A program made the translations under genes and the position numbers. From positions 32,001 to 96,000 of the IMG/VR virus record IMGVR_UViG_3300037461_000951: a stretch of DNA of 64,000 bases; one strand, given 5' to 3'. The notes below the pieces were generated by a model. That model worked only from the letters and a program-made list of their open reading frames with translations. It did not search any database and was not told where the DNA came from. This document shows positions 1 through 64,000 of this stretch, piece by piece (within the stretch, counting starts at the first letter, position 1; every line of letters starts with the position of its first letter). The DNA is from a virus.

Positions 1-393
1 GGATAAACATTTTTTAATGCCTTCAATACAAACAGCCGGAAGTTCAATGGGAGCTTCTTTCAATTCTGGAAGTTTAAAAACAAACTCTTCCAAAGGCAAC
101 ATGGGCAATTTCGTTTTATTGCGGCCACAAATCACATTGACATGTGAATCTGTCTTTGCTTTTTCAATTTCTACTTCTTCATTCTTTAATGTGTTTAATA
201 AACGAATCAACAAATTACCTGGAATGGTACACTGCAATCCCGTTGTTAAAGATAATTTACACGCTGTAATATCGTTATATGCCGTGACGGTATCATTATC
301 AAAAGCAAAATGTTGAAGTACTGCAATGAAATCTTGCGTAGCTAAGAAATTTTTAGCTTGATCTAAAGTAATTTTTAACGTATTTAAATTCAT
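1..393 (-). CDS. DNA polymerase III beta (sliding clamp)-like protein, truncated by the window edge
   Basis: Not in the ORF track. Manual translation from ATG at 393, which overlaps the upstream TAA: MNLNTLKITLDQAKNFLATQDFIAVLQHFAFDNDTVTAYNDITACK...CTIPGNLLIRLLNTLKNEEVEI...KTKLPMLPLEEF, open to position 1. The pattern resembles the first domain of DnaN-type clamps. Confidence 0.6.
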   Translation of the reverse strand, partial: MNLNTLKITLDQAKNFLATQDFIAVLQHFAFDNDTVTAYNDITACKLSLTTGLQCTIPGNLLIRLLNTLKNEEVEIEKAKTDSHVNVICGRNKTKLPMLPLEEFVFKLPELKEAPIELPAVCIEGIKKCLS

Positions 394-1892
394 TAGAAGA
401 ATCCATTTTTAGGTGGGAGTTTGGTGACGTTGTCCGCATATACCTGTTCATTTTTCAATCGAAGAACTGCTTTGATTTCAGGTTCTTGCGTCAAATACGG
501 TTCGATGCGTTGTTGTGACAATTCTTTAACAATATTTTGAGCAACGGCTGTTAATGGCAATGCTCCATACTGAGAAACATCTACAGTATTTTTTACTGTG
601 TAGGTTACTGTTAATTCTAGTTCAATTGGAGGTCGTTTGATGATTAACGGCTTACGCACCACTTTTGGTTTATCGACTGTATTTTTAACATACACGGTAG
701 ATTTACGAACTTTACTGGCTTGCTTTTCATTCCAATGTTCTTTCCAACATTGTTGATTCAACCAAGCTTGAGTTAAAATACGCACATTTTCAGCATGTTG
801 TGGATATACAGGTGTGACTAGCCAATTGATATTATCAATTTTAATATCATGCATCAAACGAATAAGCCGACTTCTGTTCGTTCCCGCACCAGATGCCGTT
901 CCGGCAAAATAAATATTTCCACCTTCTTCATAATCAAAACGTTCTTTGTACCATTTTTTTGCATGAAGTTGGATGTTATTGAATAACCGAATATTCGCAA
1001 CATCTCGCCAATGATATGAATCTTTAATAGCATCTACATTGATGTTATTAATATCTAAATAATGTTGAACATAAAAACGGGCTGTTTCACCGAGATTGTC
1101 AATGTAGTGTGGTTCAACATCTCGGCGTCGAGTCACGGGAATGACTTTATACATATTTAGATAATCATAATCTACTAATTCCGTTCCATTTAAAATGGGT
1201 TTGGGAACTAAAAGACTCCCCACTCGCGCCATGTATGTCCAAGTACTTTGATCCGCTGAATACCACGGATACATCTTAATAATTTCTGGAGCACCCATAG
1301 CAAAACCATGAACCTTGCATTTTGGTTTTCCATGAGAATCACACACCACTTTAAAACATGCATCACCAAAAGGTTTAAATTTGGCTTTTACAATATCTTG
1401 TCCAAGACCTGAAATTCCAATGTAATCATATTTTTCAACCATGCGTTCTAACCAGTGAATATCTTCACCGTTATGAAACACGGGCATGGGCATTAAACCA
1501 CAACTTTCGATGTACTCAGTAATTTTCCAACTTTCTTCCGGGTTGTTAATAATATCTAACGTGACATAAAATTTATATAAATCTTTAAACTCATGACAAT
1601 GCGCAATATAGTTATCCAAAAACTTTTTAAATTCTTTAGTTTTGATGTAACTGTAATCTGCATTAATTCGTGCTTGACTGGAAATTTTATCGCCCACTAC
1701 GAAATGTTCTTTATATAAAGAGTGAGCACCACTATCGGTACTGACGACAAATTCTTTAAAAACAATGTCATCTTCAGGATATTGATAAAGTTCTTCGGCA
1801 TCAGTAAGTTCTTGCGAAAGATTTTTCCATTTTAAATTTTGAAGATTGGATTGCTTTCTTTTGTATTTTTCTAATTGAACATTAAAACTCAT
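393..1892 (-). CDS. TGT-fold (queuine tRNA-ribosyltransferase / DpdA-like) base-exchange protein
   Basis: Motifs DSGAHS, YVTLDII, MPVFH, YIGISG, KVHGFA and YPWYSAD appear in the order expected for phage TGT-like proteins; folE and queD-like genes lie nearby. Confidence 0.7.
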   Translation of the reverse strand: MSFNVQLEKYKRKQSNLQNLKWKNLSQELTDAEELYQYPEDDIVFKEFVVSTDSGAHSLYKEHFVVGDKISSQARINADYSYIKTKEFKKFLDNYIAHCHEFKDLYKFYVTLDIINNPEESWKITEYIESCGLMPMPVFHNGEDIHWLERMVEKYDYIGISGLGQDIVKAKFKPFGDACFKVVCDSHGKPKCKVHGFAMGAPEIIKMYPWYSADQSTWTYMARVGSLLVPKPILNGTELVDYDYLNMYKVIPVTRRRDVEPHYIDNLGETARFYVQHYLDINNINVDAIKDSYHWRDVANIRLFNNIQLHAKKWYKERFDYEEGGNIYFAGTASGAGTNRSRLIRLMHDIKIDNINWLVTPVYPQHAENVRILTQAWLNQQCWKEHWNEKQASKVRKSTVYVKNTVDKPKVVRKPLIIKRPPIELELTVTYTVKNTVDVSQYGALPLTAVAQNIVKELSQQRIEPYLTQEPEIKAVLRLKNEQVYADNVTKLPPKNGFF

Positions 1893-2129
1893 GATGCATT
1901 TCCACTTAATCGGGAGTTGATTGATAAGACATTGTTGTCCAACGAGTGATGGACAACACGGTTAATTTATCATTTTGTTGATCTGAAGATAATTGAACTT
2001 GTCCACTGAGTTGGATACGTTCTCCATTTAAAAAGAATTTAATCAATTCTTTTTCAAGCTCACTGGATATACGAACAGCACCCACGACTTCATTGAGATT
2101 GAAGTCTCTGATTAATGGAACTGTTCTAT

Positions 2130-3146
2130 TCATAATACTTTTAACTTTAAAATTTCATTTAAGATATTTTGATGTAAATTATGTGGAGAGCGAGCATAAC
2201 ATGCTTGACAGGTCATTGGTAAGTCATGATCTTCACGATGTTTAATTCTAAATTCTTTTACTTTGTCGCTGTTCCAAATGTCCTTCAACGACTGTTCGTG
2301 CAAGTTGCCGTATACCATGTCCGGTTCATCATTAAACGCCATGCAGCACGGCACTACAGCCCCATTTGCTTTAATGCTGACGCTATACCATGGGTTAGTA
2401 CAAAGCTCCGTAAAACGGCGATTTAGGGTATTTGCTTGCGTATCTTTAACAGTCCGAATTCGCGTACTTTTTCGACTGAGATAAAATTCACCATTCGAAG
2501 ACATCCAGCCAAATTCTTTTGCTACTTTTTTGAAAGTATTAATTTGCTCTTCAAACCCATCAAACTCAATGAATTGAAAATCGATGACTGGAAAAAAAGA
2601 AATACCACGATAATCTAATACTAGATTAATGTTTAAAATTAATCGATCCCAATTACCCCCTAAACGATATTGTTCATACAATTCGGGAGTTCCAGCATCT
2701 ACTGAAATTGTCACATAATGGCTATTGAGTGCCGCATCTAATACGTGTTTTTGATGTAAAAGATTTCCATGCGTGGAAAATCCCACAAACACTTTCTTTT
2801 TTAAGAGTTGAACATATTCATTTAAACGTTTGTTGAGTGTGGGTTCACCACGAAATTGTAATTCGATAAATGAACTGCCATCTAAATCTCGTTCTACAAT
2901 CGTTTTAAATAATGCATCATCAATGTATGCATCACCCGAATAAGGGGTATCTCGTATACCAGTCTGACAAAATTGACATTTAAAATTACAACGAGACATC
3001 ACTTCAATTTGATAAATGGATGGCAATTCTGGAATCCAAGATTCCAATAATTTATCACTGTTAGCAATACGTTGTTTCGTATCTAACGAAATGGGAATTA
3101 TTTTCATGTTATTTGTATATGGGAAATGTGCTACTGATTTCCGCAA
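2130..3146 (-). CDS. Radical SAM protein with SPASM/twitch domain (likely start MKIIPI at ~3107)
   Basis: CNFKCQFC (CxxxCxxC), GEP, and C-terminal CTNPW...VVPCC...GNLHEQSLKDIWNS...CQAC. Confidence 0.9.
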   Translation of the reverse strand: MRKSVAHFPYTNNMKIIPISLDTKQRIANSDKLLESWIPELPSIYQIEVMSRCNFKCQFCQTGIRDTPYSGDAYIDDALFKTIVERDLDGSSFIELQFRGEPTLNKRLNEYVQLLKKKVFVGFSTHGNLLHQKHVLDAALNSHYVTISVDAGTPELYEQYRLGGNWDRLILNINLVLDYRGISFFPVIDFQFIEFDGFEEQINTFKKVAKEFGWMSSNGEFYLSRKSTRIRTVKDTQANTLNRRFTELCTNPWYSVSIKANGAVVPCCMAFNDEPDMVYGNLHEQSLKDIWNSDKVKEFRIKHREDHDLPMTCQACYARSPHNLHQNILNEILKLKVL

Positions 3147-3408
3147 TCACAGAATAATCTTTATTAGTTTCTAATAACATTTTTATGATGGGCTGTGTAC
3201 TGTTGAGTGCCAACGCTTTCATTTTAGCTTGCTTTACCGACGTGGCAAAGATATTTCCTATATAAATTTTATCAGATTGAGTTGTGATAAAAACATCGTA
3301 TTCTCGAATACTAGATTCCATTTGAAGTCCTTAAAAAGAATGTGTCGTGGATGGTCACACGACACATTAAAATGACAACACCTTGCGTGTTGTCGGGATC
3401 ATGACATA

Positions 3409-4515
3409 CTATTCAAAATCTCTTATAGATAATCCGACTGGAAAAATTGGAACACCATCTTCAGATTTTTCTTGAAAACGAACAGTTAACATTTGTCCCA
3501 CATATTCATTCAAATTATCCAAGTAATCTTTTCGTTCATCCCAAGTGCCTTTGGGTCGGACATTGAATGTAAGTCCAGATTTAGTTTTACATTCAAATAT
3601 CACGGTTCCCTCATCACGGCCTTGTGCTGAACGACCTCCAATAATTTCAAATTCTTCATCTAAAAAATCTTTATATTTTAATAAATCGTAACTTCTACGA
3701 TCTGGTTTATACATTCCATGACGAGATCGAATCATTGTTCCTTCGTACCCGTCAATTAAATTTCGTTGATGGTAGCGTTTTAATTGAACTTCAGATTCCA
3801 AAAGATAAGTGGGTACGATTTTAATATGATCTGTATCATTACGCTCTTTTAAAAATGCTAAACGTGCATCGTAACAAACTTTTGGAAGAACTACATCGTA
3901 AATCCAATATTGCAGTGGATTGTCTTCAATATTTGATCGTGAAGTTTTGACTCTTTTAACTCGACGAATTATTTCTTGAAATCCCAAGTCGGGGTTAAAT
4001 GCTTCACCGTCCAGTATTGTACCACTGGGAAAAAGATTTTTCAAGTCATCATCCCAATGACTGAATGTTTCGTAAGTTTTACCTTTTCTGGAAATATACA
4101 AAACTGTGTCGTTTTCAATGAATGCTAAACATCTTACGCCATTAAGTTTAGACTGTCCATAAGCAGGCCAAACGATTTTATGTTTGTGATCTACATACTT
4201 GTGCGCCAACATGGGTAACAATTGTTTATCATCATTCACATTCTGACGATAATTTTCTAACTGTTTTTTCTCCCATTTAGACTTAGCTTCGGACAATGCT
4301 TGTTCGTATGGAGTTGTTTGATTGCTTCGTCCGATATTTTTACCATGCAAAATCTTTAACATGGTCGTTTGTTTTTTACCATCTCCATAACCAAAAACCG
4401 TGACAATGGTGGGAATGTTATCGATCCATTGAACAGAAATAGACCATTCTATAATTTTTCGTACTTCTGTTTCATTGTACAGAGTAGGAAAAAAGTAAGG
4501 TTTATTTTCGTTCAT
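3409..4515 (-). CDS. ATP-dependent DNA ligase
   Basis: PMLA, motif I SKLNGVRC, LDGE, YWIYDV, EGTMIR, LLKYK, and an OB-fold tail TVRFQEKSEDGVPIFP. Confidence 0.92.
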   Translation of the reverse strand: MNENKPYFFPTLYNETEVRKIIEWSISVQWIDNIPTIVTVFGYGDGKKQTTMLKILHGKNIGRSNQTTPYEQALSEAKSKWEKKQLENYRQNVNDDKQLLPMLAHKYVDHKHKIVWPAYGQSKLNGVRCLAFIENDTVLYISRKGKTYETFSHWDDDLKNLFPSGTILDGEAFNPDLGFQEIIRRVKRVKTSRSNIEDNPLQYWIYDVVLPKVCYDARLAFLKERNDTDHIKIVPTYLLESEVQLKRYHQRNLIDGYEGTMIRSRHGMYKPDRRSYDLLKYKDFLDEEFEIIGGRSAQGRDEGTVIFECKTKSGLTFNVRPKGTWDERKDYLDNLNEYVGQMLTVRFQEKSEDGVPIFPVGLSIRDFE

Positions 4516-4880
4516 TCATCATTCTCCACAATGGCTCCCATTTCACCATCTTCCAATACCTGAACCCAATAGCACTCATCGGGTTGATATTTTTGAAGTA
4601 ATAAATTAGCCAACATTTCACAAGAATAACTATTGATATTAGTGAGATGTGAATTGCTACACCGTACAAAATAGTTTTGTAAAAAATAATCTACTTTTTG
4701 TTTAAAGTCAATAAACTCAATATCTCGATCTGAATGGGATACACTAAATCTTAACTCAATATGAAAAAGATGTCTATGTGGATTTTTTAAATATTGAGAA
4801 GGATGATCTGATGGAATATTTTTCCAACTGTGGAGTGCTTCAAGTTGTGTTTTGACAATAATAGATTGTTTCATGTGCAA
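4512..4880 (-). CDS. queD: QueD / 6-pyruvoyl-tetrahydropterin synthase-like T-fold protein
   Basis: EALHSW, PHRHLFH, DRDIEF, SCEMLA and VLEDGE motifs typical of phage QueD-like proteins; near folE. Confidence 0.75.
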   Translation of the reverse strand: MHMKQSIIVKTQLEALHSWKNIPSDHPSQYLKNPHRHLFHIELRFSVSHSDRDIEFIDFKQKVDYFLQNYFVRCSNSHLTNINSYSCEMLANLLLQKYQPDECYWVQVLEDGEMGAIVENDE

Positions 4881-5231
4881 CCTTAATGTAAGTGATTTTT
4901 TGCTTTAGAATCTTCAAAGACTTCATTTAACGTACTTTCCAATAAATTTTTAAGATTATTAGAAAGTTCCGACATCAACCGACTGTCTTTTGACAGTTCA
5001 TCAAGAAACTCCAATGTGTTATGTAATCGAATGAACCATTCTTTGGCAGGTTCTTCTTGATCTATTAGTAGTTTAATTTGTTCATCAGGTTCTTGATACT
5101 GAAGAACTGACCAGTTAGGAAATTTATTTAAATGAACCAATCCCTCTTTATGGGCAATGACCATGTAAATTCCTAAATCATGTGTATCACAAAAGTCTAC
5201 GCAAGTATCACAAAAAGTTTTTAATAATTCT

Positions 5232-6310
5232 TCATTCATTACAAATCTCCACACAAATCTCCACACAAATCTTTAATATGTTAAAAATAGCTTGTTCGCC
5301 TTTCCATTGTACCTCACGCATAAAAAATTGTAATTTTTCTTGGTACATTTCGTAATTAGTTAAAACTTGTCGTAAAAGAATCGAAGCGTTGTACACTAAA
5401 TATTCAATTTTAGAATCTTCTTCAATACCGATTGGATATTTAAATTCTGCTGGATATAATTCTTTGTATGAAAGTTTATTGGGAACAATGGGAATGCAAC
5501 CACATAAAACAGATTCAAGCATTGAAATTCCGAACGTCTCTTGGTCAGCAAACGATACAGCAACTTTGGATCTATTTAATAAAGCATAGTACTCGGATTT
5601 AGTATGAGCGACTTCTTTTGTTTTAATAAAAGTCCAATCATAAAAATCTGTAGCACGACCTTTACACAACTCATCAAAATATTCTGGATTTTTTTCTTGA
5701 GCCAAGCGATGAGGAAATACAATGATGTTTTCTTTTTTTACAGGTTTTACAAAATCAGGATAAATCGGTAATCCGGTGACACGAATTTTATTTTTTAATA
5801 TATCTTTATTAGCCCATCTTTCAATACTTTTAATAATCAAGTCTTTATGAAATTGGGTTCCAACACAAATAGCGTCTAAGATTTTACACCAGGCCAATTC
5901 ACACGGTTGTCCCCATGAACGCATTCCTGCTTTCGTAATAAAATCGTATTGATCCCATGTACCGGCATGAAAAATGCCTACGATTTTAAAAGGAATGTGT
6001 AAAGCATCCCGTAAATATGCCAGCATTTCTAAACCCGGAAACCATGCATCAGCAATTAAAAATACAGTATCTTTTTTAATTTGTTGTTCACGAAATAATG
6101 AACAAATCCAACGAAGTTGCTCGCTTTTAAATTCTAATGTTCCAATGACATCTAAAAATTCACCTGTTTGAATTTTAGCGTCTATTCCACAAAGAGGTAA
6201 TACATGCAAGACATCAATTGCAAATTTCTTAAATTCAGCATCAAACCAGTGAAACCATTGCTTACTATACCGCTCTTCTAACAATTCAATGGGAACATGG
6301 ATTAAGTTCA
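5232..6310 (-). CDS. GT-B fold glycosyltransferase (likely start MNLIHVPIE at 6310)
   Basis: FPHRLAQEK and ETFGISMLES...PIVPNKLSYKE nucleotide-sugar-binding signature. Confidence 0.85.
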
Positions 6311-6677
6311 TAGTTTTCTTCTCCAAATAAAAAATCCACCACAAGAATTTGCCGATTTGCCGATTTGATATTTGGATGCAGGTGTCCATGGAGTTCCAAA
6401 AGCACCCAAGGTTTCGTCGCCTTCTTGTATTAATTCTTCGTTATTTAATCTTCGATAACCTTCTTCATCACCTAAAGATTTAAGTGAAATACATTCAGAA
6501 AAAACATCTGACATATTCTCAGGAATTCCTTCTATGAGTTGCATTCCATCCTTAATTCCTTTTGCCATTGCTTGAATAGCTAATTCTATATTCATATCTA
6601 GTACTCTTTAAAAAAGTAGTATTATTTCTAATACTACTTTTAACACAACAATAGAGGAAATAGCTTTTATTTATACC

Positions 6678-7250
6678 TTACGGCATGTTTTCAAACTCCT
6701 GAATCAAACTGGATGTTTGATGGAACACGCCAGTAATCGAAGAAGTGGACATCCACGTATCGGCTTTTTTAATTCCACGAACAATCATGCAATGATGTCT
6801 TCCTTTGACTTGAGCAATGACTCCTTTGGGTTGGAGGGTTCGTTCCAAGTAATTGACAATATCCATGGTTAAATCTTCTTGCAGTACGGGTCGTTGTGCC
6901 AATAATTCCACGACTCGGGGAATTTTACTAGCTCCCAATACTTTTTCACCTGGAAGATATCCTACATTCACCACGTAATCTACTGGTAGAAAATGATGAG
7001 GGCATGTTCCCCACACCTGAATATTTTTAATCGCCACAATACCCGAATACACCGAGGGAAATGTTTTTGTGATATGATCTTCTAATTTATTCAGATCACC
7101 ATCTAACAATCCCGCAAAAATCTCAGTATACATTCGGGCAATACGTTCTGGTGTTTCGGTGAAGTTGGGATCGTTTTCATAATCGATTCCCAAAGCTTCT
7201 AAAACGAATTGCCACGCAGATACTAATTTAAATTTATCGAAGGTTTTCAT
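6678..7250 (-). CDS. folE: GTP cyclohydrolase I
   Basis: TPERIARMY, CPHHFLP, GASKIPR, LQEDLT, HHCMIVRG. Confidence 0.95.
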   Translation of the reverse strand: MKTFDKFKLVSAWQFVLEALGIDYENDPNFTETPERIARMYTEIFAGLLDGDLNKLEDHITKTFPSVYSGIVAIKNIQVWGTCPHHFLPVDYVVNVGYLPGEKVLGASKIPRVVELLAQRPVLQEDLTMDIVNYLERTLQPKGVIAQVKGRHHCMIVRGIKKADTWMSTSSITGVFHQTSSLIQEFENMP

Positions 7251-8158
7251 TCAGCCGCCTCAAAAGCCGTTAACGGTTCAGTATTCTCTACGATGGGTTG
7301 TTTGAGAATTTCCAATTGTTTGATAGCGGCTTCACCCGTCCAACATTTCCATTCTTGTTCGGTCATGTAGTCAATAAAATCTTTCACCGTTTCCAATTTG
7401 TCCAATTCCACCAATACAAAATTTTGAGCTTTAAGATTTTGTGTGAGCTTGCGACGATGCCCTTTACTGGGGGTTGCTACCGTCACAATTTTACCGTTCA
7501 TTTCCTTACGAACGACTTTCTTCTCACTGTTGGGATCATCTTTAGCGACAACCTTCTCAATCTCAACCCGTAACTTTTCAACCGTCCAGTTTTTAGCAAC
7601 GGCATGTTTAGCCAATTCTGTTTGCTTCCCTTCTTCAGTAACCGCTAACAAAGCCGTGGCTTTTGAACGATCTAAAGCACCCGTTTGAATCAATGCCGTT
7701 ACATCTTTATTCAAGCGAGTTAAACGAACCACATTGGCAATGTAACTACGAGATTTACCTAACCGCTTCGCTACTTGATCTTGAGTTAAGGAAAAATGAT
7801 CCATCAATTGATTGAGTGCAATGGCTTCTTCCATTGGATTTAAATCTTGACGTTGCAAATTTTCCGTAATAGCGGCTTCTTGCGAAGCTTCATCTGTCAT
7901 TTCCTTGACTATGGCACGGATTTTATCTTTTCCTAAAATTTCTTTTGTTGCTCTCCATCGCCGTTCACCCGCAATCAATTCATACTCACAACCACTGGGT
8001 AAATCGGAAGCTTTTCTCACAGTAATGGGTTGAATCAACCCTTGATTTTCAATACTTTCAGCCAGTTCTTCTAGTTCTTTAACTTTGAATTCTTTACGTG
8101 GTTGATAACGATTTGGGGCAATCTTATCGCACGGCAAGTAAACCAATTGTTCAGTCAT
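7247..8158 (-). CDS. parB: ParB/Spo0J partition protein
   Basis: YQPRKEF, GLIQPI, GERRWRA (CTP-binding motif), ENLQRQDLNPMEEA, HTH TQDQVAKRLGKSRSYIAN. Confidence 0.92.
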   Translation of the reverse strand: MTEQLVYLPCDKIAPNRYQPRKEFKVKELEELAESIENQGLIQPITVRKASDLPSGCEYELIAGERRWRATKEILGKDKIRAIVKEMTDEASQEAAITENLQRQDLNPMEEAIALNQLMDHFSLTQDQVAKRLGKSRSYIANVVRLTRLNKDVTALIQTGALDRSKATALLAVTEEGKQTELAKHAVAKNWTVEKLRVEIEKVVAKDDPNSEKKVVRKEMNGKIVTVATPSKGHRRKLTQNLKAQNFVLVELDKLETVKDFIDYMTEQEWKCWTGEAAIKQLEILKQPIVENTEPLTAFEAAE

Positions 8159-8208
8159 TTTAAAGTACTCTTGTGTGGGACGTTATGGTAAAAGTATAGT
8201 TCGTGAAT

Positions 8209-8242
8209 TATTTTACATGAAACAAGTGTTTCACGTCAAGTT
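8209..8242. promoter_or_regulatory. Two degenerate parS-like 16-mers overlapping the putative parB promoter
   Basis: TATTTTACATGAAACA (13/16) and TGTTTCACGTCAAGTT (12/16) versus canonical TGTTTCACGTGAAACA. A minus-strand TTGACG-18 nt-TAAAAT overlaps them. Confidence 0.5.
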
Positions 8243-8678
8243 TTATTTAACCCACAATACAAAATACTCTTCTAATACCCAACGTGGATAAGCTCTTGTT
8301 GGAAAACGATTCGCACCTAAATGATGAATGACTTTAATTCTAATTCTTTCAGTATGACATCTAGTGAGTATTTCACGTTCTGCTTGCACTAATAAATTTT
8401 TGGTAATGGGATACCGATGATAATTAACGAAATGTTGTATGGTTAAATACTCTTCCTCACTCATAAAAGTGAACCTTCTAAATTTTCTTTAAATTTAAAT
8501 TCCAATGAAGAATGAACGGTACTGATTAAATCAGAAGCTGAAATTAATGCCGCTTTATCGTTTTCATCAAAGTGTGGACTTGGAAGAATCCATTCATCTA
8601 AAATCTGCAACATTAACTGAAGTTGATGTTTCGTGGATAAAAATGACTCTAATTCATTTTTCATAATAAGCCCATGAA

Positions 8679-8701
8679 ATAGCCCCCAAAAAGGGGGCTA
8701 T
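8679..8701 (-). terminator. Intrinsic terminator hairpin
   Basis: ATAGCCCC-CAAAAAG-GGGGCTAT inverted repeat downstream of 8716..9369. Confidence 0.65.
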
Positions 8702-8715
8702 TTATATTTACAAAC

Positions 8716-9369
8716 TTATGCGGTCGTCAATACCACAGTACCTGCATTCGAAACAGTTCCCATTTGAATAGCGACTTCAAATGCACGAACCGTATTCAGA
8801 TGCACGACTTGAGCACTAGAGCGCTGCATAACAACACCGCGCTCTTCCAACTTCACCATTAATTGATCCAATGAAGTACTCATATCTTCGCACATGATTT
8901 CACGCACGGCATTGGCGGCAATTGGACCTTTAGGTTCTTTGGGCGCTTTGGGTGGCTTGGGTTCAGAACTGGGCTTACGTCCCCGCTTTTTGGGTTCAGG
9001 CTTTTCTTCAGTTTCTTCCTCACCCTCTTCAGCTTCTTCAGTTTCTTCCTCACCTTCTTCAACTTCTATTTCAGCCTTTTTAACCGCTTTAGGCGGCTTA
9101 TGAGCCTTAGCCTTAACCTTTTTAACTTCAGACTTCTTGGTTTCAACAGACCCTGGAATATCCGTAAACTCCACTTCGCTTTCACTGTCCGTCAACATAT
9201 CGGCGGTTTTATTGTACCAATCTTGCAATTCTGTAGGAAGATCATTCCATCCCGATTCGGGCAAGTTTTGAATTTGAAAAGCGACGCGCTGCAAAAATAC
9301 ATCACGAGCTTCATCTTCTTCTTGAACGATTTCAAGAACTTCCGTTACATATTCAAATGCATTAGTCAT
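8716..9369 (-). CDS. Hypothetical protein with acidic and Lys/Pro-rich low-complexity linker (possibly DNA-binding)
   Basis: E-rich tandem duplication, KKRGRKP AT-hook-like segment, downstream terminator. Confidence 0.5.
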   Translation of the reverse strand: MTNAFEYVTEVLEIVQEEDEARDVFLQRVAFQIQNLPESGWNDLPTELQDWYNKTADMLTDSESEVEFTDIPGSVETKKSEVKKVKAKAHKPPKAVKKAEIEVEEGEEETEEAEEGEEETEEKPEPKKRGRKPSSEPKPPKAPKEPKGPIAANAVREIMCEDMSTSLDQLMVKLEERGVVMQRSSAQVVHLNTVRAFEVAIQMGTVSNAGTVVLTTA

Positions 9370-9452
9370 TGTAGGACACCTTAATTAACGTCAATAAAAT
9401 TGTTGGGGTTGATAATTCAACCCATGTAAACATACCTGACTTCAACTCTAGT

Positions 9453-9998
9453 TTAGCACTCTATCCCCAAATGGTCAAGCGTTGTTCGAATTAAATTGAT
9501 GTTTTGTGGATTCTTGTTTAACAATCTACACAACATCACATTGCATAACTCAGGATTTTCATGAAAACTGTTTTGCAATAATATAACTAGATCATCCGGT
9601 GCATTCAGCAATATATGCAAAACTTGCCGAACATCGGGCGGGGCTTTTTGCAAAAGCAGTTGCACAATCCCATCATTATCTAAATCCGCAATTAAAGAAT
9701 CTAATTGCACATTTTGTTGTTCACTATTTTCAGTGGTATCAATAAACCGCTCTTTAGTAGCTTTATTGGCTAACGTAATAAAATGATTAGACCAACTGGT
9801 TTTAAACAGTGACATCAAATGTTTTTCATTCTCAATTTGACATTGACGCTTTTGCAATCTTCTAATAGTTCGAATGAATTGCAGTTGGGCCTCTGCTAAT
9901 GCATCTTCCCAATCCATATAAGATTGTAATTTCCAATAATGTTTTTTGAGGTGGTTAATCACATAAGGACGTACAATTTCAAAACTATACTCTTTCAC
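9453..9998 (-). CDS. Putative sigma-factor-like transcription regulator
   Basis: YMDWEDALAEAQLQF...SLFKTSWSNHF resembles sigma region 2; weak. Confidence 0.4.
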   Translation of the reverse strand: MKEYSFEIVRPYVINHLKKHYWKLQSYMDWEDALAEAQLQFIRTIRRLQKRQCQIENEKHLMSLFKTSWSNHFITLANKATKERFIDTTENSEQQNVQLDSLIADLDNDGIVQLLLQKAPPDVRQVLHILLNAPDDLVILLQNSFHENPELCNVMLCRLLNKNPQNINLIRTTLDHLGIEC

Positions 9999-10075
9999 GA
10001 GTATCGCTCCGTCATTTTTATGGGTCCAACATTATACAACATACATACTCATAAAACAATATGATCTTTAAATTA

Positions 10076-10099
10076 AAAAAGCCCCAAGTATGGGGCTTT
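10076..10099 (-). terminator. Intrinsic terminator
   Basis: AAAAAGCCCCA-AGTA-TGGGGCTTT, with an A-tract (U-tract on minus) after the second ParB gene. Confidence 0.7.
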
Positions 10100-10105
10100 A
10101 CTGAC

Positions 10106-10990
10106 TCACTTTCCGGCTAATCGTTCTTCAAGCCGGTCCCACAGTTCTTTCATTGACAATGAACTCATATTCTTAAAAACTTCCAATTGTCCCAAGCCAA
10201 ATGCGAACATGACTTCATCGACATTTTCTTCGAATGTTCCCTCTAACCATTCACGCACATTCTTACTATCCAGTGCGTCCATACAAACTTCTTTATTTAA
10301 ATTCATGGCACATGACCACACTTCATCATGCGCTTGTTCGGCCAATGCCCAAGCGGGTTTGGGTAAACGCCCTTTTTTCAACTCTTTGTCAATGACTTGT
10401 TCACGACCTTCAGTTTGAACTCGTTGTACGAGTTCCTTTTGTTTTTCAGTAGATCCTTTGGATTTTCTGACAATCGTGTTGGCATCTGAAGCGGAAATTA
10501 TTTTTTCCTCTACGGCCTTTTTCAGTGTTTCATCAGCCCTGAGTAATGCCAATTTGTCACTGACATGACTGACACTCTTGCCGACTCGTTGGGCGATTTG
10601 TTCATTATTCATTTTGAACTCATCACGCAACCGAGCGTACAAAGTGGCTTCTTCAAACGGTGCAAACGGTTCACTGTCATTGCTGACCATCATTTCAACG
10701 AGAACATCTGCTTCGTTTTTGTGATCAACTTTGACCGCAGGAATTTGTACAACTAATTCTTTAGTATCGTACAAATACTGACACGCCGCTAAGCGTCGAT
10801 GACCATCCACCAATTCATAACCTTCATCACCCATTTGAATTTTAATGGGATTACGCACACCATTTTCTTCAATAGACTCTGCTAACTGTTCAATATTGAG
10901 CAACGTCATTCGTGGATTACGACCTTCAACAACAACTACTTCATGAGGTTTTACTAATATAATTTCAAAATGGCTCATTGGATTCTCCAA
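10106..10990 (-). CDS. Second ParB/Srx-family protein with HTH
   Basis: RNPR, GVRNPI, LVDGHRRLAA, PFEEA, EQIAQRVGKSVSHVS. Confidence 0.85.
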   Translation of the reverse strand: MENPMSHFEIILVKPHEVVVVEGRNPRMTLLNIEQLAESIEENGVRNPIKIQMGDEGYELVDGHRRLAACQYLYDTKELVVQIPAVKVDHKNEADVLVEMMVSNDSEPFAPFEEATLYARLRDEFKMNNEQIAQRVGKSVSHVSDKLALLRADETLKKAVEEKIISASDANTIVRKSKGSTEKQKELVQRVQTEGREQVIDKELKKGRLPKPAWALAEQAHDEVWSCAMNLNKEVCMDALDSKNVREWLEGTFEENVDEVMFAFGLGQLEVFKNMSSLSMKELWDRLEERLAGK

Positions 10991-11283
10991 ATAACAACGT
11001 GTGGGATAGTGTTTTAGCGAAAACGATTATACATTATATCAAATATAAATGCTACTATTATTTATGAAAGTGCACTTTCATGAAAAATCCAGTGTTCTAA
11101 AGCATGAACACGTTCATAAAACTCTTCAAATTTGAAGGTTGCTTCAATGTTGGCACCTGCTACATAACCTTCTTCTGCTCCAAAATATTCAAGAACAGCT
11201 TTAAGCTGTCCAATGGCTTCACGACACATGGCGCGTTGAATACAAACCCTTTCTCTATAAAACATGTAAACTCCTTAATTAAA

Positions 11284-11688
11284 TTAATGTTTTTCTTCCC
11301 GTTTAAATAATTGACTTAAATTCTTTTTAGCTTTTTGGATACATACTTTGTCTAATACTGAAATAAATTGGCCTGACAAATCTACACGATTATACCCTTT
11401 GGACATGTTTTTTAAATACTTTTTAGAATTGGTGTGTAAGTGCAATGCGCTGTTAATGACTCTTTTTGGGATGTCAGGAAATACCGTAGACAGTTCTTTA
11501 TCTACCCCAATCATTAAAGGTTGATTTTTTTGAAACACATTAAAGTGTTTTCGTAAATGAGTTAAAAATTCTTTAGCTCGTTGAATGTGGTTGGGCTTTG
11601 GAATCTTTTTAATTTCAACACTGACTTTATGAATAGTTTTATTTGAAGATTTTTTAATTTTTTTATACGGCATTTTAAATCTCCACAA
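11284..11688 (-). CDS. ProQ/FinO-family RNA chaperone
   Basis: PLMIGVDKEL...ALHLHTNSKKYLKNMSKGYNRVDLSG matches the FinO-domain pattern PLKIGI...Y..S..YL.....G..R.DL.G. Confidence 0.8.
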   Translation of the reverse strand: MWRFKMPYKKIKKSSNKTIHKVSVEIKKIPKPNHIQRAKEFLTHLRKHFNVFQKNQPLMIGVDKELSTVFPDIPKRVINSALHLHTNSKKYLKNMSKGYNRVDLSGQFISVLDKVCIQKAKKNLSQLFKREEKH

Positions 11689-13106
11689 GCAGAGCCTGTT
11701 TTACTGTCTGGATGATACTAGAATCTGTTTTATACAACAGATACAATAACCAGCCACAAGCACCTAACCAAAGTGCAATAATAAATATCCGAAATTTAAA
11801 TTCCAGTGCGGGCAATTCATAAAACAGTACTGCGGTAATTAGCAGCAATGTTAAAGTATCTTTTAATGGTATCCACATTTTAAAACATGTCTTTGGTAGG
11901 TTGTTTTCTCAATCCTTTAATGAGTCGATTTTCCATGGTTGTTAATTTTGTACCTATTAAATAATGAAATCTAAATTGTTTTCGATAAATAATTAATTTA
12001 ACAGAATCACCATGCCAACCGGCTTGGATAGATTCAAATGTCGAAAACTCATCGGGATTCCATAACAGTTCAAGCTCATCTCCAAAAAACAATTGTCCAA
12101 CGATACTTTGCCAAACCCAATCTACACAACTATTGGCAATGGTAAGTTGACATTCCGCATTAGTCACAATTAAAGAATCGTCCAAAAACATAATGGCAGA
12201 TGCTACATAAATTTCCCACGTTTTAAATTCTTCTGGAGCAATTTGTTTGGCACATAAGATTCGTGCGATGTTTTGTTTACCGTGAATATACACCAAAGAA
12301 ATAACAATATGATCTGCTTGTTTTAATGCAATAATATCATTCTGTGTCAATGTTTTTAATGTCATTGCTTAATTTCCAAATGTGATCAGAATATGTTAAA
12401 AGAGTATTCCAACACTCTTGATGTATAAAATATTTAACAATCTGTTGATTGAGTTCAATAGCTTTTTTTGGATCACGAAGCTCTATCACAAATTCGGGAA
12501 CATGTCTTAAATCTTCAAAGTAATATAAAGATTTACCGCAGCAAAAACAAAAAATAGGTCTTGTTGTTGTCGATAACATCACTAATCTCTCATAGGAAAT
12601 ATGTTAGCAGCAGCAAGATCACTCATTATACTGTTCAATTTTTCATGGTACGTAGATAATTTTTTATTATAAAAATCTAATTCATCTTTAGTAGCTGGTC
12701 GTATTTCTACAGTATGACCTTTATCTAAAGCAATTTGCACTTTTCCCCAATCACTTCTTTCACCATTTTCAGTATAAATACACGACATTTTTGTATTACT
12801 GTCTCTATAAAAATGATTGCCAATATAAACCAGTTTCATTTAACGTCTCCGAATCGTTTTAGGAATTTCAACAACATCTTGAACTGGATTAGTGGCTTTA
12901 TCAACAGCATCTTGAATTCTTTTTATTTTGTAATCTAAACAAATATGAACAGCTCTTAGTTTTTCTAAATTATTAGAAGTGTGCCAGTTTTCAATAATGA
13001 CTTCTAAGTGTTCGGTGGGAACATGCTTTAAAGGAATGTTAGAATATTTTCCTTGATCGAAATAATGTTGTCCATCATCGCTTTTATGAATCATGCGGAC
13101 TCTCCA

Positions 13107-13358
13107 TTATTCAATACTTTCTGGTTGTGGTGGTAATTCTGCCCAATGGGTGTCATCTCCTGTTAAATAGCCTCGCACTGGTAACGCAGCGTGTTTTCCA
13201 TCATCAACACACCATGATCCACCACCTTCCCAATTATCTATTATCCACATTACGGATTTCCATCCAATATGTTTAAAGTAAACAAGAATTTCACGCCCAT
13301 CTTTTGGTGCATTTTTAATTGACTGTATTTCTAGTTGAAAATTTTTGTTATGAATCAT
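13107..13358 (-). CDS. DUF551-like small phage protein
   Basis: IKNAPKDGREILV...THWAELPPQP. Confidence 0.6.
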   Translation of the reverse strand: MIHNKNFQLEIQSIKNAPKDGREILVYFKHIGWKSVMWIIDNWEGGGSWCVDDGKHAALPVRGYLTGDDTHWAELPPQPESIE

Positions 13359-13708
13359 GCAGACTCTCCAAGAAAATGGGTATAAACTCTTAATCCACGT
13401 TCTTTAGCGACGTTAATCATGTGTAAAGTTCCTCGACTCTCTCCATCCCATAAAGCAATTAAAGCATCTCCATAAGTTGCCATTTCTGAGTTACGTCTAA
13501 ATCCTGCGGACTTGCCAAACTTGTCCCAATTGGCTCGCATGATCGTTAATGGAATGTGGTGTTGTTGCGCATAAGTGATTGCCAGAGTATCAACTCCTTT
13601 TGCGCCACCGGATACAATTTCGGTAATGGGAATCTGACTCTCTGCAATGGCTTTTTCCAAGCATTGAAAATCAGTAATGGTTCTCGAACCGGCAATAATG
13701 GTTTTCAT
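13355..13708 (-). CDS. SLOG/YspA-like (DUF2493-type) protein
   Basis: IIAGSR, IVSGGAKGVD, GKSAGFRRN, WDGESRGT. Confidence 0.85.
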   Translation of the reverse strand: MKTIIAGSRTITDFQCLEKAIAESQIPITEIVSGGAKGVDTLAITYAQQHHIPLTIMRANWDKFGKSAGFRRNSEMATYGDALIALWDGESRGTLHMINVAKERGLRVYTHFLGESA

Positions 13709-14064
13709 AAATTAATTCTCATACGAGCTTCTCGCAATGCTTTTTGTTGTAAAATCTTTCGATTCCATTCTAATTGATCTTGTACGTTAGACGCATGAAT
13801 AATCATTTCATCAGCAGGTTTTTTGTGCTTTAATTCAAAAGATGTTTTGTTGGTCACTTTATACTGTAAATTTTCATAAACAACTAAACCTTTTTCTCTC
13901 AGCGCACGTAAAGCCGAAGCTAAAGAAGATTTTTTAACATCTTTTAAAATGTTTAAAATATCTTGAGCCGTTCCCGATTGGAGTTGTTTAACAGCGTGAT
14001 ATACCTTCAGTTGAAATTCAGATAATTTAACTAACGGTTGTTCATACACATTCGTTCGTGACAT
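13705..14064 (-). CDS. Winged-helix DNA-binding protein
   Basis: TAQDIL...KSSLASALRALREKGLV. Confidence 0.55.
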   Translation of the reverse strand: MSRTNVYEQPLVKLSEFQLKVYHAVKQLQSGTAQDILNILKDVKKSSLASALRALREKGLVVYENLQYKVTNKTSFELKHKKPADEMIIHASNVQDQLEWNRKILQQKALREARMRINL

Positions 14065-14187
14065 GTTATTTTACACCTTTATAATAAATAAAACCCAAAC
14101 ACTGTTTGGGTTTTAAATAATAACACACTGTCATGCTGGTGTCAATGTCGATCTTTCAATATCGATATAACCCACATGACATCTTTA

Positions 14188-15498
14188 TCAAGATAAAGAT
14201 TCTGATGCTTGAATCCACTGAACTAAAGCTTCAGAAAATCCCGTTAAGCGAATCCATGGGCCATAGCCCACACTGTTTTGGTATGACGCCACATTCACCA
14301 TGTAACCTAAATTTTTAGGTGAAGGAACGGGATCGTGTGATTCTTCATCAGTCATCACAATTAAACGATCATACGGTTCTTTATTCATTATTTGAACTGC
14401 ACGACCTAAAAGTGTATTACCATGATGAGTGGCACAAATGGCATCTCGTAATGCCATGCCTTGCCGTGGTGGCATTCGAATCACATCACTGGAAAATGTA
14501 AATACAGCACATTCTTCAGCAAGAGCATTGACTAAAATCGCTAATCCAGCCGCCGCATCCAAACGATCTAATTCTGATTTTTGGGAAATTTTAGTTCCCA
14601 CCATGGAGCCACTGACATCTACCAATACAATAGTTTTACCCGGTAATTTGGGTAACATACTGACGGACAATTGCATAGCTAAATCTAAAGTCTTTTCCAA
14701 TTCCACGGCATGTCGTGCCGCCGCAATGAATCGAAACGGTAAAGCTTTAGAGAATTTAGCACCTGACAACAAGACATCATGAATTAAATCAACATCCACT
14801 TGAGCTTGTAGCATGTTACGAAGATTTCGTAACAATGCCAAGTAACCCAATTTTTTCTCTTTCAGCAATCGAGTGAATGTTTCTTTTTTATCCACACCGG
14901 CAGATAATGCAACTTCCCATGTATCGGGAGTTTTCAGTTCCCCATCACGGAGACGTTTCCATAATGCAGATTGAATTTCATTGACGGGTTTGGGATGAAC
15001 CAGTCGCATCACATCTAACAGTTTAATACTTTTATCACGATTGTATTTTGCCAGAGCGTATTCATCAAACTTATGAAACGCTCGCTGTAAGCCGTACTTC
15101 ACCTGTTTAGATAAAGGTTGTTTTTTATCAGCCCAATACAGCGATAAAAATTCAGCCAATTCATCGGCACGTTGTACTGTGTTGAAGATAGTATCACCTA
15201 CCAAACGTCCAGATGCTTTGGGATGACGACACAGCTCTCGTGCTAACAACAATGAAGCGTGACGAATCCGGTACTGTGTTCTGGCTTCAATAGCTAAAGC
15301 AGCTACATCTTTCGGATCACACTTGACAACTAATTCTTTAATACGAGTTGCAATATCTTGACCGGATTCATAAAATTGATCTTCCCACAATAAACACGCC
15401 AATACAGCACGACGTAATTCTTTTATGGGAGTTAATGGAATAGCAGGAGCACCTTCATGAGTGAAGGTGGTGCATTTAGCTTTGGTATTGAGTTGCAT
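14188..15498 (-). CDS. rsr: Ro60/Rsr-like TROVE-domain RNA-binding protein with vWA domain
   Basis: FDEYALAKY, LVHPKP, TWEVALS, YLALLRNLRN, LPFRF, and vWA MIDAS VDVSGSM...MTDE. Confidence 0.92.
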   Translation of the reverse strand: MQLNTKAKCTTFTHEGAPAIPLTPIKELRRAVLACLLWEDQFYESGQDIATRIKELVVKCDPKDVAALAIEARTQYRIRHASLLLARELCRHPKASGRLVGDTIFNTVQRADELAEFLSLYWADKKQPLSKQVKYGLQRAFHKFDEYALAKYNRDKSIKLLDVMRLVHPKPVNEIQSALWKRLRDGELKTPDTWEVALSAGVDKKETFTRLLKEKKLGYLALLRNLRNMLQAQVDVDLIHDVLLSGAKFSKALPFRFIAAARHAVELEKTLDLAMQLSVSMLPKLPGKTIVLVDVSGSMVGTKISQKSELDRLDAAAGLAILVNALAEECAVFTFSSDVIRMPPRQGMALRDAICATHHGNTLLGRAVQIMNKEPYDRLIVMTDEESHDPVPSPKNLGYMVNVASYQNSVGYGPWIRLTGFSEALVQWIQASESLS

Positions 15499-15545
15499 TA
15501 CAAGACCTCACATGAATCACAACATGTAAGGACAAACAGTGAAAG

Positions 15546-15675
15546 TTCGGGAAACAAGCGAAAACAGTAACGTAGGCGCTCTACCGACTGAGCTACATTC
15601 ACCGAAATGAATGACCAGACTCGAACTGGCGACATCCCGCTTAAATGGCGAAGTAACTGTTCTCTACACCACGAA
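15546..15675 (-). ncRNA. Y RNA (YrlA-type) with circularly permuted tRNA-like domain, copy A
   Basis: Minus strand: GUGGUGUAG..ACAGUUACUUC, T-arm GCCAG-UUCGAGU-CUGGU, loop-closed acceptor-like stem CAUUCA/UGAAUG, D-arm UAGCUCAGUCGGUAGAGC, 3' ACUGUU..GCUUGUUUCCCGAA. Directly upstream of the Ro60 gene. Confidence 0.85.
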
Positions 15676-15686
15676 AATCGTGTTTG

Positions 15687-15811
15687 TCCGGGAAACAAGC
15701 GTTAACGGTACAAAACTCGCGCTCTACCAACTGAGCTACACACTTTGCAGTGTGACCAGATTTGAACTGGTGACATCGAGTTCCAGAAGTAACCGTTAAC
15801 TACACCACAGA
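15687..15811 (-). ncRNA. Y RNA (YrlA-type) with circularly permuted tRNA-like domain, copy B
   Basis: Same 5' motif; T-arm ACCAG-UUCAAAU-CUGGU, CACAC/GUGUG stem, D-arm UAGCUCAGUUGGUAGAGC. Outer stem GUUAACGGU/ACCGUUAAC shows compensatory changes relative to copy A. Confidence 0.85.
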
Positions 15812-15818
15812 AAAACTA

Positions 15819-15895
15819 TTGGGGGAAAAGTTAATTACAGTGTAATCGAGGTCGCTTGCAAAGCAAATGAAGTAACTGTAATCTACACCACCCAA
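15819..15895 (-). ncRNA. Short Y RNA-like gene, copy C (no tRNA-like domain)
   Basis: GUGGUGUAG-AUUACAGU-UACUUC...ACUGUAAU, with terminal UUGGG/CCCAA stem. Confidence 0.7.
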
Positions 15896-15905
15896 AATCA
15901 AATCG

Positions 15906-15965
15906 TCCGGGGAACTGGCGTTAACAGTATCTTTTAGCCGAAGTAACTGTTAACTACACCACGGA
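15906..15965 (-). ncRNA. Minimal Y RNA-like gene, copy D (~60 nt)
   Basis: UCCGUGGUGUAG-UUAACAGU-UACUUC...ACUGUUAAC...CGGA. Confidence 0.7.
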
Positions 15966-15971
15966 TAAGCC

Positions 15972-16000
15972 AGTTTACTACTTATCAAGTACCCCGTCAA
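15972..16000 (-). promoter_or_regulatory. Sigma70-type promoter for the Y RNA-Ro60 operon
   Basis: Minus strand TTGACG-17 nt-TAAACT; predicted start ~15965 coincides with the 5' end of copy D. Confidence 0.7.
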
Positions 16001-16023
16001 GTGTTTGTTGGGGTGCGTGTTGG

Positions 16024-16320
16024 TTATACCTTAGTAAATATTGCTGGTTTTTCAGCAGCACCTTGTTTACCTTCTGCTTGAATTCCAAAATTATAATTTG
16101 GACGTTCCATAACAGGCGTATCATCCAACACATTAATTCTGGACACATCAAACCACAGTTGTTCCAGTAGTTTGTTATCTTTATCGGTACCTGGATGGAC
16201 AAGAACTTGTATACATCCATAAAGATCAAAACAAATCGAAGTAACAATACCTTCAAAATTGGTTACTTTTTCAGTAACTCTTTTACCCAGTAAATCAAAA
16301 TGTTTTTGAATGTTAATCAT
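16024..16320 (-). CDS. Conserved small phage protein
   Basis: LGKRVTEKVTNFEGIVT...LYGC.QVLVHP...WFDVSR, a recurrent phage hypothetical pattern. Confidence 0.55.
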   Translation of the reverse strand: MINIQKHFDLLGKRVTEKVTNFEGIVTSICFDLYGCIQVLVHPGTDKDNKLLEQLWFDVSRINVLDDTPVMERPNYNFGIQAEGKQGAAEKPAIFTKV

Positions 16321-17652
16321 ATCAGCACATCTCCGTAATTAGTCACATGTGAATTTCTGTTTCAATTCATTGTTCGTTCATGGTTATACCTAACTATATT
16401 GTTCAAAAATTATTATATGATTTAAAGAATGAATATTGTTTGGGCTGTAAAGGTTGAACATAACCATATCATTTAGTTCTTTGAATCAATGCAAAATTAA
16501 AGATGTCCAAACAACTGGCTAAGTAATGGGCCAGTATAAAATCTGGAGTATTGCTCCGATTTTCTTCGGAATAAATATTAATTAGTTTGGTTAATTCTTT
16601 TTCAAAGGTTTCCATGAGTATTTTCCAATTGATCATTGTCAGTGCAAAGAACAAGTACTTGATATTTTATATTATCGTTATTAGTAACGAGTAGATCACA
16701 TAATTCATCTGTAAATTTCGGTGCTAAAATTTTATTCAAAGCTTCTAACAATTCAGTGAACGCTTTACGGTTGCCAACAATTTTAGCAATGTCATAAGGA
16801 TGTTGCTGTGGATAAAGCATTAAATAAGATTCTTTATCTCGTTTAAAGGTTTCCATTTTCAATCACCTTTAGTAAATTAAGAGCTGAACATTTTAATATT
16901 AAATGAAAATAACCATTCTTATTGACTTTTACAATTTCACAATCTAACCAACGAATATTTTCATTATTTGCTGAGTATTTGAATAATAGCTCATCATGGA
17001 GATGTCCGAATTTTCGAATATAATAATATTCCATGTGACCTACATACAAAACTAAATCCGGTTCTTGTTGTATTTTTTCAATATAACTTGCTTTTGTTTT
17101 TAAAATTTCATTTGCAAAATTATTAAGTATCTCAATATCTCGAGAACAATCACGTTTTTTCATGATTATTTCTCATATTGTTAGATGTATGAATAACAAC
17201 CATCCATGCGAACCATGCAGTCGTAAAAGCAAACCATACTGCCACCCAAGACCAATAAAAGTCTTTTTCATTAAAAGCGTTTAAAAAGATTAAAAACGCA
17301 ACAATAGTATGTACCCAAGCAATTAATTTATGTTTCATAACAAGTTTCCAATTATTTTGGAGGATTCCATTTACGAGGGGCTGGATTAAATGAAGGATGT
17401 TTTTGTATGATGACTCTTTCTTGATAAATGTAGTTTCGATAATGATCACGATAATTGTGTTTATCTTTATGATAATGAAATCTATCATACTCTTTATGAC
17501 ACGAATCTCTTTTACAATCTCTATCGGCATAAACACTATGGGACATTAAAAGAGTTAACAACAATAATAGTTTTGGGTATTTCATAGTTAAGTTTCCATA
17601 ATTTTTTCAATTTGAGAGTACAGTTTACGACATTATACCTTTTATTTTACAT

Positions 17653-19101
17653 TTAAAGTTCATCAACAACATCTTTCACAGTTCGATAATGACCGGATTC
17701 TTTACTTTTCATTTTAGTTTTTAATCTTTTTAAAGCTACGTTACGTTGCTCTTTTATTTTTTGTTCTAGTGTTTTTAATTTATGATTGGCTTCTTCCAAT
17801 AAAGTATCTTCAGCAGAAGAAAGTCTTTGTTTAGTTTTCAAATCTTCTTTAAACCAATCAAGATATAATATAAGAATTCTTTTTTGTTCCATAAATGGTA
17901 ATAAATTAAAAGATTCTTTAGCAATATCTTTAGTTAATAGAAGTTGTAATTCTGATACATTTGTAAATTCTTTTATTAAATCTTCAAAAATTTGTTCAAA
18001 TGTTTTTGTCAATTCTTCTTTATTTTTAATATGTCCATATATTATTAAATCTCTGTTATTTTCATCAATTGCATCTTCTTTACGTTTAAAATAAACAACA
18101 CAATCTTGTGCTGTTTTTGAATACAAAGATATATGTATCCCTTTTCCAGTGCTGTGTGTGCCAGTTTGACCTTCAGGCCAGTGTCCAAATAAACAATCTA
18201 ATTTTGTTTTAACAGCGGGATTTTTTATAAAATTAATATATTCTCGATATTGCTGATATGAAATTTTATCAGCTTCATTGGGTACAAAATCTTTTGGTAA
18301 CATTCCTTGACATTTTAACCAGTTAATACTCCAATCACAATATAATCCCGTATCAAAAAATAACGAATGTAAGCATTGATTGACTTCTTTTTGGGTTAAA
18401 ACAAATCTTATTATGTTTTGCAACCAAGGTTGATCTATTGTGATCAATTTTGATAACAATGGACTAAAGTTTAAAGTCATATCACGCTTCCACAATTCTA
18501 AGAAAGATATTTGAAAATGAACTTCAATTAAGTAATTTTTATGTTCTTCTCCATAAGATTTTACTTCATTAAAAACAGAAATTAATAAAGAATTCCATTC
18601 AGATGTAGAAGAAGCACCTTGAAATTTGTAATTGGGCTTCAATATAAAACTAGCATCACGCATTTCTCGAAGTTTATCCAGCAACCATTCTTTTGATTTA
18701 TGAACATCACCTAAATCATTTAAAAGGTTTGCTGGTGAAAAAACACAACTGCGATACTCAAGACCATCTACGATAGTAGTATGTGTTCCATATTTTTCTG
18801 GTTGGGCGAGTAAAAGATCAATAATATTTCGATGAAGTGGCGTTAAACAACCTTGTCGTAATATGGACGTGCCATATTTGTTCATACGAACAATTGGCCT
18901 TTTCGTGGTAGCATAATGCTTATCGTCCGTTTTATTTACATGCGTAAATAACGGAATTCGATTTAACAGCATAGTTGTGTGTGGTAAATTTTTATAACCC
19001 GTATTTGGAATAATAAATGTTTTCTTGTTAAGCGAAACGCTTTTTTTAATTGTTTTAAGATTTAAAGTGAGTCTTTCAAGTGGTAATGGGTGTCGTTTCA
19101 T
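17653..19101 (-). CDS. Putative plasmid-type replication initiator (Rep/TrfA-like)
   Basis: Adjacent to the iteron array. LTPLHRNIIDLL and FSPANLLNDLG...WLLDKLREM resemble winged-helix Rep proteins. The assignment is largely contextual. Confidence 0.55.
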   Translation of the reverse strand: MKRHPLPLERLTLNLKTIKKSVSLNKKTFIIPNTGYKNLPHTTMLLNRIPLFTHVNKTDDKHYATTKRPIVRMNKYGTSILRQGCLTPLHRNIIDLLLAQPEKYGTHTTIVDGLEYRSCVFSPANLLNDLGDVHKSKEWLLDKLREMRDASFILKPNYKFQGASSTSEWNSLLISVFNEVKSYGEEHKNYLIEVHFQISFLELWKRDMTLNFSPLLSKLITIDQPWLQNIIRFVLTQKEVNQCLHSLFFDTGLYCDWSINWLKCQGMLPKDFVPNEADKISYQQYREYINFIKNPAVKTKLDCLFGHWPEGQTGTHSTGKGIHISLYSKTAQDCVVYFKRKEDAIDENNRDLIIYGHIKNKEELTKTFEQIFEDLIKEFTNVSELQLLLTKDIAKESFNLLPFMEQKRILILYLDWFKEDLKTKQRLSSAEDTLLEEANHKLKTLEQKIKEQRNVALKRLKTKMKSKESGHYRTVKDVVDEL

Positions 19102-19158
19102 ACTATACTACTCCGAATGACTCATTATATGTTATCCCAAAATTTAAGGACTGTCAAC

Positions 19159-19377
19159 ATGGCAATGTTGTACGAACGCGAACGTCATCTACAAGTCATC
19201 GTAAAAAGTGAAACAAAAAAGATTTTAAAACAATTAGCAGATGAACATAGTTGCACACTTTCCAAATTTGCAAATCAAGTTTTGGAAGAATATATTAATA
19301 AAAATTATCCACAATTAATAAATAAGAAACAACAAATTCTTCGTAAACCATTACCAAAATGTTTTGAAAATCTTTAA
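19159..19377 (+). CDS. Ribbon-helix-helix (CopG-like) regulator
   Basis: HLQVIVKSETKKILKQLADEHSCTLSKFANQVLEEYI; divergent from the Rep-like gene. Confidence 0.65.
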   Translation: MAMLYERERHLQVIVKSETKKILKQLADEHSCTLSKFANQVLEEYINKNYPQLINKKQQILRKPLPKCFENL

Positions 19378-19420
19378 ACTAATACTTGTGTTTGACAGAT
19401 TTTGATTAAATTTTGATGTG

Positions 19421-19689
19421 ATTATTCCCCCGATTGGTTGAGTAAGATATTAAATTATTCCCCCAATTGGTTGAGTGATTTTTTCGTTTTTAAACTGAAT
19501 TACAATCATTTAGCGAAAATTAAACCAATCGGGGGAATAATTGAAAAAAGTCAACCAATCGGGGGAATAATTTGAAGATTTTTTAATAAATTTCTTAAGC
19601 ATGACTCAACCAATCGGGGGAATAATGGTCAGATCTCTCAACCAATCGGGGGAATAATTTGCTAAAATTAAACCAATCGGGGGAATAAT
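19421..19689. repeat. Iteron array / putative replication origin: 7 copies of 19-bp AACCAATCGGGGGAATAAT
   Basis: Inverted copies start at 19421 and 19454 (the latter with one mismatch); direct copies at 19523, 19553, 19608, 19640 and 19671; AT-rich spacers. Confidence 0.85.
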
Positions 19690-20173
19690 TTGGAGATTTT
19701 TGACCATTTTTGAAGAGTTTTTGTGGGTTTCCCAAGTGTTTATTCAAGTCGTAACACTCCCAAGTGTTACGACGACTTGAAGTTTCAAAAAACGAAATTA
19801 TTAAAAATCCATCATCAACAGTCTGTCCATCGGACAGACAGCTAATGAGGAGTCTGAACGAACACAATAACTCCCTTCTTCGAAGGTCGTATTGGTTCGT
19901 CCCGACCTCTGATTCTCATTAGCTGGCTACACTCTTTTGGTTGGACTTCGATATGGAAACTGATACTGCATACTGTGAAAAACATCTTATAAAAATCCCA
20001 TGTTTCGCATTTTTTAATATTGCGCCGCAACCCACTCATGTAATCCGTCTCACAACCCACCAAATAGTCGATTGTAGCCATTTAAATGTTTCGGGAATGA
20101 CAACGTAGCGGGTCGTTATCAAAGTGGCTAAAATTGCCATTTTGGTGGCTTCCCTTCGATGTCGAAGTTTCGG

Positions 20174-20202
20174 TTGACAACGGGAGTGGTGGCGAGTATA
20201 GT
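20174..20202 (+). promoter_or_regulatory. Near-consensus sigma70 promoter
   Basis: TTGACA (20174-79), 17 nt, TATAGT (20197-202). Confidence 0.75.
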
Positions 20203-20207
20203 GAGGA

Positions 20208-20280
20208 TGCTGTGGGGTAGTATTGCTTCACATCATGCTTAATTCTCCGTAAAGCCCGAATTGCAAGATTCGGGTTTTTT
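20208..20280 (+). ncRNA. Putative ~70-nt small RNA
   Basis: Lies between the promoter above and terminator GCCCGAAT-TGCAAG-ATTCGGGT-TTTTT. It has a 5' hairpin UGUGGGGUAG/UUGCUUCACA and an unpaired UCAUGCUUAAUUCUCCGU; no credible ORF. Confidence 0.6.
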
Positions 20281-20404
20281 AATCTTGTTTAAAATGTTTC
20301 CATACATTTTTCCAAAAAAGATCTAAAGAGTTACAATGCGTCCAATAATCATCTTCGTAGCTCACATTCCAAAAAACCCAAAGCCAGTGAATGTAAAATT
20401 TCAT
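20279..20404 (-). CDS. 41-aa Trp-rich peptide
   Basis: Below the ORF-track cutoff: MKFYIHWLWVFWNVSYEDDYWTHCNSLDLFWKNVWKHFKQD, with GGAGAG RBS; ends at the bidirectional terminator. Confidence 0.45.
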   Translation of the reverse strand: MKFYIHWLWVFWNVSYEDDYWTHCNSLDLFWKNVWKHFKQD

Positions 20405-20421
20405 AGTAAACTCTCCAACGG

Positions 20422-20459
20422 TTACTGGATAGTATAAATATATTTATACTATCCAGTAA
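20422..20459. repeat. Perfect 38-bp palindrome
   Basis: TTACTGGATAGTATAAATA|TATTTATACTATCCAGTAA. Confidence 0.9.
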
Positions 20460-20463
20460 AATT

Positions 20464-21045
20464 TTAAAATCTGGTTGTTAAAATATCTATCAACCAGTAT
20501 TTATCGATCTTACTGAGATCGATATAATGTATGGACTCTTTTAAAAAATCTTGTATGTTTTTGGGTTGAATACGGTAATATGCAACACGTGTTTCATCAT
20601 TACCCCCTTCTTTGGCAGCTTTTAAGAACTTTAAACGAATCCAGCGTTGAACAGTTCGGGGGTCTACATTTAAGATGTGTGCTAATCCCTCTGCGGTATA
20701 GCCCACAATCGTTTCATCGCGTTCCACTTTCATTCGCCAACCATCTCGAAAACGGAACCCATCAACGGCATCGGGTGTTCGACGGTATCCAGCTCTACGA
20801 AGAGCACGGCTGGCTTCTTCATGCGTTAGGTGGGGCATTTTACGTAGTAAAATAATTTCTGGTGCCGTCCATCGACGGACGGGGTTTTTATTGGAGATGG
20901 GTTTTAGACCCAGTTGTCTAGCTCTTTTTGTTAGTTTATCAGTTCTGCATTGCCAAATTTGGGCTTGTGTCGAGATGGCACCCAAGATATAAGGTGGGGT
21001 ATACAATTCCACAATGCGGGCATCCATCTCGGGAGTAAAATTCAT
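20464..21045 (-). CDS. Multi-HTH DNA-binding protein (MerR/Xis-like C-terminal HTH)
   Basis: YTAEGLAHILNVDPRTVQRWIRLKFLKA; WTAPE Myb-like segment. Start moved to MNFTPE because the upstream MFHVKQ is the translation of a parS-like site. Confidence 0.65.
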   Translation of the reverse strand: MNFTPEMDARIVELYTPPYILGAISTQAQIWQCRTDKLTKRARQLGLKPISNKNPVRRWTAPEIILLRKMPHLTHEEASRALRRAGYRRTPDAVDGFRFRDGWRMKVERDETIVGYTAEGLAHILNVDPRTVQRWIRLKFLKAAKEGGNDETRVAYYRIQPKNIQDFLKESIHYIDLSKIDKYWLIDILTTRF

Positions 21046-21061
21046 GGCGTGTTTCCAAGTT

Positions 21062-21077
21062 TGTTTGACATGAAACA
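21062..21077. promoter_or_regulatory. parS-like site
   Basis: TGTTTGACATGAAACA, 14/16 match to TGTTTCACGTGAAACA. Confidence 0.55.
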
Positions 21078-22874
21078 TCATTCGTGTTCCGTTAAATGGA
21101 CTCTTATTAAATTTCTGGCACTAGCGATAATCTTTTTAACGTTTTTCTCACCGATTACTCGTTGAATTTTATCGGGATTACGAATAACATCTTGCCATGT
21201 GGTGATTCCCATGGCGGCTAGTTTTTTAGCTCTGACACCACCAATGCCCGGAAGTTGGACTAAAGCACACAATTCGGCACTCACTCCATATCTTAAACGA
21301 ATGGGAAGTATTTTGAGCATGTCGGGAATGCCCATCTTTGCAATGCCCATAATCCATGAGATCGCACCGACAATTCTTTCAGCGTCACTTTGTAAAGGTC
21401 GGGATTGCGGAGTTGCTTTATCTCCGCATAATAAATCATGAACATCTCGACTGAGCGTGGATTGTTTTAAATACGGTCCATTTCTCCACACTTGACGAAG
21501 CGCATTGAAATATGTTTGGACGGTCGCTTCTTCACTGCGGGGAATATACGGGAGTTGCATGGAAGGTGCTGATAATCCATACGCGATGCAAAGATCGTTC
21601 TTCCATAAATTTTGGCGTTCAATATGCGAGAAACATTGCCACCAGTGGTGGACATCTTCGGGATGAAAATATAAAGTGGCGGCAACGGTTCCCAAAGCGG
21701 TAATGCTAAAGGTATTGTCGGGATTGATGACAATGGCTTTCCAGTTTTGGAGTGCGTTTAACACCTCATCAATGTGTTGCTTTTCCAGTGGACTTTGGAT
21801 ACTGGCTAAGGTACGGTGATACCATGTGTACATCGTATCATAATCTTTGATGACTTTATTTTTGATCTCCGCACACAAATGAAAAGCCAGTGCATACGTA
21901 TCCAATAAGGTGGAGGTGACATTGCGGGGATGGGCAACTTTTTCCTTCCATTCGGGAATATTGTCGCAAATTAAGAACACATTGCCATAAGGTGCTTTTC
22001 CAAATCTTCCAGCACGACCGGCTTCTTGAACAATGTCTAGTTCATCCACGGGTTGAATACCTCGTGCAACGCCTACTATAATTGCGTTCTGCGCAGAAGT
22101 GTTACATCCCCATGCGAGGGCTGAGGTGCTAATTAATGCGGCGATGCGATCATTATTTTCTGATTCAAATCTTTTTAATAAGTCATGACGAGTTTCAGTA
22201 TCTAAATCGGCATTATAAAATTCACAAGCAATACCTAAATCTTTTAAAATAGCATCAATTCTTCGTCCCGTGTTTTTATCGTGAACAAATACGAGTGTAG
22301 ATTCATTTTGATGCTCTTGCACAATTTCGATGGCTTTACGAATTTTATCATCTTGATTTTCCCAATATGAACCGAAGGCGTTATGGGGAATAAAATTCCA
22401 GCGAAGTTCAGTAGGTCGCCATGTGGAGTTAATAATTTCCGAAGGTTTTTTATTGAGGGTGGTGAGCCATTGTGCAAATTCTTCACAATTGGGCATGGTG
22501 GCGGACATGAACCACACTTTAGCTTGTGGTGCTATCTCACAAAAACGCATGATGGATGCTTCAATGACATGTCCTCGACCTTCCATGGTCACTCCGTGTG
22601 CTTCATCTACCACGAGTAATTGAACATGTTTGACCCATTGATAGTGTTCACTGTAATGATTACGAGTCACACTATCTAATAATTCCGCAGTCATGATGAG
22701 GATATCAGCCGTTTCCGCTTCCTTCATCATTTCCAAACGGATTTTTTGACTGGTCAGTGTATCTCCAGTCAGTTGTAAAATCTTTTTATCTGGAAAAAGC
22801 TTACTCCAATCTTCGTATTTTTCATTGGAGAGTGCTTTAAGCGGGGCTGAGAAAATAACCTTTGCCATAATCAT
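21078..22874 (-). CDS. Ski2/Hel308-like SF2 helicase, C-terminal part (motifs Ia-VI, winged helix, HhH); lacks Walker A
   Basis: APLKALSNEK, TGD, VVDEAH, MSAT, STSALAWGCN, QEAGRAGR, LVQLPGIGGVRAKKL. Confidence 0.9.
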   Translation of the reverse strand: MIMAKVIFSAPLKALSNEKYEDWSKLFPDKKILQLTGDTLTSQKIRLEMMKEAETADILIMTAELLDSVTRNHYSEHYQWVKHVQLLVVDEAHGVTMEGRGHVIEASIMRFCEIAPQAKVWFMSATMPNCEEFAQWLTTLNKKPSEIINSTWRPTELRWNFIPHNAFGSYWENQDDKIRKAIEIVQEHQNESTLVFVHDKNTGRRIDAILKDLGIACEFYNADLDTETRHDLLKRFESENNDRIAALISTSALAWGCNTSAQNAIIVGVARGIQPVDELDIVQEAGRAGRFGKAPYGNVFLICDNIPEWKEKVAHPRNVTSTLLDTYALAFHLCAEIKNKVIKDYDTMYTWYHRTLASIQSPLEKQHIDEVLNALQNWKAIVINPDNTFSITALGTVAATLYFHPEDVHHWWQCFSHIERQNLWKNDLCIAYGLSAPSMQLPYIPRSEEATVQTYFNALRQVWRNGPYLKQSTLSRDVHDLLCGDKATPQSRPLQSDAERIVGAISWIMGIAKMGIPDMLKILPIRLRYGVSAELCALVQLPGIGGVRAKKLAAMGITTWQDVIRNPDKIQRVIGEKNVKKIIASARNLIRVHLTEHE

Positions 22875-23785
22875 TCACCTTTTTTGTCGATGTAGTACAT
22901 ATTGTTGATGATTTCTTTCAGCTCAAGATTTAAATCTTTTTTCCATTCTATTTGCATGTGACAACTTATGCAAAGAGTTACTAAGTTTTGTGGTTGATTT
23001 AAAACGTTTAAATCTTCACCACTTCGTATTGGAATTAAGTGGTGAACGTGTAAAATTTTTTCTGATTCTTGACACAGTAAACACTGATTGTTATCTCTTT
23101 CTTTTATTTCTTTACTTAATTCAGTCCAAAAAATACCTCTACTTCTTTTTATACTGTCATTCCATCGATAGTGTTCTTCTTTATGTTTTATCCAAGGTAA
23201 TTTTGTAAGATCGTTTCCGTAATTATTTTTGAGCGTTTGTAACGCTTTTTCAGATCTATTTTTTATAAAGATAGGATCTGCATATTTTGCAGACATTATT
23301 GCTGTGTATTTCTCTTTTACTTTTTGATCATGCATTGGATTATTTTCTCCAGTGCGACGTTCATAGTTACCACCAGGTAATCGTTGTGCTTCGTGTCCTT
23401 TTTCAAGGAATTCTTTAAAAAGTTCTGGATTTTTTTCCCACCGTTTTTTAGTTTGTAAGCCACCTAATCTACCGCAAGCAGCCATTTTAGCACGATGCTC
23501 GTCAGTATCTGGCCCCCAAGTAGGTCTGTTTTCTCTACGAGTTTGTACTGCTTTAGCTTTTAATTCTGGTACTTGACTAGCATTGGTAATATTCTCACCA
23601 TATTTACGTTGGAAAGTTAATTTACTCTTTTCAGTAGCTTGAGATCTATCTCGATTTCTTTGAAATTGTTTTAATTTCTCAGTACGCATGTGGTGTCCTC
23701 TTGCGTAAAGAGCATTTGGTTTTTTCACCAGTTGTAAACAACCACAGTGACAAAACGGAATCGATTTTCGAATGACCTTTGCCAT
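22871..23785 (-). CDS. Free-standing HNH homing endonuclease
   Basis: N-terminal CHCGC, KYG-type repeats, C-terminal RDNNQCLLC...HVHHLIP...NLVTLCISCH. Confidence 0.85.
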   Translation of the reverse strand: MAKVIRKSIPFCHCGCLQLVKKPNALYARGHHMRTEKLKQFQRNRDRSQATEKSKLTFQRKYGENITNASQVPELKAKAVQTRRENRPTWGPDTDEHRAKMAACGRLGGLQTKKRWEKNPELFKEFLEKGHEAQRLPGGNYERRTGENNPMHDQKVKEKYTAIMSAKYADPIFIKNRSEKALQTLKNNYGNDLTKLPWIKHKEEHYRWNDSIKRSRGIFWTELSKEIKERDNNQCLLCQESEKILHVHHLIPIRSGEDLNVLNQPQNLVTLCISCHMQIEWKKDLNLELKEIINNMYYIDKKGE

Positions 23786-24712
23786 GTTACGTTTCCATGT
23801 GGGTTTTCCAGTTTAACCACCAGGATATGGTGTGTGGTGATTAGTAAAATCTAAATATTGGTAGATATTTAACCATATTTTTTGAATATTTGTTGAACCG
23901 TCATATTGGTATGGAAAATAGATTGCTTGATCATCTTTTGCAATGAATCGGGGACACGAAGGACTACCAAAACCATCGTCAAATTCTTGATGAAGAATTG
24001 GATGGTTGTTGTTAATGATTTCCGCGTTTATTGGATCATACCATCCGGGCGCTTCATTCTTTTCAACAGCTTGAAAAATTATTACACCTGATGAAAAATC
24101 AAAGTCTAGTTCAGTAAGCCAGTCATAAATAGTAGCCATGTATTAATCCTCATCATCTTCTTCAAATTGATCTTCTTCAAATTGATCTGCTGCCCAAATA
24201 TCTAACACTTCGTTGTTAAAAAATTCAGACATACATTCATATACTCCTGGGATGCTCATAAAACTGTAGTGATCATCTGTTAGATATTTATATACAAGAT
24301 CAGTTAAAATTTCATCAAACTCTTCATTTGTCATTTCACTGTAGTCTACACTATCAGTATCAATGGGTAACATCTGTATGTATTCCAGTGGTTGTGGGTT
24401 GCTAAAGCATGGTCAGTTTAACATATATCAAAGTTATGGTCAAATCGTTTTATTCAGGTATGTGAATATAATAGCGATGACATATTATAGGTTCTGTAAT
24501 GAAAAAGTTTATGTTGATTTTGTTATATATCATGATTGTTTGTGTTCTTATATATGGGGCATATTGGTTGAATAAGAATGGATCTTATTTTTTATGGTAT
24601 GAGGATATGGTAAAAGACACCATTCGTGGAATGGTAAAAGCAGAGGCATTGAAAAATTGATATGTGTTTTATTCAGGTATATCATAGCTCAATCCATCGT
24701 TGGAGTTATCGT

Positions 24713-25484
24713 GATGAAGATACTACATGAGTTGTTAGCGACTGAAAAGAACTTCACTTCGCAAGTGAACAAGTTGCAGTTGGAGACTTTGCAAAAGTTT
24801 GATAAAGATCATTATTTTAAGGGCTATATCAAAACTTTAAAAATGCTTAAAGATGCTCCGAATAACGAAGAATTGGAGCTTGCGGGGAGTGAAAAGAAAG
24901 AATTAGTAACGACGGTTAAGCAGACGTTAGAATATTTGCTGACGTTCTGGATCAATGCTGAAGATTTGCAAGCTACGAAGAATGTGACGAATCAACGAGC
25001 CGTGGCAAATGTGGAGATCAATGGAAAGACTTTGTTGACAAATCTTCCCGTGGATGAGTTGATGGGTTTGGAATCACGGTTGTTAGATTTGCGGAAAGTT
25101 TTTGAAAAAATGCCAACTTTAGATGCGTCAAAGACCTGGATTCCGTCCTCGGTCAGTGATGGGGCTTGGGAGGCGGCAACAGTCGATGTCACAGTTAAAA
25201 CTGAAAAGGTTTTGACTCCAGTAGTGTTGTATGAAGCCACCAAGGAACACCCGGCGCAGGTGAAAGAAGTTTCTAAAGATGAAGTGGTGGGAACGTTTAC
25301 CACGAAACATTTTTCAGGCGCTTCAACCTCGTTGCAAAAAGCGCAGTGTTTAGAGCGTTTGGACGTGTTGTTGGTGGAAATTAAAAGAGCTAGAATGCGG
25401 GCGAATACGGTAGCGATTCAATCCGTTTCTGTGGGTCAGTCGATTGTGGATTTTATTACGTCCGGCACGATAGCTCAGGTATAA
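24713..25484 (+). CDS. Conserved ~256-aa protein of unknown function (recalled as a DUF7873-like family; unverified)
   Basis: LHELLATEK, TKNVTNQRAVANV, LPVDELMGLE, PTLD, EATKEHPAQV, FSGA, RARMRAN. I recall this pattern from bacterial and phage hypothetical proteins. Likely start MKILHE. Confidence 0.65.
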
Positions 25485-25489
25485 TTTGA

Positions 25490-25940
25490 ATGTAGTGCAG
25501 TGTTATCGTTGTAGTGAGTGTTGAGCATCCACCACGGTATGGGTGGCGAAGGCTACATACTTGAAAGTTCGAATCTTTCCTCGCTCACTGAATGTTTGAA
25601 GCTTTCGAATATTCAGTGAGCGAGTGCCGGAATTGGTAGACGGGTGGAAACCGTGTTACGGAATGGATGTGTGTTGGTGGTTATCGTGTTTCACTACATG
25701 CGTTGTTTTAAAGATGTATGAAAGAATCTTGGGTTATTGACTGTGAAAGAGTTGGTTCGACTCCAACACTCCTCGCCCAATGATACTGGGAGTTGAGTAT
25801 CATTCGGGAGGAGTGCGTATGCTGGTTGAGTACATCACAAATGTCGATATTGAAATAACAGCAAGTGAATTTCATGCATGTGACCAATAAGATCACAATG
25901 GGCCGTCAATATTTGGCTATAATGTTGACGGCTTTCTTCT
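25490..25940 (+). ncRNA. Large structured RNA with two circularly permuted tRNA-like modules
   Basis: T-arms GAAAG-UUCGAAU-CUUUC (25563-79) and GUUGG-UUCGACU-CCAAC (25751-67), each followed by a long loop-closed stem and a D-arm-like hairpin. Nested closing helices; terminal hairpin with U-rich tail at 25902-25940. Confidence 0.75.
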
Positions 25941-26222
25941 ATTGACAGTTGATCCTGTATGCGCTATGTTATTCATAAATGTCATACACACTTGAAGATT
26001 AAATCATGACGAAAGATGAGTGGATTGCCAGGCGTCAAGAAAACTCTGAATTTACCTGGGATGAAATTTTAGCATCGGGTTATGATGCCATGCCTTGTTC
26101 TTGTCAATTGAAAGGTTGTTTAGGTTGGAAGTTGCTCAAAGTGCAAAATTCTTTTATTCCAGTCAAGAAAAAAGTGAGTTTGGTCAGTCAAACTCCACCA
26201 GAGGCGGCTTAGGAGATTTTCA

Positions 26223-26700
26223 ATGTTGGTCAGATGTAAAAAATGTGGATGGATACACATGGGGTTATCGATAGGATCAGCCGAAGAATGCATTCGTGAA
26301 TTTAATTCGATGTACGTGCAATTGACCAATGAGCAGCAAGCGGATTATTATAATTCTAATCCTGCACGATTAAAAGATTATCAACACTGTCATCGGTGTA
26401 ATGAAAATTACAAACAGATGGAAGTGATTGCTTTTAATGATGTAAGAGCTGGTAAAATTAGTGGACGAACTTTGCAATCGGTGTTATTACCTAATGAGTG
26501 ACTTAGTTTTGATGCAGTGCATAGAGTGTGGTTGGTTGCATGAAGCGATTTACCCATCATTGGATTTTAAGGATGAGCATAAATATTTACACTGCCATAA
26601 TTGTTATGGGGATTATTTAAATTTTGAACCCGTAAAAGATTTAAGTTTAGTCAATTTGAAGCGGTATAAAGCGGGTGTTAAGATTTTGGTAGATTATTAG
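26223..26700 (+). CDS. Two tandem paralogous Zn-finger small proteins (26223..26501 and ~26494..26700)
   Basis: Both carry CxxCGW.H ... Y.HCHxC...Y. Confidence 0.55.
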
Positions 26701-26718
26701 CTGTTGGTATGGTAGAGT

Positions 26719-26745
26719 AAAAACCCGGATTAAACCGGGTTTTTT
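26719..26745. terminator. Bidirectional terminator between convergent genes
   Basis: AAAAACCCGG-ATTAAA-CCGGGTTTTTT. Confidence 0.75.
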
Positions 26746-28191
26746 AATTATGTATGTTTTTCTTCTTTTGTCATTAAAAAGATAGCTTTTGGATCGGAGT
26801 ATTTTTCTTTTAATTTTAGATTTTTTTCAGGTGAGAGTGTTTTTGTATCAAAGTAAATTTTCTTATCAAGATCAAAGCATTCATTATATATGAAATGGTC
26901 TATCCAATTATTGTAGTCTGTTTCAGAGAAAATGTTAACGTTGATCCGTTTATCGTAACCTACACTGGGAGGTTGGTATATAATGCTTTTTGTTTTAGGT
27001 TTAACGTGATTTCTAGCAAAATATAAATTATTAATTCTTCTACTTAAACTGGATAGAATACCTCCACTTTTAACGAGTTTTTTGTCTAGCATTATTTTTG
27101 TTATTAATGTATAAAAATCAATGATTTCACCGTTATCAATTTTTGTAGTGAGTGTTTTTAATCTTTCAACAATAGAAAAATAAGGTTCTTGATATTTTTC
27201 AAGATCTGTTTTGGGTGGTACTATGGGTTGTTGTGGATCTTCTTTTTTAATGGGAGGTGTGATGGCATGTGTTTCGTTTTTTAATTCTGTGTTGTTAAGG
27301 ATTCTGGTTTTTAGGGGTGTTCTAAATGGAATTCCAGTAGCTTTGAGAGCTTGTTCAAATTGCTCTTGAACATTATTTCGTAATTGAATTTTGTGGGTAT
27401 TCCAGTACACTGTATCGTTGATTGCTACAAATTTTAGATATTGTAAGTAATGAACGACGTGGTCTAATTTGAAATAAAAATCTTCGTTAAAGTCTTGCAT
27501 GTGTCACCTTAATTTATTACAGTTGTTTTAAAATGTAAGAGAGTGCTTCAAACTCTGGGTTAAAGAGTTTGGTGGGAATCACTGCACTGCTGATGAGTAC
27601 AAAAATGATAATGCCAATGATAAGAGTAATACATCCAATTCTTTTCATTTCTGCATCTGTATTTGCTAGTTCTTTATTTTTGGTATGAGGAATTAACTTG
27701 ATAGCGATTAAGATAAAAATAAAGTCAAGAATTAAAATAGTAATTCCTTCAATATAAGCTTGTTTGATAAGAGCAGCCCATAAATATTCTGTAGTGACAT
27801 TGAGTTTTTGGGCTAGTGCTTGTAGCAATTCTAAAGTTTTGTCATTCATTTAAAGTTCTCCAGAAGTTATTCCAAGATTCATTGAATCTGCTGATAAGCA
27901 AAGTGCTTTGTATTGATCATGTTTTTCTTTAGCGATTTTAATTTTATTTAAGTCTCCTGTTTTTTCTGCATTACTGAGTTCTTTAGCGAGTTTGATTAAA
28001 ACTCGAAAATTAGTCACAATTCTAATCATTAAAGTTCTTAAGTAGGTGTTTAAATAGGTTTATATTTTTCTACTTTGTCCACATTACAATGTGGACAATA
28101 ATAATGAATACCTTCGTTGGTTTCGATAAAGTATCTCCATTGATGCTTTCCTGATAATTTACAAAAAAGAATTTTGATGTAGTTATACACA

Positions 28192-29040
28192 TTAATCTCC
28201 ATAAAGAATTTTGGCGATAGCAAGTTCTGCACAGATTGTTTTTCCTGAACTGGTTGCGGTGCCTAAAATTAAATTACAATCTTTATTCCAAACATTGGAA
28301 TGATATACTGTGGTTTGCACATGATTAAATTCTTTAAATGGGTAGCGAATAAAAGGCCACTGTTCGGTGGGAACACACACTTGTTCGGTGTCGATGTCCC
28401 AATTTTTGAAGTTAGAGTTTTTTGGAAAAGTGGTATGAGATTTAATAGCTAATGTTTCAATTTTACGTTCAATCTCGGGTGGTACTGCCGACATTTGGTA
28501 GTTTTGATCTTTAAATGGATTCTCTTTTAATGGATAATTTCTAAAAGCGTTTTCCATTTTATTGAAACCGCTTTTACTGCATTGTCCAAAGATCGAACAA
28601 CCATAAAAAACGGCTCCATCAGATTGACGTGTGCGTTTTACCGTGTGTACCCGATTCTGAACACATTTACAAAAGCGATTTTGTTGTTGCATCAAATCTA
28701 CGACCTTGTTCATGTGATTCACTCGGTCGGTTAAACGCTCTTGTACGGTAGTATCACCTTCTACTCGTAAAATTTTACTTTCTTGATAACAAATTTTACC
28801 GGCAAAGCGATCCCATAAAATGATACGAATAGCATCTTCTCCAACACTTCGAGTGAGTCCTTCTCGTTCTTCAACGGTCGTATAAATATGACATTCTAAT
28901 CCATGGACCGGGTAACGATGGCAAATAACCAATTCTGTGCCACGGGTGGGCGTACTGATATGGTAGTCGTTGGGTCCGAAATAATGGTCAGCCCAAGCAG
29001 TAAAATCTTGTTTGGTTAAAGTAACGAATTCTTTGCTCAT
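28192..29040 (-). CDS. N-terminal part of the split helicase: unknown domain, Zn-ribbon, Q motif and Walker A
   Basis: C-terminus FKEFNHVQ...NLILGTATSSGKTICAELAIAKILYGD*; CKC...VFYGCSIFGQC Zn-ribbon. Confidence 0.85.
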   Translation of the reverse strand: MSKEFVTLTKQDFTAWADHYFGPNDYHISTPTRGTELVICHRYPVHGLECHIYTTVEEREGLTRSVGEDAIRIILWDRFAGKICYQESKILRVEGDTTVQERLTDRVNHMNKVVDLMQQQNRFCKCVQNRVHTVKRTRQSDGAVFYGCSIFGQCSKSGFNKMENAFRNYPLKENPFKDQNYQMSAVPPEIERKIETLAIKSHTTFPKNSNFKNWDIDTEQVCVPTEQWPFIRYPFKEFNHVQTTVYHSNVWNKDCNLILGTATSSGKTICAELAIAKILYGD

Positions 29041-29105
29041 GGTATGTTCATGTGGTGGTGTGGGTAAATGCAGTATAGCATATATTAATATGATAGTGCA
29101 AGTGT

Positions 29106-29627
29106 TTACTCTTTATTAACAAAGAATTTTTTATAAGCGGACAAGATGGCTGCTTTGGCAGCGTAATCTACTGGATCTCCAGATTTAACGGGCATTAAAC
29201 TGAGACTCGCTTTAAAATAACGAACTAGATGTTGCCAAATTTCATCGTTGTCATTAATAAATATCCATCGTTTGGATGCAACGAAGATGTGGTTATTTTT
29301 TGGATCTTTAATGTTAAAAAATCCCATGAAGCGACAGTCAAAGGTTCGACAAACGGTGGGGACACGATCATGGATGGAACAACCTTGTGGAACTAAATAA
29401 GTACACTCTCCATTGGGTTTGTGTTTTAAATGATATCTGTTTTCTGATTTTGAAAATTTGGTTTTAAAGTTGAGTTTGATTTCATGAGGATAGAGTTGTG
29501 CGTTGACAAATCCAGTACAACACGCATGACATTCTCCACATGGAACAGCAATTCCTTTTTCTTGGCCTTCTCCAGTATCTTTTACCCATTGAGATACATA
29601 AACATTGACTTTAGTTAATTCTTTCAT
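29106..29627 (-). CDS. YkgJ-type CxxCxxCC Fe-S/Zn cluster protein
   Basis: CGECHACC...CTYL...CSIHDRVPTVCRTFDC. Confidence 0.8.
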   Translation of the reverse strand: MKELTKVNVYVSQWVKDTGEGQEKGIAVPCGECHACCTGFVNAQLYPHEIKLNFKTKFSKSENRYHLKHKPNGECTYLVPQGCSIHDRVPTVCRTFDCRFMGFFNIKDPKNNHIFVASKRWIFINDNDEIWQHLVRYFKASLSLMPVKSGDPVDYAAKAAILSAYKKFFVNKE

Positions 29628-31459
29628 GGCGATGATTCACAAAAAGGTTTTAAGAATAAAGCCCGGAGAGTATCCGGGCTTGGTGATTATTTCAGTTCCA
29701 GAATTAAATCTTCAGGTTGGATGACATAACCAAACTCGCTACGTTGTTCATATCGATGTTTTTTTACTGCGAAGTAATAAACACCTTGCGCATCATCCCC
29801 ATTGATGGCTGCACGAACCATGAGTTCATCTTCATCCAAAGTGGGATCATCTACATCGCGTTCCCAACACATCGTTTCAATGAGTTGACCTTTATTTTTT
29901 TTCAGCCAGTATAAATAATGAGCCTCTACACTGGTGGCTTTAGTGGGAAGTACAATAACATTAAGATCTTGTTCATATTGTTCAGGAAAAAAGTGTCGTT
30001 GATTGTCGTTCATGCCTGTAAAGAGACTGCTGATTTGGTGGAAGGTTTTAGCTCTTTGAGCTTTCGCTTACTACGGAAGGTGCGATTTCCCTTAGTGGTG
30101 GTGGTGATTAAATTGAATTGTTTGGGATTGAGCCATTTTTTTAAATCTTCAATTGAAAATTGGGCCAGTTCAATAAATTTTTCAACTCCAAGTTCTTGTA
30201 ATACTTTTTTATTGTCAGTCACGATGGTTTTTTCTGCGGGTGCTGTAATGAGCAATTCGAATTCTTTACCTGTTAAGTTTAAACTATCTTCTGGTAGATC
30301 TTTAATGATCGCTTCAATAATTTTTTTACAGCCGTCTTTAATTTTAGTTTGTTCCTTAATGATTTCGGAGCTACGACCGTATTGATCGATTTCAGACATG
30401 ATTGCGGGTTTGACTTGAACATTTTGCATGTTAATTCTCCAGTGATTAAAGCACAACCCGGTTTTTGGGTTGACGTATTATATAGTGTATGACATGGAAT
30501 GTCAAATGTCGCTCTTTAAAAAGTATTTGACATTTAAGTTCAGGTATAGTAACATATTGAAAACATTTAATTTATTCACCTTTGAGAGGCTTTTGTCATG
30601 TATCCTGCCACACACATTAGTATGCATTTTAATCAGTATTGGCGTTCAGGATTGATTGAAGTAAAACCGATTAGAGTTGTTGATTTTAAAGAACTAGCAT
30701 TATTATACGATTTAGAAGATTTTATAGAAGAAGTTGATTTACCATTACGAGCACAAAGAAATTCAGAATTTTTATTGGAAACAAGTTCATTAAAAGATGT
30801 TTTTTATTTTGCATTAATGACGGTGGTTCGACAACGAGGGGTAAATAGTAAAGATAGATGTTTTAAGAATCAAAAGTTTTTATCATTGCAGGAATTGAAA
30901 AGTAAGACGATTAGTGGACAGTTGGAAAAACGACATGTATTAGATTCATTGTATGATTTATTTATATTTGCATATCGACGATGTTCAGGTTATTTTAAAC
31001 AAGAATTGAGTTTTTTGGTGACGAATAAAGATCATTATTATTATTATCTGTGGTTGTTTAATCAAGTGTATGATCGAATTGTGTGTGGTAGGAAGCAGCT
31101 TCAAGGGGAGTTGCATACGAAGGCGTTATTGACTACTTTATTAAAGAAAGATGTTTTGCAAGCATTAAAAGAGTGATCAATAGTTACCCGGTGTCATTGC
31201 CGGGTTTATTTTTAAAATTATTTGTCCTATGGATTAAAATGTGCTATGGTGCTTTTTATATTATGAGGTATTGCTGTTGTGATTGATGGTAGATTACAAA
31301 AGAAGATCAGTGATGTGGTGTTAGCGTGTCGGACGTGTAAACATTTCCGAGATGATGATCTTGATTATTTTTATTGTGTTTTACAGAAAAAAGAATTTCC
31401 GGCGTTGTGTTCTGATTATGAATATGTTTTTAAATTACCAACATTTGGGGTGGATGTAG

Positions 31460-31900
31460 ATGTATAATCCACTAGATGATTTAGATGTCATGGCTTTGAC
31501 GGTGTGGGCAGAAGCACGTGGAGAAGGCATTAAAGGACAATCCGCAGTCGCTTGGGTGATTCGTAATCGGTGGGAACATCCTCGTTGGTGGAGTCGGCAT
31601 CGAGATGGAATTCCTGATGATACGATTGAAGCAGTGTGTAAAGATCCTTGGCAATTTTCTTGTTGGAATCCCAATGATCCCAATCGTAGATTGTTAGATG
31701 ATGCTAGAACATTGGAACATCCGAGCTTAAAGAATATTCGTTTAATTTGTGAGAAAGTGCTTTTGAGTGAGATTCTTGATCCAACAGATCGTGCTGATCA
31801 TTATTGTACGACTAAGATTATTAAATATACAGGTTGGGCACGTGGAAGGAAGCCGGTAGCGGTTATCGGTAATCATTCGTTTTTTAGGATTGAGCTATGA
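31460..31900 (+). CDS. SleB/Hydrolase_2 cell wall hydrolase (probable endolysin)
   Basis: TVWAEARGE, AVAWVIRNR, WQFSCWN, DPTDRADHY, IGNHSFF. Confidence 0.9.
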   Translation: MYNPLDDLDVMALTVWAEARGEGIKGQSAVAWVIRNRWEHPRWWSRHRDGIPDDTIEAVCKDPWQFSCWNPNDPNRRLLDDARTLEHPSLKNIRLICEKVLLSEILDPTDRADHYCTTKIIKYTGWARGRKPVAVIGNHSFFRIEL

Positions 31901-32108
31901 AAATCATTCATCCGAATACGCAATCCACATTGATCATGAACGATCAATGCCCGTTCATTGCCGAGATCGAAACTCACGCTGGATCGGATGAAGTGTTTTA
32001 TTGCGCAGTGCAGTTTGGTGAGATTGGCTATTCCGGCGCGTTGAATGTGATGCGTGAGGATTGGGAAGGGTTTAAGGCGCTCGTGGCGGAGATTGACCGG
32101 GAGTGGTC

Positions 32109-32249
32109 ATGAAAATTATCGTCATGATCGGGGTGGTTTTAGTCGAAGGATGCGCTCAACCGCCGCTCGCGGTTTCGCCGCAAACAGCCTGCCAAATACC
32201 ATTGGCCGTGTCTCTCTATGCGCAGCATTATTATTGCGGAGGCCGATAG
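32109..32249 (+). CDS. Small putative lipoprotein
   Basis: Manual translation MKIIVMIGVVLVEGCAQPP...; coupled to flanking genes by overlapping start/stop codons. Confidence 0.4.
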   Translation: MKIIVMIGVVLVEGCAQPPLAVSPQTACQIPLAVSLYAQHYYCGGR

Positions 32250-32632
32250 TGAACTGGTTATTGAATCGGTTGCGCGAGGCGAGTACCTGGCGCGGGCTGG
32301 TCTGGCTGCTGACAGTTTCGGGTGTGGCGCTACGGCCTGATCAAGTGGAAGCGATTGTATTAGCGGGTATGGCGATAGCCGGACTGCTTGGTGTGTTTCT
32401 CCAGGACAAAGTGCGCGATCCAAATGAAAGAACCCGTGCGACGGATATTCCCGAGATCGAGTTGGTGGGACGCAGCGAGTCCACTGACGCGCCGCGTCCT
32501 CCGAACGTTGTTTCTGATAATGTGCGTGTTGATTATGATGACGACGGTGGGGTTATCTGCGTGCGCCGATCTCCAGTGCCATCCGACGCTGCAATTCAAC
32601 CTGAAGAGCGAGGACCTGGCTGGAATGGTTAG
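32249..32632 (+). CDS. Putative holin (2 TM segments); true start probably GTG at 32249
   Basis: RLREASTWRGLVWLLT..GV...PDQVEAIV.AG.AIAGLLGVF; next to the endolysin. Confidence 0.6.
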   Translation: MNWLLNRLREASTWRGLVWLLTVSGVALRPDQVEAIVLAGMAIAGLLGVFLQDKVRDPNERTRATDIPEIELVGRSESTDAPRPPNVVSDNVRVDYDDDGGVICVRRSPVPSDAAIQPEERGPGWNG

Positions 32633-32666
32633 CGGGGGCGCAATTCAGTGTCAAACATTGTTTTGA
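32520..32666 (+). CDS. Overlapping small lipoprotein (possible o-spanin-like)
   Basis: Hydrophobic N-terminus with lipobox LSAC; overlaps the holin-like gene in another frame. Confidence 0.35.
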   Translation: MCVLIMMTTVGLSACADLQCHPTLQFNLKSEDLAGMVSGGAIQCQTLF

Positions 32667-33184
32667 TGAGGTTAAGTGTTTTTACGTGTCATTGTGGACA
32701 GTGTTGTGATGATTATAGTGGGCTTAATTAAATCTTTTGGAGATGACGATGAACAATGATAAGCGTTTGGATGTAAAGATCACATTGGTGATTACCGATA
32801 ACGAGAAGCCGTTTTCTTCCTCAGTAGTGACGTGGGAAGACATGCCATATCCTATTGTTTTAGAAGTCGAGAAAAAGCTAATTGCCTTTCTCGGTGAAAT
32901 GAATCAGTTGGGATATGCGGCTTTGGCAGTTGAGTGATGCGATGAAAGCCTTTCTGGTGGCAGCTCTGCAAACTATTGTGCGCGCCTTGGTGGGTGCGCT
33001 CAATTATGAGCGGGTGGCATTGTTGGTGCATGATTTGGAAGCGTCTGGTCTGACCGGGACGCAGAAAAAGGCCAGAGTGGTGTCAGAGTGCCAGTCGATT
33101 GCGCTGGAGATTGGCGTGGGGCTGTTGAATCTGACGATTGAGGCTGTGGTAGCCGCAATCAACGTGAAGAAGGCAAAGTAATCC

Positions 33185-34438
33185 ATGCCCGCTCCCAGTG
33201 GTCTAAATGTCGCCAATATTACCGCGAGCGCGGCGCGTCTGCAATGGACGCCCGTGGCTCCGACGCATTGGCGGCTGACGGTTCAGACAACGGGAGCGGG
33301 TCAAGATTACACAGTCAATATTGCCGCAGGCACGACGCCAAATATCGACATTGATTGGGGCGATGGTGGCGCAGTGGAGAACTTCACCTCGACGGGCCAG
33401 AAAACCCATACGTTCACTTCGGCGGGGACGTATACGGTTAAGATCAGTGGGTCATTTGCGAGTGGCGGAAATATTCGGTTAGGGAGTAATGCAGGCAACC
33501 GGGCGCGATTGAAGGCGACGGGAGCGATTCCGCTGATCAGTGGGCTGGTGAATTTTAGGGATTCTTTTTCTAATTGCACAGGAATTACAGCAATTCCCAC
33601 GGACCTATTCAGATACAACACCGCAGTTTCTACGAGTGGTTTTTATGCGACCTTCCAAGGTTGCACAGGTATTACAGCAATTCCCACGGACTTGTTTAGA
33701 TATAACACGGCGGTTTCTTCGAATGGGTTTAATACGACCTTCTACGGTTGCACAGGAATTACTGCAATACCCACCGACTTGTTCAGATACAACACCGCAG
33801 TTTCTACGAGTGGGTTTCAGCAGACCTTCTACGGTTGCGCAGGTATTACAGCGATTCCAACAGGATTGTTTGATTATAACACCGCAGTTTCGACGAGTGG
33901 TTTTTATGCGACCTTCCAAGCTTGCACAGGTATTACTTCAATTCCCACCGACTTGTTCAGATACAACACCGCAGTTTCTACGAGTGGTTTTAATATGACA
34001 TTTCGTGACTGTGCAAGTATTACTGAAATCCCAACGGACTTGTTTAGATACAATACATTGGTTTCGACGAATGGGTTCGAAAGGACTTTCTTTGGTTGTT
34101 CGTCGCTTGCCACGGCTCCTGCATTACTCTTTAAATATAATACAGCTTGTACATCTTTTTATCAGTTATTCATGAATTGCAGCAAACTCCAACTCCGTGC
34201 TGATCTATTTTTCGATACAGGAGAAGAAAGCACTCGTTTTCTGAATAAGTCTGTTGATTTTTTAGAGGCTATGCGAATTGTTAGCACCTTCACCGGAACT
34301 CAAGGGACGGCTCCTGCGTTGTGGACCTGTGATTTCGGCACCGGAACACCGACGACTACGAACTGCTTCACCGGCCACACAACCAGTTCTGTCACCAACC
34401 ATGCCAGCATTCCGACCGCTTGGGGAGGACCCGCTTAA
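33185..34438 (+). CDS. Putative receptor-binding/adhesin protein: PKD-like domain plus BspA-like LRR tandem repeats
   Basis: IDWGDG...HTFTSAGTYTVKISG; six near-identical 29-aa repeats CTGITAIPTDLFRYNTAVSTSGFxxTFxG. Confidence 0.75.
   Translation: MPAPSGLNVANITASAARLQWTPVAPTHWRLTVQTTGAGQDYTVNIAAGTTPNIDIDWGDGGAVENFTSTGQKTHTFTSAGTYTVKISGSFASGGNIRLGSNAGNRARLKATGAIPLISGLVNFRDSFSNCTGITAIPTDLFRYNTAVSTSGFYATFQGCTGITAIPTDLFRYNTAVSSNGFNTTFYGCTGITAIPTDLFRYNTAVSTSGFQQTFYGCAGITAIPTGLFDYNTAVSTSGFYATFQACTGITSIPTDLFRYNTAVSTSGFNMTFRDCASITEIPTDLFRYNTLVSTNGFERTFFGCSSLATAPALLFKYNTACTSFYQLFMNCSKLQLRADLFFDTGEESTRFLNKSVDFLEAMRIVSTFTGTQGTAPALWTCDFGTGTPTTTNCFTGHTTSSVTNHASIPTAWGGPA
33575..34180 (+). repeat. 87-bp coding tandem repeat (6 full units plus a degenerate one)
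   Basis: Units start at ~33575, 33662, 33749, 33836, 33923, 34010 and 34097. Confidence 0.9.
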
Positions 34439-34849
34439 TGATGCAATTCACGCGCATTGAAGAACACATCGATTCTGACGGACAACCTGAGTTGTTCGTT
34501 TCGGGAACCACGACTGACCCCTTGACTGGCGATAGTGTTCTGTTTGCCCATTGGGTGCAGAACGTGGCGTATGCCCGCTACAAATCCGGGGAATCCCTAT
34601 CCACGATTCTCAGTGGGGTCGTGGCGCAACGGATCAGCGCTCATCGCCAGGAACAGGGCCAAAACGTCGCCAAGCTGCTGGAATTGGACGCGCTGAATCG
34701 CGGGCAGTTTCTCGCAAAAGACGTGGATACAGAATACACCTTGCAATCTCCCACGGGGGAAATTGTGACCACTTTCGTGCCAAAAGGCACGGCATTGACT
34801 TTGCCCGCAGGGCATTCATTTATTGCCGAATTTCCGGTAGGAGTGTGAT

Positions 34850-35149
34850 ATGGCAACTCTGGTTTATATCGACAAATCCAAGGCTTTGGGGCAGCGCACT
34901 CTTTCTGCCGTGCGTCTTATCAATCAAGGCATCTACGAACTTATGGCGTTAAATGGGACACGTGCGGAAGTGATTGCTGTCTCCCAAGCCGCGATGGCGA
35001 ATGCTTTCGGGGCGGATTCCAACGCTTCGGCACAAGCCTTATCGGATCGCATCAGCACCGTGGTGACGAAGTTCAACGGCGCGACGGATTTTGCTGTGTC
35101 TTTGCGTGACTTGCTGAATGCCACGATTGATGGCGCACCTCCGGCTTGA
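34850..35149 (+). CDS. Small fibre-associated protein, paralog of 41743..42009
   Basis: Shared pattern G...L.A...I..G......G.RA..I....FG......AxSDR....L.D...AT. Confidence 0.5.
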   Translation: MATLVYIDKSKALGQRTLSAVRLINQGIYELMALNGTRAEVIAVSQAAMANAFGADSNASAQALSDRISTVVTKFNGATDFAVSLRDLLNATIDGAPPA

Positions 35150-35161
35150 TGAGTTGAGCGC

Positions 35162-36157
35162 ATGAGCGTCCTCTACGATGTTGAATGGCGATTAGCTTCT
35201 ACTGACGTAGTAATCGGCTCTGTCAGTGGCTTAACGACGGTCGATTATTACTACCTGTCGGGGCTGTCGTCGTGTACCTCGTATGAGTGGCGCATTCGTG
35301 CAGATGATTTCGGAACCAAATCGGATTGGAGTGACTGGACGGCGTTCCAGACCGCATTGGTGACTACTGCGGTTAATGTCGTTGTTGTGGCGCACCCTCC
35401 ATGCGTTAATGGGGTTTGGCGTACAGCAGATGAAACCAGTGGAACCGCAGATGAGACCAGTTTAAAAGCAGATAAAACTTGTTCACCATTTGCAAATGTG
35501 GGGTTACTGCCTGTAAATGTTGTTGTTGGAACATCTGTGCCGAGTATTGCTACGGGTGTTGCAGTTTCCATTTCATCTGTTAATGTGAATGTTGATCTTA
35601 GTGTACCATCTATTCATACAGGTGCCAGTGTTTCAACTTCGTCAGTTGATATATTGATTGAAACTTTTGTACCTAGTATTGCCACGGGAGTGAATGTTGA
35701 AGTTCCAGTACAAGATATTGGAATTTCTGCAATAGTGCCATCTATTGCAACGGGTGCCAGTGTTGAAGTTCCAGTACAAGATATATTGATTGAAACCTCT
35801 GTACCCAGTATTGCAACGGGTGCCAGTGTTGAAGTTCCAGTACAAGATATATTGATTGAAACCTCTGTACCCAGTATTGCAACGGGTGCCAGTGTTGAAG
35901 TTCCAGTACAAGATGTTGAAATTTCTGCAATAGTTCCATTAATTGCAACGGGTGTTAATATATTTGCAACAGAAGTTATTGTTGATGTAGTATCCGTGGT
36001 GCCGATGATTCAAACAGGCAGTAATGTGATTGTACCATTCAGTGAAATTATTATTAATGTACCTGACGTGACTTTTGTGGGGATGATGCCGGATGGAGTA
36101 GATCGTCCACGGGTTGTCTCTAGCACCCGTCGATTACGAGTGAGTCGTGCGATATGA
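35162..36157 (+). CDS. Virion structural protein: FN3-like N-terminus plus 22-aa beta repeats
   Basis: LSGLSSCTSYEWRIRA...SDWSDW; repeats VPSIATGASVEVPVQDILIETS (66-bp units, e.g. at 35801 and 35867). Confidence 0.65.
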   Translation: MSVLYDVEWRLASTDVVIGSVSGLTTVDYYYLSGLSSCTSYEWRIRADDFGTKSDWSDWTAFQTALVTTAVNVVVVAHPPCVNGVWRTADETSGTADETSLKADKTCSPFANVGLLPVNVVVGTSVPSIATGVAVSISSVNVNVDLSVPSIHTGASVSTSSVDILIETFVPSIATGVNVEVPVQDIGISAIVPSIATGASVEVPVQDILIETSVPSIATGASVEVPVQDILIETSVPSIATGASVEVPVQDVEISAIVPLIATGVNIFATEVIVDVVSVVPMIQTGSNVIVPFSEIIINVPDVTFVGMMPDGVDRPRVVSSTRRLRVSRAI

Positions 36158-36524
36158 GTCTTTTAAGAGAAACTTTTTTTGCTGCCCATAATAATGTGAT
36201 TCGCTTAACCTTAAGCGAAGATACATCTGTTTTTTCTGTCGCATATCCCACAGTCACACCTACTCGTTGGTTATTTACGATACATGCGACGGTGCCGATT
36301 GTAGCAGATTCTTTGATCACACCTAATGCGTTTGAGTGGGATGCAGTACATTCTATTTTAGAAATTAAATTGGGAACATTAGTGACCACGGCAATGAATT
36401 ATACCGCATCTACTTTGGTGGTGTATGCGGCAGAGTGGCCTGAAGGTTTAGTTTGGTTTAATCCTACATGTACACCTGATAAGGTGTTCATTCGTATTTG
36501 CGCTTAATTTTAGGAGTTTTTCTT

Positions 36525-36971
36525 ATGGCTGTCACTGTCACGCTCTACAATCACACGGTCGCTCGCTTTGCGTCAGGCGCAAACGCCATAGGTGACACGT
36601 ATAAAATTAATTTGTATTCTGCGTTTACTTTTGATGCAACGGCAACGACGAAAGCGGCTGCTGAGTCTGGTGCGACTCAATTAACGACGCAGTATGGTTA
36701 TACTCAAGATGATATGACGCTCTCGAATGCGGCAGTCACAGTTGTTGCGACGAATGATGCTAAATTTGATGCAGATGATGTAACGTGGAATGCTTTAGGT
36801 GGGGATATCGGTCCAGCATCTTATGCGTTGATTTATAATGACACCGATACGGATGATCCTCCGGTTGCGTATGTCGAATTTGGTGAAGCCAAAACATCTA
36901 ATACGGGTACGCCTTTTATCATTACGTGGGGTGCCTCAGGAATTGTAACGTTTAGTTATACTCCTGCTTAA
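36525..36971 (+). CDS. Conserved phage structural protein
   Basis: LYNH...DTYKINL...GYT...FDADDVTW...ALIYND...FIITWGASGI pattern; located in the structural block. Confidence 0.55.
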   Translation: MAVTVTLYNHTVARFASGANAIGDTYKINLYSAFTFDATATTKAAAESGATQLTTQYGYTQDDMTLSNAAVTVVATNDAKFDADDVTWNALGGDIGPASYALIYNDTDTDDPPVAYVEFGEAKTSNTGTPFIITWGASGIVTFSYTPA

Positions 36972-37008
36972 TCATGATCAGCCGCAGATTTACATGAGAG
37001 TTTAAATT

Positions 37009-37437
37009 ATGGCGAAGCAAACAATTAATGTGGGTACTGTGGCTGATGATGATACTGGAGATACGTTTCGGGCTTCTTTTATTAAGTGCAATGAGAATTT
37101 CACTGAGTTGTATACGGTGCCTGTCGTTGCTGTAACGACGACAGTGACTCCTGATGACACGAATAGTGGAACGATTTACACTAATGAAGGTGATGCAGAT
37201 GGAGCCACGGTTTTTCTTCCGACTGCTGCCGCAGGGTTGAAATTTATCCTTTATGTGCAGACTGCACAAGTGTTGACTGTCACTGCCGCCGCAGGCGACA
37301 CGATTCGCATTGCTTCCAACGCCACGGCAGAGGCGGGCAGCATTACTTCTTCTGTGGTGGGGTCGTCTGTGACTCTTGTAGCGATTAATGCCACTGAATG
37401 GGTGGCGACCTCTTCTGTAGGTTCTTGGAGCTTCTAA
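37009..37437 (+). CDS. Structural protein with T4 gp9/gp10-like N-terminal attachment motif
   Basis: MAKQTINVGTVADDDTGDTFRASFIKCNENFTELY. Confidence 0.65.
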   Translation: MAKQTINVGTVADDDTGDTFRASFIKCNENFTELYTVPVVAVTTTVTPDDTNSGTIYTNEGDADGATVFLPTAAAGLKFILYVQTAQVLTVTAAAGDTIRIASNATAEAGSITSSVVGSSVTLVAINATEWVATSSVGSWSF

Positions 37438-39091
37438 TGCCGACTGTACATGCGGGTTCTCCGATCACCTGGACCGATGCGCTTTGTCCATCTCACGCAG
37501 CAGGTGCAGGATCTACTGCACCGAGTTACACCACTGATTTTATTGCTGAGACGGGAAGTGATGACAACGAGTTGCGCATCCCTGTTTTTAATCCCGGCGA
37601 CCGAGTGTATACCTCGTTGCAACTCCCGCATGATGTCTATCGTCCGTCGAGTGGGAATGTGATTTTACGTCCTCATGTTCACTGGACTTTCGTTGCGGAA
37701 CCGACGACGAGCCGAACGGTAATCTGGGAATTGCATTATGTCGTGGCGAAGATTGGTGCGACATTTGCCAGTTCGGTGACGCCTTTAACGGCAACGACCT
37801 ACACCACGACGGGTGACGCTGAGGTGCGGATGCATTTCGTCACGAGTCTGGGGAATATTACCGTGGCGGCGGCGGATATGGGACCGAGTATGATTTTTAT
37901 CGGCAACCTGGTATTGAAAAACACCTCCACCGTTGATAACGCCCGTGTGGGGTTGCTGTCGTTTGATTATCACTATCAGACGGGACCGCGCGGTACTGAT
38001 ACTGAGTTTTCTTGATGCTTCGCGTTCTGGCCTATTTAGTGATGTTGATCTTTTGTATCGGAGCTTCTTTGTGGATCGGGACACTGTAATTAATTTAGAT
38101 TCAGATGATGATTCCCCGGAGGAATTGATGGTCAGTTTAACGAAAGACCGTCGTTCGGGTCATGATCGTCGGATAGAATTTGTGGAACCAGATTCTGCTA
38201 GGCAGTTTCGTCGAGATGTTGAACGGGAATATCGTTTAGAAATTCGGCAACTACGAGAAGAAGAAACCGCAAAAGACTTGGTAATTTCTGAGTTGAAAGC
38301 CGAATTAGCAACGATTCGAGAGTGGCAACGGGATAAGGAAGAAACTCTGCAAGCGGCAAAAGTGATTGTTCATGCCGGGGTTGCATTAAAATTTGCGATT
38401 ATGGTCTTAATTGGAATTACGGCAGCGATTGGTGGGATTGCGGCCAGTTTAGAAGCGTTTAAAGCATGGTTCAGATAACTCGTTGGTGGAGTGAGACCTG
38501 TCGATTTTGCCGTATTATAGATCGCTTATTGTCTGCGGCGTTGCGCTTGTTGGTGATTGTGTTATCACTGTATGGTGGTTATTTGATGATAGGTTGGTGG
38601 CAAGATGCTTCTTCAGTAGTAGAATTTGGTTTTGGAGATGTGAGTAATTCTACTGCACGACCTAATGATGTGTTAATTTTTTATCAGTCTTTTAAGAAGA
38701 ATCGCAACTGTTGGGGAACCGTTCGGCGTATTCTCGTTGGGGAGTGTGGATTCTTTATCATTAGTGATAGTCCTTCATGGATTCATGCCCCTTGGGAAGG
38801 TCGTTTGACCTATGCAGTACAAATTCCACCTGAGGCGATTCCTGGAGAGTGTGGTTTTCAGATTGTGGCACGATTTGTCTGTAATCCATTGGATCTGATT
38901 GATCCACGTATGGTATCTACGAAACCTATTACATTTAAAGTGTTACGTTATGACCAATAAAGATGCAGATCGATTGATTAAAAAGTTGATAGATGCTCAA
39001 ACTCGTTATCCGTTACCTAAGCTTCGTTCAATTTATAAAGAAAAGGTAAGTCAACGGTCGTTTTTTCGTTGTTTCAAATTGGAGAATCGTC

Positions 39092-39472
39092 ATGTCTAAT
39101 GAACAAAACATTGAGTTGGAAATTCAATCTAAAGGTCTAAATGCTCCAAGACTTTCTCCAGAAAAAATTGATGCGGTTATTGTTGGGGAAGATTATTATG
39201 TATTTCCTAATACGACAGTGACGGTCTGCTGTTTGAAACTGCGTAATGGTTACACCGTAGTCGGAGAAAGCGCGTCGGTCAGCGCAGAAAATTTTGATGT
39301 TGAATTGGGAAGAAAAATTGCCCGTCAACATGCAAGAGATAAGATTTGGGCGCTGGAGGGATATTTGCTGCGTGAATCACTATCGCTTTGGCAGGCGAAA
39401 GAAGAAATGATGGCTCAGAGTGTTCTAATCAATCCTAAGATTGATTCAGGTAATGAAAATGAAAGTTTTTGA
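39092..39472 (+). CDS. Phage Gp49/Gp66-family protein
   Basis: TVCCLKLRNGYTVVGESASVSAENFDVELGRKIA...IWALEGYLL. Confidence 0.85.
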   Translation: MSNEQNIELEIQSKGLNAPRLSPEKIDAVIVGEDYYVFPNTTVTVCCLKLRNGYTVVGESASVSAENFDVELGRKIARQHARDKIWALEGYLLRESLSLWQAKEEMMAQSVLINPKIDSGNENESF

Positions 39473-39904
39473 GGTTGTCATTGAGTTTTGTCGTGATAAG
39501 AGCCAAATTATTGAAAAGGACGTTCAATATGTGACTTCTGAAGAAAATACTCTTTTATCTGTGGCGGAGTATTTTGCACAACATTGTTTTGAGTATGAGA
39601 AAGATTTAATCAGTGTGAGAGAGGTTTTAACTGTTGTGCAGCATATACAGAATGTTGAATGAATATTCTGGGACTGGAGGATGTATGAAAGATAAAACAC
39701 TTATGAAAGATAAAACACTTACTATTTTAGCTTTATTTGGTTGGGTGTTGTTATTGGGGCTGGCCGGGTATCAAATTGTAGATTATTTTAAGTTTAAAAA
39801 TGCGGGGAAGCGTTTTACAGCGGCAGATGGACAAGCGTTGTGTTTACGAGTACAAGCCTTGGAAATGGACAAAAAGCCGTGTCAGTATGCTCCATAGTTT
39901 TTCT

Positions 39905-39933
39905 TGACATTTAAGAAAATTATTTATACAGTA
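39905..39933 (+). promoter_or_regulatory. Sigma70-type promoter
   Basis: TTGACA-17 nt-TACAGT upstream of the fibre gene. Similar TTGACA-17 promoters occur at ~25942, ~30527 and ~47433. Confidence 0.55.
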
Positions 39934-39960
39934 TTATTTAAATAAAGGTGGGATCAAGAT

Positions 39961-50462: not shown

Positions 50463-53400
50463 TATGAAGGTTCAAATTTGGCTTTTAAACGAAGATATTC
50501 TTGTTGTTCTTGTTGTTTTTTGAATTCATCTTGTTTTGTACGTCTTGCATTTAGTTCAGCATCAAGTTCTTCTTTAGTTAAAATTTCTAAGTTGAGTAAA
50601 TCTGTGTGAAAAAATTCTTCAAAAATATCTTTATCTTTATCATACGAATAAGTATTTTCTGGATCAATGTCCATTACAACAAAACGATCTGTGAATGAAA
50701 AAAGTAAAGCTCGTGAATTTAATGAATAAACATAGTCTTTAAAAACACAATTTTTGCAATTTTCTAAATAATCTTCTCTAATTTTCATAATTAAATCTCA
50801 GTTGTTGGGTTCAAAAATTGCTTTTAATCGAAGATATTCAGCTTTGTGAAAGTCCATGAATAACTTTTTATTTTCTTCATTTTGTGCATTTATTTCTTCT
50901 TGTGTATAAAGATTGTTGTCTATTAAATCTTCTTCATAACATTCTTTTATTAAATCTAAGTTTTGATTAATAATCATATCTTCATCTACTTCGCCATAAG
51001 CGATGGTAAAACATGTATAGCAATTTTCAAAGATAAAGACTATACTATTATTGTTGATAGTGTTAAAAGATTTTTTGAAAGTTTTATTTTCACAATCTTC
51101 AATGCTTGTAAATTTGATCATTAATATCTCCGTATGTGCTGTGAATATAGTGTCGTTGCACCATGCTATTTTATCACAGTTATTTAGATTTTGCAATTTT
51201 TAATGTTGTAAATTTAAATCGGTGTCTTGCTGTATAAATGGTCTAACGCTTCATCTACATCTGCTCCCAAAAATCCACAAGCAAGAAAATTGCTTGTGGA
51301 TTGGGTTTTATTTAACTTTAATTTTTGGATAAATAGGTATTTTCAGTTGTTTTTTGACGAGATTCATTAGTCGTTCTTTTGTTTCAATACCTACTTTAGT
51401 TTCCCAGTATGTCGCTTCACACAAAAAACGTAATGCTATATTACGATCTTTTTCAGTGACAATATCGGTTAATTTAGACAATTCGTCGATGTAGTGTTTA
51501 GCATTTCTTGAAATTTTGAAATTATCATATTCTATTCTAATCATCACACAAATATGTTGGAGTTCCGTCATGCGAACTCCTTATTTAAAGTTTCTTCAAG
51601 TAGAGAATTAAAAACTTCATCGGAACATGGAGTAAATTCTTTTGCTCCAAATAAACCAAGGTGTTTGGATGTGGTTTGACTGTATTTTTTCTCGGTTTTA
51701 AACCGACCTTCTGGACTGGAAAAAGCCACACAAGTTTCGTATGAAAAGTAAAGAGTGACTTTATCAATAATGACTTCTGTGGCATTGTTGCTAATGATTT
51801 TTAATTTGACGATCATGATTCTAACTCTTGTTTAGCGAATACTTCTGAAAGTGTTTTTAAAACATAACTCATTTTATAGTCTTTTAAAATAAGTTCCATA
51901 ATTCCAGATAATGGTAATGTTTGTAAAAAATAGATGTTTGCTTGTGTAGAAAAACCTTTTCTACTTATTTGATAAATTATTGCATCTAATAAATTTGAAA
52001 TTTCTTCATTTTCTTTGTCGTTTTGTATATGCGAGATTCGCAATAATAGTTCATGAGTTAAAGATTTGGTTGGTATTTTAATTAAAATATCTTTTACATC
52101 TTGTTCAGACAGTTCAATGTCTTTTGTTAAAGTAACCATACTTATATCTCATTTAAAGATTCTGTGGGTTTGGTGATTTTACGCTTGAGTGGGGTTTTCT
52201 TGACAGCGGGTTCTTTAGCGGGTTTCTTTTTAGTTTTAAATTCCAAAACTTCTGCGGTTTTTTGTACGGTTACAACATCTGCTACAATTTCTTTAACGGG
52301 TTCAGTTACGGGAACATGTGGAGTTAAAACCTCCATGAGTTCTTCTACAATTTCCTTTTGTTGTAAGCGAAGTTCCAGCATTTTGGAAATTCGTTCTTGA
52401 GTTTTTTCATTCTCTTTATCGAAGTTGTTGGGAAGATTTGGAGTGGTGAGTAATGATACACCGCCTTCGTCCCATCCTTTTGTTCCATGGACTGCCCGTC
52501 TTCCGGTGCTGATAATGACTAATGCGGCATCTGGAACAGGTTCTTCCAAACTGAATGCTTTTTTGATTTTAGTTAAGAGTGCTTTTGGAATGATTTTTTG
52601 TAGTGTGCCTTTTTGATAGTGGTTTAAAACCACATCAAGGATACCTTTGTACTGAGTACCCAAAGCTCTTTTAGCGAGAAATTGGATTCCTTTGGGTGAA
52701 AAAAAATTCTTATCACCTAAAAATTCAATCAATTCTTGTTGTTTAGACAAATTGCGTTGTCCGGTTTTAACTTCTGACATGTTAATTCTCCAGTAAATTT
52801 ATACAGTTTGGGTTGCTTGGCGCATAGCGATTGTAACACAATGCGCCAGAGTTTTCAATGTTAATCGTCGTACACTATTCTTCCTTGTTTAACGGATACT
52901 ACATTATCTTTGACTAATATTTTCCAACGATCATCATAATCTTCACCATATGCGGTGAGTTCTCCATTACAAATATGGTCGAAGGTGAAATTTACAAAGT
53001 ATGACGATTCTGAATCTTTTGCTTTTGCATTGGGTTTTAAGAAAGTGTCGATTAAATATCGAATCCATTCTTCAGCGTCGTATGTTTTTTCACCTTCATC
53101 CCAAATAAGTTCACTTCCATCTTCTGTGGGAATAAAATGGCACCAAATTCCTGGTTGTCCACCTTCTGGTGAATTAGCATTCATACAATTTGGATCATTA
53201 AAAAAAGGTTCAGAATAAACTCTTGATTCATTAATGTAAAATGGACCTTGTTTGCGGGTCATGTGTCGGGTGTATGCAAACTTAGTCAAATAATCAATTT
53301 CAGCTTCATTGAGAGGTGGATTGATATTAATACGGCCTTCAAAATCAGTGTTATAACCCATGGTTAATCTCCATAATCAAACAATCTGAGCATGGCTCGT

Positions 53401-56400
53401 TCTAAAATTTCTTCATCGTTGGTAAAGTAAAAGTCGTAATAATCTTCAATAGCTTCTTCTAATTCTTGTCGATCACAATCTCCTGGTATTTCATGGATAC
53501 TGAGAATTTCGTGCTCTTCAAATTCGTCAGTGTTTTCTCCATGGACAATTTCAAAAACTACATAACGAGACATTGGAGCGAGTAAGTCGGTTATTTCTTC
53601 ATCGGATTCTAGTGAAAACTGATACAAGCATTTATCCACGGTAGTTTTTTCCTTCAATGGTGAGTGCTCCATTTTTCTTGAGTAGTTTTTTCTCAATTAA
53701 TCCTTGTTTTGCAGTTTCCCATCGAGTTTCAGACATGCCAATTTGCTGTCGGCGTGAAATACCAGCATAAGAGGCTTTAAATTGTTGAGTTGCTTTAAGA
53801 CACCGTTTTTCATCTTCAGTTAGTGTTAGTGTTTGTGGATTCGGTAAGAGTTTGTTGATGTTTTCTTTATTGGTATAAATGAATAAACCGGCATCCTTAC
53901 CGCAACTGATCATGTGCTCTACCACGGCGTGGTTGGGAGGAATTTCAAAAGAGGCGTGAGCAATTTTTAGAAATGGATTGGAAGTTTGTGAATCGGGAAC
54001 TTGAATGTCTCCGGTAGTAAAATTAACGACTTTACAATAACTTCTTGAACCTTCATTCCAATAATTAGACATGCAATAACTATTGGATTCCACCAATCTA
54101 AATTTTTGTCCAGTATAGTCTGTATAGCAGTTTAAAATGGTTTGTGGAATTTCAGCTCTTTTTAAGTAATACATGTTAATTCTCCATGAGTGTTGGTATA
54201 TACGCTTACTGGCGTAAGCGTATCATAGCATATTGTTAAAGAGTTTTCAAGCAAAAACATCCACGTAATCTTTCAATGTTCCTTGTTTAAAAGAATCGGA
54301 ACGAATGATTGTTTCAAGATCTTCAATAAAAGGTTTTAAGTATTCATCGAATGAGATGTGTTGATATTCATCAATCCACGTCACTCCATCTGCATAACGA
54401 GCCATGCACAATTCTCGGGTGGCTTGTAACGCTTCATCAATACATTCTTCCAGTGTGGGTTTAATAATGCAAAGTTCATCGGAATCTACTACATAAGAAT
54501 TATAATGAGGACTTGGAGCATAAGGAATCCATTCAAATCCTTTTTCTGGATCTCCTAAAAGATGATCAGTGATGTACTTTAATTCTTCATCGGTTTCTAC
54601 ATAAGCCCAATCGATAGAGCTTTTGACGTAACAACAAAGCATGACATAGCAAGGTGTTTTCATGATCAAACGTCCAGTGGCATGGTAGGATAACCATAGT
54701 TGTCTAAAGATTCATTAACGGATTCAGCTAAATCTGAAAAGTCATCATCCGGTGACATTTCTCTAAATTCATCACGCCATTCTTTTAATTCTTGTAATAG
54801 TCCATCTTCTAAATCTAAACGGAATGCCCAAATGGGGGAAAAAAAGGAAATAAATTCTTGTCGTGTCATATTGTTCTCCTTACGGTAATTTTCTGGCTGC
54901 GGTGGCAATTTTCCAGCAGTGTCTTCGATACAAAGCGAGGTTCAATGTGTTACTCCATCCATGGAGAGTGGCTGACCAGAGTGGGATATTGAGTGCTTCC
55001 TGTCTGGATGATGTTTTCCACATCTTATAGTCAAAACGAACAGATGTTAAATGATAACCTGAAGCTTTTAGAGCTTGTGTGTATTTTGACATTAAAATTC
55101 TCCATACGCCGTCCTTGGCGTTGACTGCTCAGTAAGTTGTTTTTACGTAGTTATCTGACCATGGACCTACTTTGTAAGTTCTTTGACAGTTGGCGGGTTT
55201 TGAACATGTTTTTGAACTGGCTTCTGGATTACTGCAATGTTCTTTGGCATGTTTTTGTGTGACAAAAGTGCGTAAAACGCGCTCTTTTTTAGCATCGTGA
55301 TAATAGCGAACAATTTTATATGTGTATTTTTTATTCATCAAACAGTTCCTTTTTCCAGTTTTCAAACCATTCTTCATTAACGAGAGTGTTAATTCGAGTT
55401 TCAACTCCGTCAGTGAGGCTATTACCGTATACCTCCCATGCACTGTCTGGATCTTCCATCGAATTTAATTCATGAGCAAAAAATTCAAACGGTGAGTAAG
55501 ACCTGTAGTTATCGTCAGCTTGCCAAACTAATGTATAAATGGAGTCTATGTAATCTTCATAGTCCATATCTTTGGTGATTTTGACATCTTTGTAGTTATA
55601 CGTGACTAAGTCTTGTCCAACGGAATAGCCTTTTTGATAAATAAAATCGTTGTCCATGTTAATCTCCAGTATGGTGAACGTGTGGCGCTTGTTGCGCAAA
55701 ATCATTTTATCATAATAAATAAGAATTTGCAATTATAATTGCAAATAATCTTTTTTGGATACGGGTTTAGTTTTACCTGAACAATAGTATTCTAGTTGGA
55801 GTTGCATACAAAATTCGTCAGTGACAGGTTGTGTAGTATTTTCATTTTTATGAAACATCTTTTTACATTTTGGACAAATCGCCCAATTTTTTAAGAATTG
55901 TTTTAATGACGGTTTATTCATTTCTATACCTTAAATTTATATGTTTTAATAGATTTAATAGTGATGGATTGATCAGGGAAATGATGTGTATAAGCATCAA
56001 AAAGAGCTTGCTGAACTTTTGGATTCAAAGTTTCAGTATTTTCAATGAGTTTTAAGACATTGACGAAAAAATTAATTGTATCTTTTTTGGAAATTTCTTC
56101 CAATGCGGAGTTTTTCATGTTAAAAATCCTCTAATTTAGAGTTGCAATCTTTCATTAATTTTGCAAAGTAATCAGCCCAAGAAGGATAGCCTAATTCCCA
56201 AGCAACACATTCTCTGACCATGGCTGCGGGTTGCATTTTAAGAATTTGTTCATCCTTGCTATTATTATTGCTGTCTAAATTCTTTCGTTGTCTTAATATT
56301 TCTATGATGTGTAGTGGAATTGTCATTTTAATCTCCAATCAATGTGCGATACAGCATTCGTTGCCACGAATGCAGTTTAGCATATTTTTGAAGGTATTAC

Positions 56401-56421
56401 AATCAAATTGTGGAGGTGTTT

Positions 56422-56883
56422 ATGTTGTATAAATCCGAATCTGGTCATATTTACGAAGAAAAAACATGTGAATTGTGTCAGCATCAATTTTTTTATCGAC
56501 GAGATTGTAATGATGAATGTCCCATTTGCAAACGCAAAAGACGTTTGTCCAAACCTGATTTAACCGATCCTGCCATAAAAAGAACATATAGTAGTTATTA
56601 CAGTATGTTGTCTCGATGTACGAATACGAATCATAAAGATTATCCCAATTATGGAGGACGGGGGGTGATGGTTCAACCTGAATGGATCGAATCTTTTGAT
56701 CAGTTTTTAGCCGATGTGGGATTAAGACCTGAACATACCAGTTTAGATCGAATTTCTCCCAACAAACATTACACAAAAGATAATGTTCGTTGGGCGAATC
56801 AGCACGTACAGAACACAAATAAACGCAAAAAGTTCCAAGGTCTTTGGAGTAAAGTCTTAAAACCCCAAGCTGAAAAATTTTAA
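56422..56883 (+). CDS. Free-standing HNH endonuclease, opposite orientation to neighbours
   Basis: YYSMLSRC...YPNYGGRG..V..EW..SF..FLADVG.RP...SLDRI....HYTKDNVRWA...QNTN. Confidence 0.88.
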   Translation: MLYKSESGHIYEEKTCELCQHQFFYRRDCNDECPICKRKRRLSKPDLTDPAIKRTYSSYYSMLSRCTNTNHKDYPNYGGRGVMVQPEWIESFDQFLADVGLRPEHTSLDRISPNKHYTKDNVRWANQHVQNTNKRKKFQGLWSKVLKPQAEKF

Positions 56884-59800
56884 TCAGGATATTCTTCTAT
56901 GTGATCTTCACAGTTGTAATCAACAATGCTTGGATCTTTTTCAAAAAGAATTTTATATAAACCTGTGGTACACATGGCATCTTCAATGATGTCTGCATCT
57001 ACGCCTTGTAACTCATTGGGCGTAAAAATAGCCAGTGCAAAGCCTTTGTTTCTTAATTCAGTGATGGCATTTTCAATGTGGGGAGGATATTTAATCATTT
57101 TGATGCTCCATTAAGATGAGTGTGTTTTCTAGTAATTTGATCATGTCGGTGGGATCATTGAAAGATCCAATATATGTATCATTGCAAGTCACACTGTGTA
57201 TTCTGACGATGGGACAGTATTCATCGGTTTCATCAGAATAACAATCGCAATCGTCATCGGGAGCTATGTCAGAGTATTTTTTACATAAGGCGCAATTACG
57301 TCCATCGAAGTGTAAATTTTCACCTGTTACAACGCCGAATAACGCATGTTGTCTGTATCTGACATCATGCTTTTCACAATTTTCGGGTAAGGCCCCTTTC
57401 CATTTTTGGATGCTGTGTTTTAAACATTCTTCATCGGTTTTATTGGTATAGTCAGCAGCATCTATCGGATAAAATTCTTTTATCCAAGTATCGAATGACA
57501 TAAAATTCTCCATTAAAGAGTTTTTAGAATGTGAATGACTTTTTCAAGAATATGGATGCGTTCTTCCATCCATTCTATGGTAGTGTCATCAGCATAAGGT
57601 ATGTGTCTATTTAAATGTTTTTTAGCGCTTTCTAAATCATCATAAATCTTTTTTATGTTATTTTGGTACCTTTGTATTTCAGCTTGAGCAAATTTTAAAC
57701 GTTCTTCAATGGAATAAAATGGATTTTCCCATAAATTGAGCATAAAGATTCCTTAAAGTTCTTTCAATTTGGTTTTTACGGTTTCAAGATTACATGTCGC
57801 CCATGTGGTTTTCTGATCCGTTTGTCGATAAGTAAATCTCATTGGTCTTTTACCGACAAATCCGAACCAAATATCTCTATCTGATTCTTTTTCTACAATT
57901 CCTTTACAGTATGTTAAATCTAATTGCAGTTTGATTTCCAAACTTTTAAAAACATCGTAAGGAATGATTGCCAGCAGTGTTGTTTTTTTGTCTGGTTTAA
58001 ACATTGGCATCTTCCGTAAAGTGGATATGGTCAAAATCGCTTGACGCATTTATTTTAGCATGGATTCGAAGATATTACAAGTGGAATTTAATGTTTGACG
58101 ATGAATGTGTAGGCACGTGTGTCTAGATGCTTAATCCGTCTGGTAAGCGGTCAAATCGGTCATTTTAGCGACTTTCTAACGACTCCAGTATCCCAACAAC
58201 CCCTGGGTGGGAAAGTTGCTCAAATCGTCTCACAGGCGGTTTTTTGGATAGATAAAATTTCAACAGAACTTTTTTGTCTGGCCCCAAAAAGGCGGGGCTG
58301 TGCAGCAAAATCTGCCGAACAGCCCCGCCTTTACAGCATGGAGAATTTAATCAACGTCTAGCCAACTATCTTCATTATCGAATAGTTTGGTTTTTTCAAA
58401 CACCTCAAGTTGGAAATCATGAATTTCTTGAAAATCTCCAGCATAAGCCTTACACCATTTTTTTACCAATTCTGGTTCTTCAAACAAATTGTATAAGTAA
58501 TCTGCATCTTCTTGTTTTAAGGTGTAAATATAAGAGCATGGCTGATTGTACCAACCAATTCCCACCACAATGAGTCGATTCTCGTAGTATTGAACTAACA
58601 TATCAATTCTCCCAATTAATTGAACAAATCCATATCACGAAGATAGTCATACACATCGGGGGGAATTTCATCGTCTCGACGTGCTGCAAAGATACTATCA
58701 TCGGTTTTGCGGCAGTATTCCATTCGCTCTTCTAGTGTGCAATCTTGCCAAAATTGATAAATGGCTTCATCTTGACGCTGGGAATAATCATCGTCATCTA
58801 AAATGGGATATTCGTTCTTTAAATAGTGGTACAGTTCATCGGCCTTTTCAATCAGCTCTTGTGGAGCATCTTCACGAATCATTAAATATTCTACCCAACC
58901 CACTGCCCAATGGGAAGCGGACCAGACGTACAGCCAATCACTTGGAAGTTCTTCCTCTTCCCCATAATACGTTCTTTTGTAACGAGTGTTGGGTTTTGGT
59001 AAGTCTTCAATGATAGTTTCTAATTCTTGTTGTAAACATTCCCAATTGGATTCTGTTAGTAGTGTGGAATCTCTATGGCGGGAATATAAAACATAATCTC
59101 CAACGGGATCAAAACCAAAATAAGAATCGGGAGTTGTCCACTTTGGTAAGGTGATTTGTGTGGCTGTGTTCATGCTTTTTTCTCCATGAGTTTGAATGGC
59201 TTGCGGCTTTTTGCCGCAAACGCAGTATAACACAGTTTTAAAGATTAAGCAATCACAAAATGATTGATTGCTAAGAGTGCTGTATCAATAGTCATGTTAA
59301 GTTCTGGAATAACAAAACCATCCGTACCAAAGCCATAATAATCTTCAATGACAGCTTTATAAACATGGCCTAATTCTGCCATTTCAGAATCTTCAAATTT
59401 AATATTTTTCCAGCATTCTACATTGAAAATCTGTCCAATCATTCGTTCTCCGGGACTGGGAAGATCAAATGAATCTGTTTCGCAAATGGCGTTATACCAA
59501 TTGAGTAGACGTATGGCTTCATCTGTGTTGGGAGGAAAAGGCGCTTCATAGTGATGAAACATGAAGATTGCATAACATGGATCATTTAGTCCAATACAGC
59601 TACCTTGTGGGTAAGTATATGCTGTTTTCTCATCTTTAATTTCCAAACTCTCATCTTCCATAATTTCAGCCATGAAGGTTTCATTCGTGCGGTTATCTAC
59701 CAATGGGATATACATGCTAAGGTCTCCAATTAATTTTCATGCGTTTCTTCATTTTTAATTGACAGTTATAAAGGTTTTCATAAACCTTTTTTACGTATTC

Positions 59801-59985
59801 AGTTTCATCTTCAGTGGCTAGTCGTGTCTTTTTAACCACTCCTTGGGGATCACCTTCCCCATGTTGTCCAATTTCTTCCCACATATCTACGGTGTAATTG
59901 TGTGGATTAATTTCTTTTGGAAAGATTAAAATGGGAGTCTTGGGTTTAATCTTCCATACGCGGCATACCGCTTCTAATGGTGTGT

Positions 59986-60492
59986 TCATAGATCATTAAC
60001 ATTGATACAAGTGTAGGTATCACCACCGAATTCAAATTCTACCATGGCTCCATCATGTTCAAATTCTTCAGCAATTTTTTCATAGTCAATGTAATTTCGA
60101 ATTGATGAAGATACATCATATATTTCATTGAACATGTCATACGCAGCATCAAACAAAGTTCCACGATGGAGATATACATCGTCAACTTTATTTATGGCAT
60201 CTTTTAGTGAAATACTCACATTGTTATCCAACAAGAAAAACAATCGGGGCCAATCACTCTCATCCATGTTTTCAATGACATCAAGCACATCTTGTAAATT
60301 GCCTTGATTGACTCCAATGGTTTGGACTAATTCAATTTCTTCACGATTACCATCGATGATCTCAATTGAGAATTCTTCAACGGGGAATTTATATTCTTTT
60401 TCAAGCTCTTCAACACCCTCTTCAAACTCATCATACGTTTCAAAGTAAAATCCAGTGACATCTGCATTATACGGATTGGCGTAAAATTTCAT
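59986..60492 (-). CDS. ardA: ArdA-like antirestriction protein (DNA mimic)
   Basis: YANPYNADVTGFYF...EEFSIEIIDG...NYIDYEKIA...GAMVEF; highly acidic. Confidence 0.75.
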   Translation of the reverse strand: MKFYANPYNADVTGFYFETYDEFEEGVEELEKEYKFPVEEFSIEIIDGNREEIELVQTIGVNQGNLQDVLDVIENMDESDWPRLFFLLDNNVSISLKDAINKVDDVYLHRGTLFDAAYDMFNEIYDVSSSIRNYIDYEKIAEEFEHDGAMVEFEFGGDTYTCINVNDL

Positions 60493-63400
60493 CTTGAGTT
60501 TCCTTAAATGGTGGTCTCTTCGATGTTAGCGAATGGCAATTCTTGTGGATGTTCCCATTGAGACACAACGGTATCGTTGAGTTGTTCTTCAATAATATCT
60601 CTGACTCCGTAAATGTTGAGCAATTCAATGGGCGAAAGATTGGCGAGTTCATAATACAAATTTTTCATGAATTCTTCATCACTCATTTGATGATAAGGTT
60701 GCATTTTAAATTCTCCGGTGATTGCCATCCTTGGCATAACGATGTTAAATACAAGGCATCCAACGCTCATATTGAGCAATTTCTTTGCAAATACGTGCAG
60801 CAATCTTACACGCTTGTTCATTACGAAGGTCGTAATATTGATTTTCGTATTGATCATTCAACCCTTCGATGTACTTCAAACACAGTTCCATCTTGGCTTG
60901 GAGTAATGTACGATGGTCTCTGAGCATTAAATCAGCTAATTCTTGCATGTCTTCACGACATCCCGCATTGACAATACGGCTAATTCCTTCAGCCGTGGTT
61001 TTAATCAATTCTTTTAGTTCGTCATGAGTCATGTTTATTCTCCAGTATTGTCGGAATAATCATCATAACAATCTTCAACATGATTTTTGATGTGGATGTC
61101 TTTAACTTTCTGGGGTGCATCCAGTTGCGCAATGATCTCGTAATTGTATTGTTGTAAAAATCTCCCATAAAGATGGGGATTTTCATCCACATGATTAAAG
61201 TTGACACCTGCTGGATGCAGTTCATTCCAATTCTTCATAACATCATCAAGTAAACTCATACTGAATTCTCCAAAGTTTGAGTGGTTGCTACCATGCTGGC
61301 GCATGGCAATCATAACACAGTATGGAAGATTAATCAAATAATTTATTGAATTAATCTTCCGGTGTATATAAACCGATTTCAACGGCATCTTGATGCGTAA
61401 TTAAGCATTTACGCGCTTTTAAAATCTCTTTACTGGCGGATTCGTTCAGTAATCTTTTTACCGCGTCTTCCGTGACGACCCAATGGGGACCTGTTGGGTA
61501 TGCTCCGTTGAGAGGCGGTTGTTTGTGCGTGTTAGGCGTTGTGGATACCTCAATGATGAGAATGCCTTGATTAAATAGTTCTTGGCATTTTTTACAAGGT
61601 TCATAGTTTGTTACTATTTTAAGGGGTGATTCATCTTTATAAGCGTTTCCCAATAAAGCAATTTCTCCAGTGCTTTCTCCACACCAAAAGCACTGGCACA
61701 TCGTAGGATTTAATCCGTATTCTTTATGAAGTTTCATTGAAATTCTCCGTTTGTTTGATTTCTAACACCACCCACATATTGCGAGAATTCAATTCACATT
61801 GAATTTCTTGCATGGTGATCATCCATTCTTTGTAGCCAATTTCGGCATGATTAATGGATTCTGGCAAATGGTAAAAATGAGCTTTGGCCCATTCTACTAA
61901 TGCATCTGTGGGTATCCAATCTAAAATAATATCTTTTTTTTCATAAGCCATGGGAGTTTCCTTAAACTCTGACAGTAAGTGCCATGAGCTTCTGCATGAT
62001 GGCTTTACATTCGTGGGGATAAAAGGCGGTATTGATCCCCAATAACCAATCTCGGTAATTTCCGATATTCCAATTATCATTGGAGTCAATTTTAAAGAGT
62101 AGCATTGCATCTGCTAAAGTGCTCGGAAAAAAGACATTGGCATTTTTAAACGGTTCTAACAATTTTTGATACAATGCTTCTCCACGATCATCTAATTTTA
62201 CAATTTCAGTCCAATTAAATTTTGTGGGTTTGAGATCAATTGTACATGCAAACAGTGGATCAGCTCTTGGTGTATCATAGTCTCGTGTACCGCAATAACC
62301 CGTAATATAATACGGCATACCTAATTTGGTTAATTCCGTATTAATGGAATCCATAAGCAGATTTATGGGGAAGTTGGGTATGTTTTGTACAGCATGGTTG
62401 ATGATATGTTCTGTTGCGGAGCAACCATGTGATTCTTCAACATCATTTAAAATTTGTGTTAAACTTTTTAGTATTTCTGTGGACATGCTATTCTCCAATT
62501 GTGTTGGGTTGTGTAAATCCGCTGGACGGATGAAGTTTAGCACACTTTTTAAGAATGTGCAATATGCAATGGTTGTAATTCTTTGATTTTCCAATGGACT
62601 TCTTTATTGATAAAGCGCAAATCTTCCACACGCATGGGAAGTTTATACAACTTAAAAGAGCGATTGATTTCTTTAATAGCCCAGTCTTTATCTTCGAGAG
62701 ATAGTTCAAAATTAGTCAGTATGAATTCTGCTGCACAGTCGGGATGACCGTTGATCTTTTTGATCACTTCCCCTGGGGTTAAAAAGTTCATGAGAGACTC
62801 CTTTAAAAAAAGGAACATGATACTACGGATATTGCATTGCAGCAAAGGCTAATTGCTGCAATGCAACTTTTTGCTATGAGGTGGCTGCCCGTAATTGAGA
62901 TATTTCATGAAGAAGTTGTGGATTTTTACGGAGGATTTGTGGATACAGTGGTTCGTGTCTGGATAGCTGCTCTTCTGCTTTCTTCAGCTTTTTTAAGCCT
63001 TTGAGCATTCGCTCATGATTCCGAAACATGAGGTTGGTCATGCGTCGATCACGACGCTCTTTGTTCTTGACATAGTAAAATTCATGCGGCATGACACATC
63101 TCCTTATACTGTTTAAATGCCCAATCCCACGCATTGTCTTGGAATTTGATACCGTGGTGACAGATGATTGCAGCCCCTCCAGCAAATTCATCGGGTCGAG
63201 GTTTACTACAAGTTTCAGCCCATGTAAAAACGACATAACCTGTTTTGGGTTTTAAAATTTCTAAACGAATCAATGCGTATAGCCATTCTGTGGCTAAATC
63301 TATGTCACCACACTCTTCAGCATATACGTAGTATTCTGATTCGTATATTGTCGTTTCAAATCCACAACTTTCATGTTCATAGAATATTTGTTCAAACATT

Positions 63401-64000
63401 TCTCCAACGATATTATTAATGTGGTCGGGTAGTTTCAGTTCATCAATTTCTTCAATTTCATGGGTTGTTACAGTCTTTAGCCATTTTTCCATGGCTTTTA
63501 ACTCTTCTACTTTGTCTGGATTAATATCTACCGCCACGCTGAATTGCAAGTAATTGTTTGCCATAACTTATTCTCCCAAGTGAGCGTAAATTTCTTTAAG
63601 TACTAATTCTTCGGGTGCGCCAATAAAATGTGGAAAGATGGGCATGACGGATTCCCCCATGGGGTCTTCGATCATGCGTCTTTTTAAGTTGATGTTGAAT
63701 TCACCGATCTGATTGCCCAGTCCATCAGCCCAATCTTGCATGGGGTTGACTTTTTTAATCTTTTTGTTTTTGGATATATTCAATTTAATATCTTCAAAAA
63801 CATTAAATTGATCTTCAATAAACCAAAGCTGTTCTACCATTGTATTCATAGCAATTCTCCGAACGTTGGACAATAAAAAGCCCGTAATTTCTACGGGCGG
63901 TATGGTTACTTTTGGTTGAGGATGTAATAATTCTTTCCGTATTGGTACGGAACGAAATGGAAACCTTCTTCATCAGAAGAAACAAATCCACTAATATTTT

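What the first reader, a model, noticed from the sequence alone, without database searches (positions are those of the whole stretch)
20174..20280. Small RNA complementary to the shared RBS/start motif of many phage genes: a possible master translational silencer, with a phage ProQ as chaperone
Seen: a near-consensus promoter (TTGACA-17-TATAGT) and a U-tailed terminator bound a ~70-nt plus-strand unit. Its unpaired middle is CAUGCUUAAUUCUCC. The minus-strand genes starting at 30429, 52780 and 54174 all have the identical initiation region UGGAGAAUUAACAUG. Close variants occur at 53361, 55092, 55657, 58601, 61032, 61737 and others. The RNA could pair 10 contiguous nt over the SD and spacer, plus CAUG over the start codon with one bulge. 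A ProQ/FinO gene sits at 11284-11688. Inference: one sRNA next to the replicon could repress a regulon of early genes during a plasmid-prophage state or at the early-to-late switch. Alternative: the motif is only the relic RBS of a two-codon minus-strand mini-ORF (ATG ATG TGA).
Basis: partly seen in the sequence, partly recalled or inferred. Interest (0 to 1): 0.75.

Follow-up and report, generated by a model that had tools for sequence, protein, structure and literature searches.

The report
Phage small RNA mirroring early-gene start sites
A 150-kb-class environmental phage carries a well-formed, conserved 72-nt small RNA whose exposed middle is the exact mirror of the ribosome-binding/start motif shared by its block of small early-type genes, so it may switch off dozens of genes at once, but this is so far only supported by sequence analysis.

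Summary
A near-consensus sigma-70 promoter (20174-20202) and an intrinsic terminator (20251-20280) bound a 72-nt plus-strand RNA: 5' hairpin, 18-nt unpaired stretch, terminator. No Rfam family matches.

It is the only promoter-plus-terminator unit of this kind in the 111-kb contig. The one close relative with this locus has it at the same place. There both promoter hexamers stay near-consensus around a diverged spacer, the 5' hairpin changes compensatorily, and the unpaired 18 nt are invariant.

That stretch is the reverse complement of GGAGAAUUAAGCAUGA. This is the consensus of an extended start-site motif specific to the minus-strand small-gene block at 48-79 kb: 26 of 70 block genes are strong predicted targets, against 13 of 165 elsewhere. 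SD strength does not explain the motif, and it persists in orthologues of two further contigs.

Best reading (about 0.4): a trans-acting translational silencer of that gene class, an RNA counterpart of T4 RegA/RegB. The phage's minimal ProQ/FinO protein is a possible but untested partner.

Because the seed is itself the antisense of a start site, cis-antisense and relic readings remain open. No transcript or repression has been shown.

The scan noted this stretch before on the same genome only.

The parts
20174..20202 (+). Sigma-70-type promoter TTGACA-17-TATAGT
   Evidence: It matches 11 of 12 positions and is one of about nine sites at 11 of 12 or better in 111 kb. In the relative the -35 is identical and the -10 is TATGAT. 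Ten of the 17 spacer bases differ there.
20209..20280 (+). Predicted 72-nt small RNA; both ends are inferred, not mapped
   Evidence: Fold z = -3.9 in the window and -4.3 in the relative, with the same architecture. No Rfam match. It is the only promoter-terminator unit of this kind in the contig.
20211..20232 (+). 5' hairpin (SL1)
   Evidence: Eight of 22 bases differ in the relative, yet the helix is kept. One G-C pair becomes A-U, and there are two one-sided compatible changes.
20233..20250 (+). Unpaired seed UCAUGCUUAAUUCUCCGU
   Evidence: No changes in 18 nt in the relative, against 11 of 30 in the RNA's 5' part (p = 0.003). Unpaired probability is about 0.9. It is complementary to the block's start-site consensus.
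20251..20280 (+). Intrinsic terminator: AAA, then a GC-rich hairpin, then U6
   Evidence: Found by the terminator scan. It is conserved apart from one loop change and the loss of one G.U pair through a deletion on each side. It meets the published FinO-domain ligand requirements of a hairpin plus at least 4 U, with an A-rich 5' side (PMC7367173).
20228..20249 (-). Antisense image of the seed: GGAG, an 8-nt spacer, then ATG ATG TGA (two-codon ORF)
   Evidence: Read directly from the sequence. The relative has ATG AAG TGA. No longer minus-strand frame is conserved: the 49-aa and 34-aa frames lose their frame, start or stop in the relative.
20279..20404 (-). Convergent 41-aa Trp-rich ORF ending inside the shared terminator
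   Evidence: It is conserved as a protein, with both synonymous and non-synonymous changes. No family matches. Its start site pairs with the seed at -14.6 kcal/mol.
11284..11688 (-). Minimal FinO/ProQ-domain protein (129-134 aa), a candidate chaperone
   Evidence: Pfam ProQ E = 6.5e-14. Best solved relatives are the E. coli ProQ N-terminal domain (5nb9) and N. meningitidis NMB1681. The relative has a copy at 74% identity.
30427..30441 (-). Predicted target start site TGGAGAATTAACATG, for the gene starting at 30429
   Evidence: Exact copy. It lies just downstream of a perfect 12-of-12 promoter at 30505-30477. The relative keeps GGAGAATTACCATG, at -14.8 kcal/mol.
52778..52792 (-). Predicted target start site, for the gene starting at 52780
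   Evidence: Exact copy, duplex -17.3 kcal/mol.
54172..54186 (-). Predicted target start site, for the gene starting at 54174
   Evidence: Exact copy, duplex -18.2 kcal/mol. The orthologue in contig G005 has the identical 14-mer although the upstream sequence is randomised.
48024..64000 (-). Window part of the minus-strand small-gene block that carries the class-specific motif; the block runs on to about 79 kb in window numbering
   Evidence: 26 of 70 block genes score -14 kcal/mol or better, against 13 of 165 elsewhere (odds ratio 6.9, p = 1.7e-7). After GGAG the bases are A 0.88, A 0.77, U 0.60, U 0.56. C at -1 is 46% against 22% elsewhere.

Best explanation
The unit is a real phage small-RNA gene.

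Proposed mechanism:
1. Host RNA polymerase transcribes it from a near-consensus promoter.
2. The 72-nt RNA presents an 18-nt unstructured seed between a 5' hairpin and a terminator.
3. The seed pairs in trans with the translation-initiation regions of the phage's own small, early-type genes. These share an extended motif, GGAGAAUU..(C)AUG(A).
4. Pairing covers the Shine-Dalgarno sequence, the spacer and the start codon. This excludes the 30S subunit and shuts down translation of that gene class.
5. This would serve either as an early-to-later switch or to keep those genes silent in a carrier or plasmid state.
6. The phage's own minimal FinO/ProQ protein may bind the terminator and U-tail, stabilising the RNA or helping it pair.
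7. The seed probably arose as the antisense of one such start site. The two-codon ORF on the other strand is the fossil of that origin.

Shown here: the anatomy, the uniqueness of the unit, its conservation pattern, the class-specific complementarity, the persistence of that complementarity in orthologues, and the presence of ProQ.

Inferred: transcription, pairing in vivo, repression, timing, the 'early' status of the block, and the ProQ partnership.
For: (1) It looks like a gene. Promoter, terminator and a significant fold are present. It is the only such unit in 111 kb, with the orthologue as the only one in the relative.

(2) Selection is visible against the relative (G001, identical to L010 here):
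- -35 hexamer: 0 of 6 changed.
- -10 hexamer: still 5 of 6 to consensus.
- Spacer: 10 of 17 changed.
- SL1: 8 of 22 changed with the helix kept, including one compensatory pair.
- Seed: 0 of 18 changed.
- Overall, 29 of 67 changed upstream against 1 of 58 across seed plus terminator (p = 8e-9).

(3) Complementarity to start sites:
- 70 of 236 start sites reach -12 kcal/mol or better, against 3.5% of intragenic windows.
- Seeds that keep CUCC but have shuffled flanks give 24 +/- 12 (1 of 300 reaches 70).
- In an unbiased two-strand genome scan the best sites after the antisense locus itself are mostly start sites of the minus-strand block.

(4) Class specificity beyond SD strength. Among genes with equally strong 16S pairing, 51% of block genes are strong targets. 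The figures are 14% for structural genes and 12% for the rest. The motif positions after GGAG and the C at -1 are block-specific.

(5) Persistence in orthologues:
- In the more distant contig G005 the same seed hits 42 of 152 start sites, against 5.9 +/- 5.7 for shuffles (0 of 200 reach it).
- In 32 orthologous block pairs, upstream positions -40 to -16 are only 34% identical.
- Even so, 13 of 13 strong targets stay at -12 or better, and only 1 of 13 weak ones becomes strong.

(6) Location. A block-type start-site sequence with no gene attached sits in the replication module, where few equally strong-SD genes (12-14%) are strong targets. It is read in antisense from a conserved promoter.

(7) ProQ. 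A FinO-domain protein is present in both phages that have the RNA. The terminator has the published ligand features (PMC7367173).

(8) Precedent:
- RocR with RocC is a trans, multi-target case (PMC9977716).
- T4 RegB and RegA use start-site motifs to shut off early messages (PMC3014915).
Against: - No transcript, no 5' or 3' ends and no regulation have been observed.
- Only two distinct sequences of the RNA exist in the data I could reach, so conservation rests on one comparison.
- The seed is the antisense of a start-site-type sequence, so complementarity to similar start sites follows automatically. The antisense of 4 of 235 ordinary start sites matches as many targets.
- The block motif could exist for another reason, such as a preferred initiation context or a handle for an unknown protein.
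- The modal GGAG-to-AUG spacer in the block is 7 nt, whereas a perfect match needs 8. Many duplexes therefore need a bulge.
- In the part of the genome shared with the close relative, only 3 of 6 strong predicted targets keep strong pairing.
- The 'early' status of the block is inferred only from small ORFan genes.
- ProQ could serve the phage's other RNAs instead. The contigs G002, G004 and G005 do not cover the locus, so co-occurrence of RNA and ProQ is untested beyond one close pair.
Confidence: 0.4

Rival explanations
1. A cis-antisense regulator. The RNA acts on minus-strand transcripts of its own locus. One candidate is the convergent 41-aa gene's mRNA, which shares the terminator. Another is read-through from that operon towards the structured minus-strand RNA and the iteron origin. 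The duplex would block the GGAG/two-codon-ORF ribosome-loading site or trigger cleavage or termination. This resembles a par/Fst-type or OOP-type arrangement.
For: - The RNA is perfectly complementary to the minus strand, which carries a strong SD plus a two-codon ORF kept at the same length in both phages.
- The 41-aa ORF converges on the RNA and ends inside the shared terminator. Its own start site also pairs with the seed at -14.6 kcal/mol, and this start site is itself 100% conserved.
- On the minus strand the terminator hairpin is followed by only three U, so read-through is plausible.
- A conserved structured element lies downstream on the minus strand, and a metatranscriptome contig covers it.
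- FinO-family proteins classically assist cis-antisense RNAs on mobile elements (PMC9977716).
Against: - Cis complementarity is automatic and does not need sequence conservation. Yet the seed is invariant while the neighbouring hairpin has drifted.
- The seed lies in an open linker, not in a kissing loop.
- No conserved minus-strand reading frame follows the two-codon ORF.
- The 41-aa product has no family match. Its 12-residue hydrophobic stretch is too short for a typical type I toxin helix.
- Minus-strand transcription across 20209-20281 has not been shown.
Confidence: 0.25
2. The RNA is real but its targets are host mRNAs. The resemblance to the phage's own start sites is a by-product of the seed containing an anti-SD.
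For: - Most characterised phage-encoded trans-acting small RNAs act on host genes (review PMC12197685; bioRxiv 10.1101/2024.10.31.621285).
- An exact 20-nt complement of the seed forms the start site of a 583-aa ORF in a gammaproteobacterial MAG.
Against: - The host is unknown.
- The MAG match is what chance predicts: by my estimate about one exact 20-mer hit in 596 Gb read on both strands.
- The MAG DNA has 47-50% GC, against 39% for the phage.
- This reading does not explain the class-specific motif in the phage.
Confidence: 0.12
3. No seed function. The motif is only the relic start site of a decayed minus-strand gene. The promoter and bidirectional terminator serve as a transcriptional insulator between the helicase operon and the origin region.
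For: - The two-codon ORF behind a perfect SD looks like a truncated gene start.
- The unit sits exactly between the last minus-strand gene of an operon and the origin region.
- Plus-strand terminator-like hairpins also lie just upstream of the promoter in both phages.
Against: - A relic should decay. Instead the 18 nt are invariant where neighbouring non-coding sequence is 43% diverged.
- The promoter hexamers are kept across a diverged spacer.
- An insulator does not need an accessible anti-start-site linker.
Confidence: 0.1
4. A replicon copy-number countertranscript, like CopA, RNAI/Inc or RepX, that controls the adjacent iteron replicon with the FinO-like protein as helper.
For: - A strong constitutive-looking promoter and a short RNA lie about 0.5 kb from five direct and two inverted 19-20-bp iterons.
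- The neighbouring 482-aa protein looks like Rep3, RepA or TrfA initiators by language-model features (score 0.93).
- FopA, PcnR and FinO/RepX are precedents.
Against: - The RNA is not in the leader of the initiator gene, which has its own promoter-like site at 19157-19129.
- The initiator-gene start site pairs only moderately, at -16.4 kcal/mol.
- The relative has no homologue of that protein and a different tandem 22-23-bp iteron array, yet an unchanged RNA seed. A copy-control RNA would be expected to follow its replicon.
Confidence: 0.05

Closest known systems
RocR small RNA with the FinO-domain chaperone RocC (Legionella pneumophila)
   Same: Both are short RNAs ending in an intrinsic terminator. 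RocR pairs in trans with several mRNAs to block their translation, and a FinO-domain protein grips its terminator and 3' tail (PMC9977716). Here there is a comparable anatomy, several predicted targets, and a FinO-domain gene in the same genome.
   Different: RocR is chromosomal and has four targets in one pathway. There is no sequence similarity, and no Rfam family, RocR included, matched. Here dozens of targets are predicted and they are the phage's own genes. Binding has not been tested.
FinP/FinO (F plasmid) and Inc RNA/FopA (IncI plasmids)
   Same: In both cases a mobile element encodes a FinO-domain protein together with a small RNA that occludes a ribosome-binding site (PMC9977716).
   Different: Those RNAs are cis-antisense to a single mRNA and recognise it through hairpin loops. 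Here the seed is an open linker. The only cis partner is a two-codon ORF, and the RNA does not lie in a rep or tra leader.
Phage antisense immunity RNAs: P1/P7 c4 and P22 sar
   Same: These are phage-encoded small RNAs that block translation by pairing at a ribosome-binding site (c4: PMC12197685; sar: from my own knowledge).
   Different: Each has a single target, the antirepressor operon. c4 is processed from a precursor (my own knowledge). No class-wide motif is involved.
T4 RegA (translational repressor) and RegB (GGAG-specific endoribonuclease)
   Same: Both give class-wide shut-off of early or middle phage messages through sequence features of their start sites. RegB cuts GGAG in the SD of early genes. 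RegA competes with ribosomes on about 30 mRNAs (PMC3014915). Functionally this is the closest analogue.
   Different: RegA and RegB are proteins. No homologue of either was detected in this contig, although the search had no positive control and a quarter of the genome is missing. Here the proposed recognition agent is an RNA.
Type I toxin-antitoxin loci with convergent RNAs sharing a terminator (par/Fst RNA I and RNA II)
   Same: A small ORF and a small RNA are transcribed convergently and share a bidirectional terminator. There is a second patch of complementarity at the ORF's start site (par architecture from my own knowledge; local facts).
   Different: The 41-aa product is Trp-rich with only a short hydrophobic stretch and matches no family. 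No toxicity is known.

Membership tests
Any described RNA family (Rfam 15) | A covariance-model match at the gathering score | tested here: not met
   No gathering-level hit in the 64-kb window. In 19500-21000, searched at E up to 10, only chance-level matches overlap the unit.
Trans-acting base-pairing small RNA | Own promoter and intrinsic terminator bounding a short non-coding transcript | tested here: met
   Both elements are conserved in the relative. The only plus-strand ORF inside is 5 codons long and has no SD.
Trans-acting base-pairing small RNA | Accessible seed that is conserved more strongly than the structural parts | tested here: met
   0 of 18 changes in the seed against 11 of 30 in the 5' part. 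Unpaired probability is about 0.9. This rests on only two distinct sequences.
Trans-acting base-pairing small RNA | The transcript is detected and targets are regulated | not testable with these tools
   Only assembled contigs of one metatranscriptome were available. These cannot show a 72-nt RNA or its strand.
FinO/ProQ-dependent RNA (FinP, RocR, Inc, RepX and others) | A FinO-domain protein is available in the same genome | tested here: met
   Pfam ProQ E = 6.5e-14. Solved relatives are 5nb9 and 3mw6. An orthologue is present in the relative.
FinO/ProQ-dependent RNA (FinP, RocR, Inc, RepX and others) | A 3' terminator hairpin with at least 4 U and an A-rich 5' side | tested here: met
   AAA, then a hairpin, then U6; U5 in the relative. 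The criteria are from PMC7367173. They are generic and many terminators meet them.
FinO/ProQ-dependent RNA (FinP, RocR, Inc, RepX and others) | Physical binding, or dependence on the protein for stability or function | not testable with these tools
   No tool here predicts RNA-protein complexes. Co-occurrence is known only for two close relatives. The other contigs do not cover the locus.
Plasmid copy-control countertranscript (CopA, RNAI/Inc) | Encoded antisense within the leader of the initiator mRNA, and co-varying with the replicon | tested here: not met
   The RNA lies 1.1 kb from the initiator-like gene, beyond the iterons. The neighbouring iteron and initiator-candidate module is non-homologous in the relative while the RNA is unchanged.
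Type I antitoxin RNA | Paired with a small, membrane-active toxic peptide gene | tested here: inconclusive
   A convergent 41-aa ORF shares the terminator. It has no family match and no full-length hydrophobic helix. Toxicity was not tested.
Y RNA (Ro60 ligand) | 5' and 3' ends pair in a long stem that carries the Ro-binding site | tested here: not met
   The ends do not pair. The architecture is hairpin, linker, terminator. No Y RNA model matched.

The most novel reading that the evidence does not exclude
One phage small RNA, helped by a phage-encoded minimal FinO/ProQ chaperone, silences the translation of 25-40 phage genes at once. It does so by pairing with a class-specific extended Shine-Dalgarno-to-start motif. 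This would be an RNA-based counterpart of T4 RegA/RegB. In a plasmid-like carrier state it could also act as a translational immunity factor against related phages that share the motif.
Probability: 0.3. Interest if true: 0.85.

Novelty: new variant of a known kind. Interest (0 to 1): 0.62.

Why it matters
Class-wide shut-off of phage genes at the level of translation is known from proteins (T4 RegA and RegB). Phage small RNAs are known mostly as single-target antisense RNAs or as regulators of host genes.

A single phage RNA that recognises a start-site 'address label' shared by dozens of the phage's own genes would be a new way to time a viral programme.

It would also give the first RNA partner, and a function, for the uncharacterised phage-encoded FinO/ProQ proteins.

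The system is small: a 72-nt RNA, a 130-aa protein and 15-nt target motifs. It can be tested directly with reporter fusions and compensatory mutations in laboratory strains.

Tried and rejected
Searches that found no close relative or no further copy:
- Near-identity searches of the 'phages' and 'plasmids' collections with 19000-22000.
- Two IMG/VR searches, one with the 205-aa neighbour and one with a 28-nt pattern.
- A 20-nt seed pattern found only the one relative in IMG/VR and one identical copy in an activated-sludge contig.
- A looser seed-plus-terminator pattern and a ProQ-anchored search again found only that relative.
- Two more distant helicase relatives (47-49% identity; L012, L013) show no homologue in the DNA fetched. 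The full 76-kb contig G002 has no promoter-terminator unit and no ProQ.

Read data:
- The metatranscriptome contigs laid on 14000-26500 do not cover 20209-20281. A 72-nt RNA would not be expected in such contigs, so this is no evidence either way.
- A DNA contig of about 80% identity covering 20124-20338 exists in run X6, but its letters were not available.

Coding readings rejected:
- The minus-strand 49-aa and 34-aa frames lose their frame, start or stop in the relative. The 79-aa frame keeps only its first 18 residues.
- The plus-strand five-codon ORF inside the RNA (AUG CUU AAU UCU CCG UAA) has no SD.

Other checks:
- The seed has no convincing complementarity to the Y RNA array, the tRNA-mimic RNAs, the conserved block or the minus-strand structured RNA. 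The best value, -15.3 kcal/mol, relies on many G.U pairs inside a structured RNA.
- The exact seed complement in a gammaproteobacterial MAG is an ordinary gene start at chance frequency.
- No RegA or RegB homologue was found, but the search had no positive control and the contig is about 75% complete.
- No other anti-start-site sequence with a promoter and terminator occurs in any of the four related contigs.

Full report
**Source.** The window is part of a 111,066-bp IMG/VR viral contig with 39% GC, estimated at about 75% complete. It has no near relatives among deposited phages or plasmids. The same DNA stretch is held by wetland metagenomes from several studies. A close relative occurs in an activated-sludge assembly.

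**The unit.**
- TTGACA-17-TATAGT lies at 20174-20202.
- A 12-bp hairpin followed by six U lies at 20251-20280.
- Taking a start near 20209, the RNA is 72 nt. It folds as a 5' hairpin (20211-20232), an 18-nt open stretch UCAUGCUUAAUUCUCCGU (20233-20250) and the terminator. The z-score is -3.9 and the stretch is about 90% unpaired in the ensemble.
- No Rfam family matches and there is no tRNA.
- It is a plus-strand island in a run of minus-strand genes.
- A scan for a promoter of at least 10 of 12 matches followed 45-160 nt later by a strong terminator finds exactly this unit in the 111-kb contig. It finds exactly its orthologue in the relative, and nothing in three other related contigs.

**Comparative evidence that it is a gene.**

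One distinct relative carries the locus: G001 (IMGVR_UViG_3300010429_001521). Its helicase is 92% identical and it is colinear with window positions -23 kb to 32 kb. L010 is identical to G001 in this region. Against G001:

| Part | Changes |
|---|---|
| -35 hexamer | 0 of 6 |
| Promoter spacer | 10 of 17 |
| -10 hexamer | TATAGT becomes TATGAT, still 5 of 6 to consensus |
| 5' hairpin (SL1) | 8 of 22, helix kept: one G-C to A-U, two one-sided compatible changes |
| Seed | 0 of 18 |
| Terminator | one loop change, plus loss of one G.U pair by a deletion on each side |

- Overall, 29 of 67 positions change upstream of the seed, against 1 of 58 across seed plus terminator (p = 8e-9).
- The relative's RNA folds the same way, with z = -4.3.
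- This is the pattern expected of a transcribed small RNA whose linker sequence matters. It rests on a single pairwise comparison.

**The other strand.**
- The reverse complement of the seed is a textbook initiation region: GGAG, 8 nt, then ATG ATG TGA. The relative has ATG AAG TGA.
- Longer minus-strand frames are not conserved.
- The same 20-mer occurs once in 185,579 genomes, as the real start site of a gene in a gammaproteobacterial MAG. That is about the chance expectation. It shows that this sequence is a functional type of start site.

**Complementarity to phage start sites.**
- I made rough gene calls: 236 genes covering 92% of the contig.
- 70 start sites form duplexes of -12 kcal/mol or better with the seed, and 40 reach -14 or better. 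Only 3.5% and 1.3% of intragenic windows do so.
- Seeds that keep CUCC but have shuffled flanks give 24 +/- 12 and 8.7 +/- 6.3. One of 300 reaches the real values.
- An unbiased scan of both strands puts mainly start sites among the top sites, most of them in the minus-strand block at 52-77 kb.
- Caveat: using the antisense of every ordinary start site as a mock seed, 4 of 235 do as well. The seed is therefore 'consensus-class' but not unique.

**The motif is class-specific.**
- The minus-strand block of small genes at 48-79 kb is mostly ORFans. There, 26 of 70 genes are strong predicted targets, against 13 of 165 elsewhere (p = 1.7e-7).
- After GGAG the block prefers A (0.88), A (0.77), U (0.60), U (0.56). 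Elsewhere the values are 0.56, 0.26, 0.44 and 0.46. C at -1 is 46% in the block and 22% elsewhere.
- SD strength does not explain this. Structural genes pair slightly better with the 16S tail but worse with the seed. Among genes with equally strong SD, 51% of block genes are strong targets, against 14% and 12%.

**The motif persists in relatives.**
- Two more contigs carry the block. G004 abuts G001, so it is the same phage. G005 is a more distant phage.
- The same seed hits 42 of 152 start sites in G005, against 5.9 +/- 5.7 for shuffles (0 of 200 reach it). It hits 16 of 84 in G004.
- In 32 orthologous block pairs the upstream sequence from -40 to -16 is only 34% identical, which I take to be close to random. 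Even so, 13 of 13 strong targets remain at -12 or better, and only 1 of 13 weak ones becomes strong.
- Neither G004 nor G005 covers the RNA locus, so co-variation of seed and motif could not be tested.
- In the part shared with G001, 3 of 6 strong predicted targets keep strong pairing. One of these is the gene at 30429, which sits behind a perfect consensus promoter.

**ProQ.**
- The 129-134-aa protein at 11284-11688 is a minimal FinO domain. G001 has a copy at 74% identity.
- Phage-encoded family members are known to exist but are uncharacterised (PMC9977716).
- The terminator has the generic ligand features: a hairpin, at least 4 U and an A-rich 5' side (PMC7367173).
- Nothing ties this protein to this RNA rather than to the phage's Y RNAs or tRNA-like RNAs.

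**Surroundings.**
- Five direct and two inverted iterons lie at 19421-19690. They sit beside a 482-aa protein that resembles plasmid initiators by language-model features only.
- G001 has a different tandem iteron array and no homologue of that protein, yet an unchanged RNA. This argues against a replicon-specific copy-control RNA.
- Between the iterons and the RNA lie two further elements: a conserved long hairpin with compensatory changes that favour the minus strand, covered by a metatranscriptome contig, and an unexplained conserved block at 20030-20165.
- A conserved 41-aa ORF converges on the RNA and shares its terminator.

**Verdict.**
- A genuine, previously undescribed phage small-RNA gene is likely (about 0.85).
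- The most economical mechanism is trans pairing with the class-specific start-site motif to silence that gene class (about 0.4). ProQ is a possible helper (about 0.3).
- The remaining rivals are a cis-antisense role, host targets, and a relic or insulator with no seed function.
- The concept has functional precedents in RocR/RocC and in T4 RegA/RegB. No described phage RNA does this.

Noticed in passing
window 19815-20055 (minus strand favoured): A conserved, strongly structured element lies between the iterons and the small RNA. It has a terminal hairpin at 19821-19839 and a long hairpin at 19840-19924. The long hairpin shows two compensatory pair changes, and its G-C to G-U changes fit the minus strand only. 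A 232-nt metatranscriptome contig matches 19818-20049 without any difference. It may be a second non-coding RNA or an origin-associated transcript.
   Followed up: partly
window 20030-20165: This block is about 90% identical to the relative, more conserved than the neighbouring protein genes, and has no conserved reading frame. It contains an imperfect 30-nt inverted repeat (20054-20083 with 20122-20151). It ends in a plus-strand terminator-like hairpin (20154-20167), which the relative replaces with a 30-nt insertion forming a stronger terminator. It is unexplained; one possibility is a regulatory region between divergent RNAs.
   Followed up: partly
window 19421-19690; G001 19115-19228: The two phages have different iteron arrays at the same genomic place. 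The window has 5 direct and 2 inverted copies of a 19-20-bp unit. The relative has 4-5 tandem 22-23-bp units of unrelated sequence, and it has no homologue of the 482-aa initiator-like protein. This looks like a swap of the origin and initiator module.
   Followed up: partly
window 20279-20460 (minus strand): A conserved 41-aa Trp-rich ORF with a strong SD lies here. A perfect 38-bp palindrome (about 20421-20458) precedes it and overlaps promoter-like hexamers. The palindrome lies just downstream of a 205-aa HTH protein gene and may be an operator for it.
   Followed up: no
window 30477-30505 (minus strand): The only perfect 12-of-12 sigma-70 consensus promoter in the contig lies here. It is conserved in the relative. 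It drives the ORFan gene at 30429, whose start site is an exact copy of the shared motif.
   Followed up: partly
window 22844-23795: The HNH endonuclease gene (22871-23785) is absent from the relative G001. Contigs of two wetland runs skip it precisely, with deletions of 947-950 bp. It is therefore a mobile insertion that is polymorphic in the population.
   Followed up: no
window 15587-15988 and 25867-25944: Apart from 19818-20049 and some short or mismatched fragments (15720-15898; 25233-25282), the metatranscriptome contigs in this 12.5-kb stretch fall on the region upstream of the Ro60 gene and on the RNA region downstream of the DUF7873 gene. Earlier notes of this scan describe these as a Y RNA array and as tRNA-like RNAs.
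   Followed up: no
G000 contig ends; G005 38.4-81.4 kb; G001 and G004 ends: The related contig G005 bridges the two ends of this contig with about 43 kb of extra DNA. The full genome is therefore probably near 150 kb, and the missing quarter lies between the contig's ends. G001 and G004 come from one metagenome and end at the same homologous point, so they are two pieces of one phage.
   Followed up: partly
L014 7649-7668: An exact 20-nt complement of the seed forms the ribosome-binding site and start of a 583-aa ORF with no Pfam match in a gammaproteobacterial MAG. This is about the number of matches expected by chance.
   Followed up: partly

Follow-up and report, generated by a model that had tools for sequence, protein, structure and literature searches.

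Do two genes lying 5.3 kb apart in a phage genome encode the two parts of a single helicase? The window that we analysed is a stretch of 64,000 nt of phage DNA (positions 32,001 to 96,000 of IMG/VR record IMGVR_UViG_3300037461_000951), and both open reading frames (ORFs) in question, 28192..29040 and 21078..22874 on the minus strand, were confirmed. According to the first-pass annotation, the former carries the Q motif and Walker A of an SF2 helicase at its end and the latter opens at the next expected element, so that an ATP site would be assembled in trans by two polypeptides that a homing endonuclease had separated. The comparative core of that proposal is well supported by our survey, but the HNH gene present today did not cause the split.

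Two genes for one helicase

The gene for the N-terminal part (28192..29040, minus strand; hereafter N-half) encodes 282 aa, arranged as an alpha/beta domain, a topoisomerase-type Zn ribbon, a disordered linker, the Q motif, strand beta1, Walker A (GTATSSGKT) and helix alpha1, directly followed by the stop; the frame thus ends as had been described, except that it also includes the helix after Walker A. The N-half is more than a helicase stub, as about 220 of its 282 residues make up the N-terminal domain (residues ~1-120) and the Zn ribbon (~121-160; together 28561..29040, minus strand), the annotation PF01396 being carried by homologues. Fused relatives have the same N-terminal domain at their N-terminus, together with the Zn ribbon, and the domain also stands alone in other phages as ORFs of 144-185 aa. 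The Q motif and Walker A (FNHVQ...GTATSSGKT) are confined to the tail, residues 222-282 (28195..28377, minus strand), which comprises the Q motif, beta1, the P-loop and alpha1 and aligns to motif I of fused homologues. Its final ~60 residues match the N-termini of the fused helicases of LR756511.1 (42% identity, E = 9e-6, and 1.9e-9 in a second search) and L013 (50% identity, E = 4e-15). The whole N-half gave no match in Pfam or PHROG, nor in a single-sequence scan of IMG/VR, but an alignment-based scan did find relatives.

In an AF2 model of the isolated N-half (pLDDT 82 overall), the N-terminal domain and Zn ribbon exceed 90, while confidence is no more than moderate in the tail (pLDDT 59-83), where beta1 fails to form. 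The tail aligns structurally to the Ski2-like helicase SLH1 (Z = 4.6, 21% identity). Foldseek and VIA-align searches with the model gave no convincing match for the fold of the N-terminal domain, the best hits (Z = 6.1, 5.6 and 5.5) being common alpha/beta sandwiches.

The second gene (21078..22874, minus strand; hereafter C-half) encodes 598 aa that begin at beta2, the strand before motif Ia, and continue through motif VI into winged-helix, ratchet and HhH domains, in agreement with the earlier description. Its match to Pfam DEAD (PF00270) covers profile positions 47-166 only (E = 1.8e-17); hence this protein lacks the Q motif and Walker A. It also matches Helicase_C (PF00271; E = 2.7e-12), HHH_5 (residues 538-587) and phrog_6819 (residues 4-582, from profile position 62). 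Translation probably starts at the second ATG, 22868 (MAKVIF...); AAGGTG lies 7 nt upstream of it, and the orthologue in the closest relative, L003, begins MAKILY. Judged by sequence, the pair belongs to the Ski2-like/Hel308 helicases, with the Q motif and Walker A, motifs Ia-VI and the C-terminal domains all represented.

Position of the cut

The joined halves had been said to read continuously with nothing missing and a search for fused homologues had been proposed; several such homologues exist in other phages, and they run colinear and uninterrupted through the break (675 aa in L002; 852-941 aa in L008, L009, L012, L015, L017 and L019). In the intact LR756511.1, the matches to the two halves lie 24 nt apart within a single 675-aa ORF. 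An alignment of five split and ten fused forms across the junction shows that no residues were lost, the loop of the window's form being about two residues longer. In an AF2 model of the fused L008 protein (pLDDT 86), beta1 occupies residues 233-238, GKT 243-245, alpha1 244-258, a loop 259-261 and beta2 262-267, and by alignment to this model the break falls in the alpha1-beta2 loop (259-261). Residues 440-845 of the same protein match the Hel308 chains 9b15, 2zj2 and 2va8 (E = 1e-34 to 1e-44). Each half is single-copy in the 111-kb genome, in which no fused helicase paralogue was found. A megablast search with the entire region found no match in the phage collection.

Conservation and selection among relatives

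The N-half family comprises 31 protein clusters (270-297 aa, 26-94% identity), all ending 10-20 residues after GKT, and in its alignment F235, N239, Q242 and G260-T268, that is the Q motif and Walker A, are invariant. Motifs Ia-VI, including PLK, DE.H, SAT and Q..GR.GR, are likewise invariant across the aligned C-halves, whose split orthologues share 49-92% identity. C-half relatives at 49% identity or more are 592-600 aa long or are further cut by a split intein, and those at 45% or less mostly have 840-940 aa. The split forms of the window, L003, L005 and L006 constitute one clade in the tree (support 96/100).

A C-half is present in all nine distinct contigs with enough flank around the N-half, although the spacing varies (4.8 kb or 1 kb in relatives) and so does the order: the N-half precedes the C-half in L003, L036 and L044, while the C-half comes first in L005, L006, L038 and L040. 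Purifying selection is strong on both halves (dN/dS 0.04-0.11), as the check proposed in the first-pass annotation would require of two functional genes. Against L003 the ratio is 0.09 for the N-half, 0.04 for its helicase tail, the lowest value, and 0.04-0.06 for the C-half; the comparison of the pair L038-L040 was saturated (dS > 4) and was left out of the evidence.

The region between the halves

The interval of 5317 bp holds about 11-12 ORFs on both strands, close to the ten or so genes first reported, and the HNH gene noted among them is borne out by Pfam and PHROG. This free-standing homing endonuclease gene (22871..23785, minus strand; Pfam HNH and DUF7487, PHROG HNH families) abuts the C-half, with its stop codon and the first C-half ATG overlapping (ATGA), and its start, ATGGCAAAGGTCATT, repeats the C-half start, ATGGCAAAGGTTATT. 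The HNH gene is, however, absent from L003, which is also split and has a 68-aa ORF in its place, indicating that the present copy did not cause the split in the window.

The remaining cargo (23786..28191) consists of about 10 small or unknown ORFs on both strands according to the ORF list, Pfam and PHROG. It includes a DUF7873 gene with a non-coding stretch (24657-25940, plus strand), three ORFs of which the last two are cysteine-rich (26006-26700, plus strand) and a membrane protein gene (27517-27849, minus strand). Owing to the plus-strand genes, the N-half and C-half are probably on different transcripts, and their stoichiometry is, as far as can be seen, uncontrolled. Compared with L003 the block is mosaic; L003 lacks 26750-28191 and has other sequence in place of further blocks. 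The suggestion that the split point became an insertion hotspot finds only partial support: of the sequence between the halves 50% can be aligned to L003, a share no lower than in the flanks (49-62%), and we therefore reject the junction as an unusually strong hotspot.

Splits elsewhere in the family

The helicases of L010 and L016 are cut in the same loop, where a lone endonuclease gene separates the halves and the stop and start codons overlap. Both fall in a different clade from the window, next to the fused L012, and represent an independent split. The window's HNH protein (residues 4-190) shares 33% identity with the inter-half endonuclease of L010 (E = 2e-31), a DNA-binding module being common to both. 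No nucleotide-level reconstruction of the insertion was obtained from fused L012 and split L010, as their DNA is too diverged.

Genuine split inteins occur in the helicases of L006 and L007 at another site, LAWG|CNT, with an Int-N of ~100 aa, an Int-C of ~35 aa and a DUF559/MTES_1575-type endonuclease between the helicase pieces; L007 also has a full intein. The window's C-half keeps the LAWGCNT sequence free of any intein. A third split in this helicase family, after motif VI, likewise has no intein.

Reassembly, rejoining or divergence

We consider it quite probable that the locus represents a phage SF2 helicase of the Hel308/Ski2-like type whose gene underwent an evolutionarily stable fission and whose halves reassemble non-covalently, so that RecA1 is completed in trans. 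This reading draws on the clade-wide split, the purifying selection, the invariant motifs, the single copies, the permuted gene order and the endonuclease of L010. Because the cut is shared by an entire group of related phages, the two proteins would almost certainly reassemble. The two halves may instead have diverged, the N-half acting through its N-terminal domain and Zn ribbon (e.g. as a DNA-binding factor) and the C-half being ATP-independent or changed, with no joint ATPase. The existence of the N-terminal domain as a free protein in other phages and the separate transcription units 5.3 kb apart would be in line with such divergence. However, no split N-half deviates in the Q motif or Walker A, the tail that bears them is retained in 31 of 31 clusters and is its most constrained part, motifs Ia-VI are equally invariant in the C-halves, and the halves co-occur wherever the flanks allow this to be seen; we thus regard divergence as unlikely.

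Covalent rejoining, be it trans-splicing of the RNA or of the protein, the latter through a minimal split intein that escaped recognition, deserves attention because the split inteins of L006 and L007 show that this lineage does use trans-splicing. The first-pass annotation had seen neither intein termini nor an intron core at the window's junction, and our data agree. In an alignment of 15 forms no intein pieces were detected; the termini correspond residue for residue to the fused homologues, leaving no room beyond the ~2 extra residues of the loop. A split intein is therefore rejected, there being no Int-N or Int-C residues outside the fused alignment and no +1 Cys/Ser/Thr context. An intron is improbable as well: Rfam gave no intron family in window positions 20000-30000 at E up to 1 (and no significant tRNA family), and cis-splicing is disfavoured by the ORFs that fill the interval on both strands and by the reversed order in four relatives. 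Each half moreover has its own start, stop and ribosome-binding site. With neither an intein nor a recognisable intron at the junction, covalent rejoining is very unlikely. Still less credible is that the arrangement arose by misassembly or is a recently broken helicase gene drifting as a pseudogene. The same architecture recurs in independent assemblies from different samples (L003, L036, L033, L035 and ~30 protein clusters from JGI, ENA and Logan), and it is this agreement, rather than the read mapping once proposed, that excludes misassembly; a pseudogene is rejected because dN/dS is too low in both halves, and N-half identities within the split clade reach down to 37%.

A model of helicase fission

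For the non-covalent fission that we favour, the ancestral form was presumably one polypeptide of ~850-940 aa with an N-terminal domain, Zn ribbon, RecA1, RecA2, winged helix, ratchet and HhH. A free-standing homing endonuclease probably inserted at the three-residue loop between helix alpha1 (after Walker A) and strand beta2 (before motif Ia), an arrangement still found in the other split clade; for the clade of the window, an endonuclease origin is suggested by this comparison. The N-half would then have received the N-terminal domain, Zn ribbon, Q motif, beta1, P-loop and alpha1, and the C-half the remainder. The junction could later have become ordinary intergenic space, where cargo was gained, lost and rearranged and which the present HNH gene re-invaded.

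Made from separate genes, the halves are expected to associate without a covalent bond. The N-half tail would complete RecA1, and the Walker A lysine would meet motif II (DEAH) and the motif VI arginines in the heterodimer only. In RecA-like folds beta1 is expected inside the RecA1 sheet; if this is so here, the halves must co-fold, which is demanding. From the sequence data, we infer that the N-half/C-half complex assembles and is active.

Whether the fission is used, and not just tolerated, is more speculative. It is conceivable, though rather improbable, that the N-half, expressed separately and limiting, serves as an "ATPase key" by which the helicase body is activated at a defined time of infection, and that it could also target this body through the N-terminal domain and Zn ribbon. 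If true, this would explain why the split persists throughout the clade and why the halves lie in different transcription units or in reversed order.

Comparison with known split enzymes

The nearest precedent is the split nrdA of phage Aeh1 (NrdA-a/NrdA-b), which was cut by the HNH endonuclease gene mobE and whose pieces reassemble and work (PMC2988022; cited in PMC2677866). In both loci an essential gene of DNA metabolism is cut within a catalytic domain, a free-standing gene of the HNH type lies at the break and neither an intein nor a recognisable intron is involved, so that two polypeptides must reassemble (experimentally established for NrdA, predicted from sequence here). In the window, however, the enzyme is an SF2 helicase, with the P-loop on one polypeptide and the remainder of its RecA domain on the other; the split is common to a whole clade instead of one phage, and 5.3 kb with about 11 genes separate the halves, which come in reversed order in relatives. 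On its sequence features the locus can be assigned to the genes-in-pieces type of Aeh1 nrdA, having a colinear intact orthologue, both pieces under selection and an endonuclease at the break, yet one that abuts the C-half only, with ~10 other ORFs between the halves, and that L003 lacks.

Topoisomerase 39/60 of T4 (mobA) and the DNA polymerase gp43A/B of Aeromonas phages 25/44RR are similarly phage replication genes divided into two cistrons, with the cut at or close to a homing endonuclease gene (PMC2988022), and the polymerase products co-purify and are active (PMC2988022; for phage 25 also PMC2677866). The halves are adjacent in those phages, and the enzyme families differ. The "fractured genes" of Dassa et al. 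2009 (PMC2677866) show the order half, endonuclease, half in phage replication genes, as do the helicases of L006 and L007, but the window's junction has neither an Int-N nor an Int-C ending in HN followed by Cys/Ser/Thr, and hence its product is not religated.

Among helicases, the best PDB sequence matches are Hel308/Ski2-like entries, and this group (PDB 2P6R, 2VA8, 2ZJ2, 9B15; Brr2, ASCC3, SLH1) shares RecA1, RecA2, the winged-helix, ratchet and HhH domains and all motifs with the phage family. Those PDB entries are single chains, whereas the phage family adds the N-terminal domain and Zn ribbon and is here encoded by two genes. Helicase-type enzymes from two genes are also known in T4 UvsW/UvsW.1 (PMC1524935) and in the naturally split reverse gyrases of N. 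equitans and M. kandleri, the subunits of which associate into an active heterodimer (PMC4117796). There the cut lies between modules or within the topoisomerase part, or it removes a C-terminal tail, and in none of them is Walker A parted from motif Ia inside RecA1.

Implications for the helicase family

To our knowledge, natural fissions within the RecA/P-loop ATPase core are rare. Our literature search found no paper on a helicase with Walker A on a different polypeptide from motifs Ia-VI. We infer that this enzyme adds a new case to the homing-endonuclease "genes in pieces". Annotation pipelines will label its N-half "hypothetical" and its C-half a truncated helicase. The family contains a full natural series, in which one protein occurs fused, freshly split by a single endonuclease gene, or anciently split with the halves dispersed or reversed, and also with a split intein at a second site and with the third, intein-less split after motif VI. 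It thus provides a test bed for the fixation of gene fission, for fragment complementation in the RecA fold and for the remodelling of phage replication genes by endonucleases. If the "ATPase key" reading is true, the family would also allow covalent repair by a split intein to be compared with the non-covalent assembly of a fissioned RecA domain.

Two genes for one helicase

The N-half gene (28192..29040, minus strand) encodes a 282-aa ORF and the C-half gene (21078..22874, minus strand) a 598-aa ORF, each with its own start, stop and Shine-Dalgarno sequence. Against Pfam, the C-half shows Helicase_C, a C-terminal HhH domain and a DEAD match confined to profile positions 47-166, and its match to the PHROG "Holliday junction branch migration helicase" begins at profile position 62; hence the C-half is without Q motif and Walker A. 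No family match was obtained with the N-half searched as a whole, the C-terminus of which reads FNHVQ...GTATSSGKTICAELAIAKILYGD and is followed by a stop codon. Each half occurs exactly once in the single 111,066-bp contig that contains the window, and this contig has no fused helicase paralogue. By sequence, the closest PDB relatives are ASCC3, SLH1, Brr2 and archaeal Hel308.

The first-pass annotation had proposed that the joined halves read as a continuous helicase with nothing obviously absent, and had suggested looking for fused homologues in related phages; both points are borne out. In our junction alignment (5 split and 10 fused forms) no residues are absent, and the window has about 2 additional loop residues. 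In LR756511.1, a 595-kb phage, the N-half-tail and C-half matches fall within a single 675-aa ORF, separated by 24 nt, and the IMG/VR relatives L008, L009, L012, L015, L017 and L019 have single ORFs of 852-941 aa comprising the entire helicase together with the N-terminal domain and Zn ribbon. An AlphaFold2 model of the fused L008 protein (mean pLDDT 86) places the Q-motif helix at residues 217-225, beta1 at 233-238, GKT at 243-245, alpha1 at 244-258, a loop at 259-261 and beta2 at 262-267, with motif Ia coming next. On this model the break in the window falls in the three-residue loop, and therefore the N-half gives RecA1 its Q motif, beta1, P-loop and alpha1, and the C-half the rest.

Age and conservation of the split

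Homologues of the N-half form 31 clusters (270-297 aa, 26-94% identity, all with end-to-end coverage), every one of which stops 10-20 residues past GKT; Q-motif residues F235, N239 and Q242 and the stretch G260-T268 are invariant among them. C-half homologues with at least 49% identity are 592-600 aa long, or are cut further into pieces of ~355 and ~375 aa with intein domains, whereas at 45% identity or below most have 840-940 aa. In the maximum-likelihood tree of the C-half, the window and the related loci L003, L005 and L006 constitute a split-only clade (96/100). Selection on both halves had been named earlier as a check, and dN/dS against L003 (~80% DNA identity) is low in both: the N-half has 0.09 (its helicase tail 0.04) and the C-half 0.04-0.06. 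On this sequence evidence the split is old, conserved and selected. Because it is conserved, clade-wide and under selection, pseudogene decay and misassembly are both excluded, the former by the clade-wide conservation together with the low dN/dS and the latter by comparison with homologues sharing the split.

Joining of the halves in cis is very unlikely because their arrangement varies among relatives. L003 and L036 have the N-half, 4.8 kb and then the C-half, and L044 has only ~1 kb with two small ORFs and no endonuclease between N-half and C-half. In L005, L006, L038 and L040 the order is reversed, with both halves on one strand and the C-half 0.5-0.9 kb upstream of the N-half. L033 and L035 show the N-half followed by an opposite-strand DUF7873 cassette, like the window, and their contigs stop before any C-half. 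The absence of intein termini and of an intron core at the junction, as first read from the sequence, agrees with the lack of Rfam intron families in window positions 20000-30000 and with the junction alignment, in which the termini of the halves leave no room for intein fragments. The reversed-order phages also have a 118-aa ORF just upstream of the C-half (L040:6963-7319) with a topoisomerase-type Zn ribbon (CPKCG...GCSQFPKCKG), a motif resembling the Zn ribbon of the N-half.

The interval and the origin of the cut

The halves are separated by 5317 bp with ~11-12 ORFs on both strands, among them a gene for an HNH endonuclease with a stop codon that overlaps the first C-half ATG. A DUF7873 gene with ~450 nt of non-coding sequence 3' of it (24657-25940, plus strand; Pfam E 1.7e-68) is conserved at 84-87% aa identity in L003, L033, L035 and L036, again between the two halves and on the strand opposite to theirs; neither ARAGORN nor Rfam detected a tRNA in this locus. 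A small Cys-rich protein (CxxC...CxxC; 26461-26700, plus strand) has a homologue, judged by reading translations, that is also located between the halves in the more distant L044 (L044:392-598). A special role of the junction as an insertion hotspot finds weak support, as the share that can be aligned with L003 is ~50% in the inter-half region vs 49-62% in the flanks; mosaicism extends over the entire early region.

L010/L022 and L016, which belong to another clade, have their cut in the same loop as the window, with a single endonuclease gene filling the gap, its start and stop overlapping the flanking halves. The L010 endonuclease (321 aa) has DUF7487 and DUF559 matches, and that of L016 (239 aa) is a NUMOD3 protein whose C-terminal region is HNH-like. 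L010 is sister to the fused L012 (96/96; C-half tree), and hence at least three state changes are required, with the loop cut independently at least twice. The first ~190 residues of the window HNH protein share 33% identity (E 2e-31) with the L010 endonuclease while their nuclease domains differ, a sequence relationship that suggests a common target-recognition module aimed at the junction site. L003 has a 68-aa ORF in place of the HNH gene, and it seems that the HNH copy now present re-invaded the locus after the split and did not cause it. A 15-nt direct repeat, ATGGCAAAGGT(C/T)ATT (23771-23785 and 22854-22868, minus strand; 14/15 identical), forms the start of the HNH gene and of the C-half gene, so that each protein has MAKVI at its N-terminus; the repeat may be a trace of how the endonuclease cassette recombined into the locus.

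Other breaks are found in the same helicase family. L006:36-3082 and L040:7752-9533 come from the same phage lineage and differ by a split intein in the C-half: the L040 C-half is intact (593 aa, ..LAWGCNTSAQN..), whereas L006 has C-part1 with Int-N, a 278-aa ROS_MUCR/MTES_1575/DUF559-type endonuclease, and Int-C with C-part2; together they form a natural pair of before and after states of a "fractured gene". L007:9998-15156, fused at the split site of the window, carries two other elements: a full-length intein after CTSEMTDS, presumably with an embedded homing endonuclease given its size, and a split intein at LAWG|CNT, the pieces of which flank a 305-aa endonuclease gene. The break in L013:9320-13311 is of a third type: the first ORF ends ~100 residues past motif VI (QMAGRAGR) in a low-complexity tail and is followed by a 312-aa uncharacterised ORF and a separate 335-aa ORF with the winged-helix, ratchet and HhH domains; no intein signature was seen at this break.

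Proposed reassembly

The earlier reading of the N-half as a piece of helicase holds for its tail, yet the N-half is more than a helicase stub: ~220 of its residues make up an N-terminal domain and a Zn ribbon of topoisomerase type (homologues have PF01396), both of which fused relatives likewise carry. Fold matches to the N-terminal domain reach a best Z of only 6.1. This domain (residues ~1-155) is also free-standing as 144-185-aa ORFs in unrelated large phage contigs (L023-L030; e.g. L027:9950-10438), and is therefore an independent module.

Our comparisons demonstrate a conserved fission in which all catalytic motifs are kept, both halves are selected and the halves co-occur. The two proteins would associate non-covalently, the N-half tail completing the RecA1 fold, and both chains would then be needed to bind ATP (Walker A Lys267, Q motif) and to hydrolyse it (motif II, motif VI). 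A model of the N-half alone gives high confidence (pLDDT above 90) to the N-domain and the Zn ribbon, leaves residues 180-210 disordered, and predicts the tail with only moderate confidence and without a formed beta1; such a tail is consistent with a segment whose folding requires the partner, without proving so. As precedents, reassembly is documented for phage enzymes split by endonucleases, namely NrdA of Aeh1 and gp43A/B of phage 25 (PMC2988022; PMC2677866), whereas we infer it here.

Genes in pieces driven by endonucleases are already established, as are split-intein "fractured genes". The literature searched holds no account of a split Hel308-like phage helicase, nor of any helicase cut between Walker A and motif Ia. 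What is unusual in the helicase of the window is the fission at the P-loop inside a domain and its clade-wide fixation, together with the dispersal and reversed order of the halves and the recurrence of the cut at the same loop.
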